From Escherichia phage vB_Eco_ZCEC15: 64,000 nt of DNA. Under the pieces are notes generated by a model that did not search any database, was not told where the DNA came from, and saw only the letters and a program-made list of their open reading frames with translations. Where the stretch lies: the sequence record PQ871103.1. One strand, written 5' to 3'. Every line of letters begins with the position of its first letter. Within the stretch, counting starts at the first letter, position 1. Both the position numbers and the translations under genes were made by a program. Positions 1 through 64,000 of the stretch are shown in pieces.

Positions 1-2780
1 CTTATACATTTCAAAACATGATTGAAATGCAATTAGCTAATAAATTCATTCAGGAAAAATTTACTCTTAATAATTCTGACTATGTTAATTTTAATAATGA
101 CACTATAATGGCTGCATTGATGAATGAATCATTCCAATTCAGCCCATCATATGCTGATGTTTCATCAATAAGTAATTTTATTATTGGTGAAAATGAGTAT
201 CATGAAATACAAGGTTCTATTCAGCAAGTATGTAAGGATATTAATCGAGTTTATTTGATGGAATCAGAAGGGATTCTATATCTTTTTGAGCGTTATCAAC
301 CTGTAGTTAAAGTATCCAATGATAAAGGTCAAACCTGGAAAGCTGTAAAGCTCTTCAATGACCGTGTAGGATATCCTTTATCTAAGACTGTATATTACCA
401 ATCTGCGAGCACAACATATGTTCTAGGATACGACAAGATTTTCTATGGCCGCAAATCTACTGATGTTAGATGGTCAGCTGATGATGTCAGATTTAGTTCG
501 CAGGACATAACATTCGCTAAACTTGGTGATCAACTTCATTTGGGATTTGATGTTGAAATCTTTGGTACTTATGCTACATTACCTGCAAACGTGTATCGTA
601 TAGCTGAAGCTATTACTTGCACCGATGATTACATTTACGTTGTCGCCAGAGACAAAGTTAGATACATAAAAACGAGTAATGCACCTATAGATTCTGATCC
701 ATTATCTCCAACATATTCGGAAAGGCTATTTGAACCTGATACAATGACTATAACTGGAAATCCTAAAGCAGTATGCTATAAAATGGATTCTATTGGTGAT
801 AAAGTTTTTGCTCTTATTATCGGTGAAGTTGAAACATTAAATGCTAATCCTAGAACGTCAAAAATAATTGATTCTGCTGATAAAGGAATATATGTTTTAA
901 ATCATGACACAAAAACGTGGAAAAGAGTTTTTGGCAACACTGAAGAAGAAAGAAGACGTATTCAACCAGGGTATGCGAATATGTCAACTGATGGTAAATT
1001 AGTTTCTCTATCTTCGAGTAATTTTAAATTTTTAAGTGATAATATTGTTAATGACCCTGAAACTGTAGCAAAATATCAGTTAATCGGTGCCGTTAAATAT
1101 GAATTTCCTCGTGAATGGTTAGCTGATAAGCATTATCATATGATGGCATTTATAGCAGATGAAAAGTCTGATTGGGAAACTTTTACGCCTCAGCCGATGA
1201 AATACTATGCAGAACCATTCTTTAACTGGTCTAAAAAGTCTAATACACGGTGCTGGATAAACAACTCTAATAGGGCTGTGGTAATTTATGTAGATTTAAA
1301 ATATACTAAAGTTATTGAAAATTTTCCAGAAACATCGCCATATAGATTAGTTCATGAATACTGGGATGACGGCGATTGCACTATAGTAATGCCAAACGTT
1401 AAATTCACGGGATTTAAAAAATATGCGTCTGGGATGCTTTTTTATAAATCCTCTGGTGAAATAATTTCTTATTATGATTTTAACTATCGAGTGAGAGACA
1501 CGGTTGAAATAATTTGGAAGCCAACTGGAATATTTTTAAAAGCATTTTTACAAAACCAAGAGCATGAAACTCCTTGGTCACCAGAAGAAGAGCATGGATT
1601 AGCTGACCCTGATTTAAGACCATTGATTGGCACAATGATGCCTGATTCTTATTTACTACAAGATTCGAATTTTGAGGCATTTTGCGAAGCATATATTCAA
1701 TATCTTTCTGATGGATATGGAACTCAGTATAACAATTTACGAAATTTAATTCGTAACAAATATCCACGAGAAGAGCATGCATGGGAATATTTGTGGTCAG
1801 AGATATATAAAAGAAACATTTATTTAAATGCTGACAAACGTGATGCTGTTGCAAGATTTTTTGAATCGCGTAGCTATGATTTTTATTCTACTAAAGGAAT
1901 TGAAGCATCATATAAATTTCTTTTTAAAGTTCTTTATAATGAAGAAGTTGAAATTGAAATTGAATCTGGTGCTGGTACTGAATACGATATAATCGTTCAA
2001 TCTGATTCTTTAACTGAAGATTTGGTAGGACAAACGATTTATACAGCTACAGGAAGATGTAATGTTACTTATATAGAAAGAAGTTATTCTAATGGTAAAT
2101 TGCAATGGACCGTAACTATTCATAATCTTTTGGGAAGATTAATTGCTGGTCAAGAAGTTAAAGCAGAAAGACTCCCTAGTTTTGAAGGCGAAATTATTCG
2201 TGGAGTTAAAGGAAAGGATTTGCTTCAAAACAATATAGACTATATTAATAGAAGTAGATCATACTATGTAATGAAAATTAAATCCAATTTACCTTCTTCC
2301 CGCTGGAAATCTGACGTTATTCGTTTTGTTCATCCAGTAGGATTTGGATTTATAGCAATTACCCTTTTAACGATGTTTATTAATGTTGGTTTAACTCTTA
2401 AACATACAGAGACTATAATTAATAAATACAAAAACTATAAATGGGATTCTGGATTGCCTACTGAATATGCTGATAGAGTAGCTAAATTAACTCCAACCGG
2501 TGAAATTGAGTATGATTCAGTAACAGGCGAAGCAATTTATGAGCCTGGCCCAATGGCTGGTGTAGAATATCCTCTTCCTGATGACTATAATGCTGAAAAT
2601 AATAATTCAATATTTCAAGGTCAATTGCCTTCTGAACGACGCAAGTTAATGAGTCCTCTATTTGACGCATCTGGAACAACATTTGCACAGTTTAGGGATT
2701 TAGTTAATAAACGTCTAAAAGATAATATAGGAAATCCAAGAGACCCTGAAAATCCAACACAGGTTAAAATAGATGAATGA
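1..2780 (+). CDS. 7: baseplate wedge protein gp7, 5' end truncated by window edge
   Basis: Reading frame open from position 3 with no upstream stop; about 926 codons present; lies immediately upstream of gene 8 with ATGA-type overlap; T4 gp7 is about 1032 aa. Confidence 0.85.
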   Translation, partial: YTFQNMIEMQLANKFIQEKFTLNNSDYVNFNNDTIMAALMNESFQFSPSYADVSSISNFIIGENEYHEIQGSIQQVCKDINRVYLMESEGILYLFERYQPVVKVSNDKGQTWKAVKLFNDRVGYPLSKTVYYQSASTTYVLGYDKIFYGRKSTDVRWSADDVRFSSQDITFAKLGDQLHLGFDVEIFGTYATLPANVYRIAEAITCTDDYIYVVARDKVRYIKTSNAPIDSDPLSPTYSERLFEPDTMTITGNPKAVCYKMDSIGDKVFALIIGEVETLNANPRTSKIIDSADKGIYVLNHDTKTWKRVFGNTEEERRRIQPGYANMSTDGKLVSLSSSNFKFLSDNIVNDPETVAKYQLIGAVKYEFPREWLADKHYHMMAFIADEKSDWETFTPQPMKYYAEPFFNWSKKSNTRCWINNSNRAVVIYVDLKYTKVIENFPETSPYRLVHEYWDDGDCTIVMPNVKFTGFKKYASGMLFYKSSGEIISYYDFNYRVRDTVEIIWKPTGIFLKAFLQNQEHETPWSPEEEHGLADPDLRPLIGTMMPDSYLLQDSNFEAFCEAYIQYLSDGYGTQYNNLRNLIRNKYPREEHAWEYLWSEIYKRNIYLNADKRDAVARFFESRSYDFYSTKGIEASYKFLFKVLYNEEVEIEIESGAGTEYDIIVQSDSLTEDLVGQTIYTATGRCNVTYIERSYSNGKLQWTVTIHNLLGRLIAGQEVKAERLPSFEGEIIRGVKGKDLLQNNIDYINRSRSYYVMKIKSNLPSSRWKSDVIRFVHPVGFGFIAITLLTMFINVGLTLKHTETIINKYKNYKWDSGLPTEYADRVAKLTPTGEIEYDSVTGEAIYEPGPMAGVEYPLPDDYNAENNNSIFQGQLPSERRKLMSPLFDASGTTFAQFRDLVNKRLKDNIGNPRDPENPTQVKIDE

Positions 2781-3777
2781 TTCAAGTGTTATCTATCGTG
2801 CGATAGTTACTTCAAAATTTAGAACAGAAAAAATGTTGAATTTTTATAATTCAATTGGGAGTGGTCCGGATAAAAACACTATCTTTATCACATTTGGAAG
2901 ATCAGAACCGTGGTCATCAAATGAAAATGAGGTGGGCTTTGCTCCACCTTATCCAACTGATTCTGTATTGGGTGTAACTGACATGTGGACTCATATGATG
3001 GGAACCGTAAAGGTTCTTCCATCTATGCTTGATGCGGTTATTCCTCGTAGAGATTGGGGAGATACTAGATATCCGGATCCATACACATTTAGAATTAACG
3101 ATATTGTAGTATGTAACTCAGCTCCTTACAATGCTACTGAATCAGGCGCAGGCTGGCTAGTATATCGTTGTTTAGATGTTCCTGACACAGGAACATGCTC
3201 AATAACATCTTTGACTGACAAGGATGAATGTATTAAGTTAGGTGGAAAATGGACTCCTTCTGTTAGGTCAATGACTCCTCCTGAAGGTCGAGGAGACGCG
3301 GAAGGAACAATCGAACCTGGAGACGGATATGTTTGGGAATATCTTTTTGAGATTCCGCCTGATGTATCTATAAATAGATGCACAAATGAATATATCGTAG
3401 TTCCTTGGCCTGAGGAATTAAAAGAAGACCCAACTAGATGGGGGTATGAAGATAATCTCACTTGGCAACAAGATGATTTTGGATTAATTTACCGTGTTAA
3501 GGCAAATACTATCCGTTTTAAAGCATATTTAGATTCAGTTTACTTTCCTGATGCTGCATTACCGGGAAATAAAGGATTTAGACAAATATCAATAATCACC
3601 AATCCTCTTGAAGCTAAAGCTCATCCAAATGACCCAAATGTTAAAGCTGAAAAGGATTATTATGATCCAGAAGATTTAATGAGGCATTCGGGCGAAATGA
3701 TTTATATGGAAAATAGGCCACCTATTATCATGGCAATGGATCAAACAGAAGAAATCAATATTCTGTTTACATTTTAA
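2773..3777 (+). CDS. 8: baseplate wedge protein gp8
   Basis: 334 aa ORF, same length as T4 gp8; sequence matches my recollection of T4 gp8; synteny 7-8-9. Confidence 0.93.
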   Translation: MNDSSVIYRAIVTSKFRTEKMLNFYNSIGSGPDKNTIFITFGRSEPWSSNENEVGFAPPYPTDSVLGVTDMWTHMMGTVKVLPSMLDAVIPRRDWGDTRYPDPYTFRINDIVVCNSAPYNATESGAGWLVYRCLDVPDTGTCSITSLTDKDECIKLGGKWTPSVRSMTPPEGRGDAEGTIEPGDGYVWEYLFEIPPDVSINRCTNEYIVVPWPEELKEDPTRWGYEDNLTWQQDDFGLIYRVKANTIRFKAYLDSVYFPDAALPGNKGFRQISIITNPLEAKAHPNDPNVKAEKDYYDPEDLMRHSGEMIYMENRPPIIMAMDQTEEINILFTF

Positions 3778-3782
3778 ATTAA

Positions 3783-3809
3783 GGGAGCCCATGGGCTCCC
3801 TTTTTTTCT
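3783..3809 (+). terminator. intrinsic terminator after gene 8 (GGGAGCCC..GGGCTCCC hairpin + T-run)
   Basis: Perfect 8-bp inverted repeat followed by TTTTTTTCTT. Confidence 0.8.
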
Positions 3810-3810
3810 T

Positions 3811-3818
3811 TATAAATA
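3811..3818 (+). promoter_or_regulatory. late promoter TATAAATA for gene 9
   Basis: Exact TATAAATA 25 nt upstream of gene 9 ATG. Confidence 0.75.
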
Positions 3819-3842
3819 CTATAAACTCATAAGGAAACCGCT

Positions 3843-4709
3843 ATGTTCATTCAAGAACCAAAGAAATTGATTGATACCGGCGAAATTGGTAACGCTTCTA
3901 CTGGTGATATCTTATTCGACGGTGGTAATAAAATTAATAGTGATTTTAACGCAATTTATAATGCGTTTGGCGATCAGCGCAAAATGGCAGTAGCAAATGG
4001 CACTGGAGCAAATGGCCAAATTATCCATGCTACTGGATATTATCAAAAGCACTCTATAGCAGAGTACGCAACTCCAGTAAAAGTTGGCACTAGACATGAT
4101 ATTGATACCTCTACTGTAGGTGTTAAAGTTATCATTGAAAAAGGCGAACTTGGCGACTGTGTTGAATTTATTAACTCAAATGGATCAATATCAGTTACTA
4201 ATCCTTTAACAATTCAGGCTATTGATTCAATCAAAGGCGTTTCGGGTAATTTGGTAGTAACTAGCCCATATAGTAAAGTTACTTTACGATGTATTTCATC
4301 TGATAATTCTACATCTGTTTGGAATTATTCTATTGAAAGTATGTTTGGACAAAAGGAATCACCAGCTGAAGGTACATGGAATATTTCTACATCTGGATCA
4401 GTTGACATTCCACTATTTCACCGTACTGAATATAACATGGCTAAATTGTTAGTTACGTGCCAATCGATAGATGGAAGAAAAATTAAAACAGCAGAAATAA
4501 ATATTCTTGTGGATAATGTTAATTCAGAGGTCATTTCTTCTGAATATGCTGTCATGCGAGTTGGGAATGAAACTGAAGAAGACGAAATCGCTAATATTGC
4601 ATTTAGTATTAAAACAAATTATGTAACAGCGACTATAAGTTCTTCAACTGTCGGTATGAGAGCAGCAGTTAAAGTTATCGCTACGCAGAAAATCGGGGTG
4701 GCTCAATAA
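3843..4709 (+). CDS. 9: baseplate wedge / long tail fiber socket protein gp9
   Basis: 288 aa, same length as T4 gp9; preceded by hairpin+T-run and a TATAAATA late promoter; synteny. Confidence 0.93.
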   Translation: MFIQEPKKLIDTGEIGNASTGDILFDGGNKINSDFNAIYNAFGDQRKMAVANGTGANGQIIHATGYYQKHSIAEYATPVKVGTRHDIDTSTVGVKVIIEKGELGDCVEFINSNGSISVTNPLTIQAIDSIKGVSGNLVVTSPYSKVTLRCISSDNSTSVWNYSIESMFGQKESPAEGTWNISTSGSVDIPLFHRTEYNMAKLLVTCQSIDGRKIKTAEINILVDNVNSEVISSEYAVMRVGNETEEDEIANIAFSIKTNYVTATISSSTVGMRAAVKVIATQKIGVAQ

Positions 4710-6514
4710 TGAAACAAAATATTAATATCGGTAATGTTGTTGATGATGGTACCGGTGACTACCTGCGTAAAGGTGGTATAAAAATAAATGAAAACTTTGA
4801 TGAACTTTATTATGAACTTGGCGATGGAGATGTTCCATATTCAGCCGGTGCCTGGAAAACTTATAATGCTTCATCCGGTCAAACATTAAAAGCTAAGTGG
4901 GGAAAATCATACGCTATTAATACCTCTTCTGGAAGAGTAACTTTACAACTTCCTAAAGGAACTGTTAATGATTATAATAAAGTAATTAGAGCTAGGGATG
5001 TATTTGCAACATGGAACATTAATCCAGTTACTTTAGTAGCTGCTTCTGGGGATACAATTAAAGGGTCGTCATCGTCAGTTGAAATTAATATTCAATTTAG
5101 TGATTTAGAGCTCGTTTATTGCGCTCCAGGACGTTGGGAGTATGTCAAAAACAAACAAATTGATAAAATTATTAGTTCAGATATTAGTAATGTAGCTCGC
5201 AAAGAATTTTTAGTAGAAGTTCAAGGACAAACTGACTTTTTAGATGTTTTCCATGGAACTAGTTATAATGTCAATAACATCAGAGTAAAACACCGCGGTA
5301 ACGAATTATATTACGGCGATGTATTTAGTGAAAACAGTGACTTTGGCTCTCCGGGGGAAAATGAAGGAGAATTAATTCCTCTTGATGGATTTAATATTAG
5401 GTTAAGACAGCCTTGTAATATTGGCGACACTGTTCAAATTGAAACGTTTATGGATGGTGTATCACAATGGAGAAGTTCATATACAAGACGCCAAATAAAA
5501 GTACTAGATTCAAAACTAACATCAAAGACTTCTTTAGAAGGAAGCATTTATGTTACTGATTTATCGGCGATGAAATCAATTCCATTCTCTGCGTTTGGAT
5601 TAATTCCTGGCGAACCCATTAATCCTAATTCTCTCGAGGTTCGTTTTAATGGAATTTTACAGCAACAGGCTGGAACAGCTGGGTATCCTCTGTTTTTGTG
5701 CGAAGGCGCTAATTCAGATACGCAAGAAGGATGTATATCTCTTGGTGGCGAATGGAAAGAATCAAACACAGATTATTCTATAGAATATGAAGATGGAAAA
5801 CCTACAAGTCTTTTATTTGATAGAAAATTTGAATCAGGCGATATAATCGTTATAACGTGGTTCAATAATGATTTAGGAACTCTTTTAGAAAAAGATGACA
5901 TCATTGAATTAACGGATGACCGTTATGTTAGTAAAGGATCATCTACCGAAGTTACTGGTGATGTAGCCTTAACGGATTTTGATAAAATCGGTTGGCCAAA
6001 TGTTGAAAAAGTTGATTCTTATACTAGAACGTATAATTCAATATCATCTATTTTCGATAGCATTTATCCTGTAGGTTCAATTTATGAAAATGCTATAAAC
6101 CCAAATAATCCGGTGACTTATATGGGGTTTGGTTCGTGGAAATTATTTGGTAAAGGACAAGTTTTAGTAGGATGGAATGATGATGTTACAGATCCAAACT
6201 TTGCATTAAACAATAATGATTTAGATTCTAGCGGAAATCCTTCACATACTGCCGGTGGAACAGTTGGAACAACGTCAGTAACGCTTGAAAATGCAAATCT
6301 TCCTGCGACTAAAACTGACGAAAGAGTTTTAATTGAAGATGAAAATGGATCAGTTATTATTGGAGGTTGTCAATATGACCCAGATGAAACTGGTCCTATA
6401 TATACAAAATATCGTGAAGACTATGCAACAACAAACTCTTCACATACTCCTCCTACTAATATTAGTAATATTCAACCGTCTATTACTGTATACCGTTGGA
6501 TAAGGATTGCATAA
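4709..6514 (+). CDS. 10: baseplate wedge protein gp10
   Basis: 601 aa (T4 gp10 about 602 aa); start overlaps gene 9 stop; synteny. Confidence 0.93.
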
Positions 6515-7173
6515 TGAGTTTACTTAATAATAAAGCGGGAGTTATTTCCCGCTTAGCAGATTTTCTTGGTTTTAGAACTAAGAAAAATGATATTTCGGTT
6601 ATGAATAATCAGCCAGTAGGTGCTGTAACAATTTCACAAATAGCAAAAGGGTTTTATGACCCAAATGTAGAATCTGCTATTAATGATGTTAGAAATATGG
6701 CAGAGCAACAGGTTGGAGCTGTATTAGTTAATATAAGTGGCGTATCTCCTACTGGCGTGCAGCAAACAGACTATTGGTCATTTGAAGGAACTGTCAATGA
6801 TACTTCAGCCAAACCAGGTGACCCGGTTATTGTTAACATGTTTGGCATTCCTGTTAAAGCTACTAATGGAATGACTTCAATCGAATTTACCAGTGCCGTT
6901 AGAACAGCTCTACAGGAAATGGTTGCAAAATTTATTGCAATTGATTCATTTGAAGACCATCCTACCATAGGAAATAAAATACAAGTTAAGTATTTAGATA
7001 ACCAAGAACATATCTTAGAACAATACTCTGATAAAGGAATTACTTTCAAACAAGAAATAATTTCTCCTTCTAAACCTGGGTATGGAACTTGGCAATTATT
7101 AGGTGCGCAAACTGTTACGCTAGATAGTCACACACAACCTACAGTATTTTATTATTTTGAGAGAATAGCATGA
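6514..7173 (+). CDS. 11: baseplate wedge protein gp11 (short tail fiber attachment)
   Basis: Track ORF begins at an upstream non-ATG codon; ATG at 6514 gives 219 aa starting [20 protein letters not shown], as in T4 gp11; overlaps gene 10 stop. Confidence 0.92.
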
Positions 7174-8720
7174 GTAACAATACATATCAGCACGTATCAA
7201 ATGAATCAAAATATGTTAAATTCGATCCTACTGGATCGAATTTTCCTGACACTGTCACGACAGTGCAGTCTGCATTATCAAAAATAAGTAATATCGGCGT
7301 AAATGGTATTCCTGATGCAACTATGGAAGTTAAAGGAATAGCAATGATTGCGTCAGAACAAGAGGTTTTAGATGGAACTAATAACTCTAAAATCGTTACA
7401 CCAGCTACATTAGCAACAAGATTATTGTATCCAAATGCTACTGAAACTAAATATGGTTTAACGCGCTATTCAACAAATGAAGAAACTTTAGAAGGCTCAG
7501 ATAATAATTCGTCGATAACTCCACAAAAATTGAAATACCACACTGACGATGTGTTCAAAAATAGATATTCGTCTGAGTCATCAAACGGGGTTATTAAAAT
7601 ATCATCAACACCTGCAGCTTTGGCTGGTGTTGATGATACTACTGCGATGACTCCGCTAAAAACCCAAAAACTTGCAATAAAATTAATTTCGCAAATAGCT
7701 CCTTCAGAAGACACTGCAACAGAATCGGTGAGAGGAGTAGTTCAATTATCTACTGTTGCACAAATTCGTCAAGGAACTCTCCGCGAAGGATATGCAATTT
7801 CCCCGTATACCTTTATGAATTCTGTTGCAACACATGAATATAAGGGTGTTATACGCCTAGGAACGCAGACTGAAATTAATAATAATTTGGGTGGTGTTGC
7901 AGTAACAGGCGAAACATTAAATGGTCGAGGAGCTACTGGTTCTATGCGCGGTGTAGTAAAATTAACGACGCAAGCCGGTATTGCCCCTGAAGGTGATAGC
8001 TCTGGAGCATTAGCGTGGAACGCAGATGTAATTAATACTCGTGGTGGACAAACTATTAATGGTTCTTTAAATTTAGACCATCTTACAGCAAATGGAATTT
8101 GGTCACGCGGTGGAATGTGGAAAAATGGCGATCAACCTGTTGCCACTGAAAGATATGCGTCCGAAAGGGTTCCAGTTGGAACTATTATGATGTTTGCGGG
8201 TGATTCAGCACCTCCAGGTTGGATTATGTGTCACGGTGGAACCGTGTCAGGTGACCAATTTCCTGATTATAGAAACGTAGTTGGATCAAGATTTGGTGGT
8301 GATTGGAATAATCCTGGTATTCCTGATATGCGAGGTCTTTTCGTCAGAGGAGCCGGTACTGGCGGTCATATTTTAAATCAACGAGGACAAGATGGTTATG
8401 GAAAGGATAGACTTGGTGTAGGATGTGACGGAATGCATGTTGGTGGTGTCCAGGCACAACAAATGTCATACCATAAACACGCCGGTGGTTGGGGGGAACA
8501 TAACAGAAGTGAAGGCCCATTTGGCGCGTCTGTTTATCAAGGATATCTTGGAACTAGAAAATATGCCGACTGGGATAATGCTTCATACTTCACTAATGAT
8601 GGATTTGAATTAGGCGGACCGAGAGATGCCCTTGGTACACTTAATCGTGAAGGATTAATTGGTTATGAAACTAGACCATGGAATATATCATTAAACTATA
8701 TTATTAAAGTTCATTACTAA
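7170..8720 (+). CDS. 12: short tail fiber protein gp12
   Basis: 516 aa; N-terminus [13 protein letters not shown] and C-terminal [13 protein letters not shown] as in T4 gp12; ATGA overlap with gene 11. Confidence 0.93.
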
Positions 8721-8729
8721 GGATTACAA

Positions 8730-10187
8730 ATGATTGAATTAAAAGATTTACCTTTTGTTGATAGCGTTCCTGATGAAGGTCAGGAACGTATTTCATGGAT
8801 TAAAAATGGTGAAGAAATATTAGGAGCTAGTACTAAGTATGGAAATGATGGATCAATGAATAGACCTATTGTTTCCGTGTTTAAAAATGTCGAAGTTCTT
8901 GATGAAAATGTGGGAATTCTTAAAACTGCCATTGAAACATCGCAGAAAGATATTAAAACAATTCAAGGAGTTTTAGATGTATCAGGAGATATAGAAGCAC
9001 TAGCACAGATCAGTGTTAATAAAAATGACATATCAAATTTAAAGACACTTACTAATGAACACACTGATATATTAACTGGAACTAATAATACAGTTGACAA
9101 AATTATTGCTGATATAGGTCCATTTAATGATGAAGAAAACTCTGTTTATAGAACAATTAGAAATGATTTATTGTGGATTAAACAAGAACTAGGGCAATAT
9201 TCTGGCCAAGACATTAACGGTCTTCCTGTTGTTGGTAATGCTAGCACAGGAATGAAACATAGAATAATAACAAATAGTACATTATTATCTTCACAAGGCA
9301 TTCGTTTAAGTGAATTAGAAACTAAATTTACTGAATCTGACGTAGGATCATTAACTGTTGAAGTTGGTAAATTACGCGATGAACTTGGTAATAAACCGGT
9401 AGATTTTGGGCCAAATATTTATAATAGATTAAACACCATAGATGATAAACAAACTTTAATAAATTCTGATATAGCAGAAATTAAATCTTCTATTGGATAC
9501 CCAGAAAATGTTTCTATAATAACAGAAATTAATAATAACAAAAGTAGCATTGAAGCTATTAATAATGAATTAAATCAGAGTGAAGGTGTTAAACAGCGCT
9601 TAACGGCTATTGAAACTTCTATAGGTTCAGATGATATTCCTTCTAGTATTAAAGGAAAAATTAAAAATCACACAACTTCTATTGAGTCTTTAAATGGAAT
9701 TGTCGGTGAAAACACTTCGTCTGGTTTAAGAGCGAATGTTTCGTGGTTAAATCAAATTGTTGGAACTGACTCCAGCGGAGGACAACCGTCTCCTTCTGGA
9801 TCTCTATTAAATAAAGTTTCAGTGCTTGAAGGAGAAGTTTCAGTTTTAAACAATAATGTTCAAAATATACAAGTTGAAATAGGAAATAATAGAACAGGAA
9901 TTAAAGGTCAAGTTATTGAACTTACTTCACTTATAAATGGAAATAATCCTGACGGATCAACTGTTGAAGAACGAGGATTAACTAATTCTATAAAAACGAA
10001 TGAAACTAACATTGCGGTAGTCACGCATGAAGTAAATACAGCTAAAGACAATATATCCTCTTTACAGAGCAACGTTCAAGCTCTACAAGAAGCAGGTTAT
10101 ATTCCTGAAGCTCCAAAAGATGGCCAAGCTTACGTTCGTAAAGACGGCGAATGGGTATTGCTTTCTACCTTTTTATCACCAGCATAA
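8730..10187 (+). CDS. wac: fibritin (whisker antigen control) with C-terminal foldon
   Basis: 485 aa; C-terminus [30 protein letters not shown] is the fibritin foldon; long heptad-rich coiled-coil body. Confidence 0.95.
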
Positions 10188-10218
10188 CATGGGGCCGCAG
10201 GGCCCCAAAGGATTTTAA

Positions 10219-11920
<1,702 letters not shown>

Positions 11921-11961
11921 TAAATATTATAAACTAATTAAAGCCCAGATTAGGAGAAATC

Positions 11962-15102
<3,141 letters not shown>

Positions 15103-15130
15103 TATTAAAGCATATTAAAGAGGATTAAAA

Positions 15131-17110
15131 ATGACTTTATTATCTCCGGGCATTGAGCTCAAAGAAACTACGGTTCAAAGCACCGTGGTTAATAACTCTA
15201 CTGGTACAGCAGCTTTGGCCGGTAAATTCCAGTGGGGTCCTGCTTTTCAGATTAAACAGGTTACAAACGAAGTAGATTTAGTTAATACTTTTGGTCAACC
15301 TACAGCTGAAACTGCTGACTATTTTATGTCTGCAATGAATTTCTTACAATATGGAAATGATTTGCGAGTTGTGCGCGCTGTCGATAGAGATACCGCTAAA
15401 AACTCATCTCCGATTGCTGGTAATATTGAATACACAATTTCTACCCCAGGTAGTAACTACGCGGTTGGAGATAAAATCACGGTCAAATATGTTTCAGAAG
15501 ATGTTGAAACAGAAGGTAAAATTACCGAAGTAGATGCTGATGGAAAAATTAAGAAAATTAATATTCCTACTGCAAAAATTATTGCTAAAGCTAAAGAAGT
15601 TGGCGAATACCCAACATTAGGTTCTAACTGGACTGCAGAAATTTCTTCGTCTTCCTCTGGTTTAGCTGCAGTAATAACTCTTGGAAAAATTATTACTGAT
15701 TCTGGTATTTTATTAGCTGAAATTGAAAATGCTGAAGCTGCTATGACAGCTGTTGACTTTCAAGCAAGTCTCGAAAAATATGGAATTCCAGGAGTAGTAG
15801 CTCTTTATCCAGGTGAGTTGGGCGATAAAATTGAAATTGAAATCGTATCTAAAGCTGACTACGCAAAAGGGGCTTCTGCATTACTCCCAATTTATCCAGG
15901 TGGCGGAACACGCGCATCTACTGCCAAAGCAGTGTTTGGATATGGACCACAAACTGACTCGCAATACGCTATTATAGTTCGTCGCAATGATGCTATTGTT
16001 CAAAGCGTTGTTCTTTCAACGAAGCGTGGTGAAAAAGATATTTACGATAGTAACATCTATATTGATGACTTTTTCGCAAAAGGCGGTTCAGAATATATTT
16101 TTGCAACTGCACAAAACTGGCCAGAAGGCTTCTCTGGAATTTTAACTCTGTCTGGTGGATTATCATCAAATGCTGAAGTAACAGCAGGAGATTTGATGGA
16201 AGCTTGGGACTTCTTTGCTGACCGCGAATCTGTTGACGTTCAGTTGTTTATTGCGGGTTCTTGTGCCGGTGAATCTTTAGAAACAGCATCTACTGTCCAA
16301 AAACACGTCGTTTCAATTGGAGATGCTCGCCAAGATTGCTTAGTATTGTGCTCACCACCGCGTGAAACTGTTGTTGGAATTCCTGTAACTCGTGCTGTTG
16401 ATAACTTAGTCAATTGGAGAACCGCATCAGGTTCATACACTGATAATAACTTTAATATCAGTTCAACCTACGCAGCAATTGATGGTAACTACAAGTATCA
16501 GTATGACAAATATAATGATGTAAATCGTTGGGTTCCATTAGCAGCTGACATTGCTGGTTTATGCGCGAGAACTGATAACGTTTCTCAGACTTGGATGTCT
16601 CCAGCTGGTTATAATCGTGGCCAGATTCTTAACGTTATTAAACTTGCTATTGAAACTCGCCAAGCTCAGCGCGACCGTTTATATCAAGAAGCTATCAACC
16701 CAGTAACTGGTACAGGTGGTGATGGTTACGTATTATATGGTGATAAAACAGCTACTTCTGTTCCTTCTCCATTTGATCGTATTAACGTTCGTCGTCTGTT
16801 TAATATGTTGAAAACGAATATCGGACGTAGTTCAAAATATCGTTTGTTCGAATTAAACAACGCGTTTACTCGTTCATCATTCCGCACAGAAACTGCCCAG
16901 TACTTACAGGGAATTAAAGCTCTCGGTGGAATTTATGAATATCGTGTAGTTTGCGATACAACAAATAATACTCCGTCAGTAATTGATAGAAATGAGTTTG
17001 TTGCAACATTCTACATCCAACCGGCGCGCAGTATAAATTATATTACTTTGAATTTCGTCGCAACTGCTACTGGTGCAGACTTCGATGAGTTAACTGGTCT
17101 TGCAGGTTAA
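15131..17110 (+). CDS. 18: tail sheath protein gp18
   Basis: 659 aa, same length as T4 gp18; preceded by TATAAATA late promoter overlapping gene 17 stop. Confidence 0.95.
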   Translation: MTLLSPGIELKETTVQSTVVNNSTGTAALAGKFQWGPAFQIKQVTNEVDLVNTFGQPTAETADYFMSAMNFLQYGNDLRVVRAVDRDTAKNSSPIAGNIEYTISTPGSNYAVGDKITVKYVSEDVETEGKITEVDADGKIKKINIPTAKIIAKAKEVGEYPTLGSNWTAEISSSSSGLAAVITLGKIITDSGILLAEIENAEAAMTAVDFQASLEKYGIPGVVALYPGELGDKIEIEIVSKADYAKGASALLPIYPGGGTRASTAKAVFGYGPQTDSQYAIIVRRNDAIVQSVVLSTKRGEKDIYDSNIYIDDFFAKGGSEYIFATAQNWPEGFSGILTLSGGLSSNAEVTAGDLMEAWDFFADRESVDVQLFIAGSCAGESLETASTVQKHVVSIGDARQDCLVLCSPPRETVVGIPVTRAVDNLVNWRTASGSYTDNNFNISSTYAAIDGNYKYQYDKYNDVNRWVPLAADIAGLCARTDNVSQTWMSPAGYNRGQILNVIKLAIETRQAQRDRLYQEAINPVTGTGGDGYVLYGDKTATSVPSPFDRINVRRLFNMLKTNIGRSSKYRLFELNNAFTRSSFRTETAQYLQGIKALGGIYEYRVVCDTTNNTPSVIDRNEFVATFYIQPARSINYITLNFVATATGADFDELTGLAG

Positions 17111-17116
17111 TTGATT

Positions 17117-17767
17117 ATGGGGCTTCGGCCCCTATTCTCGAGGAAACAAGTGATTATTTCTAAGTTTGTTAAAGTGAAAATTGTACCATCAAATTTTAAA
17201 CATTATCAATCAAAGGGTTATAAATTAACACCTCTTGGAGCGGTTAAACATGGATTTAGGTATTATGAAATTGATGTTAAAGTTGAAGACATTAAAGGTA
17301 GTACCGCGTATGTAAAATGCCGTTGCGATAAATGTGGAATTGAATATAACCAACGCATTGGAAGAAACACTGATATTTGTCGTGATTGCCGTCATAAAGA
17401 TAAAATGCGCAATAATTCATATGGTTCCGCGAATAAAGGAAAAACAGTAGAATGTATGCATGGCGTAAATCATCCAAGATGGAACCCAAATAAATCTGAA
17501 ATGCGTGAATATATTTCATTGGTATATAAAGAAACTCGTAAGCATAAGAAAATTTGGTCAAAATGGCCAAATGCTGATAAAATAGGAGTGTGCGGTACAA
17601 AAGGTGCTTACCAACTTGATCATAAGGTATCTATCAAATACGGTTTTGATAATTTAATTCCTGCTGAAATAATTGGCGGTATTAATAATTTAGAAATAAT
17701 CACTTGGGAATCTAACCGAGAAAAATCAAAAAGAAATAGTGTAGATCTTTGGGATTTACTAGAATGA
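17117..17767 (+). CDS. free-standing HNH-family endonuclease (putative homing endonuclease) inserted between genes 18 and 19
   Basis: Cysteine cluster CRCDKCG...CRDCRH followed by QLDHKVSIKYGFDNL...INNLEIITWESNREKSKRN (His-Asn-Asn nuclease signature). Start ambiguous: TTG 17111 (track), ATG 17117, or GTG 17150 preceded by GAGGA. No counterpart recalled at this position in T4. Confidence 0.75.
   Translation: MGLRPLFSRKQVIISKFVKVKIVPSNFKHYQSKGYKLTPLGAVKHGFRYYEIDVKVEDIKGSTAYVKCRCDKCGIEYNQRIGRNTDICRDCRHKDKMRNNSYGSANKGKTVECMHGVNHPRWNPNKSEMREYISLVYKETRKHKKIWSKWPNADKIGVCGTKGAYQLDHKVSIKYGFDNLIPAEIIGGINNLEIITWESNREKSKRNSVDLWDLLE
17118..17131 (+). terminator. GGGGC-UUCG-GCCCC tetraloop hairpin after gene 18
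   Basis: Perfect 5-bp GC stem with UUCG loop immediately after gene 18 stop. Confidence 0.65.
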
Positions 17768-17774
17768 TTCTAAA

Positions 17775-17792
17775 GGCCTGTTTCGGCAGGCC
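17775..17792 (+). terminator. GGCCTG-TTTCGG-CAGGCC hairpin after HNH ORF
   Basis: 6-bp stem directly after HNH stop codon. Confidence 0.55.
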
Positions 17793-17793
17793 A

Positions 17794-17801
17794 TATAAAT
17801 A
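17794..17801 (+). promoter_or_regulatory. late promoter motif TATAAATA (first of two upstream of gene 19)
   Basis: Exact TATAAATA. Confidence 0.6.
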
Positions 17802-17852
17802 CACTATATCCTTAATTCTTTAATTCTATATGCCCTAGGTTAAACATAGGGA

Positions 17853-17860
17853 TATAAATA
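17853..17860 (+). promoter_or_regulatory. late promoter TATAAATA for gene 19
   Basis: Exact TATAAATA 15 nt upstream of gene 19 ATG. Confidence 0.75.
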
Positions 17861-17874
17861 CTACAGAGGCTAAT

Positions 17875-18366
17875 ATGTTTGTAGATGATGTAACACGCGC
17901 GTTTGAATCGGGTGATTTTGCGCGACCTAACTTATTCCAAGTAGAAATTTCTTATCTTGGACAAAATTTTACGTTTCAATGTAAAGCCACTGCTTTACCA
18001 GCTGGTATTGTAGAAAAAATCCCAGTCGGATTTATGAACCGTAAAATTAACGTAGCAGGCGATCGTACATTCGATGACTGGACTGTTACAGTAATGAACG
18101 ATGAAGCTCATGATGCTCGCCAGAAGTTCGTTGATTGGCAAAGCATTGCTGCGGGGCAAGGAAACGAAATTACTGGTGGAAAACCTGCAGAGTATAAAAA
18201 GAGCGCTATCGTTCGTCAATATGCTCGTGATGCTAAAACAGTAACAAAAGAAATTGAAATTAAAGGTCTGTGGCCTACTAACGTGGGTGAACTTCAATTA
18301 GATTGGGATTCAAACAATGAAATCCAAACATTTGAAGTAACTCTCGCTCTCGATTATTGGGAATAA
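17875..18366 (+). CDS. 19: tail tube protein gp19
   Basis: 163 aa, same length as T4 gp19; TATAAATA late promoter 15 nt upstream region. Confidence 0.93.
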   Translation: MFVDDVTRAFESGDFARPNLFQVEISYLGQNFTFQCKATALPAGIVEKIPVGFMNRKINVAGDRTFDDWTVTVMNDEAHDARQKFVDWQSIAAGQGNEITGGKPAEYKKSAIVRQYARDAKTVTKEIEIKGLWPTNVGELQLDWDSNNEIQTFEVTLALDYWE

Positions 18367-18373
18367 AATGAAT

Positions 18374-18387
18374 GGGGAGAAATCCCC
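18374..18387 (+). terminator. GGGGA-GAAA-TCCCC hairpin after gene 19
   Basis: 5-bp GC stem with GAAA loop after gene 19 stop. Confidence 0.55.
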
Positions 18388-18398
18388 ATCCTGCTTAA

Positions 18399-20023
<1,625 letters not shown>

Positions 20024-20024
<1 letters not shown>

Positions 20025-20263
20025 TGGAAGGTTTAATTGAAGCTATTAAATCAAACGACCTCGTAGCCGCTCGTAAATTATTTGCTGAAGCCATGGCTGC
20101 AAGAACGACTGATTTAATTAAAGAAGAAAAAATCGCTATCGCTCGTAATTTCTTAATCGAAGGTGAAGAACCTGATGACGAGGATGATGACGAAGACGAA
20201 GATAGTGATGATAAAGACGACAAAAAAGACAAAGACTCTGACGAAGACGAGGATGATGAATAA
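20024..20263 (+). CDS. 67: prohead core protein gp67 with polyacidic C-terminus
   Basis: 79 aa; ATGA-type overlap with gene 20; Asp/Glu-rich tail; synteny 20-67-68-21. Confidence 0.88.
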
Positions 20264-20688
20264 TGCTTCTGATCCCTGAAACTCATGAATTAGTTCTCGA
20301 GAATGTCGAAGCACTTATTCCTGAAGCACAGGGTCGCTTTGACGAATTGTCTTCTGCTTTAAATAAAGACGATATAAATACAATTGTCGAGAATATGCTT
20401 GATGATGAAACTGATTTAGCGGTTGCATTAGCTTCTATTAATGAAAATATGCCGTTAAATGAATTTATCGTTAAACATGTTTCTGCCCGTGGTGAAATTA
20501 CTCGCACTAAAGATCGCAAAACCCGCGAACGTAATGCATTTCAAACTACCGGGTTGTCTAAAGCAAAACGTAGACAAATTGCTCGTAAAGCTACCAAAAC
20601 GAAGATTGCCAATCCAGCAGGTCAATCTCGTGCTCAGCGTAAGCGTAAAAAAGCTCTTAAACGCCGTAAAGCATTAGGATTAAGCTAA
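20263..20688 (+). CDS. 68: prohead core protein gp68
   Basis: 141 aa, same as T4 gp68; basic C-terminus; synteny. Confidence 0.88.
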
Positions 20689-21326
20689 TGAATGAACCCC
20701 AATTACTAATTGAAACTTGGGGTCAACCTGGCGAAATTATTGATGGCGTACCAATGCTTGAATCTCATGATGGAAAAGACTTAGGTTTAAAACCGGGTTT
20801 ATACATCGAAGGAATATTCATGCAAGCGGAAGTCGTCAATAGAAATAAACGTCTTTATCCAAAACGTATATTAGAAAAAGCGGTAAAAGACTATATTAAT
20901 GAGCAAGTTTTAACTAAACAAGCTCTCGGAGAATTAAATCATCCTCCACGCGCTAATGTTGACCCGATGCAAGCCGCTATCATTATAGAAGATATGTGGT
21001 GGAAAGGAAATGACGTATACGGACGAGCTCGTGTTATTGAAGGTGACCACGGTCCTGGAGATAAATTAGCAGCTAATATTCGTGCCGGATGGATTCCAGG
21101 AGTTTCTTCTCGTGGATTAGGTTCATTGACTGACACAAATAAAGGTTATCGTATCGTAAACGAAGGATTCAAATTAACTGTAGGTGTTGATGCAGTATGG
21201 GGTCCAAGTGCTCCAGATGCATGGGTAACTCCTAAGGAAATTACCGAATCACAGACGGCGGAAGCCGATACAAGTGCCGATGACGCCTATATGGCTCTCG
21301 CAGAGGCCATGAAAAAAGCGTTATAA
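20688..21326 (+). CDS. 21: prohead core protease gp21
   Basis: 212 aa, same as T4 gp21; synteny. Confidence 0.93.
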   Translation: MNEPQLLIETWGQPGEIIDGVPMLESHDGKDLGLKPGLYIEGIFMQAEVVNRNKRLYPKRILEKAVKDYINEQVLTKQALGELNHPPRANVDPMQAAIIIEDMWWKGNDVYGRARVIEGDHGPGDKLAANIRAGWIPGVSSRGLGSLTDTNKGYRIVNEGFKLTVGVDAVWGPSAPDAWVTPKEITESQTAEADTSADDAYMALAEAMKKAL

Positions 21327-21329
21327 ATA
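21322..21329 (+). promoter_or_regulatory. late promoter TATAAATA for gene 22
   Basis: Exact TATAAATA overlapping gene 21 stop. Confidence 0.75.
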
Positions 21330-21356
21330 TTATTATCTAAACAACAGGACTACAAA

Positions 21357-22166
21357 ATGCTTAAAGAACAACTGATTGCTGAAGCGCAAAAAATTGATGC
21401 TTCCGTTGCTCTTGATAGTATTTTCGAATCAGTTAATATTTCTCCGGAAGCAAAAGAAACTTTCGGCGCTGTATTCGAAGCTACCGTCAAGCAGCACGCC
21501 GTTAAATTAGCTGAATCTCATATCGCTAAAATTGCTGAAAAAGCAGAAGAAGAAGTAGAAAAAAATAAAGAAGAAGCCGAAGAAAAAGCTGAGAAGAAAA
21601 TCGCTGAGCAAGCTTCTAAATTCATCGACCATCTTGCGAAAGAATGGCTCGCTGAAAATAAATTAGCAGTTGATAAAGGCATCAAAGCCGAACTGTTTGA
21701 ATCCATGCTTGGTGGATTAAAAGAGCTCTTTGTTGAACACAACGTTGTTGTTCCAGAAGAATCAGTTGATGTTGTAGCTGAAATGGAAGAAGAGCTGCAA
21801 GAACATAAAGAAGAATCAGCTCGTCTGTTCGAAGAACTCAATAAGCGTGACGCATATATCAATTATGTGCAGCGTGAAGTGGCATTGAGCGAAAGTACTA
21901 AAGATCTGACTGAGTCTCAAAAAGAAAAAGTCTCTGCTCTGGTCGAAGGTATGGATTATTCAGATGCATTCTCAAGTAAATTGAGTGCCATCGTAGAAAT
22001 GGTGAAGAAGTCTAATAAAGATGAAAGCACTATTACTGAGGGTATAAATACTCCTGATACTGAAGCAGCCGGACTGAATTTCGTCACTGAAGCTGTAGAA
22101 GATAAAACTGCACCTGGTGCAGAAGATATTGTAAGTGTATATGCGAAAGTCGCATCTCGTTTCTAA
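21357..22166 (+). CDS. 22: prohead core scaffold protein gp22
   Basis: 269 aa, same as T4 gp22; highly charged Glu/Lys-rich helical sequence; late promoter upstream. Confidence 0.93.
   Translation: MLKEQLIAEAQKIDASVALDSIFESVNISPEAKETFGAVFEATVKQHAVKLAESHIAKIAEKAEEEVEKNKEEAEEKAEKKIAEQASKFIDHLAKEWLAENKLAVDKGIKAELFESMLGGLKELFVEHNVVVPEESVDVVAEMEEELQEHKEESARLFEELNKRDAYINYVQREVALSESTKDLTESQKEKVSALVEGMDYSDAFSSKLSAIVEMVKKSNKDESTITEGINTPDTEAAGLNFVTEAVEDKTAPGAEDIVSVYAKVASRF
22043..22050 (+). promoter_or_regulatory. late promoter TATAAATA inside gene 22 coding region, serving gene 23 (P23)
   Basis: Exact TATAAATA about 135 nt upstream of gene 23 ATG; no TATAAATA in the 22-23 intergenic spacer. Confidence 0.7.
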
Positions 22167-22184
22167 TTTTAAAGGTTAACACAA

Positions 22185-23750
22185 ATGACTATCAAAACTA
22201 AAGCTGAACTTTTGAACAAATGGAAGCCATTACTGGAAGGTGAAGGTTTACCGGAAATTGCTAATAGCAAACAAGCGATTATCGCTAAAATCTTTGAAAA
22301 CCAGGAAAAAGATTTCCAGACAGCTCCAGAATACAAAGACGAAAAAATCGCTCAGGCGTTCGGTTCTTTCTTAACAGAAGCTGAAATCGGTGGTGACCAC
22401 GGTTACAACGCTACTAACATCGCTGCTGGTCAGACTTCTGGCGCAGTAACTCAGATTGGCCCAGCTGTTATGGGTATGGTACGTCGTGCTATTCCTAACC
22501 TGATTGCTTTCGATATTTGCGGTGTTCAGCCGATGAATAGCCCGACTGGCCAGGTATTCGCACTGCGTGCAGTATATGGTAAAGACCCAATCGCTGCTGA
22601 TGCTAAAGAAGCATTCCACCCAATGTATGGTCCAGATGCAATGTTCTCTGGTCAGGGTGCTGCTAAGAAATTCACTGCTTTAACTGCTGGCGCTACTACT
22701 GTCAAAGGTGACATCTATACTTATTTCTTCCAGGAAACTGGTACTGTATATCTGCAGGCTTCCTCTGCAGTAAAAATTAGTTCAAGTGCTGTTGATGCAG
22801 CTAAATTAGATGCTGAAATTAAGAAACAAATGGAAGCTGGTGTACTGGTAGAAATCGCTGAAGGTATGGCTACTTCTATCGCTGAACTTCAGGAAGGTTT
22901 CAACGGTTCTACCGATAACCCATGGAATGAAATGGGCTTCCGTATCGATAAACAAGTTATCGAAGCTAAATCTCGTCAGCTGAAAGCTGCTTACTCTATC
23001 GAATTAGCACAAGACCTCCGCGCTGTTCACGGTATGGATGCTGATGCTGAACTGTCTGGTATTCTGGCTACCGAAATCATGCTGGAAATCAACCGCGAAG
23101 TTGTTGATTGGATTAACTACTCAGCTCAGGTTGGTAAATCTGGTATGACCCTGACTCCGGGTTCTAAAGCTGGTGTATTTGACTTCCAGGATCCGATTGA
23201 TATTCGTGGTGCTCGCTGGGCGGGTGAATCCTTTAAAGCTCTGTTGTTCCAGATTGACAAAGAAGCAGTTGAAATTGCTCGTCAGACCGGTCGTGGTGAA
23301 GGTAACTTCATTATCGCTTCCCGTAACGTAGTTAACGTTCTGGCTTCAGTTGATACTGGCATTTCTTATGCTGCACAGGGTCTGGCTACCGGCTTTAACA
23401 CTGATACTACCAAGTCAGTATTTGCTGGTGTTCTGGGTGGTAAATACCGTGTATATATCGACCAGTATGCTAAACAGGATTATTTCACTGTAGGTTATAA
23501 AGGTCCGAACGAAATGGATGCTGGTATTTACTACGCTCCATATGTAGCTCTGACTCCGCTGCGTGGTTCCGATCCGAAGAACTTCCAACCGGTAATGGGA
23601 TTCAAAACTCGTTACGGTATCGGTATCAACCCATTTGCAGAATCCGCTGCTCAGGCTCCGGCTTCTCGCATCCAGAGCGGTATGCCTTCTATTCTGAATA
23701 GCCTTGGTAAAAATGCTTACTTCCGCCGTGTATATGTTAAAGGTATCTAA
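22185..23750 (+). CDS. 23: major capsid protein gp23
   Basis: 521 aa, same as T4 gp23; codon usage shifted to highly expressed pattern; synteny. Confidence 0.96.
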   Translation: MTIKTKAELLNKWKPLLEGEGLPEIANSKQAIIAKIFENQEKDFQTAPEYKDEKIAQAFGSFLTEAEIGGDHGYNATNIAAGQTSGAVTQIGPAVMGMVRRAIPNLIAFDICGVQPMNSPTGQVFALRAVYGKDPIAADAKEAFHPMYGPDAMFSGQGAAKKFTALTAGATTVKGDIYTYFFQETGTVYLQASSAVKISSSAVDAAKLDAEIKKQMEAGVLVEIAEGMATSIAELQEGFNGSTDNPWNEMGFRIDKQVIEAKSRQLKAAYSIELAQDLRAVHGMDADAELSGILATEIMLEINREVVDWINYSAQVGKSGMTLTPGSKAGVFDFQDPIDIRGARWAGESFKALLFQIDKEAVEIARQTGRGEGNFIIASRNVVNVLASVDTGISYAAQGLATGFNTDTTKSVFAGVLGGKYRVYIDQYAKQDYFTVGYKGPNEMDAGIYYAPYVALTPLRGSDPKNFQPVMGFKTRYGIGINPFAESAAQAPASRIQSGMPSILNSLGKNAYFRRVYVKGI

Positions 23751-23764
23751 TCTTTGACGATTTA

Positions 23765-23782
23765 AGGGACCTTCGGGTCCCT
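23765..23782 (+). terminator. AGGGACC-UUCG-GGUCCCU hairpin after gene 23
   Basis: 7-bp stem, UUCG tetraloop, followed by TTAGTTGTTTTTAT. Confidence 0.75.
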
Positions 23783-23798
23783 TTAGTTGTTTTTATGG

Positions 23799-23806
23799 TA
23801 TAAATA
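23799..23806 (+). promoter_or_regulatory. late promoter TATAAATA for gene 24
   Basis: Exact TATAAATA 28 nt upstream of gene 24 ATG. Confidence 0.75.
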
Positions 23807-23833
23807 AATCATATAAACCAAAAGGAAAGCGCA

Positions 23834-25117
23834 ATGGCTAAAATCAACGAACTTCTGCGCGAATCAACCACAACGAATAGCAACTCAATCGGTCGCCCAA
23901 ATCTCGTTGCTTTGACTCGCGCTACCACTAAATTAATATATTCTGACATTGTAGCAACGCAAAGAACTAATCAACCTGTTGCTGCTTTTTATGGTATCAA
24001 ATACCTTAACCCGGATAACGAATTTACATTTAAAACTGGTGCTACTTATGCTGGCGAAGCTGGGTATGTAGACCGAGAACAAATCACAGAATTAACAGAA
24101 GAGTCTAAATTAACTCTCAATAAAGGCGATTTATTCAAATATAATAATATCGTTTATAAAGTATTAGAAGATACACCATTTGCTGATATTGAAGAAAGCG
24201 ATTTAGAATTAGCTCTTCAGATTGCAATTGTTCTTTTAAAGGTTCGTCTATTTTCTGATGCTGCAGTAACAAGCAAATTTGAAAGCTCTGATAGTGAAAT
24301 TGCGGATGCTAGATTCCAGATTAATAAATGGCAAACCGCAGTTAAATCTCGTAAACTTAAAACTGGCATCACAGTCGAATTAGCACAAGATTTAGAAGCA
24401 AATGGATTCGATGCTCCTAATTTCTTGGAAGATTTGCTTGCAACTGAAATGGCGGATGAAATCAATAAAGATATTCTACAGTCTTTGATTACAGTATCAA
24501 AACGCTATAAAGTTACAGGAATTACTGATACTGGATTCATTGATTTGAGTTATGCATCTGCACCTGAAGCTGGTCGTTCATTATACCGAATGGTGTGTGA
24601 AATGGTTTCACATATCCAGAAAGAATCAACTTATACAGCAACGTTCTGTGTTGCTTCAGCTCGTGCCGCTGCGATTCTTGCTGCATCAGGTTGGTTAAAA
24701 CATAAACCAGAAGATGACAAATATCTTTCACAAAATGCCTACGGGTTCTTAGCTAATGGTTTACCGCTTTATTGCGATACCAACAGTCCATTAGATTATG
24801 TAATCGTTGGCGTAGTAGAAAATATTGGTGAAAAAGAAATTGTTGGATCAATTTTCTATGCTCCGTATACAGAAGGTCTTGACTTAGATGACCCTGAACA
24901 TGTAGGTGCATTTAAAGTTGTAGTTGATCCAGAAAGTTTGCAGCCATCTATCGGTTTATTAGTTAGATATGCTTTATCTGCAAATCCTTACACTGTAGCA
25001 AAAGATGAAAAAGAAGCAAGAGTAATTGATGGTGGAGATATGGATAAAATGGCGGGTCGTTCAGATTTGTCTGTTTTATTAGGTGTTAAGCTACCAAAAA
25101 TTATCATTGATGAATAA
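23834..25117 (+). CDS. 24: capsid vertex protein gp24
   Basis: 427 aa, same as T4 gp24; late promoter TATAAATA upstream; paralogous to gp23 core fold region. Confidence 0.94.
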   Translation: MAKINELLRESTTTNSNSIGRPNLVALTRATTKLIYSDIVATQRTNQPVAAFYGIKYLNPDNEFTFKTGATYAGEAGYVDREQITELTEESKLTLNKGDLFKYNNIVYKVLEDTPFADIEESDLELALQIAIVLLKVRLFSDAAVTSKFESSDSEIADARFQINKWQTAVKSRKLKTGITVELAQDLEANGFDAPNFLEDLLATEMADEINKDILQSLITVSKRYKVTGITDTGFIDLSYASAPEAGRSLYRMVCEMVSHIQKESTYTATFCVASARAAAILAASGWLKHKPEDDKYLSQNAYGFLANGLPLYCDTNSPLDYVIVGVVENIGEKEIVGSIFYAPYTEGLDLDDPEHVGAFKVVVDPESLQPSIGLLVRYALSANPYTVAKDEKEARVIDGGDMDKMAGRSDLSVLLGVKLPKIIIDE

Positions 25118-25122
25118 AACAA

Positions 25123-25145
25123 AGGGACCGAAAGGTCCCTTTTTA
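25123..25145. terminator. bidirectional terminator between gene 24 (+) and rnlB (-)
   Basis: AGGGACC-GAAA-GGTCCCT hairpin flanked by A-run upstream and TTTTTATTT downstream. Confidence 0.8.
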
Positions 25146-25146
25146 T

Positions 25147-26151
25147 TTAACTTACCAATTCAATCCAAGCCGGACGAAGTACATCTTGTACCATTTTAAC
25201 TAATTCCTTCTTAATCAAAGAAGGATTATCCGCTTGAGTTAGAGTAATACCTTCACGAGAAGTTTCTTCCAAAATATCTTGAACAGTTAGCCCCATCACC
25301 TTTCCAAAATCTTTTGGACCAATTTCACCAATTTTAGAAATAACGTTATTTACTCGGTTCAGTGTAACGTAACAAGCTAAAATTCCAACCAATTTGTTAT
25401 CAGCTTCTGACAGTTCAACTTTAGCTTTAATAGGCTTATCAGACTTTTTCTTTTCACTAAATTTAGAGTTCTTGCATTTGATAGCTACGCGATTGCCATT
25501 AGGCATCCAAGAAGGATAACAAGGTTTCAATACATATCCTTCAGCGGTAAATACTTCGCCTTTTACTTCAGCATTCCAAACGCATTTATTTGCATCAACT
25601 AATCCAGCATGGTCTACCGTAAAATTATAATCCTGGACGACAGAATCTAAATCATTTGGCAATTTAATAAGTTCTTCAAATTTACCGCGACCTAAAAGTG
25701 GAGCCATTTTAAATTTAAATGTATTACAGAATGATTCCATCATATAATCATCGACATAAGTCACATCACCACTTTCTGTAGTAACAATAATGTCAAATAC
25801 ATAAAAATCTTTATCGCCATAATCGACATTCTTCTGAATGCCAGGTCCGGCAAATTCACCGAAGACTTGATAAGATACAACCGCTGAAGTTTCCATAATA
25901 TCTTGTACTGCTTTAATGGAATCAGCGTAATTCTTCAAAATAATTTCATACCCAAAGAAATCTTCAGCAGGAAGAATAGGACCAGTTCGTTTAGCACAAG
26001 TTACTTTATCACGCTCAATAATCAATGAGAAATTTGTGCCATGAATCTTTTCACGAGCTACCCATTCGCCACCAGTCAATCCTAAACTATAAAGTTTTTC
26101 AATGAATTTAGAATTGTAATGATTTTCAAGACTGCTATACTTTTTAAACAT
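25147..26151 (-). CDS. rnlB: RNA ligase 2
   Basis: 334 aa; N-terminal nucleotidyltransferase motif EKIHGTN (lysine adenylation motif I); same length as T4 Rnl2. Confidence 0.93.
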
Positions 26152-26160
26152 AATTAATCC

Positions 26161-26439
26161 TCAAAATGTAATTTCTAACCAATCACCATCACGCTGATCA
26201 CTATTGACTTTAAAGCTAAACCCTTCTTTTCTCAGCCAATCACCAATTTCTTCAGTAATCAATTTATCGCGAGCAGTACAATAATAACTAAAATATGTTT
26301 TACCTTGTTCAGCTGCTTTATTAGCAAGTTCCGAAAAATCTTTAATAAAACACTCTAACTTAAACTGTTTACTTTTAAGTGCTTTTTCACGTAATTGATT
26401 AGCAAAAGATTCATTTTCATAAAGATCATACTGTTCCAT
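26161..26439 (-). CDS. hypothetical protein (position of T4 24.2)
   Basis: 92 aa ORF co-oriented with rnlB; synteny only. Confidence 0.6.
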   Translation of the reverse strand: MEQYDLYENESFANQLREKALKSKQFKLECFIKDFSELANKAAEQGKTYFSYYCTARDKLITEEIGDWLRKEGFSFKVNSDQRDGDWLEITF

Positions 26440-26442
26440 TTT

Positions 26443-26640
26443 TCACCTTTTATTAATATGTCTTTTTCTATAGACAACTTTTTCTCGAGTTTCAAATTTA
26501 TTCTTAGCAGTCATAGCTCGAGCCCATAATACAGCCACTTCTTTCGCCTGTAAGTTTAATTCACGAGCAATTTCAATGAATGACTTTCCAGACTCATGAA
26601 GAGTAAACACCACAACCTCAGTTCTCATAATCAATCTCAT
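26443..26640 (-). CDS. hypothetical small protein (position of T4 24.3)
   Basis: 65 aa ORF; basic C-terminus; synteny only. Confidence 0.55.
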   Translation of the reverse strand: MRLIMRTEVVVFTLHESGKSFIEIARELNLQAKEVAVLWARAMTAKNKFETREKVVYRKRHINKR

Positions 26641-26708
26641 GTTATCGAGTTGATGCCATTATATACATCATTTTCTGAGTATGTTTTGTGTGCTTTCAAA
26701 ATGAAGAA

Positions 26709-26724
26709 AGGGGCCGAAGCCCCT
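26709..26724 (-). terminator. AGGGGC-UUCG-GCCCCU hairpin downstream of hoc
   Basis: Plus strand aggggccgaagcccct; on the minus-strand transcript the loop is UUCG and is followed by a U-rich tract. Confidence 0.65.
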
Positions 26725-26735
26725 TATGATTATGA

Positions 26736-27872
26736 TTATGGATAGGTATAGATGATACCAGTTTCTAAAGCAGTTTTATGAATGATGTATCCATTACGTG
26801 ATTCTTGAACATCAACTTCTGGATAGTCTTTCATCATCTTTTGAAGAGTGTAACGATGCAGATAGTATTTACTGTCTGGATCTTCAGTTTTCCAATCTTT
26901 ACCTTCTTCGGTCATTTTTTGGATTTCATCCATAACCCACCAACCGCACCAGATATAAGCTGAAGTACGATGTGGAAGAGGATGAACATAAGGCAATTCA
27001 CCTTCTGGTTCCGGAGCAACTTTATCAGTTACCTGAACTTGGCCTGTTGCTTTAACTGTTTTACTATCATAGTCGGTTGCTGTAACGACAGCAGTAACTT
27101 CAATAGTTTGACTTCCAATAGATGAGGTGTCAACGGTGTATACGTTAGTTGACCCTTCTACAAGAGAAGAATCTTTCTTCCATGAATAAGTAATTTGTGC
27201 TGCTTCAGGTGCTCCAGTAACATTAGCCGTAAATGTAGCCGAAGCATCTTGCTGAACGTTAATAGAAGGAGGAGTCAATGTAACCTGTGGATTCATTGTC
27301 TTCTTATTAACTGTCAATGATACTTCATTAGAAGTAACTTCCTTTTCATTGTAATTTTCAGCCGTTACTTGGGCTACACACTTAACTGTTTTAGCTCCAA
27401 CTGTGGTAGGAGTATAGTTAAATGTAGCAGAAGTCGCTTCACCAATTTGAGAATCATCTACATACCACTGATACGTAGCGTTTGCACCTGATGGCTGTGA
27501 AGCTAAGGCAGCGGTAAATTCAATTGGAGTTCCAATCACTCCAGCATCAGGGCTACCAGGAGTTACAGCTAAAGTAGTTGTTTGTGTCTTATTTTGAACT
27601 GTGATAGTTGTCGTAGTTTCTGCTGTTTCAGGTTCAGCTTCAGATTCTGGAACTGTATTTGTTGCAACTACTTTAATAGTCTTTTGACCTGCAGGTCCTT
27701 TTAGTACATAGCTAAAAGTTGCTTCAGCTCCATCCTGTGGAACATTATCTACACTCCAAGCATAGGTAATAGTTCCACCTTCAGTTTGACCACTGGGTGT
27801 AGCAGTAAACTGCTTGGTTTCATCAATAACTCCTGTTGGGGTTTTAGGAGTTATATCAACTGTAAAAGTCAT
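26736..27872 (-). CDS. hoc: highly immunogenic outer capsid protein Hoc (Ig-like domains)
   Basis: 378 aa; repetitive Thr/Val-rich beta-strand pattern typical of tandem Ig-like domains; T4 Hoc about 376 aa; synteny. Confidence 0.9.
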   Translation of the reverse strand: MTFTVDITPKTPTGVIDETKQFTATPSGQTEGGTITYAWSVDNVPQDGAEATFSYVLKGPAGQKTIKVVATNTVPESEAEPETAETTTTITVQNKTQTTTLAVTPGSPDAGVIGTPIEFTAALASQPSGANATYQWYVDDSQIGEATSATFNYTPTTVGAKTVKCVAQVTAENYNEKEVTSNEVSLTVNKKTMNPQVTLTPPSINVQQDASATFTANVTGAPEAAQITYSWKKDSSLVEGSTNVYTVDTSSIGSQTIEVTAVVTATDYDSKTVKATGQVQVTDKVAPEPEGELPYVHPLPHRTSAYIWCGWWVMDEIQKMTEEGKDWKTEDPDSKYYLHRYTLQKMMKDYPEVDVQESRNGYIIHKTALETGIIYTYP

Positions 27873-27881
27873 AAGTTATCC

Positions 27882-28562
27882 TTATTTTAATGTTACGAAA
27901 GAAGAATTGCGTGTTTCACGAATTAGAACTGATCCGTCACGATTAATGTAGTAAATTAAGCTAAATAAAGTTTGATGCGCAGACGCATGTTCAAAACTGG
28001 TTGGGCGAGATTTCCAATCTGGAGTTTCAGCAATCCATTGGTAAATCCACCAAGGAACAGTGCAGAATCCTGGATTTTTTCCAATCAGCTGAAGATTCGG
28101 ACTAAAGTTTTCCGGAAGAGTAAATACAGACGGCTTTTCAGATTCAATAATCTCAGATACAGCCTGTTCAAATTTTTCTTCAACAAAAGGAGTATCTTCA
28201 ATCAAAACATCGGTATTTTCAGGAATTTTATCCGTTTCTACTACTTCAATTTTAATGTCAGATTTAACCGGAGAATCAATCAGAAGTGCTGCTTCTGGAT
28301 TGACTTCTTCATCGTCATATTTTAATCCCTCTGCAGCATCAGCAGCATCAATTAAGTCTTTAATAGATAACCCATCAGTCTCCGGCATAGGTTCACTAGC
28401 GAGCTTCTGGAGGGCTTCTTCAATATCAACAACGATATTATCAAAAGATTTATTCTTTTTGACCTTTATACCAAACTGTTCAGCGTATTCAGCTAATTTA
28501 GCTTTAGCTTCTTTATTATCATCAAGAGCCTTCAGCTCTGCAATATAATCTTTATCTATCAT
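27882..28562 (-). CDS. inh: inhibitor of prohead protease Inh
   Basis: 226 aa; position adjacent to hoc; acidic N-terminal half. Confidence 0.8.
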   Translation of the reverse strand: MIDKDYIAELKALDDNKEAKAKLAEYAEQFGIKVKKNKSFDNIVVDIEEALQKLASEPMPETDGLSIKDLIDAADAAEGLKYDDEEVNPEAALLIDSPVKSDIKIEVVETDKIPENTDVLIEDTPFVEEKFEQAVSEIIESEKPSVFTLPENFSPNLQLIGKNPGFCTVPWWIYQWIAETPDWKSRPTSFEHASAHQTLFSLIYYINRDGSVLIRETRNSSFVTLK

Positions 28563-28575
28563 AATATTTCCTCAG

Positions 28576-28583
28576 TATAAATA
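28576..28583 (+). promoter_or_regulatory. late promoter TATAAATA for segE
   Basis: Exact TATAAATA 29 nt upstream of segE ATG. Confidence 0.65.
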
Positions 28584-28611
28584 TAGATATATTTATTACT
28601 CGGAAAATAGT

Positions 28612-29229
28612 ATGTACCACTTTGTATATGAAACAACAAATCTAATAAATGGTAAAAAGTATATAGGAAAACACTCTACTGATGACTTGAATGATGGTTA
28701 CCTTGGTTCCGGTAAGGCAATTCAGCAGGCTATAAAGAAATATGGTGAAAACAATTTCTCTAGAACAATACTAAAAGAGTTTAAAACTTCCGAAGAAGCG
28801 TACATGTATGAAGAAGAAATTATAACTCCTGAACTAATAAAAAGCAAAAATTATTATAATATGAAACCTGGTGGAATTGGTGGAATTGTTATGACTACAG
28901 AGGTTATAGCAAAGATGAAAGAATCTTCCGCTAAAAGATTTGAAAACTCACCAGGCACGGTATTAGGTAAAACTTGTTACACTAATGGAACTAAAAATAT
29001 TTTTATTAAACCTGGAGAACTTGTTCCAGAAGGATTTGTAAAAGGGATGGTTCATCCTAATAGAAAGTCCAGAAAAGGATGTAAAGTCAAACCGACTACC
29101 ACAGGAACTTTTTGGGTCAATAATGGCGCAATAAATAAATTAATACAACCAGACGGTATTATTCCCGACGGATTTATTAAAGGTCGTCTCATGAAAAGAG
29201 ATTCTAAAGGCAAATTTAGTAAGGCATAA
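28612..29229 (+). CDS. segE: GIY-YIG homing endonuclease SegE
   Basis: 205 aa; N-terminus YHFVYETTNLINGKKYIGKHS is a GIY-YIG-type motif; located between inh and uvsW as T4 segE; own TATAAATA upstream. Confidence 0.88.
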   Translation: MYHFVYETTNLINGKKYIGKHSTDDLNDGYLGSGKAIQQAIKKYGENNFSRTILKEFKTSEEAYMYEEEIITPELIKSKNYYNMKPGGIGGIVMTTEVIAKMKESSAKRFENSPGTVLGKTCYTNGTKNIFIKPGELVPEGFVKGMVHPNRKSRKGCKVKPTTTGTFWVNNGAINKLIQPDGIIPDGFIKGRLMKRDSKGKFSKA

Positions 29230-29231
29230 TT

Positions 29232-30740
29232 ATGGATATTAAAGTACATTTTCACGACTTCAGTCATGTACGCATCGATTGTGAAGAGAGCACGTTCCAC
29301 GAATTAAGAGATTTCTTTTCGTTTGAAGCTGATGGGTATAGATTTAACCCTCGCTTCAGATATGGCAACTGGGATGGACGAATCCGTCTTTTAGATTATA
29401 ATCGACTTCTTCCATTCGGCTTAGTCGGGCAAATTAAAAAGTTCTGTGATAACTTTGGCTATAAAGCCTGGATTGATCCACAAATTAACGAAAAAGAAGA
29501 ATTATCAAGAAAAGATTTTGATGAATGGCTTTCTAAATTAGAAATCTATTCAGGAAATAAAAGAATTGAACCACACTGGTATCAAAAAGATGCAGTGTTC
29601 GAAGGATTAGTTAATCGTCGTAGAATTCTTAATCTTCCAACATCCGCAGGTAAATCTTTAATTCAAGCTTTGCTTGCTCGGTATTATTTGGAAAATTATG
29701 AAGGTAAAATTCTTATCATTGTTCCAACAACTGCTCTGACAACTCAGATGGCTGATGACTTTGTTGACTATCGTTTATTCAGTCATGCAATGATAAAGAA
29801 AATCGGCGGTGGAGCATCAAAAGATGATAAATATAAAAATGATGCACCGGTCGTTGTTGGTACATGGCAAACTGTAGTAAAACAACCAAAAGAATGGTTC
29901 TCACAGTTTGGAATGATGATGAATGATGAATGCCATCTTGCTACAGGAAAAAGTATTTCATCTATCATATCAGGTTTAAATAACTGTATGTTTAAATTTG
30001 GTTTGTCTGGTTCATTGCGCGATGGCAAAGCCAATATCATGCAGTATGTTGGAATGTTTGGTGAAATATTTAAGCCAGTAACGACTTCTAAATTAATGGA
30101 AGATGGACAAGTAACTGAGTTAAAAATTAATAGTATTTTTCTTCGCTATCCCGATGAGTTCACTACTAAATTAAAGGGAAAAACTTACCAAGAAGAAATA
30201 AAAATTATTACTGGGCTCAGTAAAAGAAATAAATGGATCGCTAAATTAGCTATTAAGCTTGCGCAAAAAGATGAAAACGCTTTTGTCATGTTTAAACACG
30301 TATCACATGGTAAAGCTATTTTCGATTTAATTAAAAATGAATACGATAAAGTTTATTACGTATCAGGGGAAGTTGATACCGAAACCCGCAATGTAATGAA
30401 AACCTTAGCTGAAAATGGTAAAGGAATAATTATAGTAGCTAGTTATGGTGTATTTTCTACTGGTATTTCAGTTAAAAATCTACATCACGTTGTTTTAGCG
30501 CACGGTGTTAAATCAAAAATCATTGTATTACAAACAATCGGTCGTGTATTACGTAAGCATGGTTCTAAGACAATAGCAACAGTCTGGGACCTCATAGATG
30601 ATTGCGGTGTTAAGCCAAAATCTGCTAATACGAAAAAGAAATACGTTCATTTGAACTATCTTTTAAAACACGGCATTGATCGTATTCAGCGCTACGCAGA
30701 TGAAAAATTTAATTACGTAATGAAAACAGTTAATTTATAA
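29232..30740 (+). CDS. uvsW: UvsW DNA/RNA helicase
   Basis: 502 aa; helicase motifs (PTSAGKS Walker A, DECH box); synteny. Confidence 0.93.
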   Translation: MDIKVHFHDFSHVRIDCEESTFHELRDFFSFEADGYRFNPRFRYGNWDGRIRLLDYNRLLPFGLVGQIKKFCDNFGYKAWIDPQINEKEELSRKDFDEWLSKLEIYSGNKRIEPHWYQKDAVFEGLVNRRRILNLPTSAGKSLIQALLARYYLENYEGKILIIVPTTALTTQMADDFVDYRLFSHAMIKKIGGGASKDDKYKNDAPVVVGTWQTVVKQPKEWFSQFGMMMNDECHLATGKSISSIISGLNNCMFKFGLSGSLRDGKANIMQYVGMFGEIFKPVTTSKLMEDGQVTELKINSIFLRYPDEFTTKLKGKTYQEEIKIITGLSKRNKWIAKLAIKLAQKDENAFVMFKHVSHGKAIFDLIKNEYDKVYYVSGEVDTETRNVMKTLAENGKGIIIVASYGVFSTGISVKNLHHVVLAHGVKSKIIVLQTIGRVLRKHGSKTIATVWDLIDDCGVKPKSANTKKKYVHLNYLLKHGIDRIQRYADEKFNYVMKTVNL

Positions 30741-30752
30741 GGGCTTCGGCCC
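30741..30752 (+). terminator. GGGC-UUCG-GCCC hairpin after uvsW
   Basis: 4-bp GC stem with UUCG loop right after uvsW stop. Confidence 0.5.
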
Positions 30753-30765
30753 TTTGGAGAAAAAG

Positions 30766-30996
30766 ATGTTACTAGAATTTAAACAATTTCTTTATGAAGC
30801 TTCTATTGATGAATTTATGGGTAAAATTGCCTCTTGTCAAACAATAGAAGGTCTAGAAGAACTTGAAGCTTATTATAAGAAAAGAGTTAAAGAAACTGAA
30901 TTAAAAGATACTGATGACATCTCTGTGAGAGATGCTTTGGCAGGAAAAAGAGCTGAATTAGAAGATTCAGACGATGAAGTAGAAGAAAGCTTTTAA
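30766..30996 (+). CDS. uvsW.1: UvsW.1 accessory protein
   Basis: ATG at 30766 gives 76 aa starting MLLEFKQFLYEASIDEF; track ORF starts slightly upstream. Confidence 0.8.
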   Translation: MLLEFKQFLYEASIDEFMGKIASCQTIEGLEELEAYYKKRVKETELKDTDDISVRDALAGKRAELEDSDDEVEESF

Positions 30997-31051
30997 ATTA
31001 AAAAAGGCCCAACCAAAAAGGAAGGGCCAAAACTATAGACTAAAGGTCACA

Positions 31052-31219
31052 CTATAGCAAAAGTTGTGTTTCATTTAATTGTTCTTCCGAACTTTCTGAA
31101 ACTGGTAGTTCTTTAATGTAATTATAACAAGGCCCAGGATGTACAGGACCTTTGTCTGTTTCAACAACCAATGCAGAATCGATTGGAGTTTTACAGACAA
31201 CGCAAATCTTATCTGACAT
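31052..31219 (-). CDS. small Cys-containing protein (position of T4 uvsY.-1), 55 aa
   Basis: Not in the supplied track (below size cutoff); translated by hand from minus strand: MSDKICVVCKTPIDSALVVETDKGPVHPGPCYNYIKELPVSESSEEQLNETQLLL; co-oriented downstream of uvsY. Confidence 0.55.
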   Translation of the reverse strand: MSDKICVVCKTPIDSALVVETDKGPVHPGPCYNYIKELPVSESSEEQLNETQLLL

Positions 31220-31247
31220 GATTGTCTCCTCTAAATTATATATCTAT

Positions 31248-31472
31248 TTATATAACTCTCATATGCATATCAATGCCCATATCTTTAGAATAAAAATATT
31301 CATCAAGATATCCGGCAAATTTTCCTTTAACATAAAGTACATCTTCACCACATGGATGGTCGGCCAGGATACGAATATCCTGACGCTTGAGATTATACTT
31401 TTTCATTAAGAATTGAATTTCCGTTTCGAATTCTTCTTCATAATTAAAAGCATCATCAATGCTATATTTCAT
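31248..31472 (-). CDS. hypothetical protein (position of T4 uvsY.-2)
   Basis: 74 aa; start overlaps uvsY stop (ATGA). Confidence 0.65.
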   Translation of the reverse strand: MKYSIDDAFNYEEEFETEIQFLMKKYNLKRQDIRILADHPCGEDVLYVKGKFAGYLDEYFYSKDMGIDMHMRVI

Positions 31473-31885
31473 TATTTTCCAGCCTCAAATGCTCGCATGT
31501 CTTGAATATGCTTAATAGCAAATCCGCGTGATTTAATAGCATCAAGAGCTCCGCTACAGAAATCCAATAAAATTCCCCAATACTGCAATGAAGTATCAAC
31601 TTTTAAAACATCCTTATCAGCTGATAGAACTGTCTTCATTTCTGATTTCTCATAACGGTCCATACTAAATTCATCACCATCTCCTCGTCCCGAGTAGTAG
31701 TCTAATTTAGCTTTAAGAGCAACTTTTTTCTGTGCTTCAATTCTAAGCATTTCCTTTTTAATACTTGAATGCTTATTGAGCCATTTACTATATAACATCA
31801 CATTATTAGCTGCTTCATACTGTAATTTAGTCGAATCTATAAACACATCTTTCTTCAATTCTTCTTGAAGATCTTCTAATTTCAT
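31472..31885 (-). CDS. uvsY: recombination mediator protein UvsY
   Basis: 137 aa, same as T4 UvsY; MotA-box middle promoter immediately upstream. Confidence 0.92.
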   Translation of the reverse strand: MKLEDLQEELKKDVFIDSTKLQYEAANNVMLYSKWLNKHSSIKKEMLRIEAQKKVALKAKLDYYSGRGDGDEFSMDRYEKSEMKTVLSADKDVLKVDTSLQYWGILLDFCSGALDAIKSRGFAIKHIQDMRAFEAGK

Positions 31886-31925
31886 ATTGTTCTCTATTCA
31901 ATTGTTATTGGATGGACTTAGATTC

Positions 31926-31951
31926 ATTATACCACGTTTATACGTGAAGCA
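31926..31951 (-). promoter_or_regulatory. MotA-dependent middle promoter for uvsY
   Basis: Minus strand AATGCTTCA (MotA box) - 13 nt - TATAAT, about 40 nt upstream of uvsY ATG. Confidence 0.7.
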
Positions 31952-32350
31952 TTATACTCTGTTACTGGAAGCCAGTTGTAGTTTTATCTGCTCAATATCA
32001 TCAGGGTTATCGATGACTGAAAAGCGTATTTCTACTATCAGAGTATAATCATCATAAACCGGTATTACATTAACTGCTAATTTATCAATACGTGGCTCGT
32101 AGTTTCTTACTGCGCTTTCAATGTTACGCTCAACAGTATCAGCAGTAAGAGGAGTCATATTCTCAAAAAGCTGATCAGATAAATCGCATCCAAATTCTGG
32201 GTCAAATGGCCTTGACCCTTTCCTGGTTGTAATAATTCCTAAAAGGCTATTTTTAATTGACCTTAATCCAAGGGATCTAGAAACATCTTTATCCCAATCC
32301 ATTTTCATTTCTGGGTCAATGTCAGAATAAAGCTTATTAATATTTGCCAT
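31952..32350 (-). CDS. 25: baseplate wedge protein gp25
   Basis: 132 aa, same as T4 gp25; synteny 26-25 then uvsY. Confidence 0.92.
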   Translation of the reverse strand: MANINKLYSDIDPEMKMDWDKDVSRSLGLRSIKNSLLGIITTRKGSRPFDPEFGCDLSDQLFENMTPLTADTVERNIESAVRNYEPRIDKLAVNVIPVYDDYTLIVEIRFSVIDNPDDIEQIKLQLASSNRV

Positions 32351-32976
32351 TACAATAGCTCAAAGAATTCTTTGAGTCCTCTTATTACATGAGCGTGAGT
32401 TTTTCCACACTCTGGACACTTAATTGGAACAGCCAAATAAACAGTAGGCTTTAAAAGCATATCTTTTATAGCTACAATATCTGACTCTGTGATGATAGAA
32501 TATAAATCTTCCAGTTCTTTTTCATTTAAGTCTTCAACTGGAATGCTTTCACCGTTAGCATGAATCGTTTCTATACATGATACTATCATGTGGGCTATAT
32601 TTTTATCATCAAAAATTTTAGGGTAATGGAACTTAATTTTAATGTCACCCAGTGTATACCAGAGGTCTTCTGGTGCATCTATTTGTGTATGTAATAGATT
32701 TATATGGGTTGGTATTTCAGTTCCACAGGTGCACTTCCAGGAGTTTTCATGATTAACTTCTCCAAGAGAATGCGCCCATAAATGAATCAGCAGTAGTTCT
32801 GATTCTTGACGGTTTAAATCTTTTGCATTTGTGCATTCTTTAATTAGCTTTTTAACGATCTCTTCTACTGAACCGTTCTTTTTAGCAGTAATAAGTTCTA
32901 GATATTCTTTAAGAGTAAATGCGCGACAGTTGATTATTTTAGAACCAACTCTCACATCAAATTTGTATTCATACAT
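32350..32976 (-). CDS. 26: baseplate hub assembly protein gp26
   Basis: 208 aa, same as T4 gp26; divergent from gene 51 across a palindromic late promoter. Confidence 0.9.
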
Positions 32977-32997
32977 ATTTAGCTCCTTTATTTATCA

Positions 32998-33009
32998 TAT
33001 TTATAAATA
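32998..33009. promoter_or_regulatory. palindromic divergent late promoters for gene 26 (-) and gene 51 (+)
   Basis: TATTTATAAATA is its own reverse complement and contains TATAAATA on both strands. Confidence 0.7.
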
Positions 33010-33026
33010 GAATAAAAGGAGCATCT

Positions 33027-33779
33027 ATGGCAAACATTATTCGCTGTAAATTACCAGATGGTGTTCATCGTTTTAAACCATTTACGGTAGAAGATTATCG
33101 AGATTTTTTGTTAGTTCGAAACGATATAGAACATCGGTCACCACAAGAACAAAAAGAAATAATTGCTGATTTAATTGCTGATTATTTTGGAGACTATCCA
33201 AAGACTTGGCAGCCATTTATATTTTTGCAGGTATTTGTAGGGTCAATAGGTAAAACTAAAGTACCGGTCACATTTGTATGTCCAAAATGCAAAAAAGAAA
33301 AGACAGTTCCATTTGAAATATATCAAAAAGAATTAAAGGAACCTGTTTTTGATGTAGCTAATGTTAAAATTAAATTAAAGTTTCCTTCTGAGTTTTATGA
33401 AAATAAAGCAAAGATGATTACTGAAAATATTCATTCCGTTCAAGTAGATGAAATGTGGTATGATTGGAAGGAAATTAGCGAATCGAGTCAAATAGAACTT
33501 GTTGATGCCATCGAGATAGAAACATTAGAAAAAATTCTCGATGCAATGAATCCTATTAATTTAACACTGCATATGTCGTGTTGTAATAAGTATGTAAAAA
33601 AATACACTGATATAGTAGATGTGTTTAAGCTATTAGTTAATCCAGATGAGATATTTACTTTTTATCAAATTAATCACACACTTGTAAAAAGTAATTATAG
33701 CTTAAATTCAATAATGAAAATGATTCCTGCTGAGCGCGGATTCGTATTAAAACTGATTGAGAAGGATAAACAACAATGA
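33027..33779 (+). CDS. 51: baseplate hub assembly catalyst gp51
   Basis: 250 aa (T4 gp51 249 aa); synteny. Confidence 0.9.
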
Positions 33780-34951
33780 GTATGTTGCAACGCCCCGGAT
33801 ATCCAAATCTCAGCGTTAAATTATTTGAGAGTTATGACGCTTGGAGTAATAATAGATTTGTTGAATTAGCTGCTACTATTACCACATTAACTATGCGGGA
33901 TTCTCTTTATGGTCGAAATGAAGGAATGCTGCAGTTTTATGATTCTAAAAATATCCATACAAAAATGGATGGAAATGAAATAATTCAGATTTCTGTAGCT
34001 AATGCAAACGATATTAATAATGTTAAAACACGAATTTATGGGTGTAAGCACTTTTCCGTATCGGTAGATTCAAAGGGTGATAACATCATTGCTATTGAAT
34101 TGGGAACTATTCATTCTATAGAAAATCTTAAATTTGGCAGACCGTTTTTCTCTGATGCAGGTGAATCTATAAAGGAAATGCTTGGTGTCATTTATCAGGA
34201 TCGCACGTTATTAACTCCAGCAATAAATGCTATAAATGCTTATGTTCCTGATATTCCATGGACTAGCACATTTGAAAACTATTTGTCGTATGTCAGAGAA
34301 GTTGCTCTAGCTGTAGGAAGTGACAAATTTGTATTTGTATGGCAAGACATCATGGGAGTTAACATGATGGACTATGATATGATGATAAATCAAGAACCAT
34401 ATCCAATGATTGTCGGTGAGCCATCTTTAATAGGTCAATTCATCCAAGAATTAAAATATCCATTAGCATATGATTTCGTTTGGTTGACTAAATCGAATCC
34501 TCATAAACGCGACCCAATGAAAAATGCTACTATCTATGCTCATTCATTTTTAGATTCTTCATTGCCAATGATTACTACAGGAAAGGGCGAAAACTCTATT
34601 GTAGTGTCAAGGTCAGGTGCTTATTCTGAAATGACTTATAGGAATGGATATGAAGAAGCTATTCGTCTTCAAACTATGGCGCAATATGATGGCTATGCTA
34701 AATGTTCTACTGTCGGTAATTTTAACTTGACTCCTGGTGTTAAAATTATTTTTAATGATAGTAAAAACCAATTTAAAACAGAATTTTACGTTGATGAAGT
34801 TATCCATGAATTATCAAATAATAATTCAGTAACTCATCTATATATGTTCACTAATGCAACGAAACTGGAAACAATAGACCCAGTTAAGGTTAAAAATGAA
34901 TTTAAATCTGATACTACCACTGAAGAAAGTAGTTCTTCCAATAAGCAATAA
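33776..34951 (+). CDS. 27: baseplate hub protein gp27
   Basis: 391 aa, same as T4 gp27; synteny. Confidence 0.93.
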
Positions 34952-35429
34952 AGAAGTTTCTATTCCTAAAATGGGTCTTAAACATTATAACATTTTAAAA
35001 GATGTTAAAGGTCCTGATGAAAATTTAAAACTTTTGATCGATTCTATTTGTCCGAATTTATCACCAGCAGAAGTTGATTTCGTTTCCATTCATTTATTGG
35101 AATTTAATGGAAAGATTAAATCTCGTAAAGAAATAGATTGTTATACTTATGACATAAATGACGTTTATGTATGCCAAAGATTAGAATTTCAATACCGAGG
35201 AAATACATTTTATTTTAGACCTCCTGGAAAATTTGAGCAATTTTTGACAGTAAGCGATATGTTATCTAAATGCTTGCTTAAGGTCAATGATGAAGTTAAA
35301 GAAATTAATTTTCTTGAGATGCCAGCATTTGTATTAAAATGGGCAAATGATATTTCTACAACTTTAGCAATTCCTGGCCCTAATGGTCCAATAACTGGAA
35401 TTGGCAATATTATTGGATTATTTGAATGA
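34896..35429 (+). CDS. 28: baseplate hub distal protein gp28
   Basis: 177 aa, same as T4 gp28; overlaps 3' end of gene 27. Confidence 0.88.
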
Positions 35430-37198
35430 AAAAGCCACAAGAAATGCAAACGATGCGTAGAAAAGTTATTTCAGATAATAAACCAGTTCAGGAAGCGGCT
35501 AAATCCGCTTCTAACACTTTATCTGGGCTTAATGACATTTCTACAAAATTGGATGATGCTCAAGCTGCTTCTGAATTAATAGCTCAAACCGTTGAAGAAA
35601 AATCGAATGAAATAATTAGAGCAATTGACAATGTAGAAAGCGCAGTGAGTGATACTACTGCTGGTTCTGAGTTAATTGCTGAAACTGTAGAAATTGGCAA
35701 CAATATTAATAAAGAAATCGGTGAATCACTCGGAAGTAAATTAGATAAATTAACGAGTTTACTAGAACAAAAAATTCAAACAGCTGGAATTCAACAGACA
35801 GGAACCAGCTTAGCTGTAGTCGAAAGTGCTATTCCCGTTAAAGTTGTCGAGGATGATACAGCTGAATTTGTTGGTCCATTATTACCAGCTCCTGAAGCAG
35901 TTAATAATGATCCTGACGCTGATTTTTTCCCTGCCCCTCAACCAGTTGAACCTAAGCGAGAGTCACCGGAAGAAAAACAGAAAAAAGAAGCATTTAATTT
36001 AAAATTATCTCAAGCTTTAGATAAATTAACAAAGACTGTTGATTTTGGATTTAAAAAATCCATTTCAATTACTGATAAAATATCAAGCATGCTATTTAAG
36101 TATACTGTCAGTGCTGCTATTGAAGCTGCTAAAATGGTTGCATTAATAATGGCTGTTGTTATTGGAATAGACCTACTGATGGTTCATTTTAAATATTGGT
36201 CAGATAAATTTTCAAAAGCCTGGGATTTGTTTAGCACTGATTTTAAAACTTTTTCAAGCGAAACCGGAACTTGGGGTCCTTTATTACAGAGCATCTTTGA
36301 ATCTATTGATGAAATTAAAAAGTTCTGGGAAGCGGGAGATTGGGGCGGTTTGACGGTAGCTATTGTAGAAGGGCTTGGAAAGGTTCTTTATAATTTAGGA
36401 GAACTTATTCAGCTTGGAATGGCTAAATTATCAGCAGCAATTCTTCGAGTTATTCCTGGTATGAAAGATACTGCTGACGAAGTAGAAGGAAGAGCACTGG
36501 AAAATTTCCAAAATTCTACTGGAGCATCTCTCAATAAAGAAGACCAGGAAAAAGTTGCGAATTATCAAGATAAACGAATGAATGGAGACCTTGGTCCGAT
36601 AGCAGAAGGACTAGACAAAATTGCGAACTGGAAAACCCGTGCATCTAACTGGATTCGTGGTGTTGATAATAAAGAAGCATTGACAACTGATGAAGAACGC
36701 GCAGCAGAAGAAGAAAAATTAAAGCAACTTTCACCAGAAGAAAGAAAAAATGCTTTAATGAAGGCTAATGAAGCCCGTGCCGCGATGATTCGTTTTGAAA
36801 AATATGCTGATTCAGCTGATATGAGTAAAGACTCAACGGTTAAATCAGTTGAAGCTGCCTATGAAGACCTTAAAAAACGGATGGATGACCCGGATTTAAA
36901 TAATTCACCGGCAGTTAAAAAAGAACTTGCTGCTAGATTTTCTAAAATTGATGCTACTTATCAAGAGCTCAAGAAAAATCAGCCTAATGCCAAACCTGAA
37001 ACTTCTGCTAAATCGCCAGAAGCAAAACAAGTCCAGGTAATAGAAAAGAACAAAGCACAGCAAGCTCCTGTTCAACAAGCATCTCCTTCAATCAATAATA
37101 CTAATAATGTTATTAAGAAAAATACTGTCGTTCATAATATGACACCCGTAACGAGCACAACTGCTCCTGGTGTATTTGGCGCGACTGGAGTTAATTAA
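35426..37198 (+). CDS. 29: tail tape measure / baseplate hub protein gp29
   Basis: 590 aa, same as T4 gp29; ATGA overlap with 28. Confidence 0.92.
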   Translation: MKKPQEMQTMRRKVISDNKPVQEAAKSASNTLSGLNDISTKLDDAQAASELIAQTVEEKSNEIIRAIDNVESAVSDTTAGSELIAETVEIGNNINKEIGESLGSKLDKLTSLLEQKIQTAGIQQTGTSLAVVESAIPVKVVEDDTAEFVGPLLPAPEAVNNDPDADFFPAPQPVEPKRESPEEKQKKEAFNLKLSQALDKLTKTVDFGFKKSISITDKISSMLFKYTVSAAIEAAKMVALIMAVVIGIDLLMVHFKYWSDKFSKAWDLFSTDFKTFSSETGTWGPLLQSIFESIDEIKKFWEAGDWGGLTVAIVEGLGKVLYNLGELIQLGMAKLSAAILRVIPGMKDTADEVEGRALENFQNSTGASLNKEDQEKVANYQDKRMNGDLGPIAEGLDKIANWKTRASNWIRGVDNKEALTTDEERAAEEEKLKQLSPEERKNALMKANEARAAMIRFEKYADSADMSKDSTVKSVEAAYEDLKKRMDDPDLNNSPAVKKELAARFSKIDATYQELKKNQPNAKPETSAKSPEAKQVQVIEKNKAQQAPVQQASPSINNTNNVIKKNTVVHNMTPVTSTTAPGVFGATGVN

Positions 37199-37206
37199 GG
37201 AATAAT

Positions 37207-38301
37207 ATGGCAATTGTTAAAGAAATAACTGCTGATTTAATCAAAAAGTCCGGTGAGAAAATTTCAGCCGGACAGAGTACTAAATCAGAAGTAGGAACTA
37301 AAACATACACAGCCCAGTTTCCAACTGGGCGTGCTAGTGGGAATGACACTACAGGGGACTTCCAGGTAACAGATCTATATAAGAATGGATTATTATTTAC
37401 TGCATACAATATGTCATCTAGGGATTCTGGAAGTCTCAGAACGATGAGATCTAACTACTCTTCTTCATCTTCTAGTATTTTACGTACAGCCAGAAACACT
37501 ATCAGTAATACAGTATCAAAGCTGTCAAATGGATTAATATCAGATAATAATTCAGGAACAATAAGTAAAGTTCCTGTTGCAAATATTCTTTTACCGAGAT
37601 CTAAATCCGATGTTGATACATCATCACATAGATTTAACGATGTTCAAGATAGTCTTATTACAAAAGGTGGAGGTACTGCTACTGGCGTGTTAAGCAATAT
37701 GGCTTCAACTGCAGTATTTGGAGCACTGGAAAGTATAACACAAGGTATAATGGCTGATAATAATGAACAGATTTATACGACAGCCAGAAGTATGTATGGT
37801 GGTGCTGAGAATAGAACTAAAGTGTTCACTTGGGATTTGACTCCGCGTTCCACAGAAGATTTAATGGCTATTATTAATATCTATCAATATTTTAACTATT
37901 TTTCTTACGGTGAAACGGGTAAATCTCAATATGCTGCTGAAATAAAAGGATATCTAGATGAGTGGTATCGCTCTACTTTTATTGAGCCATTAACTCCAGA
38001 AGATGCAGTTAAAAATAAGACGTTATTTGAGAAAATGACATCGAGTTTAACTAACGTTCTTGTAGTTTCAAACCCGACAATTTGGATGGTTAAAAACTTT
38101 GGCGCAACTTCTAAATTTGACGGAAAAACAGAAGTGTTTGGACCGTGTCAAATTCAAAGTATTAGATTTGATAAAACTCCGAATGGTAATTTTAACGGAT
38201 TAGCTATTGCTCCAAACCTCCCTAGTACATTTACTCTTGAGATTACTATGAGAGAAATTATCACGTTAAACCGTGCTTCTTTATATGCGGGGACTTTTTA
38301 A
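37207..38301 (+). CDS. 48: baseplate-tail tube junction protein gp48
   Basis: 364 aa, same as T4 gp48. Confidence 0.92.
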   Translation: MAIVKEITADLIKKSGEKISAGQSTKSEVGTKTYTAQFPTGRASGNDTTGDFQVTDLYKNGLLFTAYNMSSRDSGSLRTMRSNYSSSSSSILRTARNTISNTVSKLSNGLISDNNSGTISKVPVANILLPRSKSDVDTSSHRFNDVQDSLITKGGGTATGVLSNMASTAVFGALESITQGIMADNNEQIYTTARSMYGGAENRTKVFTWDLTPRSTEDLMAIINIYQYFNYFSYGETGKSQYAAEIKGYLDEWYRSTFIEPLTPEDAVKNKTLFEKMTSSLTNVLVVSNPTIWMVKNFGATSKFDGKTEVFGPCQIQSIRFDKTPNGNFNGLAIAPNLPSTFTLEITMREIITLNRASLYAGTF

Positions 38302-39266
38302 TGTATTCTTTAGAGGAATTTAATAATCAAGCAATAAACGCAGATTTTCAACGTAATAATATGTTTAGCTGCGTTTTTGCGACAACTCCATCAACTAAAA
38401 GCTCTTCGTTGATAAGTTCAATTAGCAACTTTTCTTATAATAATTTGGGTCTAAATTCAGACTGGTTAGGATTGTCTCAAGGCGATATTAATCAGGGAAT
38501 TACCACGCTAATTACTGCTGGCACACAAAAACTGATAAGAAAATCAGGGGTTAGTAAATATCTTATTGGTGCCATGAGTCAACGTACAGTTCAAAGTTTA
38601 TTGGGCTCATTTACAGTCGGTACATATTTAATTGACTTCTTTAACATGGCATATAACTCATCTGGGTTGATGATATATTCTGTAAAAATGCCAGAGAATA
38701 GATTATCCTATGAAACTGACTGGAACTATAATTCTCCTAATATTCGTATAACTGGGAGAGAATTAGACCCTTTGGTTATTTCATTTAGAATGGATTCAGA
38801 AGCTTGTAACTATCGTGCAATGCAAGACTGGGTTAACGCTGTTCAAGACCCAGTAACTGGACTGCGTGCTTTGCCACAAGATGTCGAGGCAGATATTCAG
38901 GTTAATCTTCATGCTCGTAATGGATTACCTCATACTGCGGTGATGTTCACTGGATGCATTCCAGTGTCAGTGAGCGCTCCTGAGTTATCATATGATGGAG
39001 ATAACCAAATAACTACATTTGATGTTACTTTTGCATATAGAGTCATGCAGGCTGGAGCAGTTGATAGACAAGCTGCCCTTGAATGGCTTGAATCTGCTGC
39101 TATAAACGGTATTCAAAGCGTTCTCGGAAATAGTGGAGGTGTCACTGGATTATCTAATTCGCTTTCACGACTTAGTAGATTAGGGGGAACTGCTGGAAGC
39201 ATTTCAAACATTAATACTATGACGGGAATTGTCAACTCGCAAAGTAAAATATTAGGAGCAATATAA
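38301..39266 (+). CDS. 54: baseplate-tail tube initiator gp54
   Basis: 321 aa (T4 gp54 about 320); followed by bidirectional hairpin terminator. Confidence 0.92.
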   Translation: MYSLEEFNNQAINADFQRNNMFSCVFATTPSTKSSSLISSISNFSYNNLGLNSDWLGLSQGDINQGITTLITAGTQKLIRKSGVSKYLIGAMSQRTVQSLLGSFTVGTYLIDFFNMAYNSSGLMIYSVKMPENRLSYETDWNYNSPNIRITGRELDPLVISFRMDSEACNYRAMQDWVNAVQDPVTGLRALPQDVEADIQVNLHARNGLPHTAVMFTGCIPVSVSAPELSYDGDNQITTFDVTFAYRVMQAGAVDRQAALEWLESAAINGIQSVLGNSGGVTGLSNSLSRLSRLGGTAGSISNINTMTGIVNSQSKILGAI

Positions 39267-39270
39267 CAAT

Positions 39271-39300
39271 GGGGACCTTTTGGTCCCCATATTTTTATTT
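39271..39300. terminator. bidirectional terminator between gene 54 (+) and minus-strand early genes
   Basis: GGGGACC-TTTT-GGTCCCC hairpin followed by ATATTTTTATTT. Confidence 0.8.
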
Positions 39301-39585
39301 ACGGAATGAAATAAAAGCAGCAACTGAAGCAACTAAACTGTCTTCAATATAAACTTCAATTTTTACCGGAGCTTCTGACTCAAATTTACCTGTTACTACA
39401 CCTTGGAAAATGCTTTCAGTCTGTTCTGGCTTTGAAAAATTTTCAGAAGGAAAAATTCCGAACTTTTTATCTGTTCCAAAAATTTTGATAAATTCATCAT
39501 AAACTGCTTCATTAAAAGCGTTATCAGCAGGAATAACGCCTTCAACTACAAGTTCTTGACCTAAAAAGCGTAAAGAAGATTTCAT
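39295..39585 (-). CDS. hypothetical early protein, 96 aa
   Basis: Minus-strand ORF directly downstream of a perfect early promoter (GTTTACA-N17-TATAAT) that is a 54-bp exact copy of the alc promoter/leader. Confidence 0.65.
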   Translation of the reverse strand: MKSSLRFLGQELVVEGVIPADNAFNEAVYDEFIKIFGTDKKFGIFPSENFSKPEQTESIFQGVVTGKFESEAPVKIEVYIEDSLVASVAAFISFRK

Positions 39586-39592
39586 TTTGTGT

Positions 39593-39646
39593 TCCTCATG
39601 TTATGTCAGTAAGATTATTATAACACAACACGAGGGACTTGTAAAC
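39593..39646 (-). promoter_or_regulatory. early promoter cassette copy A (GTTTACA-N17-TATAAT plus leader)
   Basis: Minus strand GTTTACAAGTCCCTCGTGTTGTGTTATAATAATCTTACTGACATAACATGAGGA; identical over 54 nt to 55161-55214. Confidence 0.8.
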
Positions 39647-41703
39647 TACATCTTGAACTTTTTAGACATTTCGTTGATGTTAACCAAAGAAGCCAAGATT
39701 TGAGAAACTTCGTTTTCCTCTTCTTTTGATTCTTCTACAAGGAATTGATTAAACCCAGCCATTGGACGAACTTCGCCAGTTTCCATTAGATGATCGCCAT
39801 CATATACCGATTCTTCTAATTGTTCAGAAGGAGGAACGATTGTGCCTTCGATTAGATACTTGTTATAAGCAGTTTCTTTCATCATGTACGTGCTTACTTT
39901 ATTAATCTTCAACAAAATTCCACGCGGTAGAATAACTTCAGCTTCTGATGGAAATCCTGATAAATGACCTGGAACGATAACTTTGATTCGCTCAGCCCCT
40001 TTAATTACCATACCTACGCTAGCTTCAGCATCTTCATTAGCATATGCAGAATGACTACCCATATGCATTAAATCTTCAGCATCAACAGAACCTTCTCCTT
40101 CACCAGAAAATACTGCGCCGGAATCATCTAGAGCCATATAGTTTTTACCATGCTCACCGAAGATATTTGGTTTAAGCGACGTGGATACGAAGTTCTTGAA
40201 ATAGAACATTTTATTTTCAATATTATGACGTAAAGTTTTAAAAGTAACTTCTTGCCCACGATAAAGCGTAGTTCCTGGAGGAAGAACTGATCCTTTGGCG
40301 AATGCAGAATCCAGCGTCTCGATGTGTTTAATAGCTCGTTCAATGTATTCTTCACGGGTAGAATCTGGTTTACCCAAGAGGAACGAGTTCATTTCAACAT
40401 ATGAATCTGCACAATAATCTTCAATTACATCAGACTCAGCCTGAGTCAGTCCTTTTGGAGTTACTTCGGTGCTTGCATATTCATACGCCTGAGCAGCAGA
40501 TGCATTAATCAATTTATAAATGCCATTCATGACAAATCGAATAATAGCTACCTTTTCGTCTGGTGTGGCTTTAGAACCTTTAACTAAATCATTGATAATT
40601 TTCTTAATAACATCAAAGCTATTAGAAATATTAATGTCAGCGAGATCGCTCAAAATTTTATCGGTTTTATAATCAAAAAATTCTTTATTCTTTAAATATT
40701 CTTGAGAACCTTGATGTGTTATATCGCTCTGCAGTCTGATAGACGGATCACGTAAACGTGCATGGGCCAATGCAATATCATTTCGGAAGCTTTCTAGTTC
40801 ATAATCGTTAGATTTAAAACGAGAAGCACTTCTCATACCACCGATAGCTCCTTTGCTGAAGTTTGAACCAATCTGAATAACGCCAGAGTTCATTGATCCT
40901 TCTGCTTTATATACCGGAACTTTAGATTCAAACTCTTGATATTTCTTGGCAGCGAAGCTATCACCCTGTAGCGAAGCATCGACAGTAGAATATTGAGCTT
41001 GCGCTGCTAATCGACGACTAATTTTAGTTTTCTGAATAACAGCTTGATCCGTGCGCTTATCATTTTCTAAAGCAACAGAAGCAGCAACAGCAACAGCTTT
41101 AGGAACAGCATTACCTGTTTTAACATCTACATAAACATCACCAACCTTTGATTCAACTTTTGTGAATAACTCAGTTGAAATAGGAGGTACACCTGGAATG
41201 TCTTCTAAATTGGCATTTTTACGGTAAACCATAATATATGCATACTTTTTATCGTAATCCCAGATTTCCTTTAAAAGAACATATCGACCTGCTCCTTTAG
41301 TACGTACTAAACGGTCAGCAATAACTTGCATCTGACGAGCAGCGCCATTTGTTTTACTTTTTAGTACGCGGAATAGGCATGCGTCAATTTTATACTGTTT
41401 CATTGTTTGAAGAGCAGTATCAAAAACCGCATTAATGACACCAATTGGATTTCCACCCAAGTTTTTAAGTTTAACTAATGATAGTTTCTCATTAACACCT
41501 ATCATTACGATATGCATCATTTTATCGCCTGGCTTAACGTTTTTATTTGTATCACCGCCAGAGGTGTATGTACAAAATCTAAATCCAGGAAGCACGCTTT
41601 CTTCACCGGCTTGAATAGCAAAAATTTGAGGTATTTTATGCTTAGGATTTAAGTTAACAACCGGCGCCGAAGCGCCGTCAAATAATTCTGTAATAAGTTC
41701 CAT
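39646..41703 (-). CDS. Alt-like ADP-ribosyltransferase, paralog 2 (685 aa)
   Basis: N-terminus MELITELFD shared with adjacent paralog; C-terminal ART-like signature: Arg (TTLYRGQ), STS (FVSTSL), Glu-x-Glu (SEAEVILPRG). Confidence 0.85.
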   Translation of the reverse strand: MELITELFDGASAPVVNLNPKHKIPQIFAIQAGEESVLPGFRFCTYTSGGDTNKNVKPGDKMMHIVMIGVNEKLSLVKLKNLGGNPIGVINAVFDTALQTMKQYKIDACLFRVLKSKTNGAARQMQVIADRLVRTKGAGRYVLLKEIWDYDKKYAYIMVYRKNANLEDIPGVPPISTELFTKVESKVGDVYVDVKTGNAVPKAVAVAASVALENDKRTDQAVIQKTKISRRLAAQAQYSTVDASLQGDSFAAKKYQEFESKVPVYKAEGSMNSGVIQIGSNFSKGAIGGMRSASRFKSNDYELESFRNDIALAHARLRDPSIRLQSDITHQGSQEYLKNKEFFDYKTDKILSDLADINISNSFDVIKKIINDLVKGSKATPDEKVAIIRFVMNGIYKLINASAAQAYEYASTEVTPKGLTQAESDVIEDYCADSYVEMNSFLLGKPDSTREEYIERAIKHIETLDSAFAKGSVLPPGTTLYRGQEVTFKTLRHNIENKMFYFKNFVSTSLKPNIFGEHGKNYMALDDSGAVFSGEGEGSVDAEDLMHMGSHSAYANEDAEASVGMVIKGAERIKVIVPGHLSGFPSEAEVILPRGILLKINKVSTYMMKETAYNKYLIEGTIVPPSEQLEESVYDGDHLMETGEVRPMAGFNQFLVEESKEEENEVSQILASLVNINEMSKKFKM

Positions 41704-41706
41704 GAT

Positions 41707-43803
41707 TTATCCTTGAACGAACTTGTAAGGCATGTTTGCAATATCTATGCAAGATGCAATAATTCCAAGAGATGATTCTACTTTTTGTTTAACATTTGAT
41801 GAAACAAATGTTGCAAAGTCAACTCTGTCTTCTATTTCAATATCATCTGTCATTGCAACTACTTCACCAGTTTCCATTAGACTGTCACCGTCATAAATTA
41901 CCGATTCGGTGAGTTCTTCTGTAGTCATAACTTCAGCTTGAATGAGTTTTGTATTATTAGATGTTGTTCCGTCATTATTAGAAGCATCAGTTATTTTATT
42001 AACTTTGACCATCAATCCGCGCGGCAGAATAACTTCAGCTTCTGTTGCTATTCCGAGACTTCCTGGATATACAACATTAACTTTATGAGCTCCATCAATT
42101 GCCCATCCTATTTGAACTTTAACGTATTCAGGATTTTCTTTATACGCTCTTATTTCATTTGGATTAATAGTTATTCCTTCTTCATTTTTATCAACTGTTA
42201 ATTCATTACGAGCTTCTGGTTCTAAAAGACCAATACCAGCATGCGTAATTCCAAAACGTCCAAAAATGATAGGAGTTAAAGAAGTAGATACAAAATTTCT
42301 GAAATAGAACACTTTATTTTTAACTAGTGCTTCGTATATAGGAGCAGTCATGCTTTGAGCACGATAAACTGTAATGCCTTCTGGTATACGGTCACCATTT
42401 TCAAAGGCTGAATCTAAATTATTTATCGCAGATTCAATTTCTTTTTCACTCATTACCTCATATCGTTCTGGATTGTAGCGACCTAAAAGAAGATTATTGA
42501 TGTCAGTATATCCTGAACCACAATACTCTCTAATGCCGCGCTTTTGTGATGGAGTATATTTAGAACCATCACGAGCAATAGTAATATCAATCATTGGACC
42601 TGCACCAATTCCAGAAAAACTATAAATCATTCTTTTGAGGAATTTAGTTTTTGCTGCGTTCCAGGAATTTTTAGTTATTTCTTCCCAGACTTCATCTGTC
42701 TGTCCTTTACGAGTTTTATTATGTTTATCAAGCCAGTTATCTTTATATTCTTCAAATAATTGATTAACAACTGTTGCGTATTTCTCTAAACATTTTATTG
42801 AAGTAGTTGGTTCATTTTTAATCGCATTAAGAATTACATCTTTAATTTTTTCAGAAACTTCATTAACCTCACTTTTTGAAAAGAATTTATAGTCATAATG
42901 AAGTTCATCTGCAGTTCCTTCAGCAATAATTTTTGCTGCCTTAGTTTTAGAAGCTAATGAATTAATTCCAAGCTTCATTTCTTCTGCTTCGGGAATTAAA
43001 GGAGCTGTAGCAGGTTTATTGAAATTAGCTGCGGTAGATTCATACTTCTGGAATAATTCACTTTCAAATCTAGAAGATTCCAATGATTGACTTTGTGCAA
43101 TTGCTCTACGGGAAATTTTAACTTTAACGATTACAGCTTGGTCAGAACGTTTATCATTTTCTAGTGCAATAGATGCTGCAATTGCCTCATTTTTAGTTAC
43201 TTGAGCTCCAGTATCTTTATTGATATAAACATCACCGACTTTCGATTCAACTTTAGTAAAGAGCTCGGTACTAATTTCTGGAACTCCTGGAATGTCTTCT
43301 AATGATACATTTTTGCGATGTATAAGAATATATGCATACTTTTTATCATAATCCCAGAGTTCCTTAAGAAGGACGTATCTGCCACCTGAGCGACTACGGA
43401 TAAGTCTATCAGCAATAACTTGAATTTGTCGAGCTTGACCAGCAGTTTTAGACTTAAGAATACGGAGCATACAGGCATCAATTTTATACTGACGCATTGT
43501 TTGCATTGCAACAGTAAAAACTGAATTGATATAATTAATTGGGCTTGGACCAAGACCTTTCAATTTAGCAATTGAACCTTTAGCAGTTAATGTAAAAGGA
43601 ACAATATGCATCATTTTATCGCCCATCTTTAAATCACGATTAGTATCACCTCCAGATGTATAGGTACATAAACGAAAGCCTGGTTGTTCAATTGCATCAT
43701 CAACATGAACTGAAAAAATTTGTGGTATTTTCTTCTTTGGATTTAAGTTTGTAATCGGAAGAGTAGTATCTTCGTCAAATAATTCTGTAATGAGTTCCAT
43801 CAT
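41707..43803 (-). CDS. alt: Alt ADP-ribosyltransferase (698 aa), head-packaged internal protein
   Basis: N-terminus (M)MELITELFD; ART signature Arg (ITVYRAQ), STS (FVSTSL), Glu-x-Glu (TEAEVILPRG); late promoter TATAAATA and hairpin upstream on minus strand; position between 54 and 30 as T4 alt. Confidence 0.88.
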   Translation of the reverse strand: MMELITELFDEDTTLPITNLNPKKKIPQIFSVHVDDAIEQPGFRLCTYTSGGDTNRDLKMGDKMMHIVPFTLTAKGSIAKLKGLGPSPINYINSVFTVAMQTMRQYKIDACMLRILKSKTAGQARQIQVIADRLIRSRSGGRYVLLKELWDYDKKYAYILIHRKNVSLEDIPGVPEISTELFTKVESKVGDVYINKDTGAQVTKNEAIAASIALENDKRSDQAVIVKVKISRRAIAQSQSLESSRFESELFQKYESTAANFNKPATAPLIPEAEEMKLGINSLASKTKAAKIIAEGTADELHYDYKFFSKSEVNEVSEKIKDVILNAIKNEPTTSIKCLEKYATVVNQLFEEYKDNWLDKHNKTRKGQTDEVWEEITKNSWNAAKTKFLKRMIYSFSGIGAGPMIDITIARDGSKYTPSQKRGIREYCGSGYTDINNLLLGRYNPERYEVMSEKEIESAINNLDSAFENGDRIPEGITVYRAQSMTAPIYEALVKNKVFYFRNFVSTSLTPIIFGRFGITHAGIGLLEPEARNELTVDKNEEGITINPNEIRAYKENPEYVKVQIGWAIDGAHKVNVVYPGSLGIATEAEVILPRGLMVKVNKITDASNNDGTTSNNTKLIQAEVMTTEELTESVIYDGDSLMETGEVVAMTDDIEIEDRVDFATFVSSNVKQKVESSLGIIASCIDIANMPYKFVQG

Positions 43804-43823
43804 ATCCTCTCTAGTGTTTATTC

Positions 43824-43831
43824 TATTTATA
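43824..43831 (-). promoter_or_regulatory. late promoter TATAAATA for alt operon
   Basis: Minus strand TATAAATA about 20 nt upstream of alt start, preceded by GGCC-UUCG-GGCC hairpin (43839-43852). Confidence 0.7.
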
Positions 43832-43838
43832 AAATTAA

Positions 43839-43852
43839 AGGCCCGAAGGCCT
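43839..43852 (-). terminator. AGGCC-UUCG-GGCCU hairpin upstream of alt late promoter
   Basis: Plus strand aggcccgaaggcct; on minus strand followed by UUUAAUUUUAUAAAU. Confidence 0.6.
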
Positions 43853-44041
43853 TTAATAATCTATAGGTAAGAGAGTACGATATATTTCAAACTTTGGACC
43901 TTTTTCATAAGCATCAAAAGTTTCTGTGAATTTATTATAAGCATATGCATCTATAAATTCAATCATAATTTGTGATACAGAAGTAGAAACATCTCCACCT
44001 TCTTTTTGAGCCACGACAATTGTTTCTAAGTAAGCTTTCAT
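43853..44041 (-). CDS. hypothetical small protein between ligase and alt
   Basis: 62 aa; start overlaps ligase stop (ATGA). Confidence 0.55.
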   Translation of the reverse strand: MKAYLETIVVAQKEGGDVSTSVSQIMIEFIDAYAYNKFTETFDAYEKGPKFEIYRTLLPIDY

Positions 44042-45498
44042 AGACCAGTTACCTCATGAAAATCACCAAATACATCCTCGAATGTATTAGCTTTAGTTTT
44101 ATCTTCACGTAAACGAATCGCAATCGGAAGAAATAATTTAACGTAATCAGTGCGGCCATCAGATTTTAACCAACCATTGCATTCACATTCTAGAATTTTT
44201 CCAATATAATAATTTTGATTTTCCATAATGCGAGTACGGTCAAGTTCATGCGATTTTACACCGGCTTTATCTTTTAAGCCTGAACCAGCATTTACTTTAA
44301 TTTTTCCACACTCTGATTCAAGAATAAATCCACCTGCTTTAGTAGGGTCTTTACGGTGAGGATAAATTCCTACAATTTTTAAATCAACATCAATTACTTC
44401 TTTAAATTTATAAAGATTTTTTGAACGAGCATTTTCCCACAATCCATCGGTATTTTTGAGAATAATACCTTCAAGACCTTGGTCAATATATTTTTTATAA
44501 ATTACCTTAGCTTCATCTAGGTTATTTACTACCTGGTTTTCAATTAAAATTACTTTATCATATCCTGACGTCATTTGTTCTAATTTAGAAAAACGTACAT
44601 CATATTTTAAACGAAACGCCGGAAGACCGTATATTTCTACCAACGGGACATAATCCCAGACCTGAAACTTCATGCATTTGGCTTCTTTTTCTGAAATAGT
44701 TCCCTTTAAAGATTTATTGGCGATTCCATTAGAAGCAGTACGTGATTCAGCTACTTCGGCAAACTCTTTAACTTTACTATTTTCAGGAGCGTCAAAAAGA
44801 AAATCTAGGCCTTCTGGCTCCTTTTCAACTTGCTCGTGGTATACCAATTCGCCATCAATTAACACACCTTCTGGATGAATCTGGCGGGCTTCTGCAGTCA
44901 TTTTGATTAACTCTTCCTTAAGAAGATCTAATCCTAGATATTCATTACCAGCTCGTGATAAAAGACGAACATCATCTAATTCATCACCTCGGACTTCAGC
45001 AAAACACCGAGCTCCATCTGCTTTTAACTGTGCAAAGGCTGGAAATTTGATATTCTTACTAATGCCTTTTTCATCATAAGAACTTGCCAGCATTTGAGGT
45101 TGTTCAGGAATTAAACCTGGCCAAACTTTATTTGCAATAGATACCGAAGCACCACATTCAAGGTCTCGCATCATAACTCGACGCAAAACTTCAACATCAT
45201 CCTTTTTACCATCAGTGATATATCCAGTTAATTCCTCAATTGCAGCATTTCCAGTCAATTTCCGAGTAGCTAACGTGAATTCAATGAAGTCAAGCATATC
45301 GGTAATAGTCAGCATTCCAAAACTCTGGGTAGAAATACCAGGTTTAGGCCATTTCTTGATATAATACTGTAACCCACGAGAATAAGTCAGACGATATACT
45401 CTTTTAAGCAATTCATTATCTTTATTCTTTTCAAGAATTGCTTGCTTCTGCTTAGTTGATCCAATAGATGCTATTTCATTCAGAATTTTAAGAATCAT
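44038..45498 (-). CDS. 30: ATP-dependent DNA ligase gp30
   Basis: 486 aa; N-terminus MILKILNEIASIGSTKQKQAILEKNKDNELLKRVY as T4 ligase; adenylation motif KADGARC. Confidence 0.95.
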   Translation of the reverse strand: MILKILNEIASIGSTKQKQAILEKNKDNELLKRVYRLTYSRGLQYYIKKWPKPGISTQSFGMLTITDMLDFIEFTLATRKLTGNAAIEELTGYITDGKKDDVEVLRRVMMRDLECGASVSIANKVWPGLIPEQPQMLASSYDEKGISKNIKFPAFAQLKADGARCFAEVRGDELDDVRLLSRAGNEYLGLDLLKEELIKMTAEARQIHPEGVLIDGELVYHEQVEKEPEGLDFLFDAPENSKVKEFAEVAESRTASNGIANKSLKGTISEKEAKCMKFQVWDYVPLVEIYGLPAFRLKYDVRFSKLEQMTSGYDKVILIENQVVNNLDEAKVIYKKYIDQGLEGIILKNTDGLWENARSKNLYKFKEVIDVDLKIVGIYPHRKDPTKAGGFILESECGKIKVNAGSGLKDKAGVKSHELDRTRIMENQNYYIGKILECECNGWLKSDGRTDYVKLFLPIAIRLREDKTKANTFEDVFGDFHEVTGL

Positions 45499-45764
45499 TG
45501 CTCATCCTTCAAGGTTTGGTTTACAGCTCTATTATAAATCAATTCATCATTAAGCTCAGGCAAAGACCTATGATATGTAGTTCTAACTTTATTTCCTTGC
45601 ATCCAGTGCTTAACGTAAATGAAACCTTGCTCTACACATTTTTTAAAAATTCGTTCGTCTTTTTGAGCTCGGAATTCTGGATTGCATCTAAAAAATTGAT
45701 TTACGTGACCGTAATCACGTGTAGTATTACCTTCATTTTCATAAATAGTGTGAACGACAAACAT
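45495..45764 (-). CDS. hypothetical protein (30.x cluster)
   Basis: 89 aa, co-oriented, overlapping neighbours by 4 nt. Confidence 0.6.
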   Translation of the reverse strand: MFVVHTIYENEGNTTRDYGHVNQFFRCNPEFRAQKDERIFKKCVEQGFIYVKHWMQGNKVRTTYHRSLPELNDELIYNRAVNQTLKDEQ

Positions 45765-46603
45765 TAGAATGCTCCTTGGAAAATATTATCACCGCTAGTA
45801 GGTCTATTATACAAATACTCTATGCCACCAGGTTTAATATAGTTCCATGTCTGAAATGGATGTGTCTGATATGGATGATATAGATGATTATAAGGATTAA
45901 ATCCAGGCGTTCTCCAGGTAGTGTTCCAAGGAAAAGAATCGTTTTTAACCATCTTCTCAATTAAATCTTTTATAGCTTTTTCACTATCAAAACTTTCTTT
46001 ATTTTCCTTCGGCGAAAAAAGCTTATTTTCTACATCATTCCATGTATAAACTCGCTGAGCAGTTTTTGGAATATTGTCACGCTCTCCTCGAGCCATCCAA
46101 TAAACAGGAACATTTAATATTTCACTCGCATGATCGCAGTGATGAGCGAGATCGTCAATATAACAAATTACGTTATATTTCTCTTTTGCCTTTTTAAACA
46201 ACTCTTCTTTTGAAGAATCATGACCACACATCATTACTTCTGAGAAGGCACCAGGAAAAAGAGCATTCAAATTAAATTGACGATTCAACAGAGCGTCAAT
46301 AGAATCACCCAATGCTGTGACAGCTACAAAATTATAATCTTCTTTTAATTTGTTAATTACACACAGTGCATCTTTATATGGAGACAAGTAACGAATAAAA
46401 TCTGATCGATTATATTTTTCAATTAGCTTGACACCAAGTTCTTCATCACAATTAAAGAGTTTACCTGGAGAAATAAATTTCTCATCTTGGATCATTTTTA
46501 AAATATGTTCTAACGGAAGATTATATTTCTGAGCAAAATAAGGAAGACCTGATTGCCAGCTTAAACATACTCCATCAATATCAGTTAAAATAGTAGGCTT
46601 CAT
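45764..46603 (-). CDS. hypothetical HAD-like phosphatase/nucleotidase (30.x cluster)
   Basis: 279 aa; N-terminal LTDIDGVCL resembles HAD motif I (DxDG); synteny with T4 30.2. Confidence 0.7.
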   Translation of the reverse strand: MKPTILTDIDGVCLSWQSGLPYFAQKYNLPLEHILKMIQDEKFISPGKLFNCDEELGVKLIEKYNRSDFIRYLSPYKDALCVINKLKEDYNFVAVTALGDSIDALLNRQFNLNALFPGAFSEVMMCGHDSSKEELFKKAKEKYNVICYIDDLAHHCDHASEILNVPVYWMARGERDNIPKTAQRVYTWNDVENKLFSPKENKESFDSEKAIKDLIEKMVKNDSFPWNTTWRTPGFNPYNHLYHPYQTHPFQTWNYIKPGGIEYLYNRPTSGDNIFQGAF

Positions 46604-47058
46604 AGAGAGTCTCTTAATAGGTTTAACACATCAATAAATTCAGCTTCGGTTAGTATTGTATCATCTTTTGTTAGACCACTAGCCATGCTGTGCTTCAAAA
46701 CTTTTCCTTTCGAGGCTTGTAATGCATCGCGAAAGCCCTTGTTTTGGAACGCTGCTTCAAAATATGCATTTGTGTATAATTCTTTCCACGCTGGAGAGTA
46801 TCTTGAAAACGGAACTCCAAGCCAGAAGAGGGTCCCACGGTCCTGAGCTCTAGCATAAGACCTTCCAGCTTGTTGGGCGGCAAGCCCGGATAACCCAAAT
46901 ATACGTCTTTGCTGTTCAACATTTTTCACCTTACATCCTTGGAGGAATCCTTCGAGACCTCCAAATTGAATGTCATCCATAACGAAAGGCCATTGGGCGA
47001 AATTACTTAATGCACATGATGGCCATTTAAAATTGCTTCTAATCTCTAACTCAGACAT
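46600..47058 (-). CDS. hypothetical protein (30.x cluster)
   Basis: 152 aa; co-oriented operon member. Confidence 0.65.
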   Translation of the reverse strand: MSELEIRSNFKWPSCALSNFAQWPFVMDDIQFGGLEGFLQGCKVKNVEQQRRIFGLSGLAAQQAGRSYARAQDRGTLFWLGVPFSRYSPAWKELYTNAYFEAAFQNKGFRDALQASKGKVLKHSMASGLTKDDTILTEAEFIDVLNLLRDSL

Positions 47059-47266
47059 CTTTAATACTTATAATTTCAATATCAGCCCAATGACCGTAAC
47101 TTGGTAAACGGTCTTCAATAGATAATCCGCCATCATATTTAAGCATTTTAATTGTCATAATATATGGCTCTAAATGGTCTTCAGTGAGCGGAGAGACATC
47201 AGTCACACGATAAGTAACTTCGACCATTTCCGTGCCCAGTAATTTCTTGATTAATTTCTTAAACAT
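47051..47266 (-). CDS. hypothetical protein (30.x cluster)
   Basis: 71 aa. Confidence 0.55.
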   Translation of the reverse strand: MFKKLIKKLLGTEMVEVTYRVTDVSPLTEDHLEPYIMTIKMLKYDGGLSIEDRLPSYGHWADIEIISIKDV

Positions 47267-47270
47267 TTTA

Positions 47271-47558
47271 TTAGAACCTCATCTGAAAACCGTGCGATTT
47301 AACATTACCGCCGCCAATATCAGAAATGTTAATTTCACGCGCAATTGAAGGGTCAATGTCAATTTCACGATTGAGTTTAGTGATAGCTAAAGTATCGCGG
47401 CCATTTACAGTACGGAACTCTAAAGGACATACTACATTAACGTAGTTTTTAATCGATTCGCTGGTAGGTTGCAAATGAGCAGGAAGGTCTTTAGGCGCCT
47501 TAGAGAAAACCACTTCACAGAAATTTTTGCGGGTGTCAAAATAAGTAGTCATAAACAT
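47271..47558 (-). CDS. hypothetical protein (30.x cluster)
   Basis: 95 aa. Confidence 0.55.
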   Translation of the reverse strand: MFMTTYFDTRKNFCEVVFSKAPKDLPAHLQPTSESIKNYVNVVCPLEFRTVNGRDTLAITKLNREIDIDPSIAREINISDIGGGNVKSHGFQMRF

Positions 47559-47574
47559 AGTATTTTCCTCAGTA

Positions 47575-47590
47575 AGGGGCCGAAGCCCCT
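47575..47590 (-). terminator. AGGGGC-UUCG-GCCCCU hairpin between 30.x genes
   Basis: Plus strand aggggccgaagcccct between two co-oriented minus-strand ORFs. Confidence 0.55.
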
Positions 47591-47599
47591 CATTTTATT

Positions 47600-47977
47600 T
47601 TAAATATCAAATTCGTTAAGAACTACATCAAAGATTGCTTCAAGATGCTCAGGTTTAGCTCTGTTACTCAGAATATGACGAATCCAAGTTTTAACCAGAA
47701 GCTTGCGATTAACGCCATTCCAGCAAGGATGAGTCCCTAAATCGCGTTGACGAAAATCATCATCCAAAGCGATTTTGAAGTTGGAACCTTCCATTGTGAT
47801 TGAAACCGTGATGCCATTTTCAAATCGCATATAAACGTAGTTAGGAGTCATATACTGTTCAATTTCGCATACTGATCCATTTTGATGTTTCCAAAGGCAA
47901 ATAGTATCAATAGAACCTGCAATACCATTAGAAACATATTTACGTTCAAAGTTGATGTAGTTCATTTTATTCTCCAA
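47600..47977 (-). CDS. hypothetical protein (30.x cluster)
   Basis: 125 aa; own early promoter upstream (47991-48030). Confidence 0.6.
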   Translation of the reverse strand: MENKMNYINFERKYVSNGIAGSIDTICLWKHQNGSVCEIEQYMTPNYVYMRFENGITVSITMEGSNFKIALDDDFRQRDLGTHPCWNGVNRKLLVKTWIRHILSNRAKPEHLEAIFDVVLNEFDI

Positions 47978-47990
47978 GATGTTTAATTGC

Positions 47991-48030
47991 GGTACAGGTA
48001 TATAATATCATATCCTGTACCAAAGTAAAC
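47991..48030 (-). promoter_or_regulatory. early promoter embedded in inverted repeat (PeSL-like)
   Basis: Minus strand GTTTACT-N16-TATTAT; -10 region enclosed by inverted repeat GGTACAGG/CCTGTACC. Confidence 0.7.
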
Positions 48031-48032
48031 AA

Positions 48033-48365
48033 TTATTTTACTACTTTCCAGTGCTGCATGTCAAGTTTACCAACTTTTTTCATCTTCTCAATTAAGCGTT
48101 CGGCACGTTGGCGAGCTGTAACATAATACCATTCACCCAATTCATTTTGTTCAATTTTTCCAACGATTACCGTATTCAATTCATAAATCCAACCAGTAAA
48201 GAAATTATGAACTTGAATTGTAAAGGTGAAATCTGTTCCCATACCTTCTGTTGTTTCTACTTCAATAATATCACCTTCAACTGCCATTAAGAACCACATA
48301 GTTTCATCATATTTACCGTTGAAGCATTTAGTTTTAACTGCAGCGTTCAGATTAATTGTTTTCAT
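48033..48365 (-). CDS. hypothetical protein (30.x cluster)
   Basis: 110 aa; own early promoter upstream (48374-48422). Confidence 0.6.
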   Translation of the reverse strand: MKTINLNAAVKTKCFNGKYDETMWFLMAVEGDIIEVETTEGMGTDFTFTIQVHNFFTGWIYELNTVIVGKIEQNELGEWYYVTARQRAERLIEKMKKVGKLDMQHWKVVK

Positions 48366-48373
48366 TTTATTCT

Positions 48374-48422
48374 CCTTTGTTTGTGTAAGATAATACTATC
48401 ACAAAGGAACCATACTGTAAAC
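48374..48422 (-). promoter_or_regulatory. early promoter embedded in inverted repeat (PeSL-like)
   Basis: Minus strand GTTTACA-N17-TAGTAT with flanking inverted repeat CCTTTGTG/CACAAAGG. Confidence 0.7.
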
Positions 48423-48440
48423 AACTTTGTGCAGTCTTTG

Positions 48441-48470
48441 GAAAATAAAAAAGGACTCCCGAAGGAGTCC
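48441..48470 (-). terminator. intrinsic terminator (GGACUCC-UUCG-GGAGUCC + U-run) after the 58-aa basic protein gene
   Basis: 7-bp stem with UUCG loop on minus strand followed by UUUUUUAUUUUCC. Confidence 0.75.
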
Positions 48471-48475
48471 TCAAC

Positions 48476-48652
48476 TTATGCTTTCTGCTTACCAAAACGA
48501 GAAGCATCATCTCGAAGAACCGCACGTGCTCGGCGCATGATCTTCTCAACAGTTTGATTGATACGAGAGTTCGACCCACGCTTGTAACCAGCGCGTTTAG
48601 AATCACCAACTTTCTTTTCAACTGCTTTCTTTGCTTTAGCTTGTTTTGCCAT
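48476..48652 (-). CDS. small basic protein (position of T4 30.9), 58 aa
   Basis: Second in-frame ATG gives MAKQAKAKKAVEKK...; Lys/Arg-rich; followed on minus strand by hairpin+U-run terminator. Confidence 0.6.
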   Translation of the reverse strand: MAKQAKAKKAVEKKVGDSKRAGYKRGSNSRINQTVEKIMRRARAVLRDDASRFGKQKA

Positions 48653-48846
48653 TATAAATTCTCTTTTAAATGAAAATGCAGGACTTATTGGCATTGCCTG
48701 CGCAAGCCCTCAAGGGGAACATAGGTTTTGAATATTTACCGACAGGATAACCATAAACCTCGTCAACATTCAAGAGGTACACCGTAAAACAAAGTTCGAC
48801 GGCTCCTCGATTTTAGCTCACACTAAGGCAGTGAATCTCCAATAAA

Positions 48847-49095
48847 TTACTTCAGTGTTACCACAAAGTGACGAACTGCTTTTCGTGCAGCAGAAGCCAG
48901 TGGCTTAGCATATTTAAGTTCATCTTTTTCCTGAAGCTCAGCAGCTAATGCAGTTTGAGCAGGATTCAGATGTTTGAAATAACGCAGGATTTCAAGAGCT
49001 TCGGCTTCAACATCAATAGATGCGCCATAGTTTTCGTGACCATTATTCCATGCGTTTCGTTGCAGTTCAAGAGCGTGTTGTAATTGTTTAATCAT
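48847..49095 (-). CDS. rIII: rIII lysis inhibition accessory protein
   Basis: 82 aa, same length as T4 RIII; position between 30.x cluster and gene 31. Confidence 0.85.
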   Translation of the reverse strand: MIKQLQHALELQRNAWNNGHENYGASIDVEAEALEILRYFKHLNPAQTALAAELQEKDELKYAKPLASAARKAVRHFVVTLK

Positions 49096-49221
49096 TTAAA
49101 AATTCTCGTTAGAGATTAAAACTCGGTAGTCACGTTCTTCTGAATTTCATCTTCTTTCGACAGATCTCTCAGTTGTAGACTACCACATAGAATTGAAACC
49201 CAATTCATATTATTATTTATA

Positions 49222-49557
49222 TCACTTATAAAGACACGGAATAGCTTTATAGTGACAGGTAACGAATTTTTGTTTAATTTCTTTTGGCTGCTTAAGACCC
49301 AGAGCTACAAAAGGATGCGGAACGTTTCGAATTTGACCAACTGGAAGAGAAGTCAAATCACCAACTTCGCAGAAACCTTCAGGAACATCAGGACCAACGG
49401 AGTGAACTACACACAGTTCAGGAACTTCACCTTGAACACGTTTACCGATAATAAGTCCTGATTCTGTAACTTCTTCATCACCGGCTTGTGCAGGTTCAGA
49501 AACTAAAATAACATATTCACCGACAGCACGAATTGGTAGCTGTTGTACTTCAGACAT
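49222..49557 (-). CDS. 31: co-chaperonin gp31 (GroES analogue)
   Basis: 111 aa, same as T4 gp31; N-terminus [19 protein letters not shown]; MotA-type middle promoter upstream. Confidence 0.93.
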
Positions 49558-49587
49558 CGTTTTTCCTTTTTGTTAACAGATGAATTA

Positions 49588-49612
49588 ATAATAACAAATA
49601 ATTCTTAAAGCA
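49588..49612 (-). promoter_or_regulatory. MotA-dependent middle promoter upstream of gene 31
   Basis: Minus strand AAATGCTTTA (MotA box) - 12 nt - TATTAT, about 30 nt upstream of gene 31 ATG. Confidence 0.6.
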
Positions 49613-49613
49613 T

Positions 49614-49922
49614 TTATTTACCAATAAATTGAAGCAAATGCTCAACTTTCATACCATTAACGGAAATCAATTTGTCAATAGAAAAACCTCGCCATGCACC
49701 AAGCTCAACATCAAATACTGGAACCATATCAGTAGATTCTTTCCGAGTAGATTCAGTCAATTTACCGGTTTGCATGGTTGGCATAAAATCGGCATCACGA
49801 GTACCTTTCATAGTACGAATAGTACCATCAGACTTTTCAAAAACTATGTTTGAAACCCCCATGGACAATTTAGTTTTCAAAATTTCACGAATTGCTACTT
49901 TTTGTTCAGTTGTCAGTTTCAT
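49614..49922 (-). CDS. hypothetical protein (position of T4 31.1)
   Basis: 102 aa. Confidence 0.6.
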   Translation of the reverse strand: MKLTTEQKVAIREILKTKLSMGVSNIVFEKSDGTIRTMKGTRDADFMPTMQTGKLTESTRKESTDMVPVFDVELGAWRGFSIDKLISVNGMKVEHLLQFIGK

Positions 49923-50159
49923 TTATTTACCTATTACAGTTTTAATATGGGTTGTTCCACGTTCTTTAAGAGTGGAAAGCAATTTTTGGCATTTTTCTAA
50001 ATCAGATTTCCAACTATACGGCCTATCAATACTAGTCCAATCAGTTTTATAATACTGTTTCCATTTAGAGAAAAAATACTTCTTATACTCTACAGCAAAT
50101 GAAATGTTCTCATTAGAATAAGAACTAATTGCTGTGAGCTGTACCAAACGAAATTTCAT
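49923..50159 (-). CDS. hypothetical protein (position of T4 31.2)
   Basis: 78 aa. Confidence 0.55.
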   Translation of the reverse strand: MKFRLVQLTAISSYSNENISFAVEYKKYFFSKWKQYYKTDWTSIDRPYSWKSDLEKCQKLLSTLKERGTTHIKTVIGK

Positions 50160-50740
50160 TATTCACCACAGAATTCGTTGATGTTTTCCCAGTTTAACTT
50201 ATTCAAGTTTTTCTTAGGAACATTAAACACTTCAATACCTGCATTTCGCAGAATATCATCCCAGCCAGGTTTATTTTTATCGTATGTTTCGCAATAAACC
50301 AGCTTTTTAATACCAGATTGAGCTATCGCTTTTGCACAATCTGGGCAAGGAGAAAGTGTTACATACATAGTAGCACCTTCAATTGAAGAACCGTTTCGTG
50401 CAGCAAACAAAATCGCATTTAGTTCAGCATGAATTTCATTTTTAGACGACCATTCAGAGTGCGCGCTACGGTGTTCTTTCGCCAAGACAAAACGATCAGT
50501 TGAACCAAATGATACGCATTCAGGCTTATGACCTTGAATGATAGTATGTTTAGGCTTATTCAGCAACCAACCTTGCTCAGCAGCATAATCACAGCAATTC
50601 ACACCACCTGCAGGTGAACCATTATATCCGGTAGAAATAATACGTCCATTCTTTTCAATTACTGCTCCTACCTTCCAGGAGCAACATTTTGATTCTTGCG
50701 ATACTAAATATGCAATTTGAAGTACTGTACTCGCTTTCAT
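50159..50740 (-). CDS. cd: dCMP deaminase
   Basis: 193 aa, same as T4 Cd; zinc-binding deaminase motifs HAELNAI and PCPDCAKAI. Confidence 0.95.
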   Translation of the reverse strand: MKASTVLQIAYLVSQESKCCSWKVGAVIEKNGRIISTGYNGSPAGGVNCCDYAAEQGWLLNKPKHTIIQGHKPECVSFGSTDRFVLAKEHRSAHSEWSSKNEIHAELNAILFAARNGSSIEGATMYVTLSPCPDCAKAIAQSGIKKLVYCETYDKNKPGWDDILRNAGIEVFNVPKKNLNKLNWENINEFCGE

Positions 50741-51075
50741 TTCATAATCACCAAATAAGCAGATTTAGCAGTTTCAACACGATAAATTTCGTGACGAAGT
50801 TTAGTTATACTTTTAATAACAGAACTAATTATATTCTGCCCATCTTTAAAGCGGTTTTTCTTATCAATAAAAATTGCGCCAACCATCTTTTTGTGAAGCT
50901 CAACTGGATACTTCGTCACAATAATAGCATCATACACAGAAGGATGAATACTATTCACTAGAGTATCATTCATTAAAGTTATTCTAATAAACTGTGCTGT
51001 TTCAGAGTCAAGCGCTCTATGATCGCCAGTATCATTTTCAAGACAATTATCAATTATATCAGTTAAATTCATCAT
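50737..51075 (-). CDS. hypothetical protein (cd.x cluster)
   Basis: 112 aa. Confidence 0.6.
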   Translation of the reverse strand: MMNLTDIIDNCLENDTGDHRALDSETAQFIRITLMNDTLVNSIHPSVYDAIIVTKYPVELHKKMVGAIFIDKKNRFKDGQNIISSVIKSITKLRHEIYRVETAKSAYLVIMK

Positions 51076-51308
51076 AGTACGCCATACACCCTTTGTGCTT
51101 CAACTAATCCATCAAAATCCAATTTGAGATGTGTTATTTGGTCACCATCACCTGGATTCACAATTACTAATACTGAACGAGGAGTTTCGGTAATAACGCG
51201 AACCGATGTTTCTGGAAATCGTTCAGAAACCTTATTTACCAATTCCTGAGCAAATAGTTTAACTTTTTCTTGGAATTCTTTAACAGTAATTGGTTTTTCG
51301 CTTAGCAT
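51072..51308 (-). CDS. hypothetical protein (cd.x cluster)
   Basis: 78 aa. Confidence 0.55.
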   Translation of the reverse strand: MLSEKPITVKEFQEKVKLFAQELVNKVSERFPETSVRVITETPRSVLVIVNPGDGDQITHLKLDFDGLVEAQRVYGVL

Positions 51309-51829
51309 GTTGATCCTAGCTCCTTACTTTCAACGTTTTTAACTAATTTGACAGAAACTAATTCAGCATCTCGAGTAATCATTACCGGGCCTTCTTCATA
51401 CTCTTCAAGATATTCTAGAGCTTTCTTTTTAGCTTCTTCCTTCGTATCAGTTTGAGCATAGATATAAAACATGCAACCAGTAATACCTACTACTTTCCAC
51501 TTAATTTCTTTATCAGTTTTAATTTCAAATTTACTGACAGAATCATCTTTTTGAACTTCTTCGAAAAAAGAATATTCTAACATATAAGCAATTGAAAATA
51601 ACGGGCTAACTTTATAAGATTCGCCCATTACATCAACAGCTTTATACCAGCAGTCATCAATTTCGCGTTTAATGCTAATAACATTTTTCGCAGGATCTAT
51701 TTTTACTTTAAATGAATTTTCCCCAATAAACTGGGCAATTCGTTTATTAGCCCCGCAAGTTTCATTAAAAATATCTTTATACCCAGCTTTAAAGCGATAA
51801 ACCTTATCTTCTTCAAACCATTCGCTCAT
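51302..51829 (-). CDS. hypothetical protein (cd.x cluster)
   Basis: 175 aa; own early promoter upstream (51851-51889). Confidence 0.6.
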   Translation of the reverse strand: MSEWFEEDKVYRFKAGYKDIFNETCGANKRIAQFIGENSFKVKIDPAKNVISIKREIDDCWYKAVDVMGESYKVSPLFSIAYMLEYSFFEEVQKDDSVSKFEIKTDKEIKWKVVGITGCMFYIYAQTDTKEEAKKKALEYLEEYEEGPVMITRDAELVSVKLVKNVESKELGSTC

Positions 51830-51850
51830 TTCAATTTCCTCATTTGTTTT

Positions 51851-51889
51851 GGTAGAGCTATAATATCACAACTCTACCGTAAAGTAAAC
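51851..51889 (-). promoter_or_regulatory. early promoter embedded in inverted repeat (PeSL-like)
   Basis: Minus strand GTTTACT-N17-TATTAT; -10 enclosed by GGTAGAG/CTCTACC inverted repeat. Confidence 0.7.
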
Positions 51890-51891
51890 TG

Positions 51892-52173
51892 TTAAATTGC
51901 TTTGAATTCTGATGTCTGTGATTCAAAGCGAATATCGCCTTTAATGACTAGCTCAGCATCAAGACCGAATACGACAATGATATGCGCAGAACCTGGATAC
52001 AGCGTAATGGCAATAGAATCCACCTGGTCTGGAAGCAAAGTGTTCAATACATGAGTCACTTGAGCATGAATTCGAAGCTCGGCTGCGTTATCAAGCTTTT
52101 CAAACATATTATTAGCGATAATTTGACTAAACACTACTTCTACGATTTTAGAATAAGTCGGAAACATATTCAC
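51892..52173 (-). CDS. hypothetical protein (cd.x cluster)
   Basis: 93 aa. Confidence 0.55.
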   Translation of the reverse strand: MNMFPTYSKIVEVVFSQIIANNMFEKLDNAAELRIHAQVTHVLNTLLPDQVDSIAITLYPGSAHIIVVFGLDAELVIKGDIRFESQTSEFKAI

Positions 52174-52362
52174 CCCACATAATTTTCTTCAAGCCAATTA
52201 ATAACATCCAACGCATTATCAAAAGTTGAACCATCTACTTTGTCTTCTGTTTCATAATCAAGAACATCTAAGCCTACTCTTCCATCAACAATAGGCCATA
52301 AACAAAATAGATATTTCTTTTCTTTTTCAATTTTATCACAAAGCCGATAAATCTTTTCTATG

Positions 52363-52370
<8 letters not shown>
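52170..52370 (-). CDS. hypothetical protein (cd.x cluster)
   Basis: 66 aa. Confidence 0.5.
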
Positions 52371-53785
<1,415 letters not shown>

Positions 53786-53788
53786 TTA

Positions 53789-54013
53789 TTATTTCTCAAC
53801 CAATGATTGAATATAATCATGCAGGTCTTTAGATGCTTTACCCCACTTATTTTGGTATTCATTTTTAAGATTAGCACGTGATTGAGCTAATAAAACATCA
53901 TTAGTTGGAGGTAAAGATTCTAATCGCTGAATCTGGCGTCCGTAAATCATTGCAGCCATCTCGGATTCATAAATCAATCCTTTGAGATGTTCAAATTGAT
54001 GCCATGAAATCAT
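53789..54013 (-). CDS. hypothetical protein (pseT.x cluster)
   Basis: 74 aa. Confidence 0.55.
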   Translation of the reverse strand: MISWHQFEHLKGLIYESEMAAMIYGRQIQRLESLPPTNDVLLAQSRANLKNEYQNKWGKASKDLHDYIQSLVEK

Positions 54014-54309
54014 TTACATTTATCCTCTTTTAACTCTTGACGATAATAACATATCATAGTTTTCTGATCATGTACATATCGTTTTACATCATTAAGCCAA
54101 ATACGAAATTCCTGGGAATCTTCGAATGGCATACCGACCCAAGCTTTACCATCAATAACTTTAACTTGCCAGGATAGTTTAGCTTCATCATATGACTTTA
54201 TTTGTACTGGCCAATTAGGATGAACTGTTTCTTTCTTTACTTCTAGAGGCTTTGTCGAACAACCAACTAGAAGACCAATAGATAATATTACTGCTGATAG
54301 TTTAATCAT
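54010..54309 (-). CDS. pseT.2: outer-membrane spanin (o-spanin) lipoprotein
   Basis: 99 aa; signal peptide with lipobox LLVGC at residues 13-17; C-terminal cysteines; immediately downstream of TM/coiled-coil partner; matches T4 PseT.2/PseT.3 spanin pair. Confidence 0.75.
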   Translation of the reverse strand: MIKLSAVILSIGLLVGCSTKPLEVKKETVHPNWPVQIKSYDEAKLSWQVKVIDGKAWVGMPFEDSQEFRIWLNDVKRYVHDQKTMICYYRQELKEDKCK

Positions 54310-54659
54310 TTAGAAAGGTCCTGGATGTCTTCTGCGAACTTGTTGAAGGAGTTGTTGATTTGTTTTTCAACCAATCCTGGCTTATGAGCCACCACATCCG
54401 CCTTCTTTGCGTCTTTGCGCAGTTTTTCATTTTCACGCTCAATAGCAGCAATTGCCTCACGATTTTTATTATTCATCGCATCAATATAATTATACTGAAT
54501 TCGCAAATTATTTAATGCTAAAGCGTTTTCATTGGCCGTTTTTGTAATTTCTACAACAGACGTTTCTAATCTTTCAATTTTATTTTTTAAAATTAAAGAA
54601 GTTCCGCCCAATGCAATTACAATTAATAGCAAACCTGTTGTCGTATTACTTAATTGCAT
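54306..54659 (-). CDS. pseT.3: inner-membrane spanin (i-spanin)
   Basis: 117 aa; N-terminal hydrophobic TM segment (GLLLIVIALGGTSLIL) followed by charged helical/coiled-coil domain. Confidence 0.75.
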   Translation of the reverse strand: MQLSNTTTGLLLIVIALGGTSLILKNKIERLETSVVEITKTANENALALNNLRIQYNYIDAMNNKNREAIAAIERENEKLRKDAKKADVVAHKPGLVEKQINNSFNKFAEDIQDLSK

Positions 54660-55153
54660 AAAGTTTTAATAACCTCTACAATATCGTCTTGAGAAAGACC
54701 GTTAATTAAAATATGATGTTCAGCCGGAGATTTAGAAATTTTAAAGCATGCCTCAACATCTTCTGCCATATCTGATGCACTACGATTTGGATTACTAATT
54801 CCAAGACGATGTTTTCCCGTTAAAGGATTAACGATGATATAGCATTTACAGTTGTTAATATGAACATTAGGTTGAGTCTGATTAATGAACACATCACAAT
54901 CATATTTCGCAAGCTGATTTTCTAAAAAGACTTTCATCTCCTCAACCGCATCAGGAAGCATATCACGGGCTTGCTCAAGACGACGATTTCGATATTCTTT
55001 AATGGTCGTTTTCCGCTTGACTTGCTTAGCTAAATCTTTCTTAAGATCGGTGATATATCCAACTCGACGATTTCCTTTAAATACAGAAATCCCATCTGTA
55101 GTATCACCGTATGCTTCAACGACCATCTCAGTAGTAATAAGCTGCAAATCCAT
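54650..55153 (-). CDS. alc: Alc, inhibitor of host transcription (elongation terminator on dC-DNA)
   Basis: 167 aa, same length as T4 Alc; early promoter cassette directly upstream. Confidence 0.85.
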   Translation of the reverse strand: MDLQLITTEMVVEAYGDTTDGISVFKGNRRVGYITDLKKDLAKQVKRKTTIKEYRNRRLEQARDMLPDAVEEMKVFLENQLAKYDCDVFINQTQPNVHINNCKCYIIVNPLTGKHRLGISNPNRSASDMAEDVEACFKISKSPAEHHILINGLSQDDIVEVIKTLCN

Positions 55154-55160
55154 TATAAAG

Positions 55161-55214
55161 TCCTCATGTTATGTCAGTAAGATTATTATAACACAACACG
55201 AGGGACTTGTAAAC
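55161..55214 (-). promoter_or_regulatory. early promoter cassette copy B, upstream of alc
   Basis: 54-nt exact copy of 39593-39646, including -35, -10 and leader through the ribosome-binding region. Confidence 0.8.
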
Positions 55215-55217
55215 AGC

Positions 55218-56805
<1,588 letters not shown>

Positions 56806-56812
56806 AATAAAA

Positions 56813-56828
56813 TGGGCCTTGCGGCCCA
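56813..56828 (-). terminator. GUGGGCC-GCAA-GGCCCAU hairpin between nrdB and denA
   Basis: 6-bp GC stem with GCAA (GNRA) loop on minus strand followed by U-rich tract. Confidence 0.65.
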
Positions 56829-56832
56829 CTCC

Positions 56833-58011
56833 TTAAAAATATTTTTTAAAACTCATCATAACTTTATCATCAACATCATTATCAATCTGTGCTACAAGAT
56901 AAGATGACAGTTCTACTTCTTGTGGCGCTGATTGAACATTATCAGAATTAAGATATTCACGAATCCAAGGATATGGATGTTTAACCGGAGCATCGGTAAT
57001 TGGGCATGGAAGACCACACTGTTTCATACGAGATACAGTTAAGTAATCAATAAAGCTCCACATGCTATTTGTATTTAATCCAGGAACATCGCCGTCTTTA
57101 AATAAATGAACTGCCCAGTCTTTTTCTTGGCGGTTAACTTCCATGAAAATATCAACTGCTTCTTGTTCACACTCTTGAGCAATTTTAACCCATTCATCAC
57201 CATCAGTGCCAAGTTGAAGTTGACGAATAATATATTGGGTGCCTTTAAGGTGAAGTTGCTCATCACGTGCAATGAACTTCATAATCTTGGCATTACCTTC
57301 CATGATTTCCATGTTCTTATGGAAGTTAAAGGTACATGCGAAAGATACGTAAAAACGAATAGCTTCTAAGGCATTAATAACGTGCAAACAGAGGTAAAGA
57401 GATTTCATTAAAGCACGTTTAGCTTCGGCTTCTTGTTTAATAGCTCGGTTTAAACGAAAGACAGCATCAGGAGATTCTTTAGCTAGTTCTACAAATTCTT
57501 TAGCATTTTCCCATTCACGGGTTTTAATCAGAACATCATCATAATAACGCCCAATGGATTCAGCACGTTTCATAATAGCTTCATCTAATACAATCTCATC
57601 AAATACCTTCGATGGATCAGTATAAAGATTTCGCATGATATGAGTATATGAACGACTGTGAATAGTTTCACTAAAAGTCCATGTAGCAACCCATGTATCA
57701 AGACTTGGGTCTGAAATTAATGACATAAGTACAGCAGACGGTGCACGACCCTGAATGCTATCCAAAAGTGATTGATACTTCAAGTTGTTAGTAAAAATAT
57801 TCTGCTGATACTGAGGAAGTTTATTAAATTGTGCAGCATCCATCATTAAGTTTACTTCTTCGGGACGCCAGAAAAATGATAATTGCTTTTCGGTTAAATC
57901 TTCAAAAACTTTATGACGTTGAATATCATAACGCGCAATACCAAGACCTGAACCAAAAAACATAGGTTCTTTTAAAACATCAACTGGATTTGTATTAAAA
58001 ACTGTGCTCAT
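56833..58011 (-). CDS. nrdB: ribonucleotide reductase small subunit (intron-less)
   Basis: 392 aa continuous ORF with di-iron/tyrosyl radical protein character; no intron interruption visible. Confidence 0.93.
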   Translation of the reverse strand: MSTVFNTNPVDVLKEPMFFGSGLGIARYDIQRHKVFEDLTEKQLSFFWRPEEVNLMMDAAQFNKLPQYQQNIFTNNLKYQSLLDSIQGRAPSAVLMSLISDPSLDTWVATWTFSETIHSRSYTHIMRNLYTDPSKVFDEIVLDEAIMKRAESIGRYYDDVLIKTREWENAKEFVELAKESPDAVFRLNRAIKQEAEAKRALMKSLYLCLHVINALEAIRFYVSFACTFNFHKNMEIMEGNAKIMKFIARDEQLHLKGTQYIIRQLQLGTDGDEWVKIAQECEQEAVDIFMEVNRQEKDWAVHLFKDGDVPGLNTNSMWSFIDYLTVSRMKQCGLPCPITDAPVKHPYPWIREYLNSDNVQSAPQEVELSSYLVAQIDNDVDDKVMMSFKKYF

Positions 58012-58062
58012 AAATTTTCCACTTAGTTAATAGTTGGTGACTCGTCCGTGAGTCAAATTATA

Positions 58063-60327
58063 TCATAATTTACAGGATGAACAATCTTCAGCTTTTGGAG
58101 TTTCTATTTCATAATCATCAGTACCAGAACCATCGCGGGTATTATGATAATAGAAATTTTTTCCGCCAAAATACCAAAAATACAAAAGGTCATCAATCAT
58201 TATTGACATTGGAACTTTTCCTTTTGGAAAAATCTGTGGGTCATAATATGTATTCGCTGAAGCTGATTGACATACCCATTTAAGCATAATAGCTACTTGC
58301 GTAAGATAAGGTTTATTACCTTTCTTAGCTAATTTCCACGTATAATCATAGAGGTCTATGTTATGCTCAATATTGGGCACGACTTGATTAAAGGAACCCT
58401 CTTTTGATTCTTTAACAGAGACTGGTCCACGTGGAGGCTCGATACCGTTTGTACTGTTAGAAACTTGGGAAGATGACTCACATGGCATAAGTGCTGATAA
58501 TGTGCTATTACGGATGCCAAAGAGCTTAAGGTCTTCCCGCAGCGACGACCAGTCACAAACGTATTTTGGAGCTGCGATTTGGTCAATCTTTTTATTGTAC
58601 CAGTCGATAGGTAATTCGCCTCGAGACCAACGAGTGTCTGAATAATATTCGCAAGGTCCTTTTTCTTTGGCGAGCTTAATGGATGCTTTAATGAGTCCAT
58701 ACTGTAATCTCTCAAATAGTTCATGTGTTAAATCGTTAGCATCTTCATAAGAAGCAAAATTACTTGCCAGCCAAGCTGCATAGTTAGTAACACCTACGCC
58801 AAGGTTTCGACGTTTTTTAGCTTTTTCTGCTTCAGGAACTGGATATCCTTGGTAATCCAAAAGATTATCAAGAGCACGAACTTGGACTTCTGCCAATTCA
58901 TTAATTTTATCTTGGTCTTGCCAATCGAAGTTATCTAACACAAATGCAGATAACGTACACAATCCAATTTCAGCATCAGGACTATTCACATCATTTGTTG
59001 GAATAGCAATTTCACAACACAAGTTGCTCTGACGAATAGGTGCCTTTTCACGAATAAACGGAGTATAGTTATTCGTATTATCAATGAACTGTACATAAAT
59101 CCTTGCTGTTCCTGAGCGTTCAGTCATGAGCAATTCAAACAGTTCACGGGCTTTAATACGCTTTTTACGAATATTAGGGTCTTTTTCTGCAGCTTCGTAT
59201 AATTCACGGAAACGGTCTTGGTCTTTAAAATAAGAATAGTAAAGTTCGCCACCCATTTCATGCGGACTGAACAAAGTAATGTAATCATTCTTTCCAAATC
59301 GTTCCATCATCAAATCATTCAGCTGGACGCCATAATCCATATGACGGATACGGTTTTCTTCTACACCTTTGTTATTTTTCAAAACGAGAAGATTTTCAAC
59401 TTCCAAATGCCAAATAGGATAATAAGCAGTAGCAGCGCCGCCACGAATTCCACCTTGTGAGCATGATTTAACAGCAGTTTGAAAATGTTTCCAAAAAGGA
59501 ATAACACCAGTATGGCGTACTTCACCCATGCCAATCTTAGAACCTTCGGCACGAATCATACCAACGTTAATACCAATTCCAGCGCGTTTGGAGATATATT
59601 CAACAATTGAAGCAGAAGCCTTGTTGATAGACTTTAATGAATCGCCTGCCTCAATAACAACGCATGAACTGAACTGTCGAGTGGGAGTACGACAACCAGC
59701 CATAATAGGAGTTGGCAATGAAATCTGTCGAGTAGATACTGCTTCATAAAAACGAATAACATGTTTTAATCTATCAACAGGTTCATCTTGATGCAATGCC
59801 ATTCCAATAGTCATAAATGCAAACTGTGGAGTTTCATAAATTTGACCAGTGGTTTTATCTTTAACTAGATATTTTTCTTTTAATTGCATCGCCCCGGAAT
59901 AAGTAAATTCCATATCCCGTTCATGCTTAATTTTTGATTCTAAAAATGTAATTTCTTCTGCTGAATATTTTGACAACAATTCAGGGTCGTATTTACCTTC
60001 ATTTACACAGTAAGAAATATGGTCAATAAATGAACGTGGTTCATACTGTCCATAAACATGCTTACGAAGAGCGAACATTAAACAGCGTGCAGCTACATAT
60101 TGGTAATCAGGCTCTTCAACTGAAATAGAATTTGCAGCAGCCTTAATGACAATAGTCTGAATGTCATCAGTTGTCATTCCATCACGGAGATAAGATTTAA
60201 TATTTTCATATAATTCATAAGGATCTACTGATGTTCCCTCAGCTGCCCAAGATAAAACTTTAATAATTTTTTGTGGGTCAAAGCTCTGAGAAACACCACT
60301 ACTTTTGATAACATTAATTAATTGCAT
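58063..60327 (-). CDS. nrdA: ribonucleotide reductase large subunit
   Basis: 754 aa, same as T4 NrdA; C-terminal CxxC redox pair (DCSSCKL). Confidence 0.95.
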   Translation of the reverse strand: MQLINVIKSSGVSQSFDPQKIIKVLSWAAEGTSVDPYELYENIKSYLRDGMTTDDIQTIVIKAAANSISVEEPDYQYVAARCLMFALRKHVYGQYEPRSFIDHISYCVNEGKYDPELLSKYSAEEITFLESKIKHERDMEFTYSGAMQLKEKYLVKDKTTGQIYETPQFAFMTIGMALHQDEPVDRLKHVIRFYEAVSTRQISLPTPIMAGCRTPTRQFSSCVVIEAGDSLKSINKASASIVEYISKRAGIGINVGMIRAEGSKIGMGEVRHTGVIPFWKHFQTAVKSCSQGGIRGGAATAYYPIWHLEVENLLVLKNNKGVEENRIRHMDYGVQLNDLMMERFGKNDYITLFSPHEMGGELYYSYFKDQDRFRELYEAAEKDPNIRKKRIKARELFELLMTERSGTARIYVQFIDNTNNYTPFIREKAPIRQSNLCCEIAIPTNDVNSPDAEIGLCTLSAFVLDNFDWQDQDKINELAEVQVRALDNLLDYQGYPVPEAEKAKKRRNLGVGVTNYAAWLASNFASYEDANDLTHELFERLQYGLIKASIKLAKEKGPCEYYSDTRWSRGELPIDWYNKKIDQIAAPKYVCDWSSLREDLKLFGIRNSTLSALMPCESSSQVSNSTNGIEPPRGPVSVKESKEGSFNQVVPNIEHNIDLYDYTWKLAKKGNKPYLTQVAIMLKWVCQSASANTYYDPQIFPKGKVPMSIMIDDLLYFWYFGGKNFYYHNTRDGSGTDDYEIETPKAEDCSSCKL

Positions 60328-60644
60328 AAGTCCTCAACTTGAAAATCGTCTTTAAACAATCGGTTAACTATATGAGCTATTATATCACCATGACACGGCT
60401 TTGGTTTACATGTGCATCCTAGCCTCATTCCACGTAAAGGCTCTAAATGTGCTTTAGTTATTTCTCCGGATTTAATTCGACGTATAAAATCTTTTTTGAA
60501 TAATTCAATGGCAGCCTCCCGGCTGCCAGCATCTTTACCGACGTAATTTCCCCAAAATGTACCACGGTGAATATTAACATCAAAGTCGGATTTATATTTA
60601 TTCACTACCCGACATAGACGGCCCGCGCGGTGATAATTCGGCAT
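60318..60644 (-). CDS. hypothetical protein (position of T4 nrdA.1)
   Basis: 108 aa. Confidence 0.6.
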
Positions 60645-60873
60645 ATTGTTTTTCCGTTAAAACAGTAATATCGTAGTAACAGTCAGAAGAAGTTTTAACT
60701 GTGGAAATTTTATTATCAAAATACTCACGAGTCATTTTATGAGTATAATATTTTTTGCTATAAATGATAATAGGCTGATTTGGTCCTGGAACTTCTAACT
60801 CGCTTGGGTTAGGAAGTGTAAAAAGAACTACACCAGAAGTATCTTTAAATCGTAAAATCATATATCCTCTCAA
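60598..60873 (-). CDS. hypothetical protein (position of T4 nrdA.2)
   Basis: 91 aa. Confidence 0.55.
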
Positions 60874-60884
60874 TTAAATTAAAA

Positions 60885-61196
60885 TTATACCGCCATCTTT
60901 CCTTTAATTGGCGGGTGAGATACATAGTTGTTAAGAACGAAATCTTTAGGTCTAAGTTTAAGAACATATTTTAATTGTTCTTTAGTAGAAAGATATCGGA
61001 ATTTATAAGGTAGACCACTTATTACCAACTCACAAAGCTCTTTAGGTTCACGCCTCAAAATTTCTTTACATTGTTCTACGTGATTCATATAGATATGAGT
61101 ATTACCACCAGAAAATATCAAATCTCCTGGAATAAGATTACACATCTTAGCTACAATATGAACTAACGTAGCATATGATGCAATATTAAATGGAAG
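60885..61196 (-). CDS. td: thymidylate synthase, exon 2 (103 codons + stop)
   Basis: Encodes LPFNIASYATLVHIVAKMC... C-terminal part of Td; upstream boundary follows intron 3' end ...CTGAACATAATG. Confidence 0.93.
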   Translation of the reverse strand, partial: LPFNIASYATLVHIVAKMCNLIPGDLIFSGGNTHIYMNHVEQCKEILRREPKELCELVISGLPYKFRYLSTKEQLKYVLKLRPKDFVLNNYVSHPPIKGKMAV

Positions 61197-62212
61197 CATT
61201 ATGTTCAGATAAGGTCGTTAATCTTACCCCGGAATTATATCCAGCTGCATGTCACCATGCAGATCAGACTATATCTCCAACTTGTTAAAGCAAGTTGTCT
61301 ATCGTTTCGAGTCACTTGACCCTACTCCCCAAAGGGATAGTCGTTAGGCATTTATGTAGAACCAATTCCATTTATCAGATTTTACACGATAAGTAACTAA
61401 TCCAGACGAAATTTTAAAATGTCTAGCTGCATCTGCTGCACAATCAAAAATAACCCCATCACATGAAATCTTTTTAATATTACTAGGCTTTTTACCTTTC
61501 ATCTTTTCTGATATTTTAGATTTAGTTATGTCTGAATGCTTATGATTAAAGAATGAATTATTTTCACCTGAACGATTTCTGCATTTACTACAAGTATAAG
61601 CAGAAGTTTGTATGCGAACACCGCACTTACAAAACTTATGGGTTTCTGGATTCCAACGCCCGTTTTTACTTCCGGGTTTACTGTAAAGAGCTTTCCGACC
61701 ATCAGGTCCAAGTTTAAGCATCTTAGCTTTAACAGTTTCAGAACGTTTCTTAATAATTTCTTCTTTTAATGGATGCGTAGAACATGTATCACCAAACGTT
61801 GCATCAGCAATATTGTATCCATTAATTTTAGAATTAAGCTCTTTAATCCAAAAATTTTCTCGTTCAATAATCAAATCTTTCTCATATGGAATTTCTTCCA
61901 AAATAGAACATTCAAACACATTACCATGTTTGTTAAAAGACCTCTGAAGCTTTATAGAAGAATGGCATCCTTTTTCTAAATCTTTAAAATGCCTCTTCCA
62001 TCTCTTTTCAAAATCTTTAGCACTTCCTACATATACTTTATTGTTTAAAGTATTTTTAATCTGATAAATTCCGCTTTTCATAAATACCTCTTTAAATATA
62101 GAAGTATTTATTAAAGGGCAGTCCTACAATTTAGCACGGGATTGTCTACTAGAGAGGTTCCCCGTTTAGATAGATTACAAGTATAAGTCACCTTATACTC
62201 AGGCCTCAATTA
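61197..62212 (-). ncRNA. group I self-splicing intron of td (1016 nt), carrying I-TevI ORF
   Basis: Minus-strand 5' end TAATTGAGGCCTGAGTATAAGGTGAC directly after exon-1 ...CTTGGGT; 3' end ...GGGTAAGATTAACGACCTTATCTGAACATAATG; exon 1 frame terminates at TAA formed at the intron start; length 1016 nt as in T4 td intron. Confidence 0.92.
61344..62081 (-). CDS. I-TevI: intron-encoded GIY-YIG homing endonuclease I-TevI
   Basis: 245 aa; N-terminal GIY-YIG motif (GIYQIKNTLNNKVYVGSAKDFEKRWKRH); zinc finger CKCG...CSKCRN; C-terminal DNA-binding region; within td intron. Confidence 0.95.
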   Translation of the reverse strand: MKSGIYQIKNTLNNKVYVGSAKDFEKRWKRHFKDLEKGCHSSIKLQRSFNKHGNVFECSILEEIPYEKDLIIERENFWIKELNSKINGYNIADATFGDTCSTHPLKEEIIKKRSETVKAKMLKLGPDGRKALYSKPGSKNGRWNPETHKFCKCGVRIQTSAYTCSKCRNRSGENNSFFNHKHSDITKSKISEKMKGKKPSNIKKISCDGVIFDCAADAARHFKISSGLVTYRVKSDKWNWFYINA

Positions 62213-62761
62213 ACCCAAGAAAACATCTACTGATCGTTGATACCACTGCAAATCCAAATAGCCATTACGCACATTAAACTGATAGAACATATGACAAGGC
62301 GGTAATGCCATATATTTAAGTTCAGCTGGATTCCATGCAGAAACAATTTGACGCCTATCATTTGGCAGTTTTTTAATACGATCAATAACTTCTATAATTT
62401 GGTCTACACCGCCAAAATCGCGCCATTGTTTTCCATAAATTGGACCAAGTTCACCGCTATGGTATCCTAAATCTTTTGCTTGATTTTCGTAATTTTCATC
62501 CCAGACTGTTTTGCCTTGAATTAATGAATCATGTTGAATTAATCGCAAATCATTGACATTTGTGCTTCCCGATAAAAACCATATTAGCTCAGCAATGCAA
62601 GCTTTCCAGGCGAGCTTCTTAGTTGTTACGGCAGGAAAACCTTTAGTTAAATCCCAGCGTAATTTAGTACCGAACAAAGCAATTGTTCCTGTGCCTGTTC
62701 GGTCATCGGTTTCATAGCCATTTTCAAAAATGTCTTTAATTAAATCTTGGTATTGTTTCAT
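62213..62761 (-). CDS. td: thymidylate synthase, exon 1 (183 codons)
   Basis: MKQYQDLIKDIFENGYETDDRTGTGT... with active-site region ALPPCHMFYQF; joins exon 2 to give 286 aa. Confidence 0.93.
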
Positions 62762-62805
62762 TTAGTACCTTATATAAATTATAATACATTTTATGAAGCT
62801 AATAA

Positions 62806-63984
<1,179 letters not shown>

Positions 63985-64000
63985 AAATTCAAATACAAAA

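Follow-up and report, generated by a model that had tools for sequence, protein, structure and literature searches.

Tandem genes for predicted Alt-family ADP-ribosyltransferases in Escherichia phage vB_Eco_ZCEC15, and the remnant of the second gene in T4

Gene layout and expression signals

The window is the whole stretch of DNA that was analysed, 64,000 nucleotides from Escherichia phage vB_Eco_ZCEC15 (PQ871103.1). It contains two adjacent minus-strand genes of the T4 Alt family, here called P1 (the alt ortholog) and P2 (a full-length alt.-2). The position of the locus is conserved, with gene 30/alt.1 on one side and alt.-3/gene 54 on the other. The features are collected in Table 1. A preliminary description of this DNA had proposed two full-length Alt paralogs of 698 and 685 amino acids, and the ORF list, BLASTP, Pfam and phrog_802 all agree with this. 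The P1 ORF opens with MMELITELFD, and P2 with MELITELFD. The likely start of P1 is the second ATG, for which the spacing to the Shine-Dalgarno sequence GAGAGGA fits; the annotation of the P1 counterparts in T4 and T6 also uses this ATG, which gives a P1 protein of 697 amino acids.

The late-promoter motif TATAAATA, earlier noted as the one late promoter for both genes, is the sole copy on either strand between positions 33009 and 49214. Judged by the T4 late-promoter consensus it is probably a late promoter. The hairpin AGGCCTTCGGGCCT, found by reading the sequence, looks like the terminator of the upstream unit; it was not picked up by a consensus terminator scan. P2 has no late-promoter motif of its own and starts immediately downstream of P1, with its AAGGA Shine-Dalgarno sequence inside the P1 3' end. 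At the P1/P2 junction neither TATAAATA nor a minus-strand terminator-like site was found, and the search for a separate P2 promoter or terminator between the two genes gave nothing above chance (21 sigma-70-like sites versus 20.7 expected). By motif and spacing, P1 and P2 would be co-transcribed late in infection from the TATAAATA promoter, and translation of P2 is probably coupled to that of P1 over the short spacer.

Table 1. Features of the P1/P2 locus; positions are those of the window, residues those of the respective protein.
Feature	Position	Residues	Strand	Remark
P1 (alt ortholog)	41707..43803		-	ORF of 698 aa from first ATG; 697 aa from second ATG (43800)
P1 N-domain	43087-43800	1-238	-	
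P1 central region		239-410	-	
P1 ART domain	41905-42570	411-632	-	
P1 C-terminal propeptide		633-697	-	
P1 motifs		479-482; 503-507; 587-595	-	YRAQ; FVSTS; EAEVILPRG
P2 (full-length alt.-2)	39646..41703		-	685 aa, ORF list
P2 N-domain	40990-41703	1-238	-	
P2 central region		239-415	-	helical
P2 ART domain	39811-40458	416-631	-	
P2 C-terminal propeptide	39649-39810	632-685	-	
P2 motifs		481-484; 505-509; 587-595	-	YRGQ; FVSTS; EAEVILPRG
Late promoter motif, T4 type, TATAAATA	43824..43831		-	exact match, upstream of P1
G+C-rich hairpin AGGCCTTCGGGCCT, then T-rich run	43839..43852		-	read from sequence; between alt.1 stop codon and late promoter motif
Spacer, 3 nt	41704..41706		-	P1 stop TAA (41707-41709) to P2 ATG (41703)
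A-run ACAAATAAAAACGTT in P2	41536..41550		-	one A missing in T4, pairwise alignment
9-bp direct repeat CTAAAAAGT, proximal copy	41356..41364		-	P2 codons about 114-116; upstream endpoint of T4-type deletion
9-bp direct repeat CTAAAAAGT, distal copy	39657..39665		-	last P2 codons; downstream endpoint of T4-type deletion

Domain architecture and processing motifs

Both proteins have the full-length Alt architecture of an N-terminal domain, a central region, an ADP-ribosyltransferase (ART) domain and a conserved tail. The family phrog_802, 'Alt-like RNA polymerase ADP-ribosyltransferase', matches them end to end (9e-271 for P1, 2.5e-254 for P2). PF03496 ADPrib_exo_Tox, with a curated cut-off of 23.4 bits, matches P1 at 2.2e-37 (128.8 bits) and P2 at 6.6e-20 (71.7 bits), while the newer Pfam family for the Alt N-terminal domain, PF26846 Tevenvirinae_ADPRT, is precomputed for close homologs of both. 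The shared N-terminus MELITELFD and the C-terminal ART signature described earlier were located in both proteins, and so were the catalytic motifs, with no catalytic residue lost on alignment. The order is R480, S505-T-S507 and E587-A-E589 in P1, and R482, S507-T-S509 and E587-A-E589 in P2. The same R, S-T-S and E-x-E residues are kept in almost all of 13 aligned homologs; STS is replaced by SAS or SCS in two of them, and the upstream copy of the more distant two-copy phage CUA3 (CUA3_up) is partly unread. P1 and P2 also have the ART fold of the PF03496 R-S-E clade, and the R-S-E mono-ADP-ribosyltransferase toxins of the C3/VIP2/iota/Vis clade are among the closest known systems. P2 had no match at E <= 0.01 among the sequences of the PDB. 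The sequence, together with an AF2 model built on only 14 sequences, shows a conserved N-terminal domain that opens with the propeptide MELITE; behind it lie a helical central region, a C3/VIP2-type ART and, at the end, a conserved tail. The ADP-ribosylated residue would, going by the E-x-E motif, be arginine.

T4 Alt is cleaved at ITE-6 and LTE-619, yielding a mature protein of 68.2 kDa (PMC5694885), and the computed mass of its residues 7-619 is 68.2 kDa. Motifs matching these gp21 protease sites are found at ITE-6 and LTE-632 in P1 and at ITE-6 and LEE-631 in P2; the cleavage motif [LI]-x-E is short, and each protein contains several further such sites. By analogy with T4 Alt, both proteins would be assembled into the prohead core, trimmed by gp21 after these residues to mature forms of about 69-70 kDa, and injected together with the phage DNA. 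Literature searches identified no functional or proteomic study of a full-length second copy of the P2 type. Packaging has been demonstrated for T4 Alt only, and phages do have ARTs that are not packaged, for instance ModA and ModB (PMC10468400). P2 could likewise be an active ART that is not injected but works inside the cell late in infection, or during assembly modifies proteins of the phage or the host. This is nevertheless unlikely, as the first nine residues of P2 are those of Alt, its N-domain and that of P1 share 68% identity, and the conserved C-terminal propeptide is present together with an L-x-E site; moreover, the N-domain family is found almost exclusively on full-length Alt-like proteins. 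Head packaging of P2 is a reasonable supposition.

Comparison with T4, T6 and other phages

By position, P1 is the ortholog of T4 Alt, a head-packaged NAD+:arginine ADP-ribosyltransferase of 682 aa (gpAlt). The two have the N-domain in common, as well as the late-promoter motif, the cleavage motifs ITE-6 and LTE and the R-S-E motifs. Compared with T4 alt, P1 is a mosaic: N-domain, central region, ART domain and tail are 99%, 32%, 67% and 93% identical, with dS values of 0.11, 1.37, 1.02 and 0.19, respectively. Its identity to the T6-type alt allele is 98-99%. P2 is like T4 Alt in overall architecture and motifs, but is only 41-42% identical to T4-type Alt proteins overall; its central region shares 10% identity with that of T4 Alt, and it belongs to a separate deep clade.

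T4 does not have the identical two-gene arrangement, only a deleted remnant of P2. The 'alt.-2' protein of T6 (AXN58232) is 97% identical to P2 and the gene has the same position and orientation, with no material difference. The wording of the T6 record is 'apparent insertion in alt.-2', while the comparison shows the reverse, namely a deletion in T4. The T4 ORFs alt.-1 (61 aa) and alt.-2 (67 aa) match P2 codons 1-115 nearly base for base, and T4 also retains the final six codons of P2. One A of the run ACAAATAAAAACGTT is lost in T4, and the resulting frameshift divides the remnant into alt.-1 and alt.-2. The deletion comprises 1,699 bp, between copies of the repeat CTAAAAAGT that lie 1,699 bp apart, and its junction in T4 reads GTACTAAAAAGTTCAAAATGTAG. 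On this comparison T4 has lost P2 by a natural deletion.

Since T4 and 90 other records lack a full copy of P2 and carry the deleted remnant, the gene can be dispensed with, at any rate in laboratory hosts. These phages are viable, and T4 alt is non-essential too (PMC9026906); P2 might then be a duplicate that is redundant or in decay and has no separate role, heading for loss as in T4. We consider this quite improbable. The ORF is intact, at 95-99% identity, in about 400 phage records including T6, where the pair is usually annotated as "Alt-like" twice or as "alt.-2", and most Tequatrovirus records have both genes. The dN/dS ratio of P2 versus T6 is 0.069 (78 synonymous and 22 non-synonymous differences), with values of about 0.07 in every segment, and it is 0.135 versus a 74%-identical variant. 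P2 keeps its catalytic and processing motifs unbroken, and both CUA3 and the assembly contig L009 retain a P2-type copy. By its pattern of substitutions, P2 is a maintained gene under purifying selection.

As a locus, the two-gene arrangement is ordinary and already known, both from annotation (the T6 alt.-2 note) and from publications. Alt duplications in the T4-like phages 44RR (ORF187c/188c), JS98, Bp7, Ac42 and ZZ1 were published in 2006 and 2014 (PMC1524935, PMC4177764), and these phages have tandem Alt-family genes at the locus equivalent to P1/P2. Copy number and completeness vary, as Aeromonas phage 31 has three ORFs and Krischvirus MIZ6 a full copy plus a 274-aa ART. The two full-length copies of Aeromonas phage 31 pair together (bootstrap 1.00 for the N-domain and 0.81 for the C-terminal part), so this duplication may be independent.

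Age, modular evolution and predicted function

P1 and P2 are 41% identical over the full length (BLASTP, E = 5e-156). An assembly artefact is ruled out by this low identity and by the recurrence of the pair in hundreds of independent genomes. Sliding identity is about 55-82% over residues 1-238 and falls to 17-26% over approximately 240-420, in line with the strong divergence of the central regions stated in the preliminary description. In the ART domain it is mostly 34-49%, with a dip to 10-17% near residues 520-560, and in the tail 26-46%. All segments show saturated dS between the two genes (about 1.3); the dN/dS of 0.73 for the central region is unreliable given the poor alignment. Because of this saturation, and because a pair of the P1 and P2 types is also found in CUA3, the duplication is old as judged by sequence divergence. 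The duplication and divergence proposed earlier hold; the duplication is neither recent nor unusual, given the saturated dS and the occurrence of the pair in CUA3 and in about 400 records.

Trees of the separate segments disagree. The N-terminal 238 residues cluster by phage lineage, whereas clustering of the central and catalytic parts follows paralog type (100% bootstrap each). For the C-terminal parts, P1-type and P2-type sequences fall into two distinct clades (100% bootstrap), each containing one CUA3 copy; the upstream copy of CUA3 is of the P1 type and the downstream copy of the P2 type. This discordance indicates modular exchange or homogenisation. The P1 C-terminal part is 71% identical to CUA3_up versus 50% to the upstream copy of L009; this suggests that lineages have exchanged C-terminal modules. 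A young duplication, with N-terminal similarity kept up by recent gene conversion and rapidly diverging C-terminal parts, would fit the fully supported grouping of the N-domains by lineage and their identities (64-68% between paralogs versus 42-47% between Tequatrovirus-type and CUA3 copies), but is very improbable, since N-domain dS is 1.32, saturated as elsewhere, so that any homogenisation is old, and since the C-terminal parts fall in deep type-specific clades that span lineages and point to the module exchange just described.

The Alt N-domain family comprises 69 representative clusters, and an ART domain is present in 36 of the 39 members scanned; the others, two distant proteins (P0235 and P0236) and one short protein (P0238), have no recognisable domain. 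Fusion of the Alt N-domain to other effector domains in the style of polymorphic toxins was rejected on this ground. When a 5.8-billion-protein set was searched with a profile from a 14-sequence alignment, the matches were the same 263 close relatives, with nothing more remote.

The favoured reading, with a probability of roughly 0.7, is that P1 and P2 are two old NAD+:arginine mono-ADP-ribosyltransferases of the T4 Alt family, each maintained separately and packaged and injected in the way of T4 Alt, and that T4 has lost P2. After injection both enzymes would ADP-ribosylate arginines of host proteins, most likely different ones, because their central and ART parts are only 16-35% identical and each type is under purifying selection. 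Diversified target specificity, as previously suggested, is therefore a reasonable expectation. A more far-reaching proposal, whose chances we put a little below even, is that the P2-type Alt is a conserved second injected ART with its own host targets, possibly a component of a defence or toxin-antitoxin system, with T4 as a natural knockout. Alt genes would then consist of two modules, a lineage-locked N-terminal domain for packaging and delivery, and central and catalytic halves of two deep types that are swapped between lineages.

If this is true, a second injected enzyme has never been studied, since the model phage T4 is a natural knockout. The knowledge of injected ADP-ribosylation all comes from T4, a phage without P2. 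With N-domains bound to lineage and catalytic halves bound to type, the pattern suggests a way in which phages may reshuffle injected effectors while leaving packaging undisturbed. For the P2-type Alt, strongly conserved but as yet uncharacterised, T6 and phages like it would be a ready system for finding the targets.

The alt locus and its two genes

The window is a segment of a Tequatrovirus (T4-like) genome. Over 39200-44100 it shares 98.6% identity with Escherichia phage UGKSEcP2, and 341 phage records span 80% or more of that region. On the minus strand, gene 30 (ligase) is followed by alt.1, P1 (the ortholog of T4 alt), P2 (its paralog, a full-length alt.-2) and alt.-3; genes 54, 48, and 29 lie on the plus strand beyond alt.-3. 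The alt.1 gene and the end of the ligase gene overlap by 4 nt, and alt.-3 lies directly downstream of P2. T4 mutants with a C-terminal extension of Alt.-3 evade the CmdTAC defence system, degradation of CmdA being blocked (PMC11618068). For P1, the Shine-Dalgarno spacing favours the second ATG (MELITE..., 697 aa), which is the annotated start in T4 and T6.

Features of the alt locus and segments of P1
Feature	Position	Strand	Remarks
alt.1	43853-44041	-	62 aa; Pfam PF24647 'Phage blade protein' match, 7.5e-29
G+C-rich hairpin	43852-43839	-	after alt.1 stop codon, ahead of TATAAATA
Late-promoter motif TATAAATA	43831-43824	-	20 nt upstream of first ATG of P1
P1	41707-43803	-	698 aa if first ATG used
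P2	39646-41703	-	685 aa
Sigma-70-like promoter (predicted)	39617-39645	-	TTTACA, 17 nt spacer, TATAAT, extended TG; 11/12 matches
alt.-3	39295-39585	-	96 aa; Pfam DUF5498 match, 1.4e-64
Hairpin ATGGGGACC-TTTT-GGTCCCCAT	39269-39290	both	perfect 9-bp stem
N-domain	P1 residues 1-238		P1-P2 identity 68%
Central segment	P1 residues 239-410		P1-P2 identity 16%
ART domain	P1 residues 411-640		P1-P2 identity 35%
C-terminal tail	P1 residues 641-697		P1-P2 identity 38%

The preliminary description of two adjacent full-length Alt ADP-ribosyltransferase (ART) paralogs is real and was correctly interpreted. Aligned over their full length, P1 and P2 are 41% identical (E = 5e-156), and both pass Pfam PF03496 and match the full-length Alt PHROG. 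Judged by motif, both copies appear catalytically intact, as had been proposed, with the signature complete in P1 (R480, S505-T-S507, E587-A-E589) and in P2 (R482, S507-T-S509, E587-A-E589). Nearly all of the 13 Alt homologs in the alignment, which represent seven phage lineages, keep these positions (the upstream copy of phage CUA3 being partly unread); the exceptions in the STS motif are two homologs with SAS or SCS. The strong divergence described for the central regions is evident from the segment identities. The AF2 model of P2 (mean pLDDT 74.6) displays an alpha/beta N-domain (residues ~12-220), a helical region (~250-470), the ART domain (~475-625), and a tail of low confidence.

The arrangement is already known and widespread. 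T4 alt.-1 and alt.-2 have been given as alt paralogs and phage 44RR as carrying a full-length alt duplicate (Nolan et al., 2006; PMC1524935), and Alt duplication was reported in ZZ1, Ac42, JS98, and Bp7 (Jin et al., 2014; PMC4177764). A literature search found no study that addressed what the second copy does or whether it is in the virion.

Co-transcription and translational coupling of P1 and P2 are plausible from these motifs, because only 3 nt separate the P1 TAA from the P2 ATG, the P2 Shine-Dalgarno sequence AAGGA lies inside the 3' end of P1, and no minus-strand terminator-like site is found from this unit on before 39290-39269. No further TATAAATA copy occurs within 33009-49214. The lone motif and the short gap would fit the proposed single late promoter for both genes. 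A strong sigma-70-like promoter begins 1 nt past the P2 stop codon; it would let alt.-3 be transcribed apart from the late alt unit, probably early. Genes 54 and alt.-3 converge, and the hairpin that separates them scanned as terminator-like on both strands.

The P2 remnant in T4

A tblastn search with P2 gave 396 records at 95-99% identity. Among them is T6, whose counterpart carries the annotation 'alt.-2; apparent insertion in alt.-2; also similar to alt', and many records have two Alt-like ARTs annotated at the locus. Apart from a gap that takes up most of P2, T4 and the window are collinear. At base level (L001; T4 OL964745, 4553-4938, against window 41356-41703), P2 codons 1-115 correspond to T4 alt.-1 plus alt.-2. 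The A-run at 41536-41550 has one A fewer in T4, which therefore has a frameshift and two small ORFs. The 9-bp direct repeat CTAAAAAGT occurs at 41364-41356 and again at 39665-39657; the T4 sequence then skips from the first copy to the second, a deletion of 1,699 bp that keeps the last codons and stop codon of P2. By this comparison T4 carries a deletion and the two-copy phages do not carry an insertion. T4 thus has a deleted remnant of P2 and not the same two-gene arrangement, and the interval between genes 54 and 30, for which a comparison had been suggested, is longer in the window (4,771 nt vs. 3,031 nt in T4). The T4 alt.-1 and alt.-2 ORFs, annotated as hypothetical proteins with their own PHROGs (phrog_23015, phrog_15247), are probably pseudogene fragments resulting from frameshift and repeat-mediated deletion.

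There are 91 records with the T4-type junction, among them T4 stocks, RB55, RB59, and a number of wild isolates. In Escherichia phage vB_EcoM_FJ1 (MZ170040) the P1 match (92% identity) falls in three pieces over 2.44 kb, a T4-like pattern which suggests a P1-type alt allele together with a deleted P2. Because of this seeming combination, recombination may have spread the deletion, or it may have had more than one origin.

Selection and conflict between domain trees

P2 and T6 alt.-2 differ by 78 synonymous and 22 non-synonymous changes (dN/dS = 0.069, low in each segment), and against a 74%-identical variant on L009, an independent assembly contig carrying both copies, dN/dS is 0.135; by these measures P2 is a live gene. 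Between P1 and P2, dS is saturated (~1.3) in all segments, the conserved N-domain included, where dN/dS is 0.21. The source of the N-terminal similarity is accordingly constraint rather than recent conversion.

Neighbour-joining trees of the N-domain and of residues 239-697 are in sharp conflict. The N-domain grouping follows phage lineage: all copies whose N-domain is of Tequatrovirus type form one group, and both CUA3 copies another with Mosigvirus Alt (100% bootstrap each). Residues 239-697 group by paralog type, in P1-type and P2-type clades (100% each). The C-terminal part of P1 is 71% identical to the upstream CUA3 copy vs. 50% to the upstream copy on L009, the N-domain of which is 88% identical to that of P1. 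Tequatrovirus alt falls into two allele classes, with 316 records at least 90% identical to P1 and 212 at 60-80% (T4 type), and P1 against T4 alt is a mosaic (dS: N-domain 0.11, central segment 1.37, ART domain 1.02, tail 0.19). We read conflict and mosaic as exchange of effector halves between lineages, old homogenisation of the N-domain, or both.

CUA3 has two full-length copies; the length of the downstream one and its ~48% identity to P2 match those of the 707-aa Alt proteins in JS10 and KM16. Each phage examined from Mosigvirus, Jiaodavirus, and Gaprivervirus had one copy. The locus has expanded differently in other genera: in Aeromonas phage 31 (L004, 1058-5926) there are three ORFs related to Alt (319, 639, and 642 aa), and in Krischvirus MIZ6 (L005, 2923-5877) one full Alt and a stand-alone 274-aa ART lacking the N-domain.

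Predicted packaging and delivery

T4 Alt is a prohead-core protein of ~40 copies per head. [quoted passage not shown] Motifs of the gp21 type are present in P1 (ITE-6, LTE-632; predicted mature protein 70.2 kDa) and P2 (ITE-6, LEE-631; 69.0 kDa), and Alt homologs hardly vary in the tail motif YDGDxLMETGE. By analogy with T4 Alt, P2 would be packaged, processed, and injected; its host targets would probably differ from those of P1.

With 69 representative clusters among 1.84 billion proteins, the N-domain family is a small one. It is always N-terminal in proteins of ~600-710 aa, and 36 of the 39 members scanned also carry an ART domain, which fits a dedicated delivery module. P0235 (485 aa) and P0236 (541 aa) are distant, weak N-domain matches (E = 3e-8 and 8e-7) in which neither an ART nor any other Pfam domain is recognisable, and could be Alt-like delivery domains carrying different cargo. 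Beyond the known arrangement, the analysis shows exactly what the T4 remnant is, that P2 is under strong constraint, and that the trees conflict in a modular way.

Follow-up and report, generated by a model that had tools for sequence, protein, structure and literature searches.

The locus raises the question why early promoters of Escherichia phage vB_Eco_ZCEC15 (PQ871103.1) carry their -10 element within an inverted repeat, and whether the repeat acts as a binding site for a protein, as a DNA structure or as an RNA structure. The window, i.e. the whole stretch of 64,000 nucleotides that was analysed, belongs to Tequatrovirus, with 97-99% identity to genomes of this genus; BLAST gave roughly 700-950 related genomes. 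The three promoters considered here (sites 1-3) are known sigma-70 early promoters of a T4-type phage, located on the minus strand and followed by the genes 30.7 (site 1), 30.8 (site 2) and cd.2/ORF214c (site 3). Their T4 counterparts are essentially identical in sequence; site 3 corresponds to Pe133295, a promoter named in the T4 record, and in the record of fPS-90 both site 1 and site 2 are entered as early promoters ('predicted early promoter' at site 1). Judged from T4 annotation and literature only, the three sites would be active right after infection with the unmodified host RNA polymerase.

The sequence features of T4-type early promoters were all found at sites 1-3: a GTTTAC-like -35 element, a spacer of 16-18 nt, a -10 box of the form TAnnnT that is TGn-extended in each case, minus-strand orientation, and a Shine-Dalgarno sequence with ATG directly downstream. 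The T4 Pe promoters of the 'UP/-35/TGn/-10' type (Hinton 2010, PMC2988021) show the same GTTTAC, a 17-18 nt spacer, a TGn-extended TAnnAT and clustering in minus-strand early regions, and as promoters sites 1-3 do not differ from this class. For early promoters that review mentions 'additional regions of consensus', but it is silent on inverted repeats enclosing the -10 element. The distance between the upstream gene's stop codon and the next start codon is 60-70 nt, and the promoters are packed inside it in the order stop codon, early promoter, Shine-Dalgarno sequence and ATG (47965 at site 1, 48365 at site 2 and 51829 at site 3), which is the layout of the promoter-early stem-loop (PeSL) cassettes. 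The parts are as follows.

48030-48025, minus strand: -35 element GTTTAC of site 1, 2 nt past the stop codon of 30.8, the same in T4
48021-48014, minus strand: 5' arm of site 1, GGTACAGG, within the -35/-10 spacer
48007-48002, minus strand: -10 element TATTAT of site 1, preceded by TGA, in the apical part of the hairpin
47998-47991, minus strand: 3' arm of site 1, CCTGTACC, enclosing the probable transcription start
48422-48417, minus strand: -35 element GTTTAC of site 2, the early promoter of 30.8
48408-48401, minus strand: 5' arm of site 2, TCCTTTGT, in the spacer, a predicted anti-Shine-Dalgarno sequence
48398-48393, minus strand: -10 element TAGTAT of site 2, preceded by TGA
48380-48373, minus strand: 3' arm of site 2, ACAAAGGA, overlapping the 30.8 Shine-Dalgarno sequence AAGGAG (48377-48372), with the ATG at 48365-48363
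48451..48472, minus strand: intrinsic terminator hairpin GAGGACTCCTTCGGGAGTCCTT with T-run, lying just upstream of site 2 and marked as a terminator in the records of fPS-90 and Aplg8
51889-51884, minus strand: -35 element GTTTAC of site 3, between cd.3 and RB32ORF214c
51878-51872, minus strand: 5' arm of site 3, GGTAGAG, in the spacer
51865-51860, minus strand: -10 element TATTAT of site 3, preceded by TGA
51857-51851, minus strand: 3' arm of site 3, CTCTACC, whose A at 51853 is the counterpart of the T4 start 133295
55158..55214, minus strand: 54-bp cassette copy A, the alc early promoter, with the -35 element at 55214-55209 and the -10 element TATAAT at 55190-55185
39594..39646, minus strand: 54-bp cassette copy B, the alt.-3 promoter, directly after the alt stop codon

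Minus-strand GTTTAC promoters whose -10 element lies inside an inverted repeat, as reported for these positions in the preliminary description, are thus present in the sequence, and some of the details given there need correction. The repeat, which is perfect at each site, comprises 8 bp around a 15-nt loop containing TGA-TATTAT at site 1 and 8 bp around a 20-nt loop at site 2, the repeat length that had been stated, and only 7 bp around a 14-nt loop at site 3. Measured from GTTTAC to the -10 hexamer the spacers are 17, 18 and 18 nt; the 16 or 17 nt given earlier are obtained (as 16, 17 and 17) only when the -35 element is read as TTTACN. At site 2 the arms CCTTTGTG/CACAAAGG that had been described do not occur, the right side reading CACAAACAAAGG, but a perfect 8-bp repeat, TCCTTTGT/ACAAAGGA, is found one base over.

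Such repeats occur at early promoters far more often than expected by chance. Of 3355 TAnnnT hexamers in the window, 4.4% are enclosed by a perfect repeat of 7 bp or more and 1.6% by one of 8 bp or more. In T4, perfect repeats of at least 7 bp enclose the -10 element in 13 of 33 early promoters, compared with about one expected, and the enrichment is approximately tenfold against each of three null models: segment shuffles (0.94, with a maximum of 6 in 1000), downstream halves swapped between promoters, which keeps the consensus-derived complementarity (1.3), and genomic TAnnnT hexamers (1.3). The predicted folds are also more stable than those of shuffled sequences, the z-scores ranging from -2.5 to -6.9 for the five promoters of the window (sites 1-3 and both cassette copies) and averaging -2.9 for the T4 early promoters, 18 of 33 being below -2. 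An equal frequency of such repeats in shuffled sequence had been named beforehand as the outcome that would speak against the pattern; since the counts from shuffles and from the hexamer background lie far below those at promoters, this outcome was not obtained.

The predicted RNA fold of site 1 is a hairpin (48022-47990) of -16.1 kcal/mol with z -4.0, and the antisense strand gives about the same energy (-15.9 kcal/mol). In the minimum-energy fold of site 2 (-12.1 kcal/mol, z -2.5) the Shine-Dalgarno sequence is paired. At site 3 the RNA stem, including G.U pairs, is predicted to extend to 12 bp with -16.3 kcal/mol and z -5.4, compared with only -9.1 kcal/mol for the antisense strand. The hairpins of sites 1 and 3, compact and intergenic, leave the Shine-Dalgarno sequence unpaired and have no U-tract. 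The 54-bp cassette, which had been said to show the same feature, does so in a modified form, as the perfect repeats around its -10 element are just 6 bp long, while a 13-bp stem (CCTCGTGTT/AACATGAGG plus extensions) appears when G.U pairs are allowed. Its copies A and B are identical. In the predicted fold of copy A the Shine-Dalgarno sequence GAGG is part of AACATGAGGACTT (55170-55158), the pairing partner of the 5' strand 55208-55195, the hairpin reaching -22.3 kcal/mol (z -6.9) compared with -13.2 kcal/mol in antisense; copy B is predicted to form the same Shine-Dalgarno-masking hairpin, CCTCGTGTT (39635-39627) pairing with AACATGAGG (39602-39594) at -21.4 kcal/mol (z -6.0).

The comparison of the arms indicates at which level the repeat is selected. 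The 13 perfect T4 repeats with 7 bp or more, whose arm families were grouped by eye, have arms of about nine unrelated sequences and loops of 8-27 nt, and where copies are related their differences are mirrored in the two arms: GGTA[C]AG/CT[G]TACC compared with GGTA[G]AG/CT[C]TACC, ATAGG[G]T/A[C]CCTAT with ATAGG[C]T/A[G]CCTAT, and GA[T]T/A[A]TC with GA[C]T/A[G]TC. For the T4 promoters, the stabilisation beyond shuffles is -6.9 kcal/mol for the sense RNA and -4.4 kcal/mol for the antisense (p = 5e-4), and the imperfections of the arms are of the G.U type, which is tolerated in the sense RNA only. The differing arms, the compensatory changes and the sense bias together point to an RNA hairpin and not to a shared operator; selection acts on complementarity and not on a recognition sequence.

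Orthologues of site 3 retain the pairing, with an A-U pair changed to G.U in the RB69 type and, in Dhakavirus, two double changes together with a change of U.G to C-G. IMG/VR supplied 9-13 loci, too few for a strong covariation test, and eight GenBank phages were used instead. The covariation count over 10 orthologues of site 3 is modest: 83% of the cells are paired, compared with 23-59% when the arms are slid, three pairs show double changes, and the observed pairing is reached by 11 of 500 shuffles. In two orthologues, IME08 and TH15, the hairpin is absent at site 3. At site 1 the arm is unchanged in the orthologues from Tequatro-, Dhaka- and Gaprivervirus while loop and leader vary, and one natural variant turns a G-C pair into G.U. 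Invariant arms of this kind are silent on pairing and would also suit a sequence-specific site. A search of Rfam gave no family match at sites 1-3, and its only match, below the threshold, fell on the terminator hairpin (48437-48520).

The position of the arms relative to the transcription start suggests what the hairpin may do. The T4 start 133295 falls on the bracketed A of CTCT[A]CC, within the 3' arm of site 3; by analogy, the start of site 1 is placed at about 47995, 7 nt past the -10 element and likewise within the 3' arm, and that of site 2 is taken as 7 nt after the -10 element, at about 48386. The 5' arm occupies the -35/-10 spacer, and the 3' arm lies at or just past the start, or at the Shine-Dalgarno sequence. 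With the start inside the 3' arm, folding would be limited to read-through transcripts, the 5' strand being missing from the promoter's own RNA according to the T4 start that maps to site 3 and the probable starts at sites 1 and 2. RNA initiated at the promoter itself would have an open leader, whereas RNA reading through from an upstream promoter would contain both arms and fold, so that the hairpin would mark where the transcript began. We consider it probable that the sites as a whole are PeSL early promoters whose repeat has been selected as a sense-RNA hairpin marking transcript origin, with a further role in crossover; the formation of the hairpins in vivo and their roles are proposed from predicted folds. 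The intergenic space is so short that any hairpin within it overlaps the promoter, and the straddling of the start may in part be forced and not selected.

For one group of promoters the hairpin appears to be connected with translation. Site 2 and both cassette copies have predicted folds with a paired Shine-Dalgarno sequence, and in 11 of the 33 T4 promoters this sequence is predicted to pair with the spacer. An anti-Shine-Dalgarno tetramer is present in 14 of the 33 T4 spacers compared with a background of 14% (p = 7e-5), and the own Shine-Dalgarno sequence pairs better with the spacer than swapped ones do, the observed mean being reached by none of 5000 permutations (p < 2e-4). At site 2, alc and alt.-3, translation of the downstream gene and exposure of GGAG to RegB would therefore be confined to RNA from the gene's own immediate-early promoter. 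At sites 1 and 3 the hairpin may form an inter-cistron barrier that either shields the upstream mRNA at its 3' end or attenuates read-through; this is the weakest step of the explanation.

The hairpins of the T4 genes e, soc, 49 and I-TevI (PMC3014915) provide a precedent, as the 5' strand contains the promoter or directly precedes it, long transcripts fold and hide the Shine-Dalgarno sequence or the AUG, and transcripts from the internal promoter, devoid of the 5' strand, are translated. This geometry is exactly that of site 2 and the 54-bp cassette, whereas sites 1 and 3 differ in leaving the Shine-Dalgarno sequence unpaired. Those genes have a late internal promoter (a late or middle one in I-TevI) and so are active late and silent before. 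The internal promoter of site 2 and the cassette is, in contrast, immediate-early, so the predicted outcome is reversed, with translation only from the earliest transcripts.

The design of these promoters is real and non-random, and it has already been described under the name of PeSL cassettes of T4-like phages by Krisch and colleagues (Arbiol et al. 2010, PMC2839356; Comeau et al. 2014, PMC4122927), so that its value as a new discovery is small. In the 2010 paper a PeSL is defined by a sequence that can fold into a stable stem-loop within the promoter or beside it, with five subclasses, one of them overlapping the -10 element, and analogous AT-rich elements are cited from the internal-protein loci of T-even phages (Repoila et al. 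1994). A stem-loop of this kind is present at the window promoters, with z-scores of -2.5 to -6.9. The likeness comprises an intergenic early promoter with a stem-loop ending in the Shine-Dalgarno sequence and ATG of the next gene, and repetition along variable early regions in which neighbours are gained, lost or replaced among close relatives. The stem-loops of RB49 and phi1 are mostly placed in the stretch from -35 to -10 or extend over the -10 element, like the window sites; their stems are G/C-rich (GGGG...CCCC) beside near-consensus TTGACA promoters, one of them shown to terminate, whereas the window stems are AT-rich and lack U-tracts. In the 2014 paper the T4/PST stem-loops are located immediately upstream of the promoter, like the terminator before site 2 (the hairpin 48472-48451 is the stem-loop of that paper), and arms enclosing the -10 element are not described. 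The sense-RNA bias and the Shine-Dalgarno pairing of the window stems are likewise unmentioned in the accessible PeSL text.

Recurrence and gene exchange were both found, with 33 promoters in T4 and indels or ORF replacement between relatives. T2 is devoid of 30.8 and of the site 1 cassette; 235Ecol030PP has a different ORF between the two cassettes that flank 30.8; ORF214c follows site 3 in the window and is absent from T4; and Dhakavirus has, at the position of site 2, a different cassette resembling the T4 ipII promoter. At the T2 junction the site 2 cassette is fused to the ATG of 30.7 within the common GGAGAATAAAATG block, a form that may stem from a deletion by recombination between neighbouring cassettes, the process expected of PeSLs to yield mini-circles or deletions. 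The cassettes may serve as crossover points for the gain, loss and replacement of genes because they share blocks of about 15-30 nt (the -35 box, TGnTAnnAT and GGAGAATAAAATG). The suggestion of a family of mobile promoter cassettes, made in the preliminary description, agrees with this recurrence over the early regions, with the gene turnover at the cassettes and with the published PeSLs, and the interpretation given there is, as a whole, partly supported.

The authors of the PeSL papers proposed that the stem-loops terminate or attenuate upstream transcription, insulating the gene cassettes and limiting the build-up of read-through. As the main reason for the repeats of the window we regard this as unlikely. 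According to Arbiol et al. (2010, PMC2839356), one RB49 stem-loop was as effective as the rrnB T1 terminator in reducing lacZ expression, and the stem-loops are most often placed between -35 and -10 or over the -10 element; the window hairpins are, moreover, situated exactly at gene ends and are predicted to be stable as RNA. However, the 3' arms are followed by GCAAUUAAAC, GAAUAAAAUG and AAAACAAAUG, without a U-tract, and the window stems are AT-rich, unlike the GC-rich RB49 element (GGGG...CCCC) used in that experiment. A terminator scan found that only the separate hairpin 48472-48451 upstream of site 2 fits the consensus, and an intrinsic terminator at sites 1-3 was rejected, a G+C-rich stem with a direct U-run being absent. 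The Shine-Dalgarno sequence itself forms the 3' arm in about a third of the T4 cases, a feature that suggests a role in translation and not in termination.

A second alternative, which we hold to be quite improbable, places the action on the DNA, where a hairpin, a cruciform or a fold of the single strand would drive template switching and cassette exchange, or the repeat would have arisen neutrally through quasi-palindrome 'correction' mutations. T4 rII was the first case in which mutation templated by a quasi-palindrome was shown. Indels and cassette swaps are located at the elements, and a T4 sequence of 1985 (X03007.1) has the site 3 loop exactly inverted, a change that a hairpin could template; the inverted loop was, however, found in 0 of about 437 genomes. 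At -5 to -8 kcal/mol and with loops of 8-20 nt, the hairpins predicted for DNA are weak and unfavourable for cruciform extrusion, and a DNA cruciform was rejected on this ground. A process acting on DNA should be strand-symmetric and yield perfect Watson-Crick arms, whereas the imperfections observed are G.T on the sense strand and A.C on the other, and stabilisation is significantly greater in the sense RNA. The crossover observed in T2 lies, furthermore, in the shared block of Shine-Dalgarno sequence and ATG, outside the arms.

The T4 record notes that the 14-nt loop of site 3 was an 'inverted complement' in an earlier sequence. A natural flip of the promoter at site 3 was considered and rejected, as the inverted loop occurs in its full context only in X03007.1 and about 436 genomes have the forward form, the other matches of the search being trivial opposite-strand matches of the palindrome. 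An invertible switch was likewise rejected, a segment of 14 nt being far too short for recombinase-driven inversion.

That the repeat is a palindromic operator bound by a dimeric DNA-binding protein, for instance an unknown factor that shuts off the T4 early promoters minutes after infection, is very improbable, and the operator-like site shared by these promoters that had been suggested earlier is not borne out. A symmetric site centred on the -10 element is a classic repressor layout, the shut-off of early promoters has been called not completely understood (PMC3014915; PMC2988021), the arms of site 1 are strictly conserved over three genera in spite of the varying loop and leader, and sites 1 and 3 have the pattern GGTA.AG/CT.TACC in common. 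The arms of most promoters are nevertheless unrelated, and the shared operator was discarded on account of the roughly nine arm sequences among the 13 T4 repeats; with an arm spacing of 8-27 nt there is no fixed half-site, the Shine-Dalgarno sequence is the 3' arm in about a third of the promoters, the copies that are related differ by mirrored changes, and the asymmetry of G.U-type imperfections between the strands is meaningless to a protein that binds the duplex. Chance combined with the shared ancestry of duplicated, functionless cassettes is already disfavoured and hardly credible, for although several promoters are clearly related copies, the two 54-bp copies being identical, and AT-rich sequence readily makes short repeats, the enrichment holds against three null models, one of them swapping real downstream halves, some nine arm families are independent, compensatory changes separate related copies, and the hairpin survives sequence turnover in other genera.

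The explanation of the repeat as a sense-RNA hairpin marking transcript origin could be extended to the whole genome of T-even phages, and it is tempting to speculate, tentatively and with more doubt than confidence, that about half of the early promoters operate as a filter by which a promoter's own RNA stays open and read-through RNA is folded. In the class with a paired Shine-Dalgarno sequence the folded copies would be translationally masked and shielded from cleavage by RegB, and in the class with an apical -10 element they would be bounded by an inter-cistron hairpin. The idea was not found for early promoters in the literature searched; Liebig & Rueger (1989), Miller et al. (2003) and Repoila et al. 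(1994) lay outside this search, and an earlier description is possible. A literature search for maps of T4 3' ends or transcription starts gave nothing usable. If the filter exists, many immediate-early proteins would cease to be made once their own promoter goes quiet, despite read-through, which could explain part of the abrupt and still unexplained drop in early protein synthesis.

The analysis clarifies that the repeats are clearly selected, the selection acting on the sense RNA and not on a site for protein binding, with a fold expected only in read-through transcripts. It bears on two open points of T4 biology, the sharp stop of early protein synthesis and the GGAG sites that escape cleavage by RegB. 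For the engineering of these phages it implies that inserting or deleting genes at the cassettes alters the folding of the neighbouring messages and probably their translation. More generally, it offers a testable rule by which a dense phage genome may give each small early gene an expression window of its own.

The three minus-strand early promoters with the -10 element inside an inverted repeat were confirmed at their coordinates, with minor errors in the preliminary description. The spacers between GTTTAC and the -10, described there as 16 or 17 nt, are 17, 18 and 18 nt, and the repeat of 8 bp is found at sites 1 and 2, that of site 3 being 7 bp. The arms first proposed for site 2, CCTTTGTG/CACAAAGG, are absent, the right side being CACAAACAAAGG; a shift by one base gives a perfect repeat of 8 bp. 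The 54-bp early-promoter cassette, said to have the same feature, contains perfect repeats of just 6 bp, together with an RNA stem of at least 13 bp when G.U pairs are included. A TGn extended -10 is present at all three sites.

Promoters of the window, with arms of the repeat and predicted RNA folds (kcal/mol)
Site 1, 47991-48030, minus strand: between 30.8 and 30.7; GTTTAC-17 nt-TATTAT; arms GGTACAGG/CCTGTACC, 8 bp perfect, 15-nt loop; sense -16.1, z -4.0; antisense equal
Site 2, 48373-48422, minus strand: between 30.9 and 30.8; GTTTAC-18 nt-TAGTAT; arms TCCTTTGT/ACAAAGGA, 8 bp perfect, 20-nt loop; sense -12.1, z -2.5
Site 3, 51851-51889, minus strand: between cd.3 and RB32ORF214c; GTTTAC-18 nt-TATTAT; arms GGTAGAG/CTCTACC, 7 bp, 14-nt loop; sense -16.3, z -5.4; antisense -9.1, much weaker
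54-bp cassette, 39594-39646, minus strand: copy before alt.-3; sense -21.4, z -6.0; antisense -15.8, much weaker
54-bp cassette, 55158-55214, minus strand: identical copy before alc, 15.6 kb apart; sense -22.3, z -6.9; antisense -13.2, much weaker

The sites were placed by means of the T4-style annotation of one near-identical genome and of T4 itself, and every gene around sites 1-3 is on the minus strand. A sequence search with 5 kb around the finding gave matches in 809 phage records; the full length was matched at 95-99% identity in more than 470, the latter all Tequatrovirus or other T4-like phages with E. coli, Shigella and Yersinia as hosts. The T4 counterparts of the three promoters are identical or nearly identical in sequence, that of site 3 being named Pe133295 in the T4 record. 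In fPS-90, both site 1 and site 2 are annotated as "predicted early promoter", and a terminator is marked immediately upstream of site 2. RB32ORF214c (175 aa, 51302-51829) comes directly after the promoter of site 3 and shares 7 nt with the start of cd.2; it is absent from T4, where the promoter therefore leads into cd.2. T4 gene 30.5 is missing from the window (47266-47271), where, as in vB_SsoM_113, 30.6 comes straight after 30.4. Just upstream of site 1, inside the 3' end of 30.8 (48035-48064), TTGACA-18-TAAAAT matches the sigma-70 consensus at 11 of 12 positions, probably by chance. In the window alt (39646-41703) directly adjoins the 54-bp cassette; T4 has partial duplications of alt, alt.-1 and alt.-2, which are missing here. 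A perfect 9-bp GC-rich hairpin, ATGGGGACC-AAAA-GGTCCCCAT (39269-39290), lies between the convergent alt.-3 and 54 and is terminator-like on both strands.

Inverted repeats around the -10 exceed chance. Perfect enclosing repeats of at least 7 bp surround 4.4% of the 3355 TAnnnT hexamers of the window (1.6% for at least 8 bp) and three of its five GTTTAC promoters; when G.U pairs are counted, every one of the five has a repeat of at least 9 bp, the background being 4.7%. A collection, from the whole T4 genome, of intergenic GTTTAC-N16-18-TAnnnT promoters on the minus strand that lead to a Shine-Dalgarno sequence and ATG came to 33, and perfect repeats around the -10 of at least 7, 8 and 9 bp were found in 13, 8 and 5 of them, respectively. 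For at least 7 bp, the expected count was 0.94 (maximum 6 in 1000) when spacer and downstream segments were shuffled, 1.3 from genomic TAnnnT hexamers, and 1.3 when real downstream halves were swapped among promoters, a null that retains the complementarity owed to the promoter consensus. A frequency at chance level in shuffled controls, named beforehand as the refuting outcome, was therefore not obtained.

That RNA base pairing is selected, and not a protein-binding site, is indicated by three results. No half-site is common to the 13 T4 repeats, whose arms represent about nine unrelated sequences and whose loops range from 8 to 27 nt. Where copies are related, a change in one arm is mirrored in the other, as in GGTA[C]AG/CT[G]TACC (site 1) and GGTA[G]AG/CT[C]TACC (site 3), ATAGG[G]T/A[C]CCTAT and ATAGG[C]T/A[G]CCTAT, or GA[T]T/A[A]TC and GA[C]T/A[G]TC in the T4 57990/20612 pair. 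When the segments from spacer to ATG of the 33 T4 promoters were folded as RNA and compared with their own shuffles, the mean z was -2.9, with 18 of 33 below -2, against -0.4 for random genomic 56-mers; stabilisation beyond the shuffles was 6.9 kcal/mol for the sense and 4.4 for the antisense strand (Wilcoxon p = 5e-4; z -2.94 against -2.05, p = 0.002), because G.U pairs turn into A.C on the opposite strand. The shared operator-like site suggested initially was rejected on the diversity of the arms and their mirrored changes. A cruciform was also rejected, the predicted DNA hairpins being weak (-5 to -8 kcal/mol), and an Rfam search returned no family matching the sites.

The site-1 arms are invariant across Tequatrovirus, Dhakavirus and Gaprivervirus genomes while loop and leader vary; one natural variant (related phage locus L015) changes a G-C pair to G.U. 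The site-3 stem is retained through changes: RB69-type phages carry GGTGGAG/CTCTACC (A-U to G.U), in one Dhakavirus GGTAGGACT/AGTCCTACC shows two compensatory double changes and one of U.G to C-G, and the inner pairs of orthologues alternate between U-A and U.G. A formal count on 10 site-3 orthologues, supportive of the stem and not decisive, gave 83% of cells paired against 23-59% in slid registers, three pairs altered on both sides, and the observed pairing reached by just 11 of 500 shuffles; in this set the stem is absent from IME08 and TH15. Other genera have a like design with other sequences, such as CTCCTCATG/CATGAGGAG in Dhakavirus, where the site-2 position has an anti-Shine-Dalgarno arm (CTCCGGT/ACTGGAG).

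In every case the 5' arm lies in the -35/-10 spacer. The T4 start implied by the name Pe133295 is the A of CTCT[A]CC, 7 nt past the -10 and within the 3' arm (51853 in the window), so that the promoter's own RNA cannot form the hairpin, which would fold only in RNA arriving from upstream. Two classes were distinguished. In the first, Shine-Dalgarno-pairing class, the Shine-Dalgarno sequence itself serves as the 3' arm; site 2, both cassette copies and about one third of T4 early promoters belong here. Predicted folds of the 33 T4 promoters show it bound to the spacer in 11 cases. Of the 33 spacers, 14 contain an anti-Shine-Dalgarno tetramer, compared with 14% in the background (p = 7e-5), and spacers pair better with their own Shine-Dalgarno than with swapped ones (0 of 5000 permutations reach the observed mean, p < 2e-4). 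The same arrangement has been demonstrated experimentally in T4 for e, soc, 49 and I-TevI, in which the ribosome-binding site is freed by a promoter within the hairpin (PMC3014915); here the inner promoter is immediate-early. Since RNA structure protects GGAG sites from RegB (PMC3014915), masking would also guard read-through RNA against this enzyme. In the second, -10-apical class (sites 1 and 3 and about nine T4 promoters), the 3' arm begins 0-3 nt past the -10, leaving the Shine-Dalgarno unpaired. These hairpins are not followed by a U-tract, and an intrinsic terminator was rejected at sites 1-3, where the terminator scan makes no call. We infer, as the least secure step, that they may act as an inter-cistron barrier, as 3'-end stabiliser or attenuator. 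A third type of promoter, at T4 2458, 50973 and 167086, carries a small hairpin (CCACAAGGATGTGG; CCAC...GTGG at 167086) entirely within the spacer, without spanning the -10.

The T4 GenBank record describes the 14-nt site-3 loop (T4 133300-133313; window 51858-51871) as "inverted complement of previously reported sequence", the flipped form being that of the 1985 entry X03007.1. A natural promoter flip was rejected: in context, the inverted loop occurs in X03007.1 only and in none of about 436 modern genomes, and it thus probably arose as an artefact of cloning or sequencing, with the hairpin as template.

The reading as mobile cassettes fits the gain, loss and replacement of genes at these elements, as well as the published promoter-early stem-loop (PeSL) concept. 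In the region corresponding to window 47963-48422, phage T2 is without 30.8 and the site-1 cassette; the site-2 cassette there continues straight to the 30.7 ATG, with the junction within a shared GGAGAATAAAATG block. In 235Ecol030PP the site-1 and site-2 cassettes flank an unrelated 369-nt ORF, and ORF214c directly follows site 3 in the window and is absent in T4. In the 30.9/30.8 gap of Dhakavirus (L010-L014 and L032, Bp7/JS98-like loci) the site-2 position holds a different cassette, nearly matching the T4 ipII promoter (T4 65413), whose 3' 40 nt copy the neighbouring site-1 cassette, which suggests gene conversion between adjacent cassettes.

According to the passages of Arbiol et al. 2010 (PMC2839356) on these elements, PeSLs were defined in RB49/phi1 as cassettes that combine an early promoter with a stem-loop, the latter being commonest between -35 and -10 or over the -10, and were proposed to act as terminators and as sites of crossover in modular shuffling; the T-even elements of Repoila et al. 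1994 are presented there as analogues on T4 early promoters with weaker, AT-rich stems. The PST/T4 section of Comeau et al. 2014 (PMC4122927) extends PeSLs to these phages with stem-loops immediately upstream of the promoter, whereas here the arms enclose the -10. Hinton's early-promoter review (PMC2988021) does not mention the repeats. From the PeSL papers it follows that the architecture and the mobile-cassette reading are already published, and the promoters are T4's own; a figure for the enrichment across the genome, the bias towards sense RNA and the division into Shine-Dalgarno-pairing and -10-apical hairpins are added here without a claim of novelty, which is low. The inverted-repeat feature is real and selected, and is best explained as the RNA hairpin part of known PeSL-type early-promoter cassettes, the residual interest, which is moderate, lying in the putative function of the hairpin.

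Follow-up and report, generated by a model that had tools for sequence, protein, structure and literature searches.

A duplicated early promoter-leader unit upstream of alc in a T4-like phage carries a predicted hairpin between its promoter spacer and its ribosome-binding site

The 64,000-nucleotide stretch of Escherichia phage vB_Eco_ZCEC15 analysed here (PQ871103.1; hereafter the window) carries the same 54 bases in front of two unrelated genes, which raises the question of what this unit does and how its two copies came to be identical. The first-pass annotation had described positions 55161-55214 (copy B) as an exact duplicate of 39593-39646 (copy A), and repeat finding together with a sequence search of the window confirms it: the copies are identical at 54/54 positions and are direct repeats on the minus strand, separated by 15,568 bases. 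Read on that strand, which is the functional sense, the unit is GTTTACAAGTCCCTCGTGTTGTGTTATAATAATCTTACTGACATAACATGAGGA. Identity breaks off exactly at both of its borders, the flanking sequences being unrelated. No match of this length arose in 100 dinucleotide-preserving shuffles and no third copy with up to three mismatches is present in the window.

Each copy occupies the gap from an upstream stop codon to the next start codon. Copy B starts 3 bases past the stop codon (55218-55220) of rnlA (gene 63, RNA ligase 1; 55218..56342, minus; Pfam RNA_lig_T4_1 and T4_Rnl1_C) and ends 7 bases short of the ATG (55153) of alc, which encodes the 167-aa inhibitor of host transcription (54650..55153, minus; Pfam ALC, E = 1.4e-91). 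Copy A overlaps the final base of the stop codon (39646-39648) of a gene encoding a 685-aa Alt-like ADP-ribosyltransferase paralogue (39646..41703, minus; Pfam ADPrib_exo_Tox) and ends 7 bases before the ATG (39585) of a homologue of alt.-3, whose 96-aa product (39295..39585, minus) was identified from the T4 annotation and a match to Pfam DUF5498 (E = 1.4e-64). Both copies end in the ribosome-binding site GAGGA (55161-55165 in copy B and 39593-39597 in copy A). With the same GAGGA at the same 7-base distance from the ATG, the two unrelated genes do share identical initiation contexts, as had been noted at first pass. Around copy A, the window contains tandem full-length alt paralogues on the minus strand (39646-41703 and 41707-43803; 685 and 698 aa, ca. 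70-78% identical in patches); only remnants of the second occur in T4 (alt.-1 and alt.-2), and both are present in T2, GEP001 and SfPhi01. Between the convergent alt.-3 and gene 54, a perfect G+C-rich palindrome of 9 bp, flanked on either side by T-runs (39269-39290), is a candidate bidirectional terminator.

The repeat is not peculiar to this sequence record. The region is T4-like (Tequatrovirus), with 95-99% identity to hundreds of Tequatrovirus genomes and a best genome match of 99.4% to Escherichia phage UGKSEcP2, and a megablast search with the 54-mer returned 644 places in 426 phage records. In the reference T4 genome each of the two loci holds a copy; these differ from the window's at 2 and 3 positions and from each other at one. 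An artificial repeat created by assembly or sequencing error, against which the first-pass annotation had advised a check, can be dismissed with near certainty, since T4, T2, hundreds of phages sequenced independently (relatives with both copies number more than 400) and metagenome contigs all have the copies at the same loci. The repeat as such is ordinary; T4 itself has it, and regulatory cassettes of this kind have been described before.

Both copies contain a -35 hexamer TTTACA (55208..55213 in copy B; 39640-39645 in copy A), a 17-base spacer and a -10 hexamer TATAAT preceded by TGn (55185..55190; 39617-39622), T4 having TATAGT at the copy B site. They match 11/12 consensus positions in addition to the TG extension and are by far the best matches of the promoter scan in their regions. 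Both fit the T4-type early consensus (-35 GTTTAC(A/T), 17-base spacer, TGn and a -10 close to TATAAT) and also the TTTACW-N17-TAYWAT consensus of T4/PST early promoters (PMC4122927). Judging from these motifs, the unit is a strong sigma-70 early promoter followed by a leader of about 24 bases and GAGGA, which bears out its original description as an early promoter/leader unit directly upstream of alc. Promoter geometry would place the transcription start about 7 bases past the -10 hexamer, at 55178 in copy B and at ca. 39610 in copy A. No promoter feature is annotated at the cassette site in the T4 GenBank records. Between -40 and -60 at alc the sequence is only about 62% A+T; an A/T-rich tract lies further upstream, and this whole region is the coding 3' end of the upstream gene.

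The main feature of the unit, missed at first pass, is that the promoter spacer CCUCGUGUUGUGU is complementary to the leader segment containing the ribosome-binding site, ACAUAACAUGAGG. Folds and duplex predictions place the 5' arm of the resulting hairpin within the 17-base promoter spacer (55191..55203 in copy B; 39623-39635 in copy A) and the 3' arm at the end of the leader (55162..55174; 39594-39606). In RNA reading through from upstream, the predicted hairpin has 13-19 bp and a stability of -21 to -23 kcal/mol (-22.8 for copy B and -21.4 for copy A), with the ribosome-binding site buried in its 3' arm; z-scores are -5.6 and -4.9, respectively, and 0/200 shuffles were equally stable. The loop contains both the -10 hexamer and the inferred start site. 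From the geometry, with the arm in the spacer and so ahead of the -10 hexamer, RNA initiated at the deduced start site of the cassette promoter should lack the 5' arm; an RNA starting past the -10 hexamer folds with -1 kcal/mol and is essentially unstructured. At alc, the locus-specific flank CUU lengthens the helix to 17 pairs around one bulged C, the helix extending outward through AAGU (55204-55207), which fits alc as the native setting of the cassette. The antisense strand folds with only -14.5 and -15.8 kcal/mol, 6-8 kcal/mol weaker than the sense strand because of two G-U pairs in the stem, and this difference points to a structure in the sense RNA.

Two conventional identities for this hairpin were considered and rejected. 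A rho-independent terminator is at odds with the sequence features: the tails that follow the stem are A-rich with no U-tract (CUUUAUAAUG at alc and ACACAAAAUG at alt.-3), and the terminator scan found no terminator-like site on the minus strand at either copy, including between rnlA and alc. Nor does the unit match a curated RNA family, the lone hit in Rfam 15 being a chance microRNA at 17.6 bits against a gathering score of 135 (E = 0.44).

These features suggest a simple mode of action. In RNA reading through from rnlA (into copy B) or from the alt-like gene (into copy A), both arms would be present and the hairpin would enclose the -10 hexamer and the start site and hide the ribosome-binding site. 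RNA from the cassette's own promoter would start in the loop without the 5' arm, leave the ribosome-binding site open and be translated. Expression of the downstream gene would then depend on immediate-early transcription and be shielded from read-through of the delayed-early, middle or late periods. Translational coupling is unlikely to open the stem, since a ribosome that terminates on the upstream gene would extend no further than the outermost pairs of the hairpin. The reading that we favour, and regard as reasonably probable, is that the 54-base unit is a self-contained immediate-early cassette, derived from alc and homogenised by conversion, whose hairpin ties downstream translation to its own promoter. 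It takes the computed repeat, promoter match, predicted hairpin, covariation and population pattern, and adds to them an inferred start site, a block of translation and a biological reason for that block.

Comparison of the alc upstream regions of relatives, which had been suggested as a check, shows the design to be kept, with covariation, across genera. The rnlA-alc spacers of other genera were located by way of the Alc protein, and the same rnlA-alc layout is found in Gelderlandvirus, Karamvirus, Dhakavirus, Winklervirus, Roskildevirus and two groups of Klebsiella phages. In all these groups GTTTACA is directly followed by 9-14 bases that are perfectly complementary to the ribosome-binding region, between -22 and -5 relative to the AUG. 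The stem sequences differ among genera (e.g. UCUCCAUUUGGUU with AACCAAAUGGAGA, or UCCUCAUCAG with CUGAUGAGGA), and the hairpin design at alc thus recurs in eight Tevenvirinae lineages with stems that are different but co-varying. In the Aeromonas phages Aes508 and 31.2 (Tulanevirus and Biquartavirus), the spacer pairs not with the ribosome-binding site but with positions +3 to +21 of alc (codons 2-7), in duplexes of 17 and 11 pairs (-25.3 and -15.2 kcal/mol). Such pairing inside the coding sequence indicates that the partner of the spacer tracks the translation-start region rather than a fixed position. Mosigvirus alc has no such hairpin, its best duplex reaching only -3.7 kcal/mol, and the design is therefore dispensable. 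In the Gaprivervirus MN01, a terminator-like hairpin (AAGGGG...CCCCUU, then a U-rich tract; 161-262 of the fetched stretch) has a -35-like GTGTACA in its loop, and alc is annotated as two ORFs with a tblastn match in two pieces (248-998 of the fetched stretch), which may reflect a frameshift or a sequencing error.

The covariation was quantified in two ways. In an alignment-free swap test over ten lineages, spacers paired with their own start region at a mean of -19.1 kcal/mol versus -10.0 kcal/mol with those of other genomes, and 0/100,000 permutations reached the observed value. In a covariance-model alignment, 69.7% of the cells are paired and 6 pairs have changed on both sides, with 9/500 shuffles reaching the covariation score. 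Several helices are one to three columns out of register in both the MAFFT and the model-fitted alignments, so that the formal pair count, only moderately above the controls, understates covariation; the swap test was relied on instead. Within Tequatrovirus, pairing is retained at four of the six stem sites that vary (C to U opposite G, G to A opposite U and U to C opposite G), and two singleton stem variants (positions 12 and 18) each break a pair, as does a T19C change in UGKSEcP2. Variation of the stem within this genus is compatible with selection on the stem and statistically indistinguishable from neutral change.

The situation at alt.-3 is different. In Dhakavirus, Mosigvirus, Marfavirus, Karamvirus and Gaprivervirus, the alt.-3 promoter follows another design, a small hairpin with the loop AAGGA lying wholly within the spacer; pairing of spacer and start region amounts to only -5 to -9 kcal/mol there, and the hairpin does not involve the ribosome-binding site. 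No example of this spacer-internal design was found in the window. It also occurs upstream of Mosigvirus alc, and its 4-6 bp stems co-vary (CACCAC/GUGG, ACACAU/AUGUGU and GCAC/GUGC). The Tequatrovirus alt.-3 cassette shares 91% identity with the alc cassette of the same genus, against only 61-67% with alt.-3 cassettes from elsewhere. The reverse holds in Mosigvirus, whose alc cassette is 74-79% identical to Mosigvirus and Dhakavirus alt.-3 cassettes and only 50-68% to other alc cassettes; as the sequences are short, all these percentages are indicative only. The simplest reading of these comparisons is that whole promoter-leader modules have been swapped between the alc and alt.-3 loci, one way in Tequatrovirus and the other way in Mosigvirus. 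Conservation of the design at alc across the Tevenvirinae makes the alc version look ancestral, and the alt.-3 hairpin copy, specific to Tequatrovirus, looks like a transplant of the alc cassette. As alt.-3 does without the hairpin in other genera, its role at this locus may be incidental to the transplant.

The polymorphism of the two copies was compared in 33 copies (16 from alt.-3 and 17 from alc, the alc copy of T4 being counted twice) drawn from phage genomes, from IMG/VR and from metagenome contigs. Scans of the last two collections with exact and gapped patterns contributed 6-10 loci each, a sample on the scale of polymorphism counts and not of a large population test. Among these copies, no site is fixed differently between alt.-3 and alc, and 6 of the 13 polymorphic sites are common to both loci; most of the variation falls in the hairpin loop. 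Multi-site haplotypes, TATAGTAGACTT, TATAGTAATTTT and TATAGTAGTTTT among them, are found at both loci. The inter-locus distance is 2.1 within a genome and 2.45 between genomes, similar to the diversity of a single locus (1.9 to 2.8), copies of the same genome being only marginally closer (2.07 vs 2.45 differences, p = 0.08). In UGKSEcP2, a private T19C is present in both copies and absent from the 33 other copies, and its two copies differ at position 29. T19C itself breaks a U-A stem pair and is thus a mildly destabilising variant that seemingly spread to the second locus by conversion.

Taken together, these data suggest that ectopic gene conversion keeps the two copies nearly identical. Concerted evolution of this type is recognised by the same signs, namely that no difference between the loci is fixed, that polymorphisms are shared and that one genome has a private variant in both of its copies; here the tract is only 54 bases long and conversion is deduced from about 35 copies. 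T4 recombination is reported to need a minimum homology of about this length (Singer et al. 1982, as cited in PMC2839356). In the other sampled genomes the -10 hexamer of the alc copy is TATAGT (TACAGT in two); TATAAT occurs at alc only in the window, where it matches that of the window's own alt.-3 copy. Either conversion or two point changes would have made the window copies identical, and because of this hexamer their perfect identity probably reflects a recent conversion from copy A to copy B.

The first-pass annotation had further proposed that the copies provide homology for deletion or inversion of the intervening 15.6 kb. Inversion was rejected, since the repeats are direct and a crossover between them deletes or duplicates the interval. 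In T4, the region colinear with this interval contains gene 30 (DNA ligase), gene 31, cd, pseT, rIII and alt. The interval includes genes that are essential in T4, so that its deletion should be lethal, and a 15.6-kb duplication should exceed what headful capacity and terminal redundancy allow. Only non-crossover products should therefore survive, and conversion is what the sequences show. The use of such leaders as recombination substrates, on the other hand, is illustrated by T2 at another leader pair. T2 lacks 386 bp (window 48361 to 47975; T2 fetched stretch 11540-11760) that comprise a 30.8-like gene and the next promoter, with the junction falling in a leader of 15-16 bases common to both units, GGAGAATAAAATGAA, over which the flanking alignments overlap by 16 bases. 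From these junctions the difference is a deletion in T2, or an insertion, through presumed recombination between leader cassettes.

Other early-promoter units of the window were compared with the cassette. Six units combine a GTTTAC-type promoter with a ribosome-binding site, and in three of the six the spacer pairs with the unit's own ribosome-binding site: those of alc and alt.-3 and a third of unrelated sequence at 48365-48422 (minus). The latter was found by the covariance model and a relaxed scan and lies upstream of a gene whose product starts with MKTINL, at the position of T4 gene 30.8. Its GTTTACA is followed by a spacer in which UUCCUUUG pairs with CAAAGGAG at the ribosome-binding site (9 bp, -11.3 kcal/mol), and its -10 hexamer is TAGTAT; the whole region folds with -19.2 kcal/mol (z = -3.3). 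Two further GTTTAC promoters, with -35 starts at 48030 and 51889 (minus), have strong hairpins of -19.4 and -17.1 kcal/mol in which the spacer serves as 5' arm and pairs with a 3' arm just past the -10 hexamer, leaving the ribosome-binding site free. As modelled, these two hairpins look like the stem-loops overlapping the -10 hexamer in the PeSL cassettes described by Arbiol et al. 2010 (PMC2839356) and Comeau et al. 2014 (PMC4122927).

The PeSL cassettes suggest another explanation for the alc unit itself, namely a transcription insulator whose stem-loop attenuates or terminates incoming polymerase, or protects the 3' end of the upstream mRNA, its overlap with the ribosome-binding site being incidental. 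The layout of Arbiol et al. 2010 is indeed that of a stop codon, a promoter, a stem-loop, a ribosome-binding site and an ATG, the stem-loop often lies between -35 and -10 or over the -10, and one PeSL stem-loop cut lacZ expression about as far as a strong terminator (PMC2839356); the hairpins at 48030 and 51889, moreover, span spacer, -10 hexamer and start region and stay clear of the ribosome-binding site. Yet the stem is followed by A-rich sequence and not by a U-tract, in other genera as well as at both copies, the terminator scan of the minus strand is empty, and the translation-start region is invariably what the 3' arm covers, also in the Aeromonas phages, where the arm falls inside the coding sequence; a terminator would not need this. 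An attenuator of the PeSL type is less likely given the missing U-tract and a 3' arm that tracks the start of translation, and we hold this explanation to be unlikely.

A plainer account, that only a strong promoter and its leader were duplicated, with a functionless complementarity and a likeness due to recent duplication and purifying selection, would suit the -35, the -10 and the ribosome-binding site, which are constrained anyway, the concentration of variation in the loop and the non-significant preservation of stem pairing in Tequatrovirus. It agrees poorly with the fact that, although promoter spacers are not normally under sequence constraint, perfect complementarity over 9-14 bp persists in eight lineages whose sequences differ, with the outcome of the swap test, or with the multi-site haplotypes and the private mutation common to both loci, and seems distinctly improbable. 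Slightly more improbable still is a structure acting in DNA, either a cruciform or single-strand hairpin that modulates open-complex formation or a recombination or replication signal. The inverted repeat does enclose the -10 hexamer, and PeSL stem-loops blocked DNA sequencing reactions unless betaine was added (Arbiol et al., PMC2839356), but the stem relies on G-U pairs, which form in the sense strand only and leave the antisense fold 6-8 kcal/mol weaker, the 16 bases between its arms do not favour cruciform extrusion, and the Aeromonas versions pair across about 45-55 bases.

With respect to described systems, the cassette resembles the PeSLs in its intergenic layout from stop codon to ATG with a terminal ribosome-binding site, in its strong sigma-70-like early promoter (TTTACW, 17 bases, TAYWAT) overlapped by a stem-loop, and in being repeated in the genome as a substrate for homologous exchange, here as two copies and as alc and alt.-3 types swapped in Tequatrovirus and Mosigvirus. 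It differs in that none of the five stem-loop positions described for PeSLs has the ribosome-binding site as its 3' arm (PMC2839356, PMC4122927), and in that the PeSL stem-loop is interpreted as a terminator or attenuator whereas the cassette has neither a U-tract nor a terminator-like call. PeSLs moreover occur in clusters within hyperplastic regions, and insertions, deletions and mini-circles have been linked to them, whereas the two copies here are 15.6 kb apart and show gene conversion rather than deletion.

A close mechanistic parallel is found in the hairpins of the T4 genes e, soc, 49 and I-TevI (Uzan and Miller 2010, PMC3014915, section 29), in which the ribosome-binding site and/or the AUG is held in a helix on RNA initiated upstream, and the promoter lies inside the structure so that the gene's own transcripts lack the 5' strand and are translated, a behaviour that is only predicted for the cassette. 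The promoters of these genes, however, are late (TATAAATA) and translation is limited to late infection, whereas the cassette promoter is an early sigma-70 promoter and the 5' strand of its hairpin is the -35/-10 spacer itself. The logic would thus be reversed in the cassette, with translation only from immediate-early transcripts. As its promoter is early and not late, the cassette is a variant of the e/soc/49/I-TevI class and not a member of it. The genes alc, alt.-3 and 30.8 are absent from the examples in the review of Uzan and Miller (PMC3014915), and an earlier mention in older T4 literature is possible. What is less ordinary here is a conserved, co-varying hairpin linking an early promoter to its own ribosome-binding site, which appears to have moved between loci and to have been homogenised by conversion.

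Alc is among the first phage proteins to act and terminates host transcription on cytosine-containing DNA (PMC2988021). In the literature found, the confinement of its synthesis to the first minutes is not linked to an RNA structure. If the proposed mechanism is true, the hairpin would be a cis-acting timer that requires no protein factor: the gene would be translated only while its own early promoter fires, despite later transcription from upstream, a hypothesis directly testable in the best-studied phage. The paradigm of the lysozyme gene, a hairpin with an internal late promoter, would then extend to early promoters with the opposite timing. If the hairpin works as proposed, it also means for T4-like therapeutic phages that an insert engineered upstream of such a cassette would not drive the downstream gene. 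Tentatively, and as a possibility rather than an expectation, T-even phages may possess a general, hitherto undescribed class of early promoters in which the -35/-10 spacer is the strand opposing the ribosome-binding site; alc, 30.8 and the Tequatrovirus alt.-3 would then be translated only from their own promoters and be turned off when early promoters are silenced, irrespective of any ongoing read-through, and the units would move as modules by conversion, carrying their timing rule with them. If the cassette was indeed transplanted and homogenised, regulatory logic, and not genes alone, would be a mobile module in T-even genomes.

Follow-up and report, generated by a model that had tools for sequence, protein, structure and literature searches.

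A T4 td-type group I intron with the I-TevI homing endonuclease gene in Escherichia phage vB_Eco_ZCEC15

The interrupted td gene

The window analyzed here, a stretch of 64,000 nucleotides from Escherichia phage vB_Eco_ZCEC15 (PQ871103.1), carries on its minus strand a thymidylate synthase gene (td) that is split by an insert containing its own open reading frame (Table 1). The gene is flanked by frd upstream and by nrdA.2, nrdA.1, nrdA and nrdB downstream, which is the gene order of T4. An earlier note on this DNA had described td as divided into 183 and 103 codons by 1016 nt of inserted sequence, and all of its coordinates match ours, the strand being the one detail that it had omitted. Read directly on the minus strand, the 5' junction passes from ...TTCTTGGGT in the exon to TAATTGAGGCCTGAG... 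in the insert (62213/62212), and the 3' junction from ...CTGAACATAATG in the insert to CTTCCATTTAAT... in the second exon (61197/61196); these two positions fix the length of the insert at 1016 nt and the exons at 183 and 103 codons, respectively. The insertion point thus fixed lies between codons 183 and 184 of td.

The open reading frame of exon 1 (62210-62761, minus strand) extends through 183 codons to a TAA stop at 62210-62212, which constitutes nucleotides 1-3 of the intron and lies in frame, just as had been claimed from the sequence earlier. The intron, accordingly, begins with the U of an in-frame UAA, and it terminates with a G (omega-G). Removal of the intron in silico restores an uninterrupted td, as is characteristic of group I introns: the spliced junction would join ...TTCTTGGGT to CTTCCATTT..., and the resulting product is 286 amino acids long. 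The match of the Pfam thymidylate synthase profile (PF00303) is contiguous across this junction at profile positions 175/176, with neither gap nor overlap, and the spliced product is identical to the crystallized T4 thymidylate synthase (1TIS) at 285/286 positions in an alignment spanning residues 1-286, the sole substitution being S32T. Together the contiguous profile and the near-identity to 1TIS confirm the identification of the gene as td.

Table 1. Coordinates of the td exons, the intron and the elements recognized in and around it
Feature	Position in window	Strand	Description
td exon 1 (thymidylate synthase)	62213-62761	minus	183 codons; ORF list, Pfam PF00303 profile positions 1-175
CAACG (CNNNG), predicted I-TevI cleavage motif	62235-62239	minus	exon 1, -27 to -23 from the insertion site
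Group I intron (T4 td-type)	61197-62212	minus	1016 nt; ends read directly
5' core half	62121-62219	minus	P1, P2, P3 5' strand, P4, P5, P6 and P6a 5' strands
Operator-like sequence	62107-62126	minus	intron nt 87-106; resembles the I-TevI homing site
Hairpin over I-TevI Shine-Dalgarno and AUG	62081-62110	minus	intron nt 103-113 paired with 122-132
I-TevI homing endonuclease ORF	61344-62081	minus	245 aa; intron nt 132-869; looped out of P6a
3' core half	61197-61362	minus	P6a and P6 3' strands, P7, P7.1, P7.2, P3 3' strand, P8, P7 3' strand, P9, P9.1, P9.2, terminal G
td exon 2	60885-61196	minus	103 codons and stop; Pfam PF00303 profile positions 176-266

The ribozyme core

Examination of the intron reveals a complete group I core, the pairings of which the earlier note had named as a test of its reading and which are present from P1 to P9.2. 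In an explicit check of the helices, 14/14 (P1, P2, P3, P4, P5, P6, P6a, P7, P7.1, P7.2, P8, P9, P9.1 and P9.2) consist entirely of Watson-Crick or G.U pairs. P1 is formed by the exon sequence CUUGGGU (-7 to -1) with the intron sequence GCCUGAG (nt 9-15), so that the 5' splice site is marked by the wobble pair U(-1).G9, and it competes with P2 for A14 and G15. The 3' strand of P6a (intron nt 851-858) coincides with the last codons of the endonuclease reading frame, and the final nucleotide of the intron is G1016. The features that define group I introns are present, namely a P3-P8 core with the P3/P7 pseudoknot and the sequence of J8/7 and P7 (GAUAUAGUC). Plain MFE folding of ORF-deleted constructs recovers P2, P3, P4, P5, P6/P6a, P7.1, P7.2, P8, P9 and P9.1; it misses P1, in place of which it forms an alternative long-range pairing, and P7, which belongs to a pseudoknot, and both of these helices were then checked explicitly.

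Scans of the whole 64-kb window against Rfam returned no match, either at the gathering threshold or in permissive mode (E<=0.001). When a 2-kb slice was scanned, the Intron_gpI model (RF00028) matched the 3' half of the intron with 42.5 bits (E=5e-9), which lies below the gathering score of 50 bits for this model. In this alignment P7, the 3' strand of P3, P8, J8/7 (GAUAUAGUC) and P9 are placed correctly, and the 5' half is misaligned into the reading frame. A match at the curated threshold is lacking because the 738-nt reading frame in the loop of P6a splits the two halves of the core. We circumvented this split by scanning natural td introns from which the reading frame is deleted. The ORF-less td intron of Escherichia phage 235Ecol030PP, which differs from the core in the window at 2 nt, matches the full RF00028 model with 73.8 bits (threshold 50), and that of Salmonella phage SEA1, which is 87% identical, scores 69.6 bits. 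Both of these introns, with scores above the threshold, occupy the same insertion site and have a homologous core but lack I-TevI, whereas the copy in the window retains the complete endonuclease gene; SEA1, which is a Gelderlandvirus, has a short hairpin with a GAAA cap in place of P6a. A comparison of the window with SEA1 further reveals pair-preserving changes in P8 (A-U to U-A and U-A to C-G) and in P9.2 (A-U to G-C and G.U to U-A), which were read by eye from an alignment of three sequences, a small sample in which MAFFT mis-gaps P8 of SEA1.

The T4 td intron shares this architecture, including a reading frame in the P6a loop, and belongs to subgroup IA2. Given that the intron of ZCEC15 is 99.7% identical to that of T4, it is likely to be capable of guanosine-dependent self-splicing.

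The endonuclease, its control elements and its target

The reading frame within the intron had been described in the earlier note as a full-length GIY-YIG protein of 245 amino acids, and both its domain content and its sequence bear this out. Pfam profiles detect a GIY-YIG domain (PF01541), the I-TevI zinc finger (I-TevI_ZnF, PF22635) and the I-TevI DNA-binding domain (I-TevI_DNA-bd, PF20987), along with NUMOD3 (PF07460), whose match is weak and falls below its cut-off. The product is identical to T4 I-TevI (NP_049849) at 245/245 positions. It is also identical to the structure of the DNA-binding domain (PDB 1i3j, residues 130-245), and to that of the catalytic domain (PDB 1mk0, residues 1-97) except at position 75, which is Glu here and Ala there. 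Thus, at the protein level there is no difference from I-TevI, the GIY-YIG homing endonuclease known from the structures 1mk0, 1ln0, 1i3j and 1t2t, and this identity suggests that the ZCEC15 protein is an active nuclease.

Upstream of and overlapping the start of this reading frame is a stem in which intron nucleotides 103-113 (UAAAUACUUCU) pair with nucleotides 122-132 (AGAGGUAUUUA) in 11/11 base pairs, so that both the GAGG of the Shine-Dalgarno sequence and the A of the I-TevI AUG are hidden. Local folding of this hairpin gives an MFE of -16.6 kcal/mol (z = -3.26). Its 5' arm contains AATAAATA, which resembles a T4 late promoter. A scan for sigma-70 promoters, with 8 sites observed against 11.6 expected, is uninformative in this respect; the late promoters of T4 are of a different kind. 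A further element, at intron nucleotides 87-106, shows 14/20 ungapped identity to the reconstituted exon junction of the phage itself. The T4 intron has the same ribosome-binding-site hairpin and operator region, and in T4 the hairpin blocks translation of I-TevI from early and middle transcripts, a late promoter inside the hairpin bypasses the block, and the operator serves I-TevI as an autorepressor site (PMC2988022). By analogy, nucleotides 87-106 are probably the counterpart of the T4 I-TevI operator, and a comparable use of the late promoter and repression by I-TevI may be expected in ZCEC15 (PMC2988022).

The target of the endonuclease is likewise recognizable in the exons. The known cuts of I-TevI fall 23 and 25 nt ahead of the insertion site, with a preference for C-N-N-N-G (PMC2988022), and the CAACG motif in exon 1 stands at the canonical distance for such cuts. 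With respect to T4, synonymous exon changes occur at -22, +3, +6 and +18, in or next to the region of the I-TevI homing site. Among these exon differences (window positions 61179-61194 and 62234), the nearest lies 3 nt downstream of the intron, and the one at -22 adjoins the cleavage motif. The A-to-U change at +3 could conceivably provide the short P10 with a third pair, namely U.G with intron G6.

Read in the light of the work on T4, what is observed here (the identity of the sequence, the continuity of the exons, the pairings of the core, the domains of the protein and the regulatory motifs) would correspond to splicing, cleavage, homing and regulation in ZCEC15 in the following manner. The transcript would fold into the P1-P9.2 ribozyme, an external guanosine would attack at the U.G pair of P1, where the 5' splice site lies, and the freed exon 1 would then attack after the terminal G, joining the exons such that a full-length thymidylate synthase of 286 amino acids could be made; on unspliced RNA translation would end at the UAA that makes up intron nucleotides 1-3. 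I-TevI comprises an N-terminal GIY-YIG nuclease, a linker that contains a zinc finger and, at the C-terminus, a helix-turn-helix domain that binds DNA. During co-infection with a relative that has no intron it would bind the uninterrupted exon junction and make its cuts at CAACG, 23 and 25 nt upstream, whereupon repair would copy the intron together with some of the flanking exon (homing). On long early and middle transcripts the 11-bp hairpin would hide the ribosome-binding site of I-TevI, whereas late transcripts starting inside the hairpin would be translatable, and I-TevI probably represses its own late promoter via the operator-like sequence.

Relationship to T4 and spread among related phages

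A database search recovered 36 phage records (including some GenBank/RefSeq duplicates) in which the 1016-nt intron is 100% identical over its full length, and 193 records in which it is at least 99% identical, from phages of Escherichia, Shigella, Salmonella and Yersinia. With this many identical and nearly identical records, the resemblance is not a matter of chance. The td intron of T4 (NC_000866.4, in which td is annotated as a two-piece join) is 99.7% identical (1013/1016 positions) and likewise inserted after codon 183, with the junctions ...UUGGGU/UAAUUG... and ...AUAAUG/CU..., in agreement with the initial reading of the intron ends as those of T4 td. There are three differences: ZCEC15 has one T fewer at intron nucleotides 92/93, just upstream of the operator region; A263G is a synonymous change inside the I-TevI reading frame; and C949A lies in the joining region J7/9. 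The td intron of RB3 differs only in the synonymous position (99.9% identity), and hence shares the missing T and A949 with ZCEC15, while all three variants are necessarily present in the 36 identical introns. Near-identical introns thus occur in Tequatrovirus records comprising RB3 and about 36 others, such as SHFML-11, ECO4, PYPS2T and fPS-90. The extra T of the T4 record (locus extract 5236-7113) is seen as GGACTTGCCC versus GGACTGCCC, the corresponding site in the window being 62121/62120. On account of this base the T4 td intron is 1017 nt long by its own annotation, and its length is 1016 nt in the window, in RB3 and in the 36 identical records. The published length of the T4 td intron is also 1016 nt, and the extra T may reflect either a difference between strains or an error in the reference.

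Taken together, the insert is almost certainly a mobile, self-splicing group I intron of the T4 td type residing in the td gene of a T4-like (Tequatrovirus) phage. The td intron and I-TevI of ZCEC15 are real and form a complete, textbook element that was already known. An alternative is that this copy is a decaying remnant, non-mobile or poorly splicing, with a ribozyme crippled by C949A or an endonuclease gene that has lost its expression. Decay of the td intron does occur naturally, with ORF-deleted versions seen in 235Ecol030PP, vB_EcoM-G28 and SEA1, and three positions in the window depart from the T4 reference. However, the reading frame is of full length and 100% identical to the active T4 I-TevI, every helix of the core is intact, and the three variants amount to a synonymous codon, a joining-region base and a loop base, two of them being common to RB3 and all three to the 36 identical introns. 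Moreover, the locus contains no second copy of td, and a non-splicing intron would therefore cost the phage its thymidylate synthase. We accordingly regard a remnant as very unlikely. The natural derivatives in which the I-TevI reading frame is wholly or mostly deleted retain about 250-445 nt, and such reduced td introns are found in PP355091.1 (locus extract 701-1019), OQ927978.1 (701-950) and MG867727.1. They are snapshots of the decay phase in the life cycle of homing endonucleases.

Comparison of the intron with its flanks bears on the manner of its spread. Against T4 there are 16/549 nucleotide differences in exon 1, 3/1016 in the intron and 10/312 in exon 2, and against RB3 the corresponding counts are 22/549, 1/1016 and 36/312. 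The flanking exons have thus diverged by 3-11% and the intron by 0.1-0.3%, a divergence 10 to 100 times lower than that of its surroundings. A near-identical intron in diverged exons is the pattern classically left by an element that has recently spread horizontally by homing, as this intron is likely to have done. The recent spread of such introns has been known in principle since the early studies on intron distribution, and the present case adds a clean further example of it and nothing conceptually new. Across the surrounding 6 kb the best records are 95-97% identical, with the top match reaching only 96.7%; the phage is a Tequatrovirus to which no record in the collection is identical. 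An artefact of assembly or annotation, such as laboratory T4 DNA fused to that of another phage, might be read into an intron that is identical to many entries between flanks at best 96.7% identical to any record, but the same pattern recurs in dozens of phages that were sequenced independently and have Escherichia, Shigella, Salmonella and Yersinia hosts, and is what homing predicts, the junctions are exact to the base with the exons joining in frame, and the copy departs from the T4 reference at 3 positions, which renders such an origin exceedingly improbable. That the window is T4 itself was also rejected, given that its exons are about 3% different and that an extra reading frame lies between frd and td.

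The full-length intron is present in 196 records. The ligated exon junction is matched by 579 records, in 403 of which it is contiguous or split by a short insert only, and in T2 the junction is intron-less. The earlier statement that the presence of the intron varies among T4-like phages is therefore sound, and its designation of this phage as intron-plus at td is a fair description of a full intron at a site that is variably occupied across the phage collection. It appears improbable that natural Tequatrovirus populations are now undergoing a sweep by the exact variant seen here, without the extra T at nucleotides 92/93 and with A949 in J7/9. As pure speculation, these two differences from laboratory T4 might slightly alter the autorepression of I-TevI or the selection of the 3' splice site.

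The principal value of these observations lies in annotation, with td to be presented as a joined two-exon gene and I-TevI to be named, and in the intron typing of the phage. Many of the records that match the intron carry two separate CDSs labeled "thymidylate synthase" and in addition a "hypothetical protein" or "homing endonuclease", with no intron feature or joined CDS, a widespread weakness of annotation and not a matter of biology.

Further along the same region, nrdB is an uninterrupted reading frame of 392 amino acids (56833-58011, minus strand), separated from nrdA by a gap of about 50 nt (58012-58062). Being uninterrupted, it is without the group I intron of T4 nrdB (I-TevIII), and the intron status of the phage is thus plus at td and minus at nrdB. 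The phage also lacks mobE and nrdB.1, both of which T4 has between nrdA and nrdB. On the other side of td, a reading frame of 119 amino acids (62806-63165, minus strand) is situated between frd and td, with an overlap of 23 nt with the end of frd. In T4 there is no gene between frd and td, which overlap directly, whereas RB3 and many relatives have one; the RB3-type records share the entire gene neighborhood, including this extra frame. The 119-aa frame has no match in Pfam and matches phrog_1928 (unknown function). The frd reading frame is 205 amino acids long here, as against 193 amino acids (582 nt) for the T4 frd CDS. Elsewhere in the window, a free-standing reading frame, also of 205 amino acids (28612-29229, plus strand), occurs immediately upstream of one of 502 amino acids that, by its position and sequence, is presumably uvsW-like. 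The product of this free-standing frame displays weak similarity to I-TevI (phmmer E=2.7e-4), with a visible N-terminus of the GIY...YIG type (FVYETTN...KKYIGKH), and is apparently the counterpart of the T4 homing endonuclease segE, in the place where that gene is usually found.
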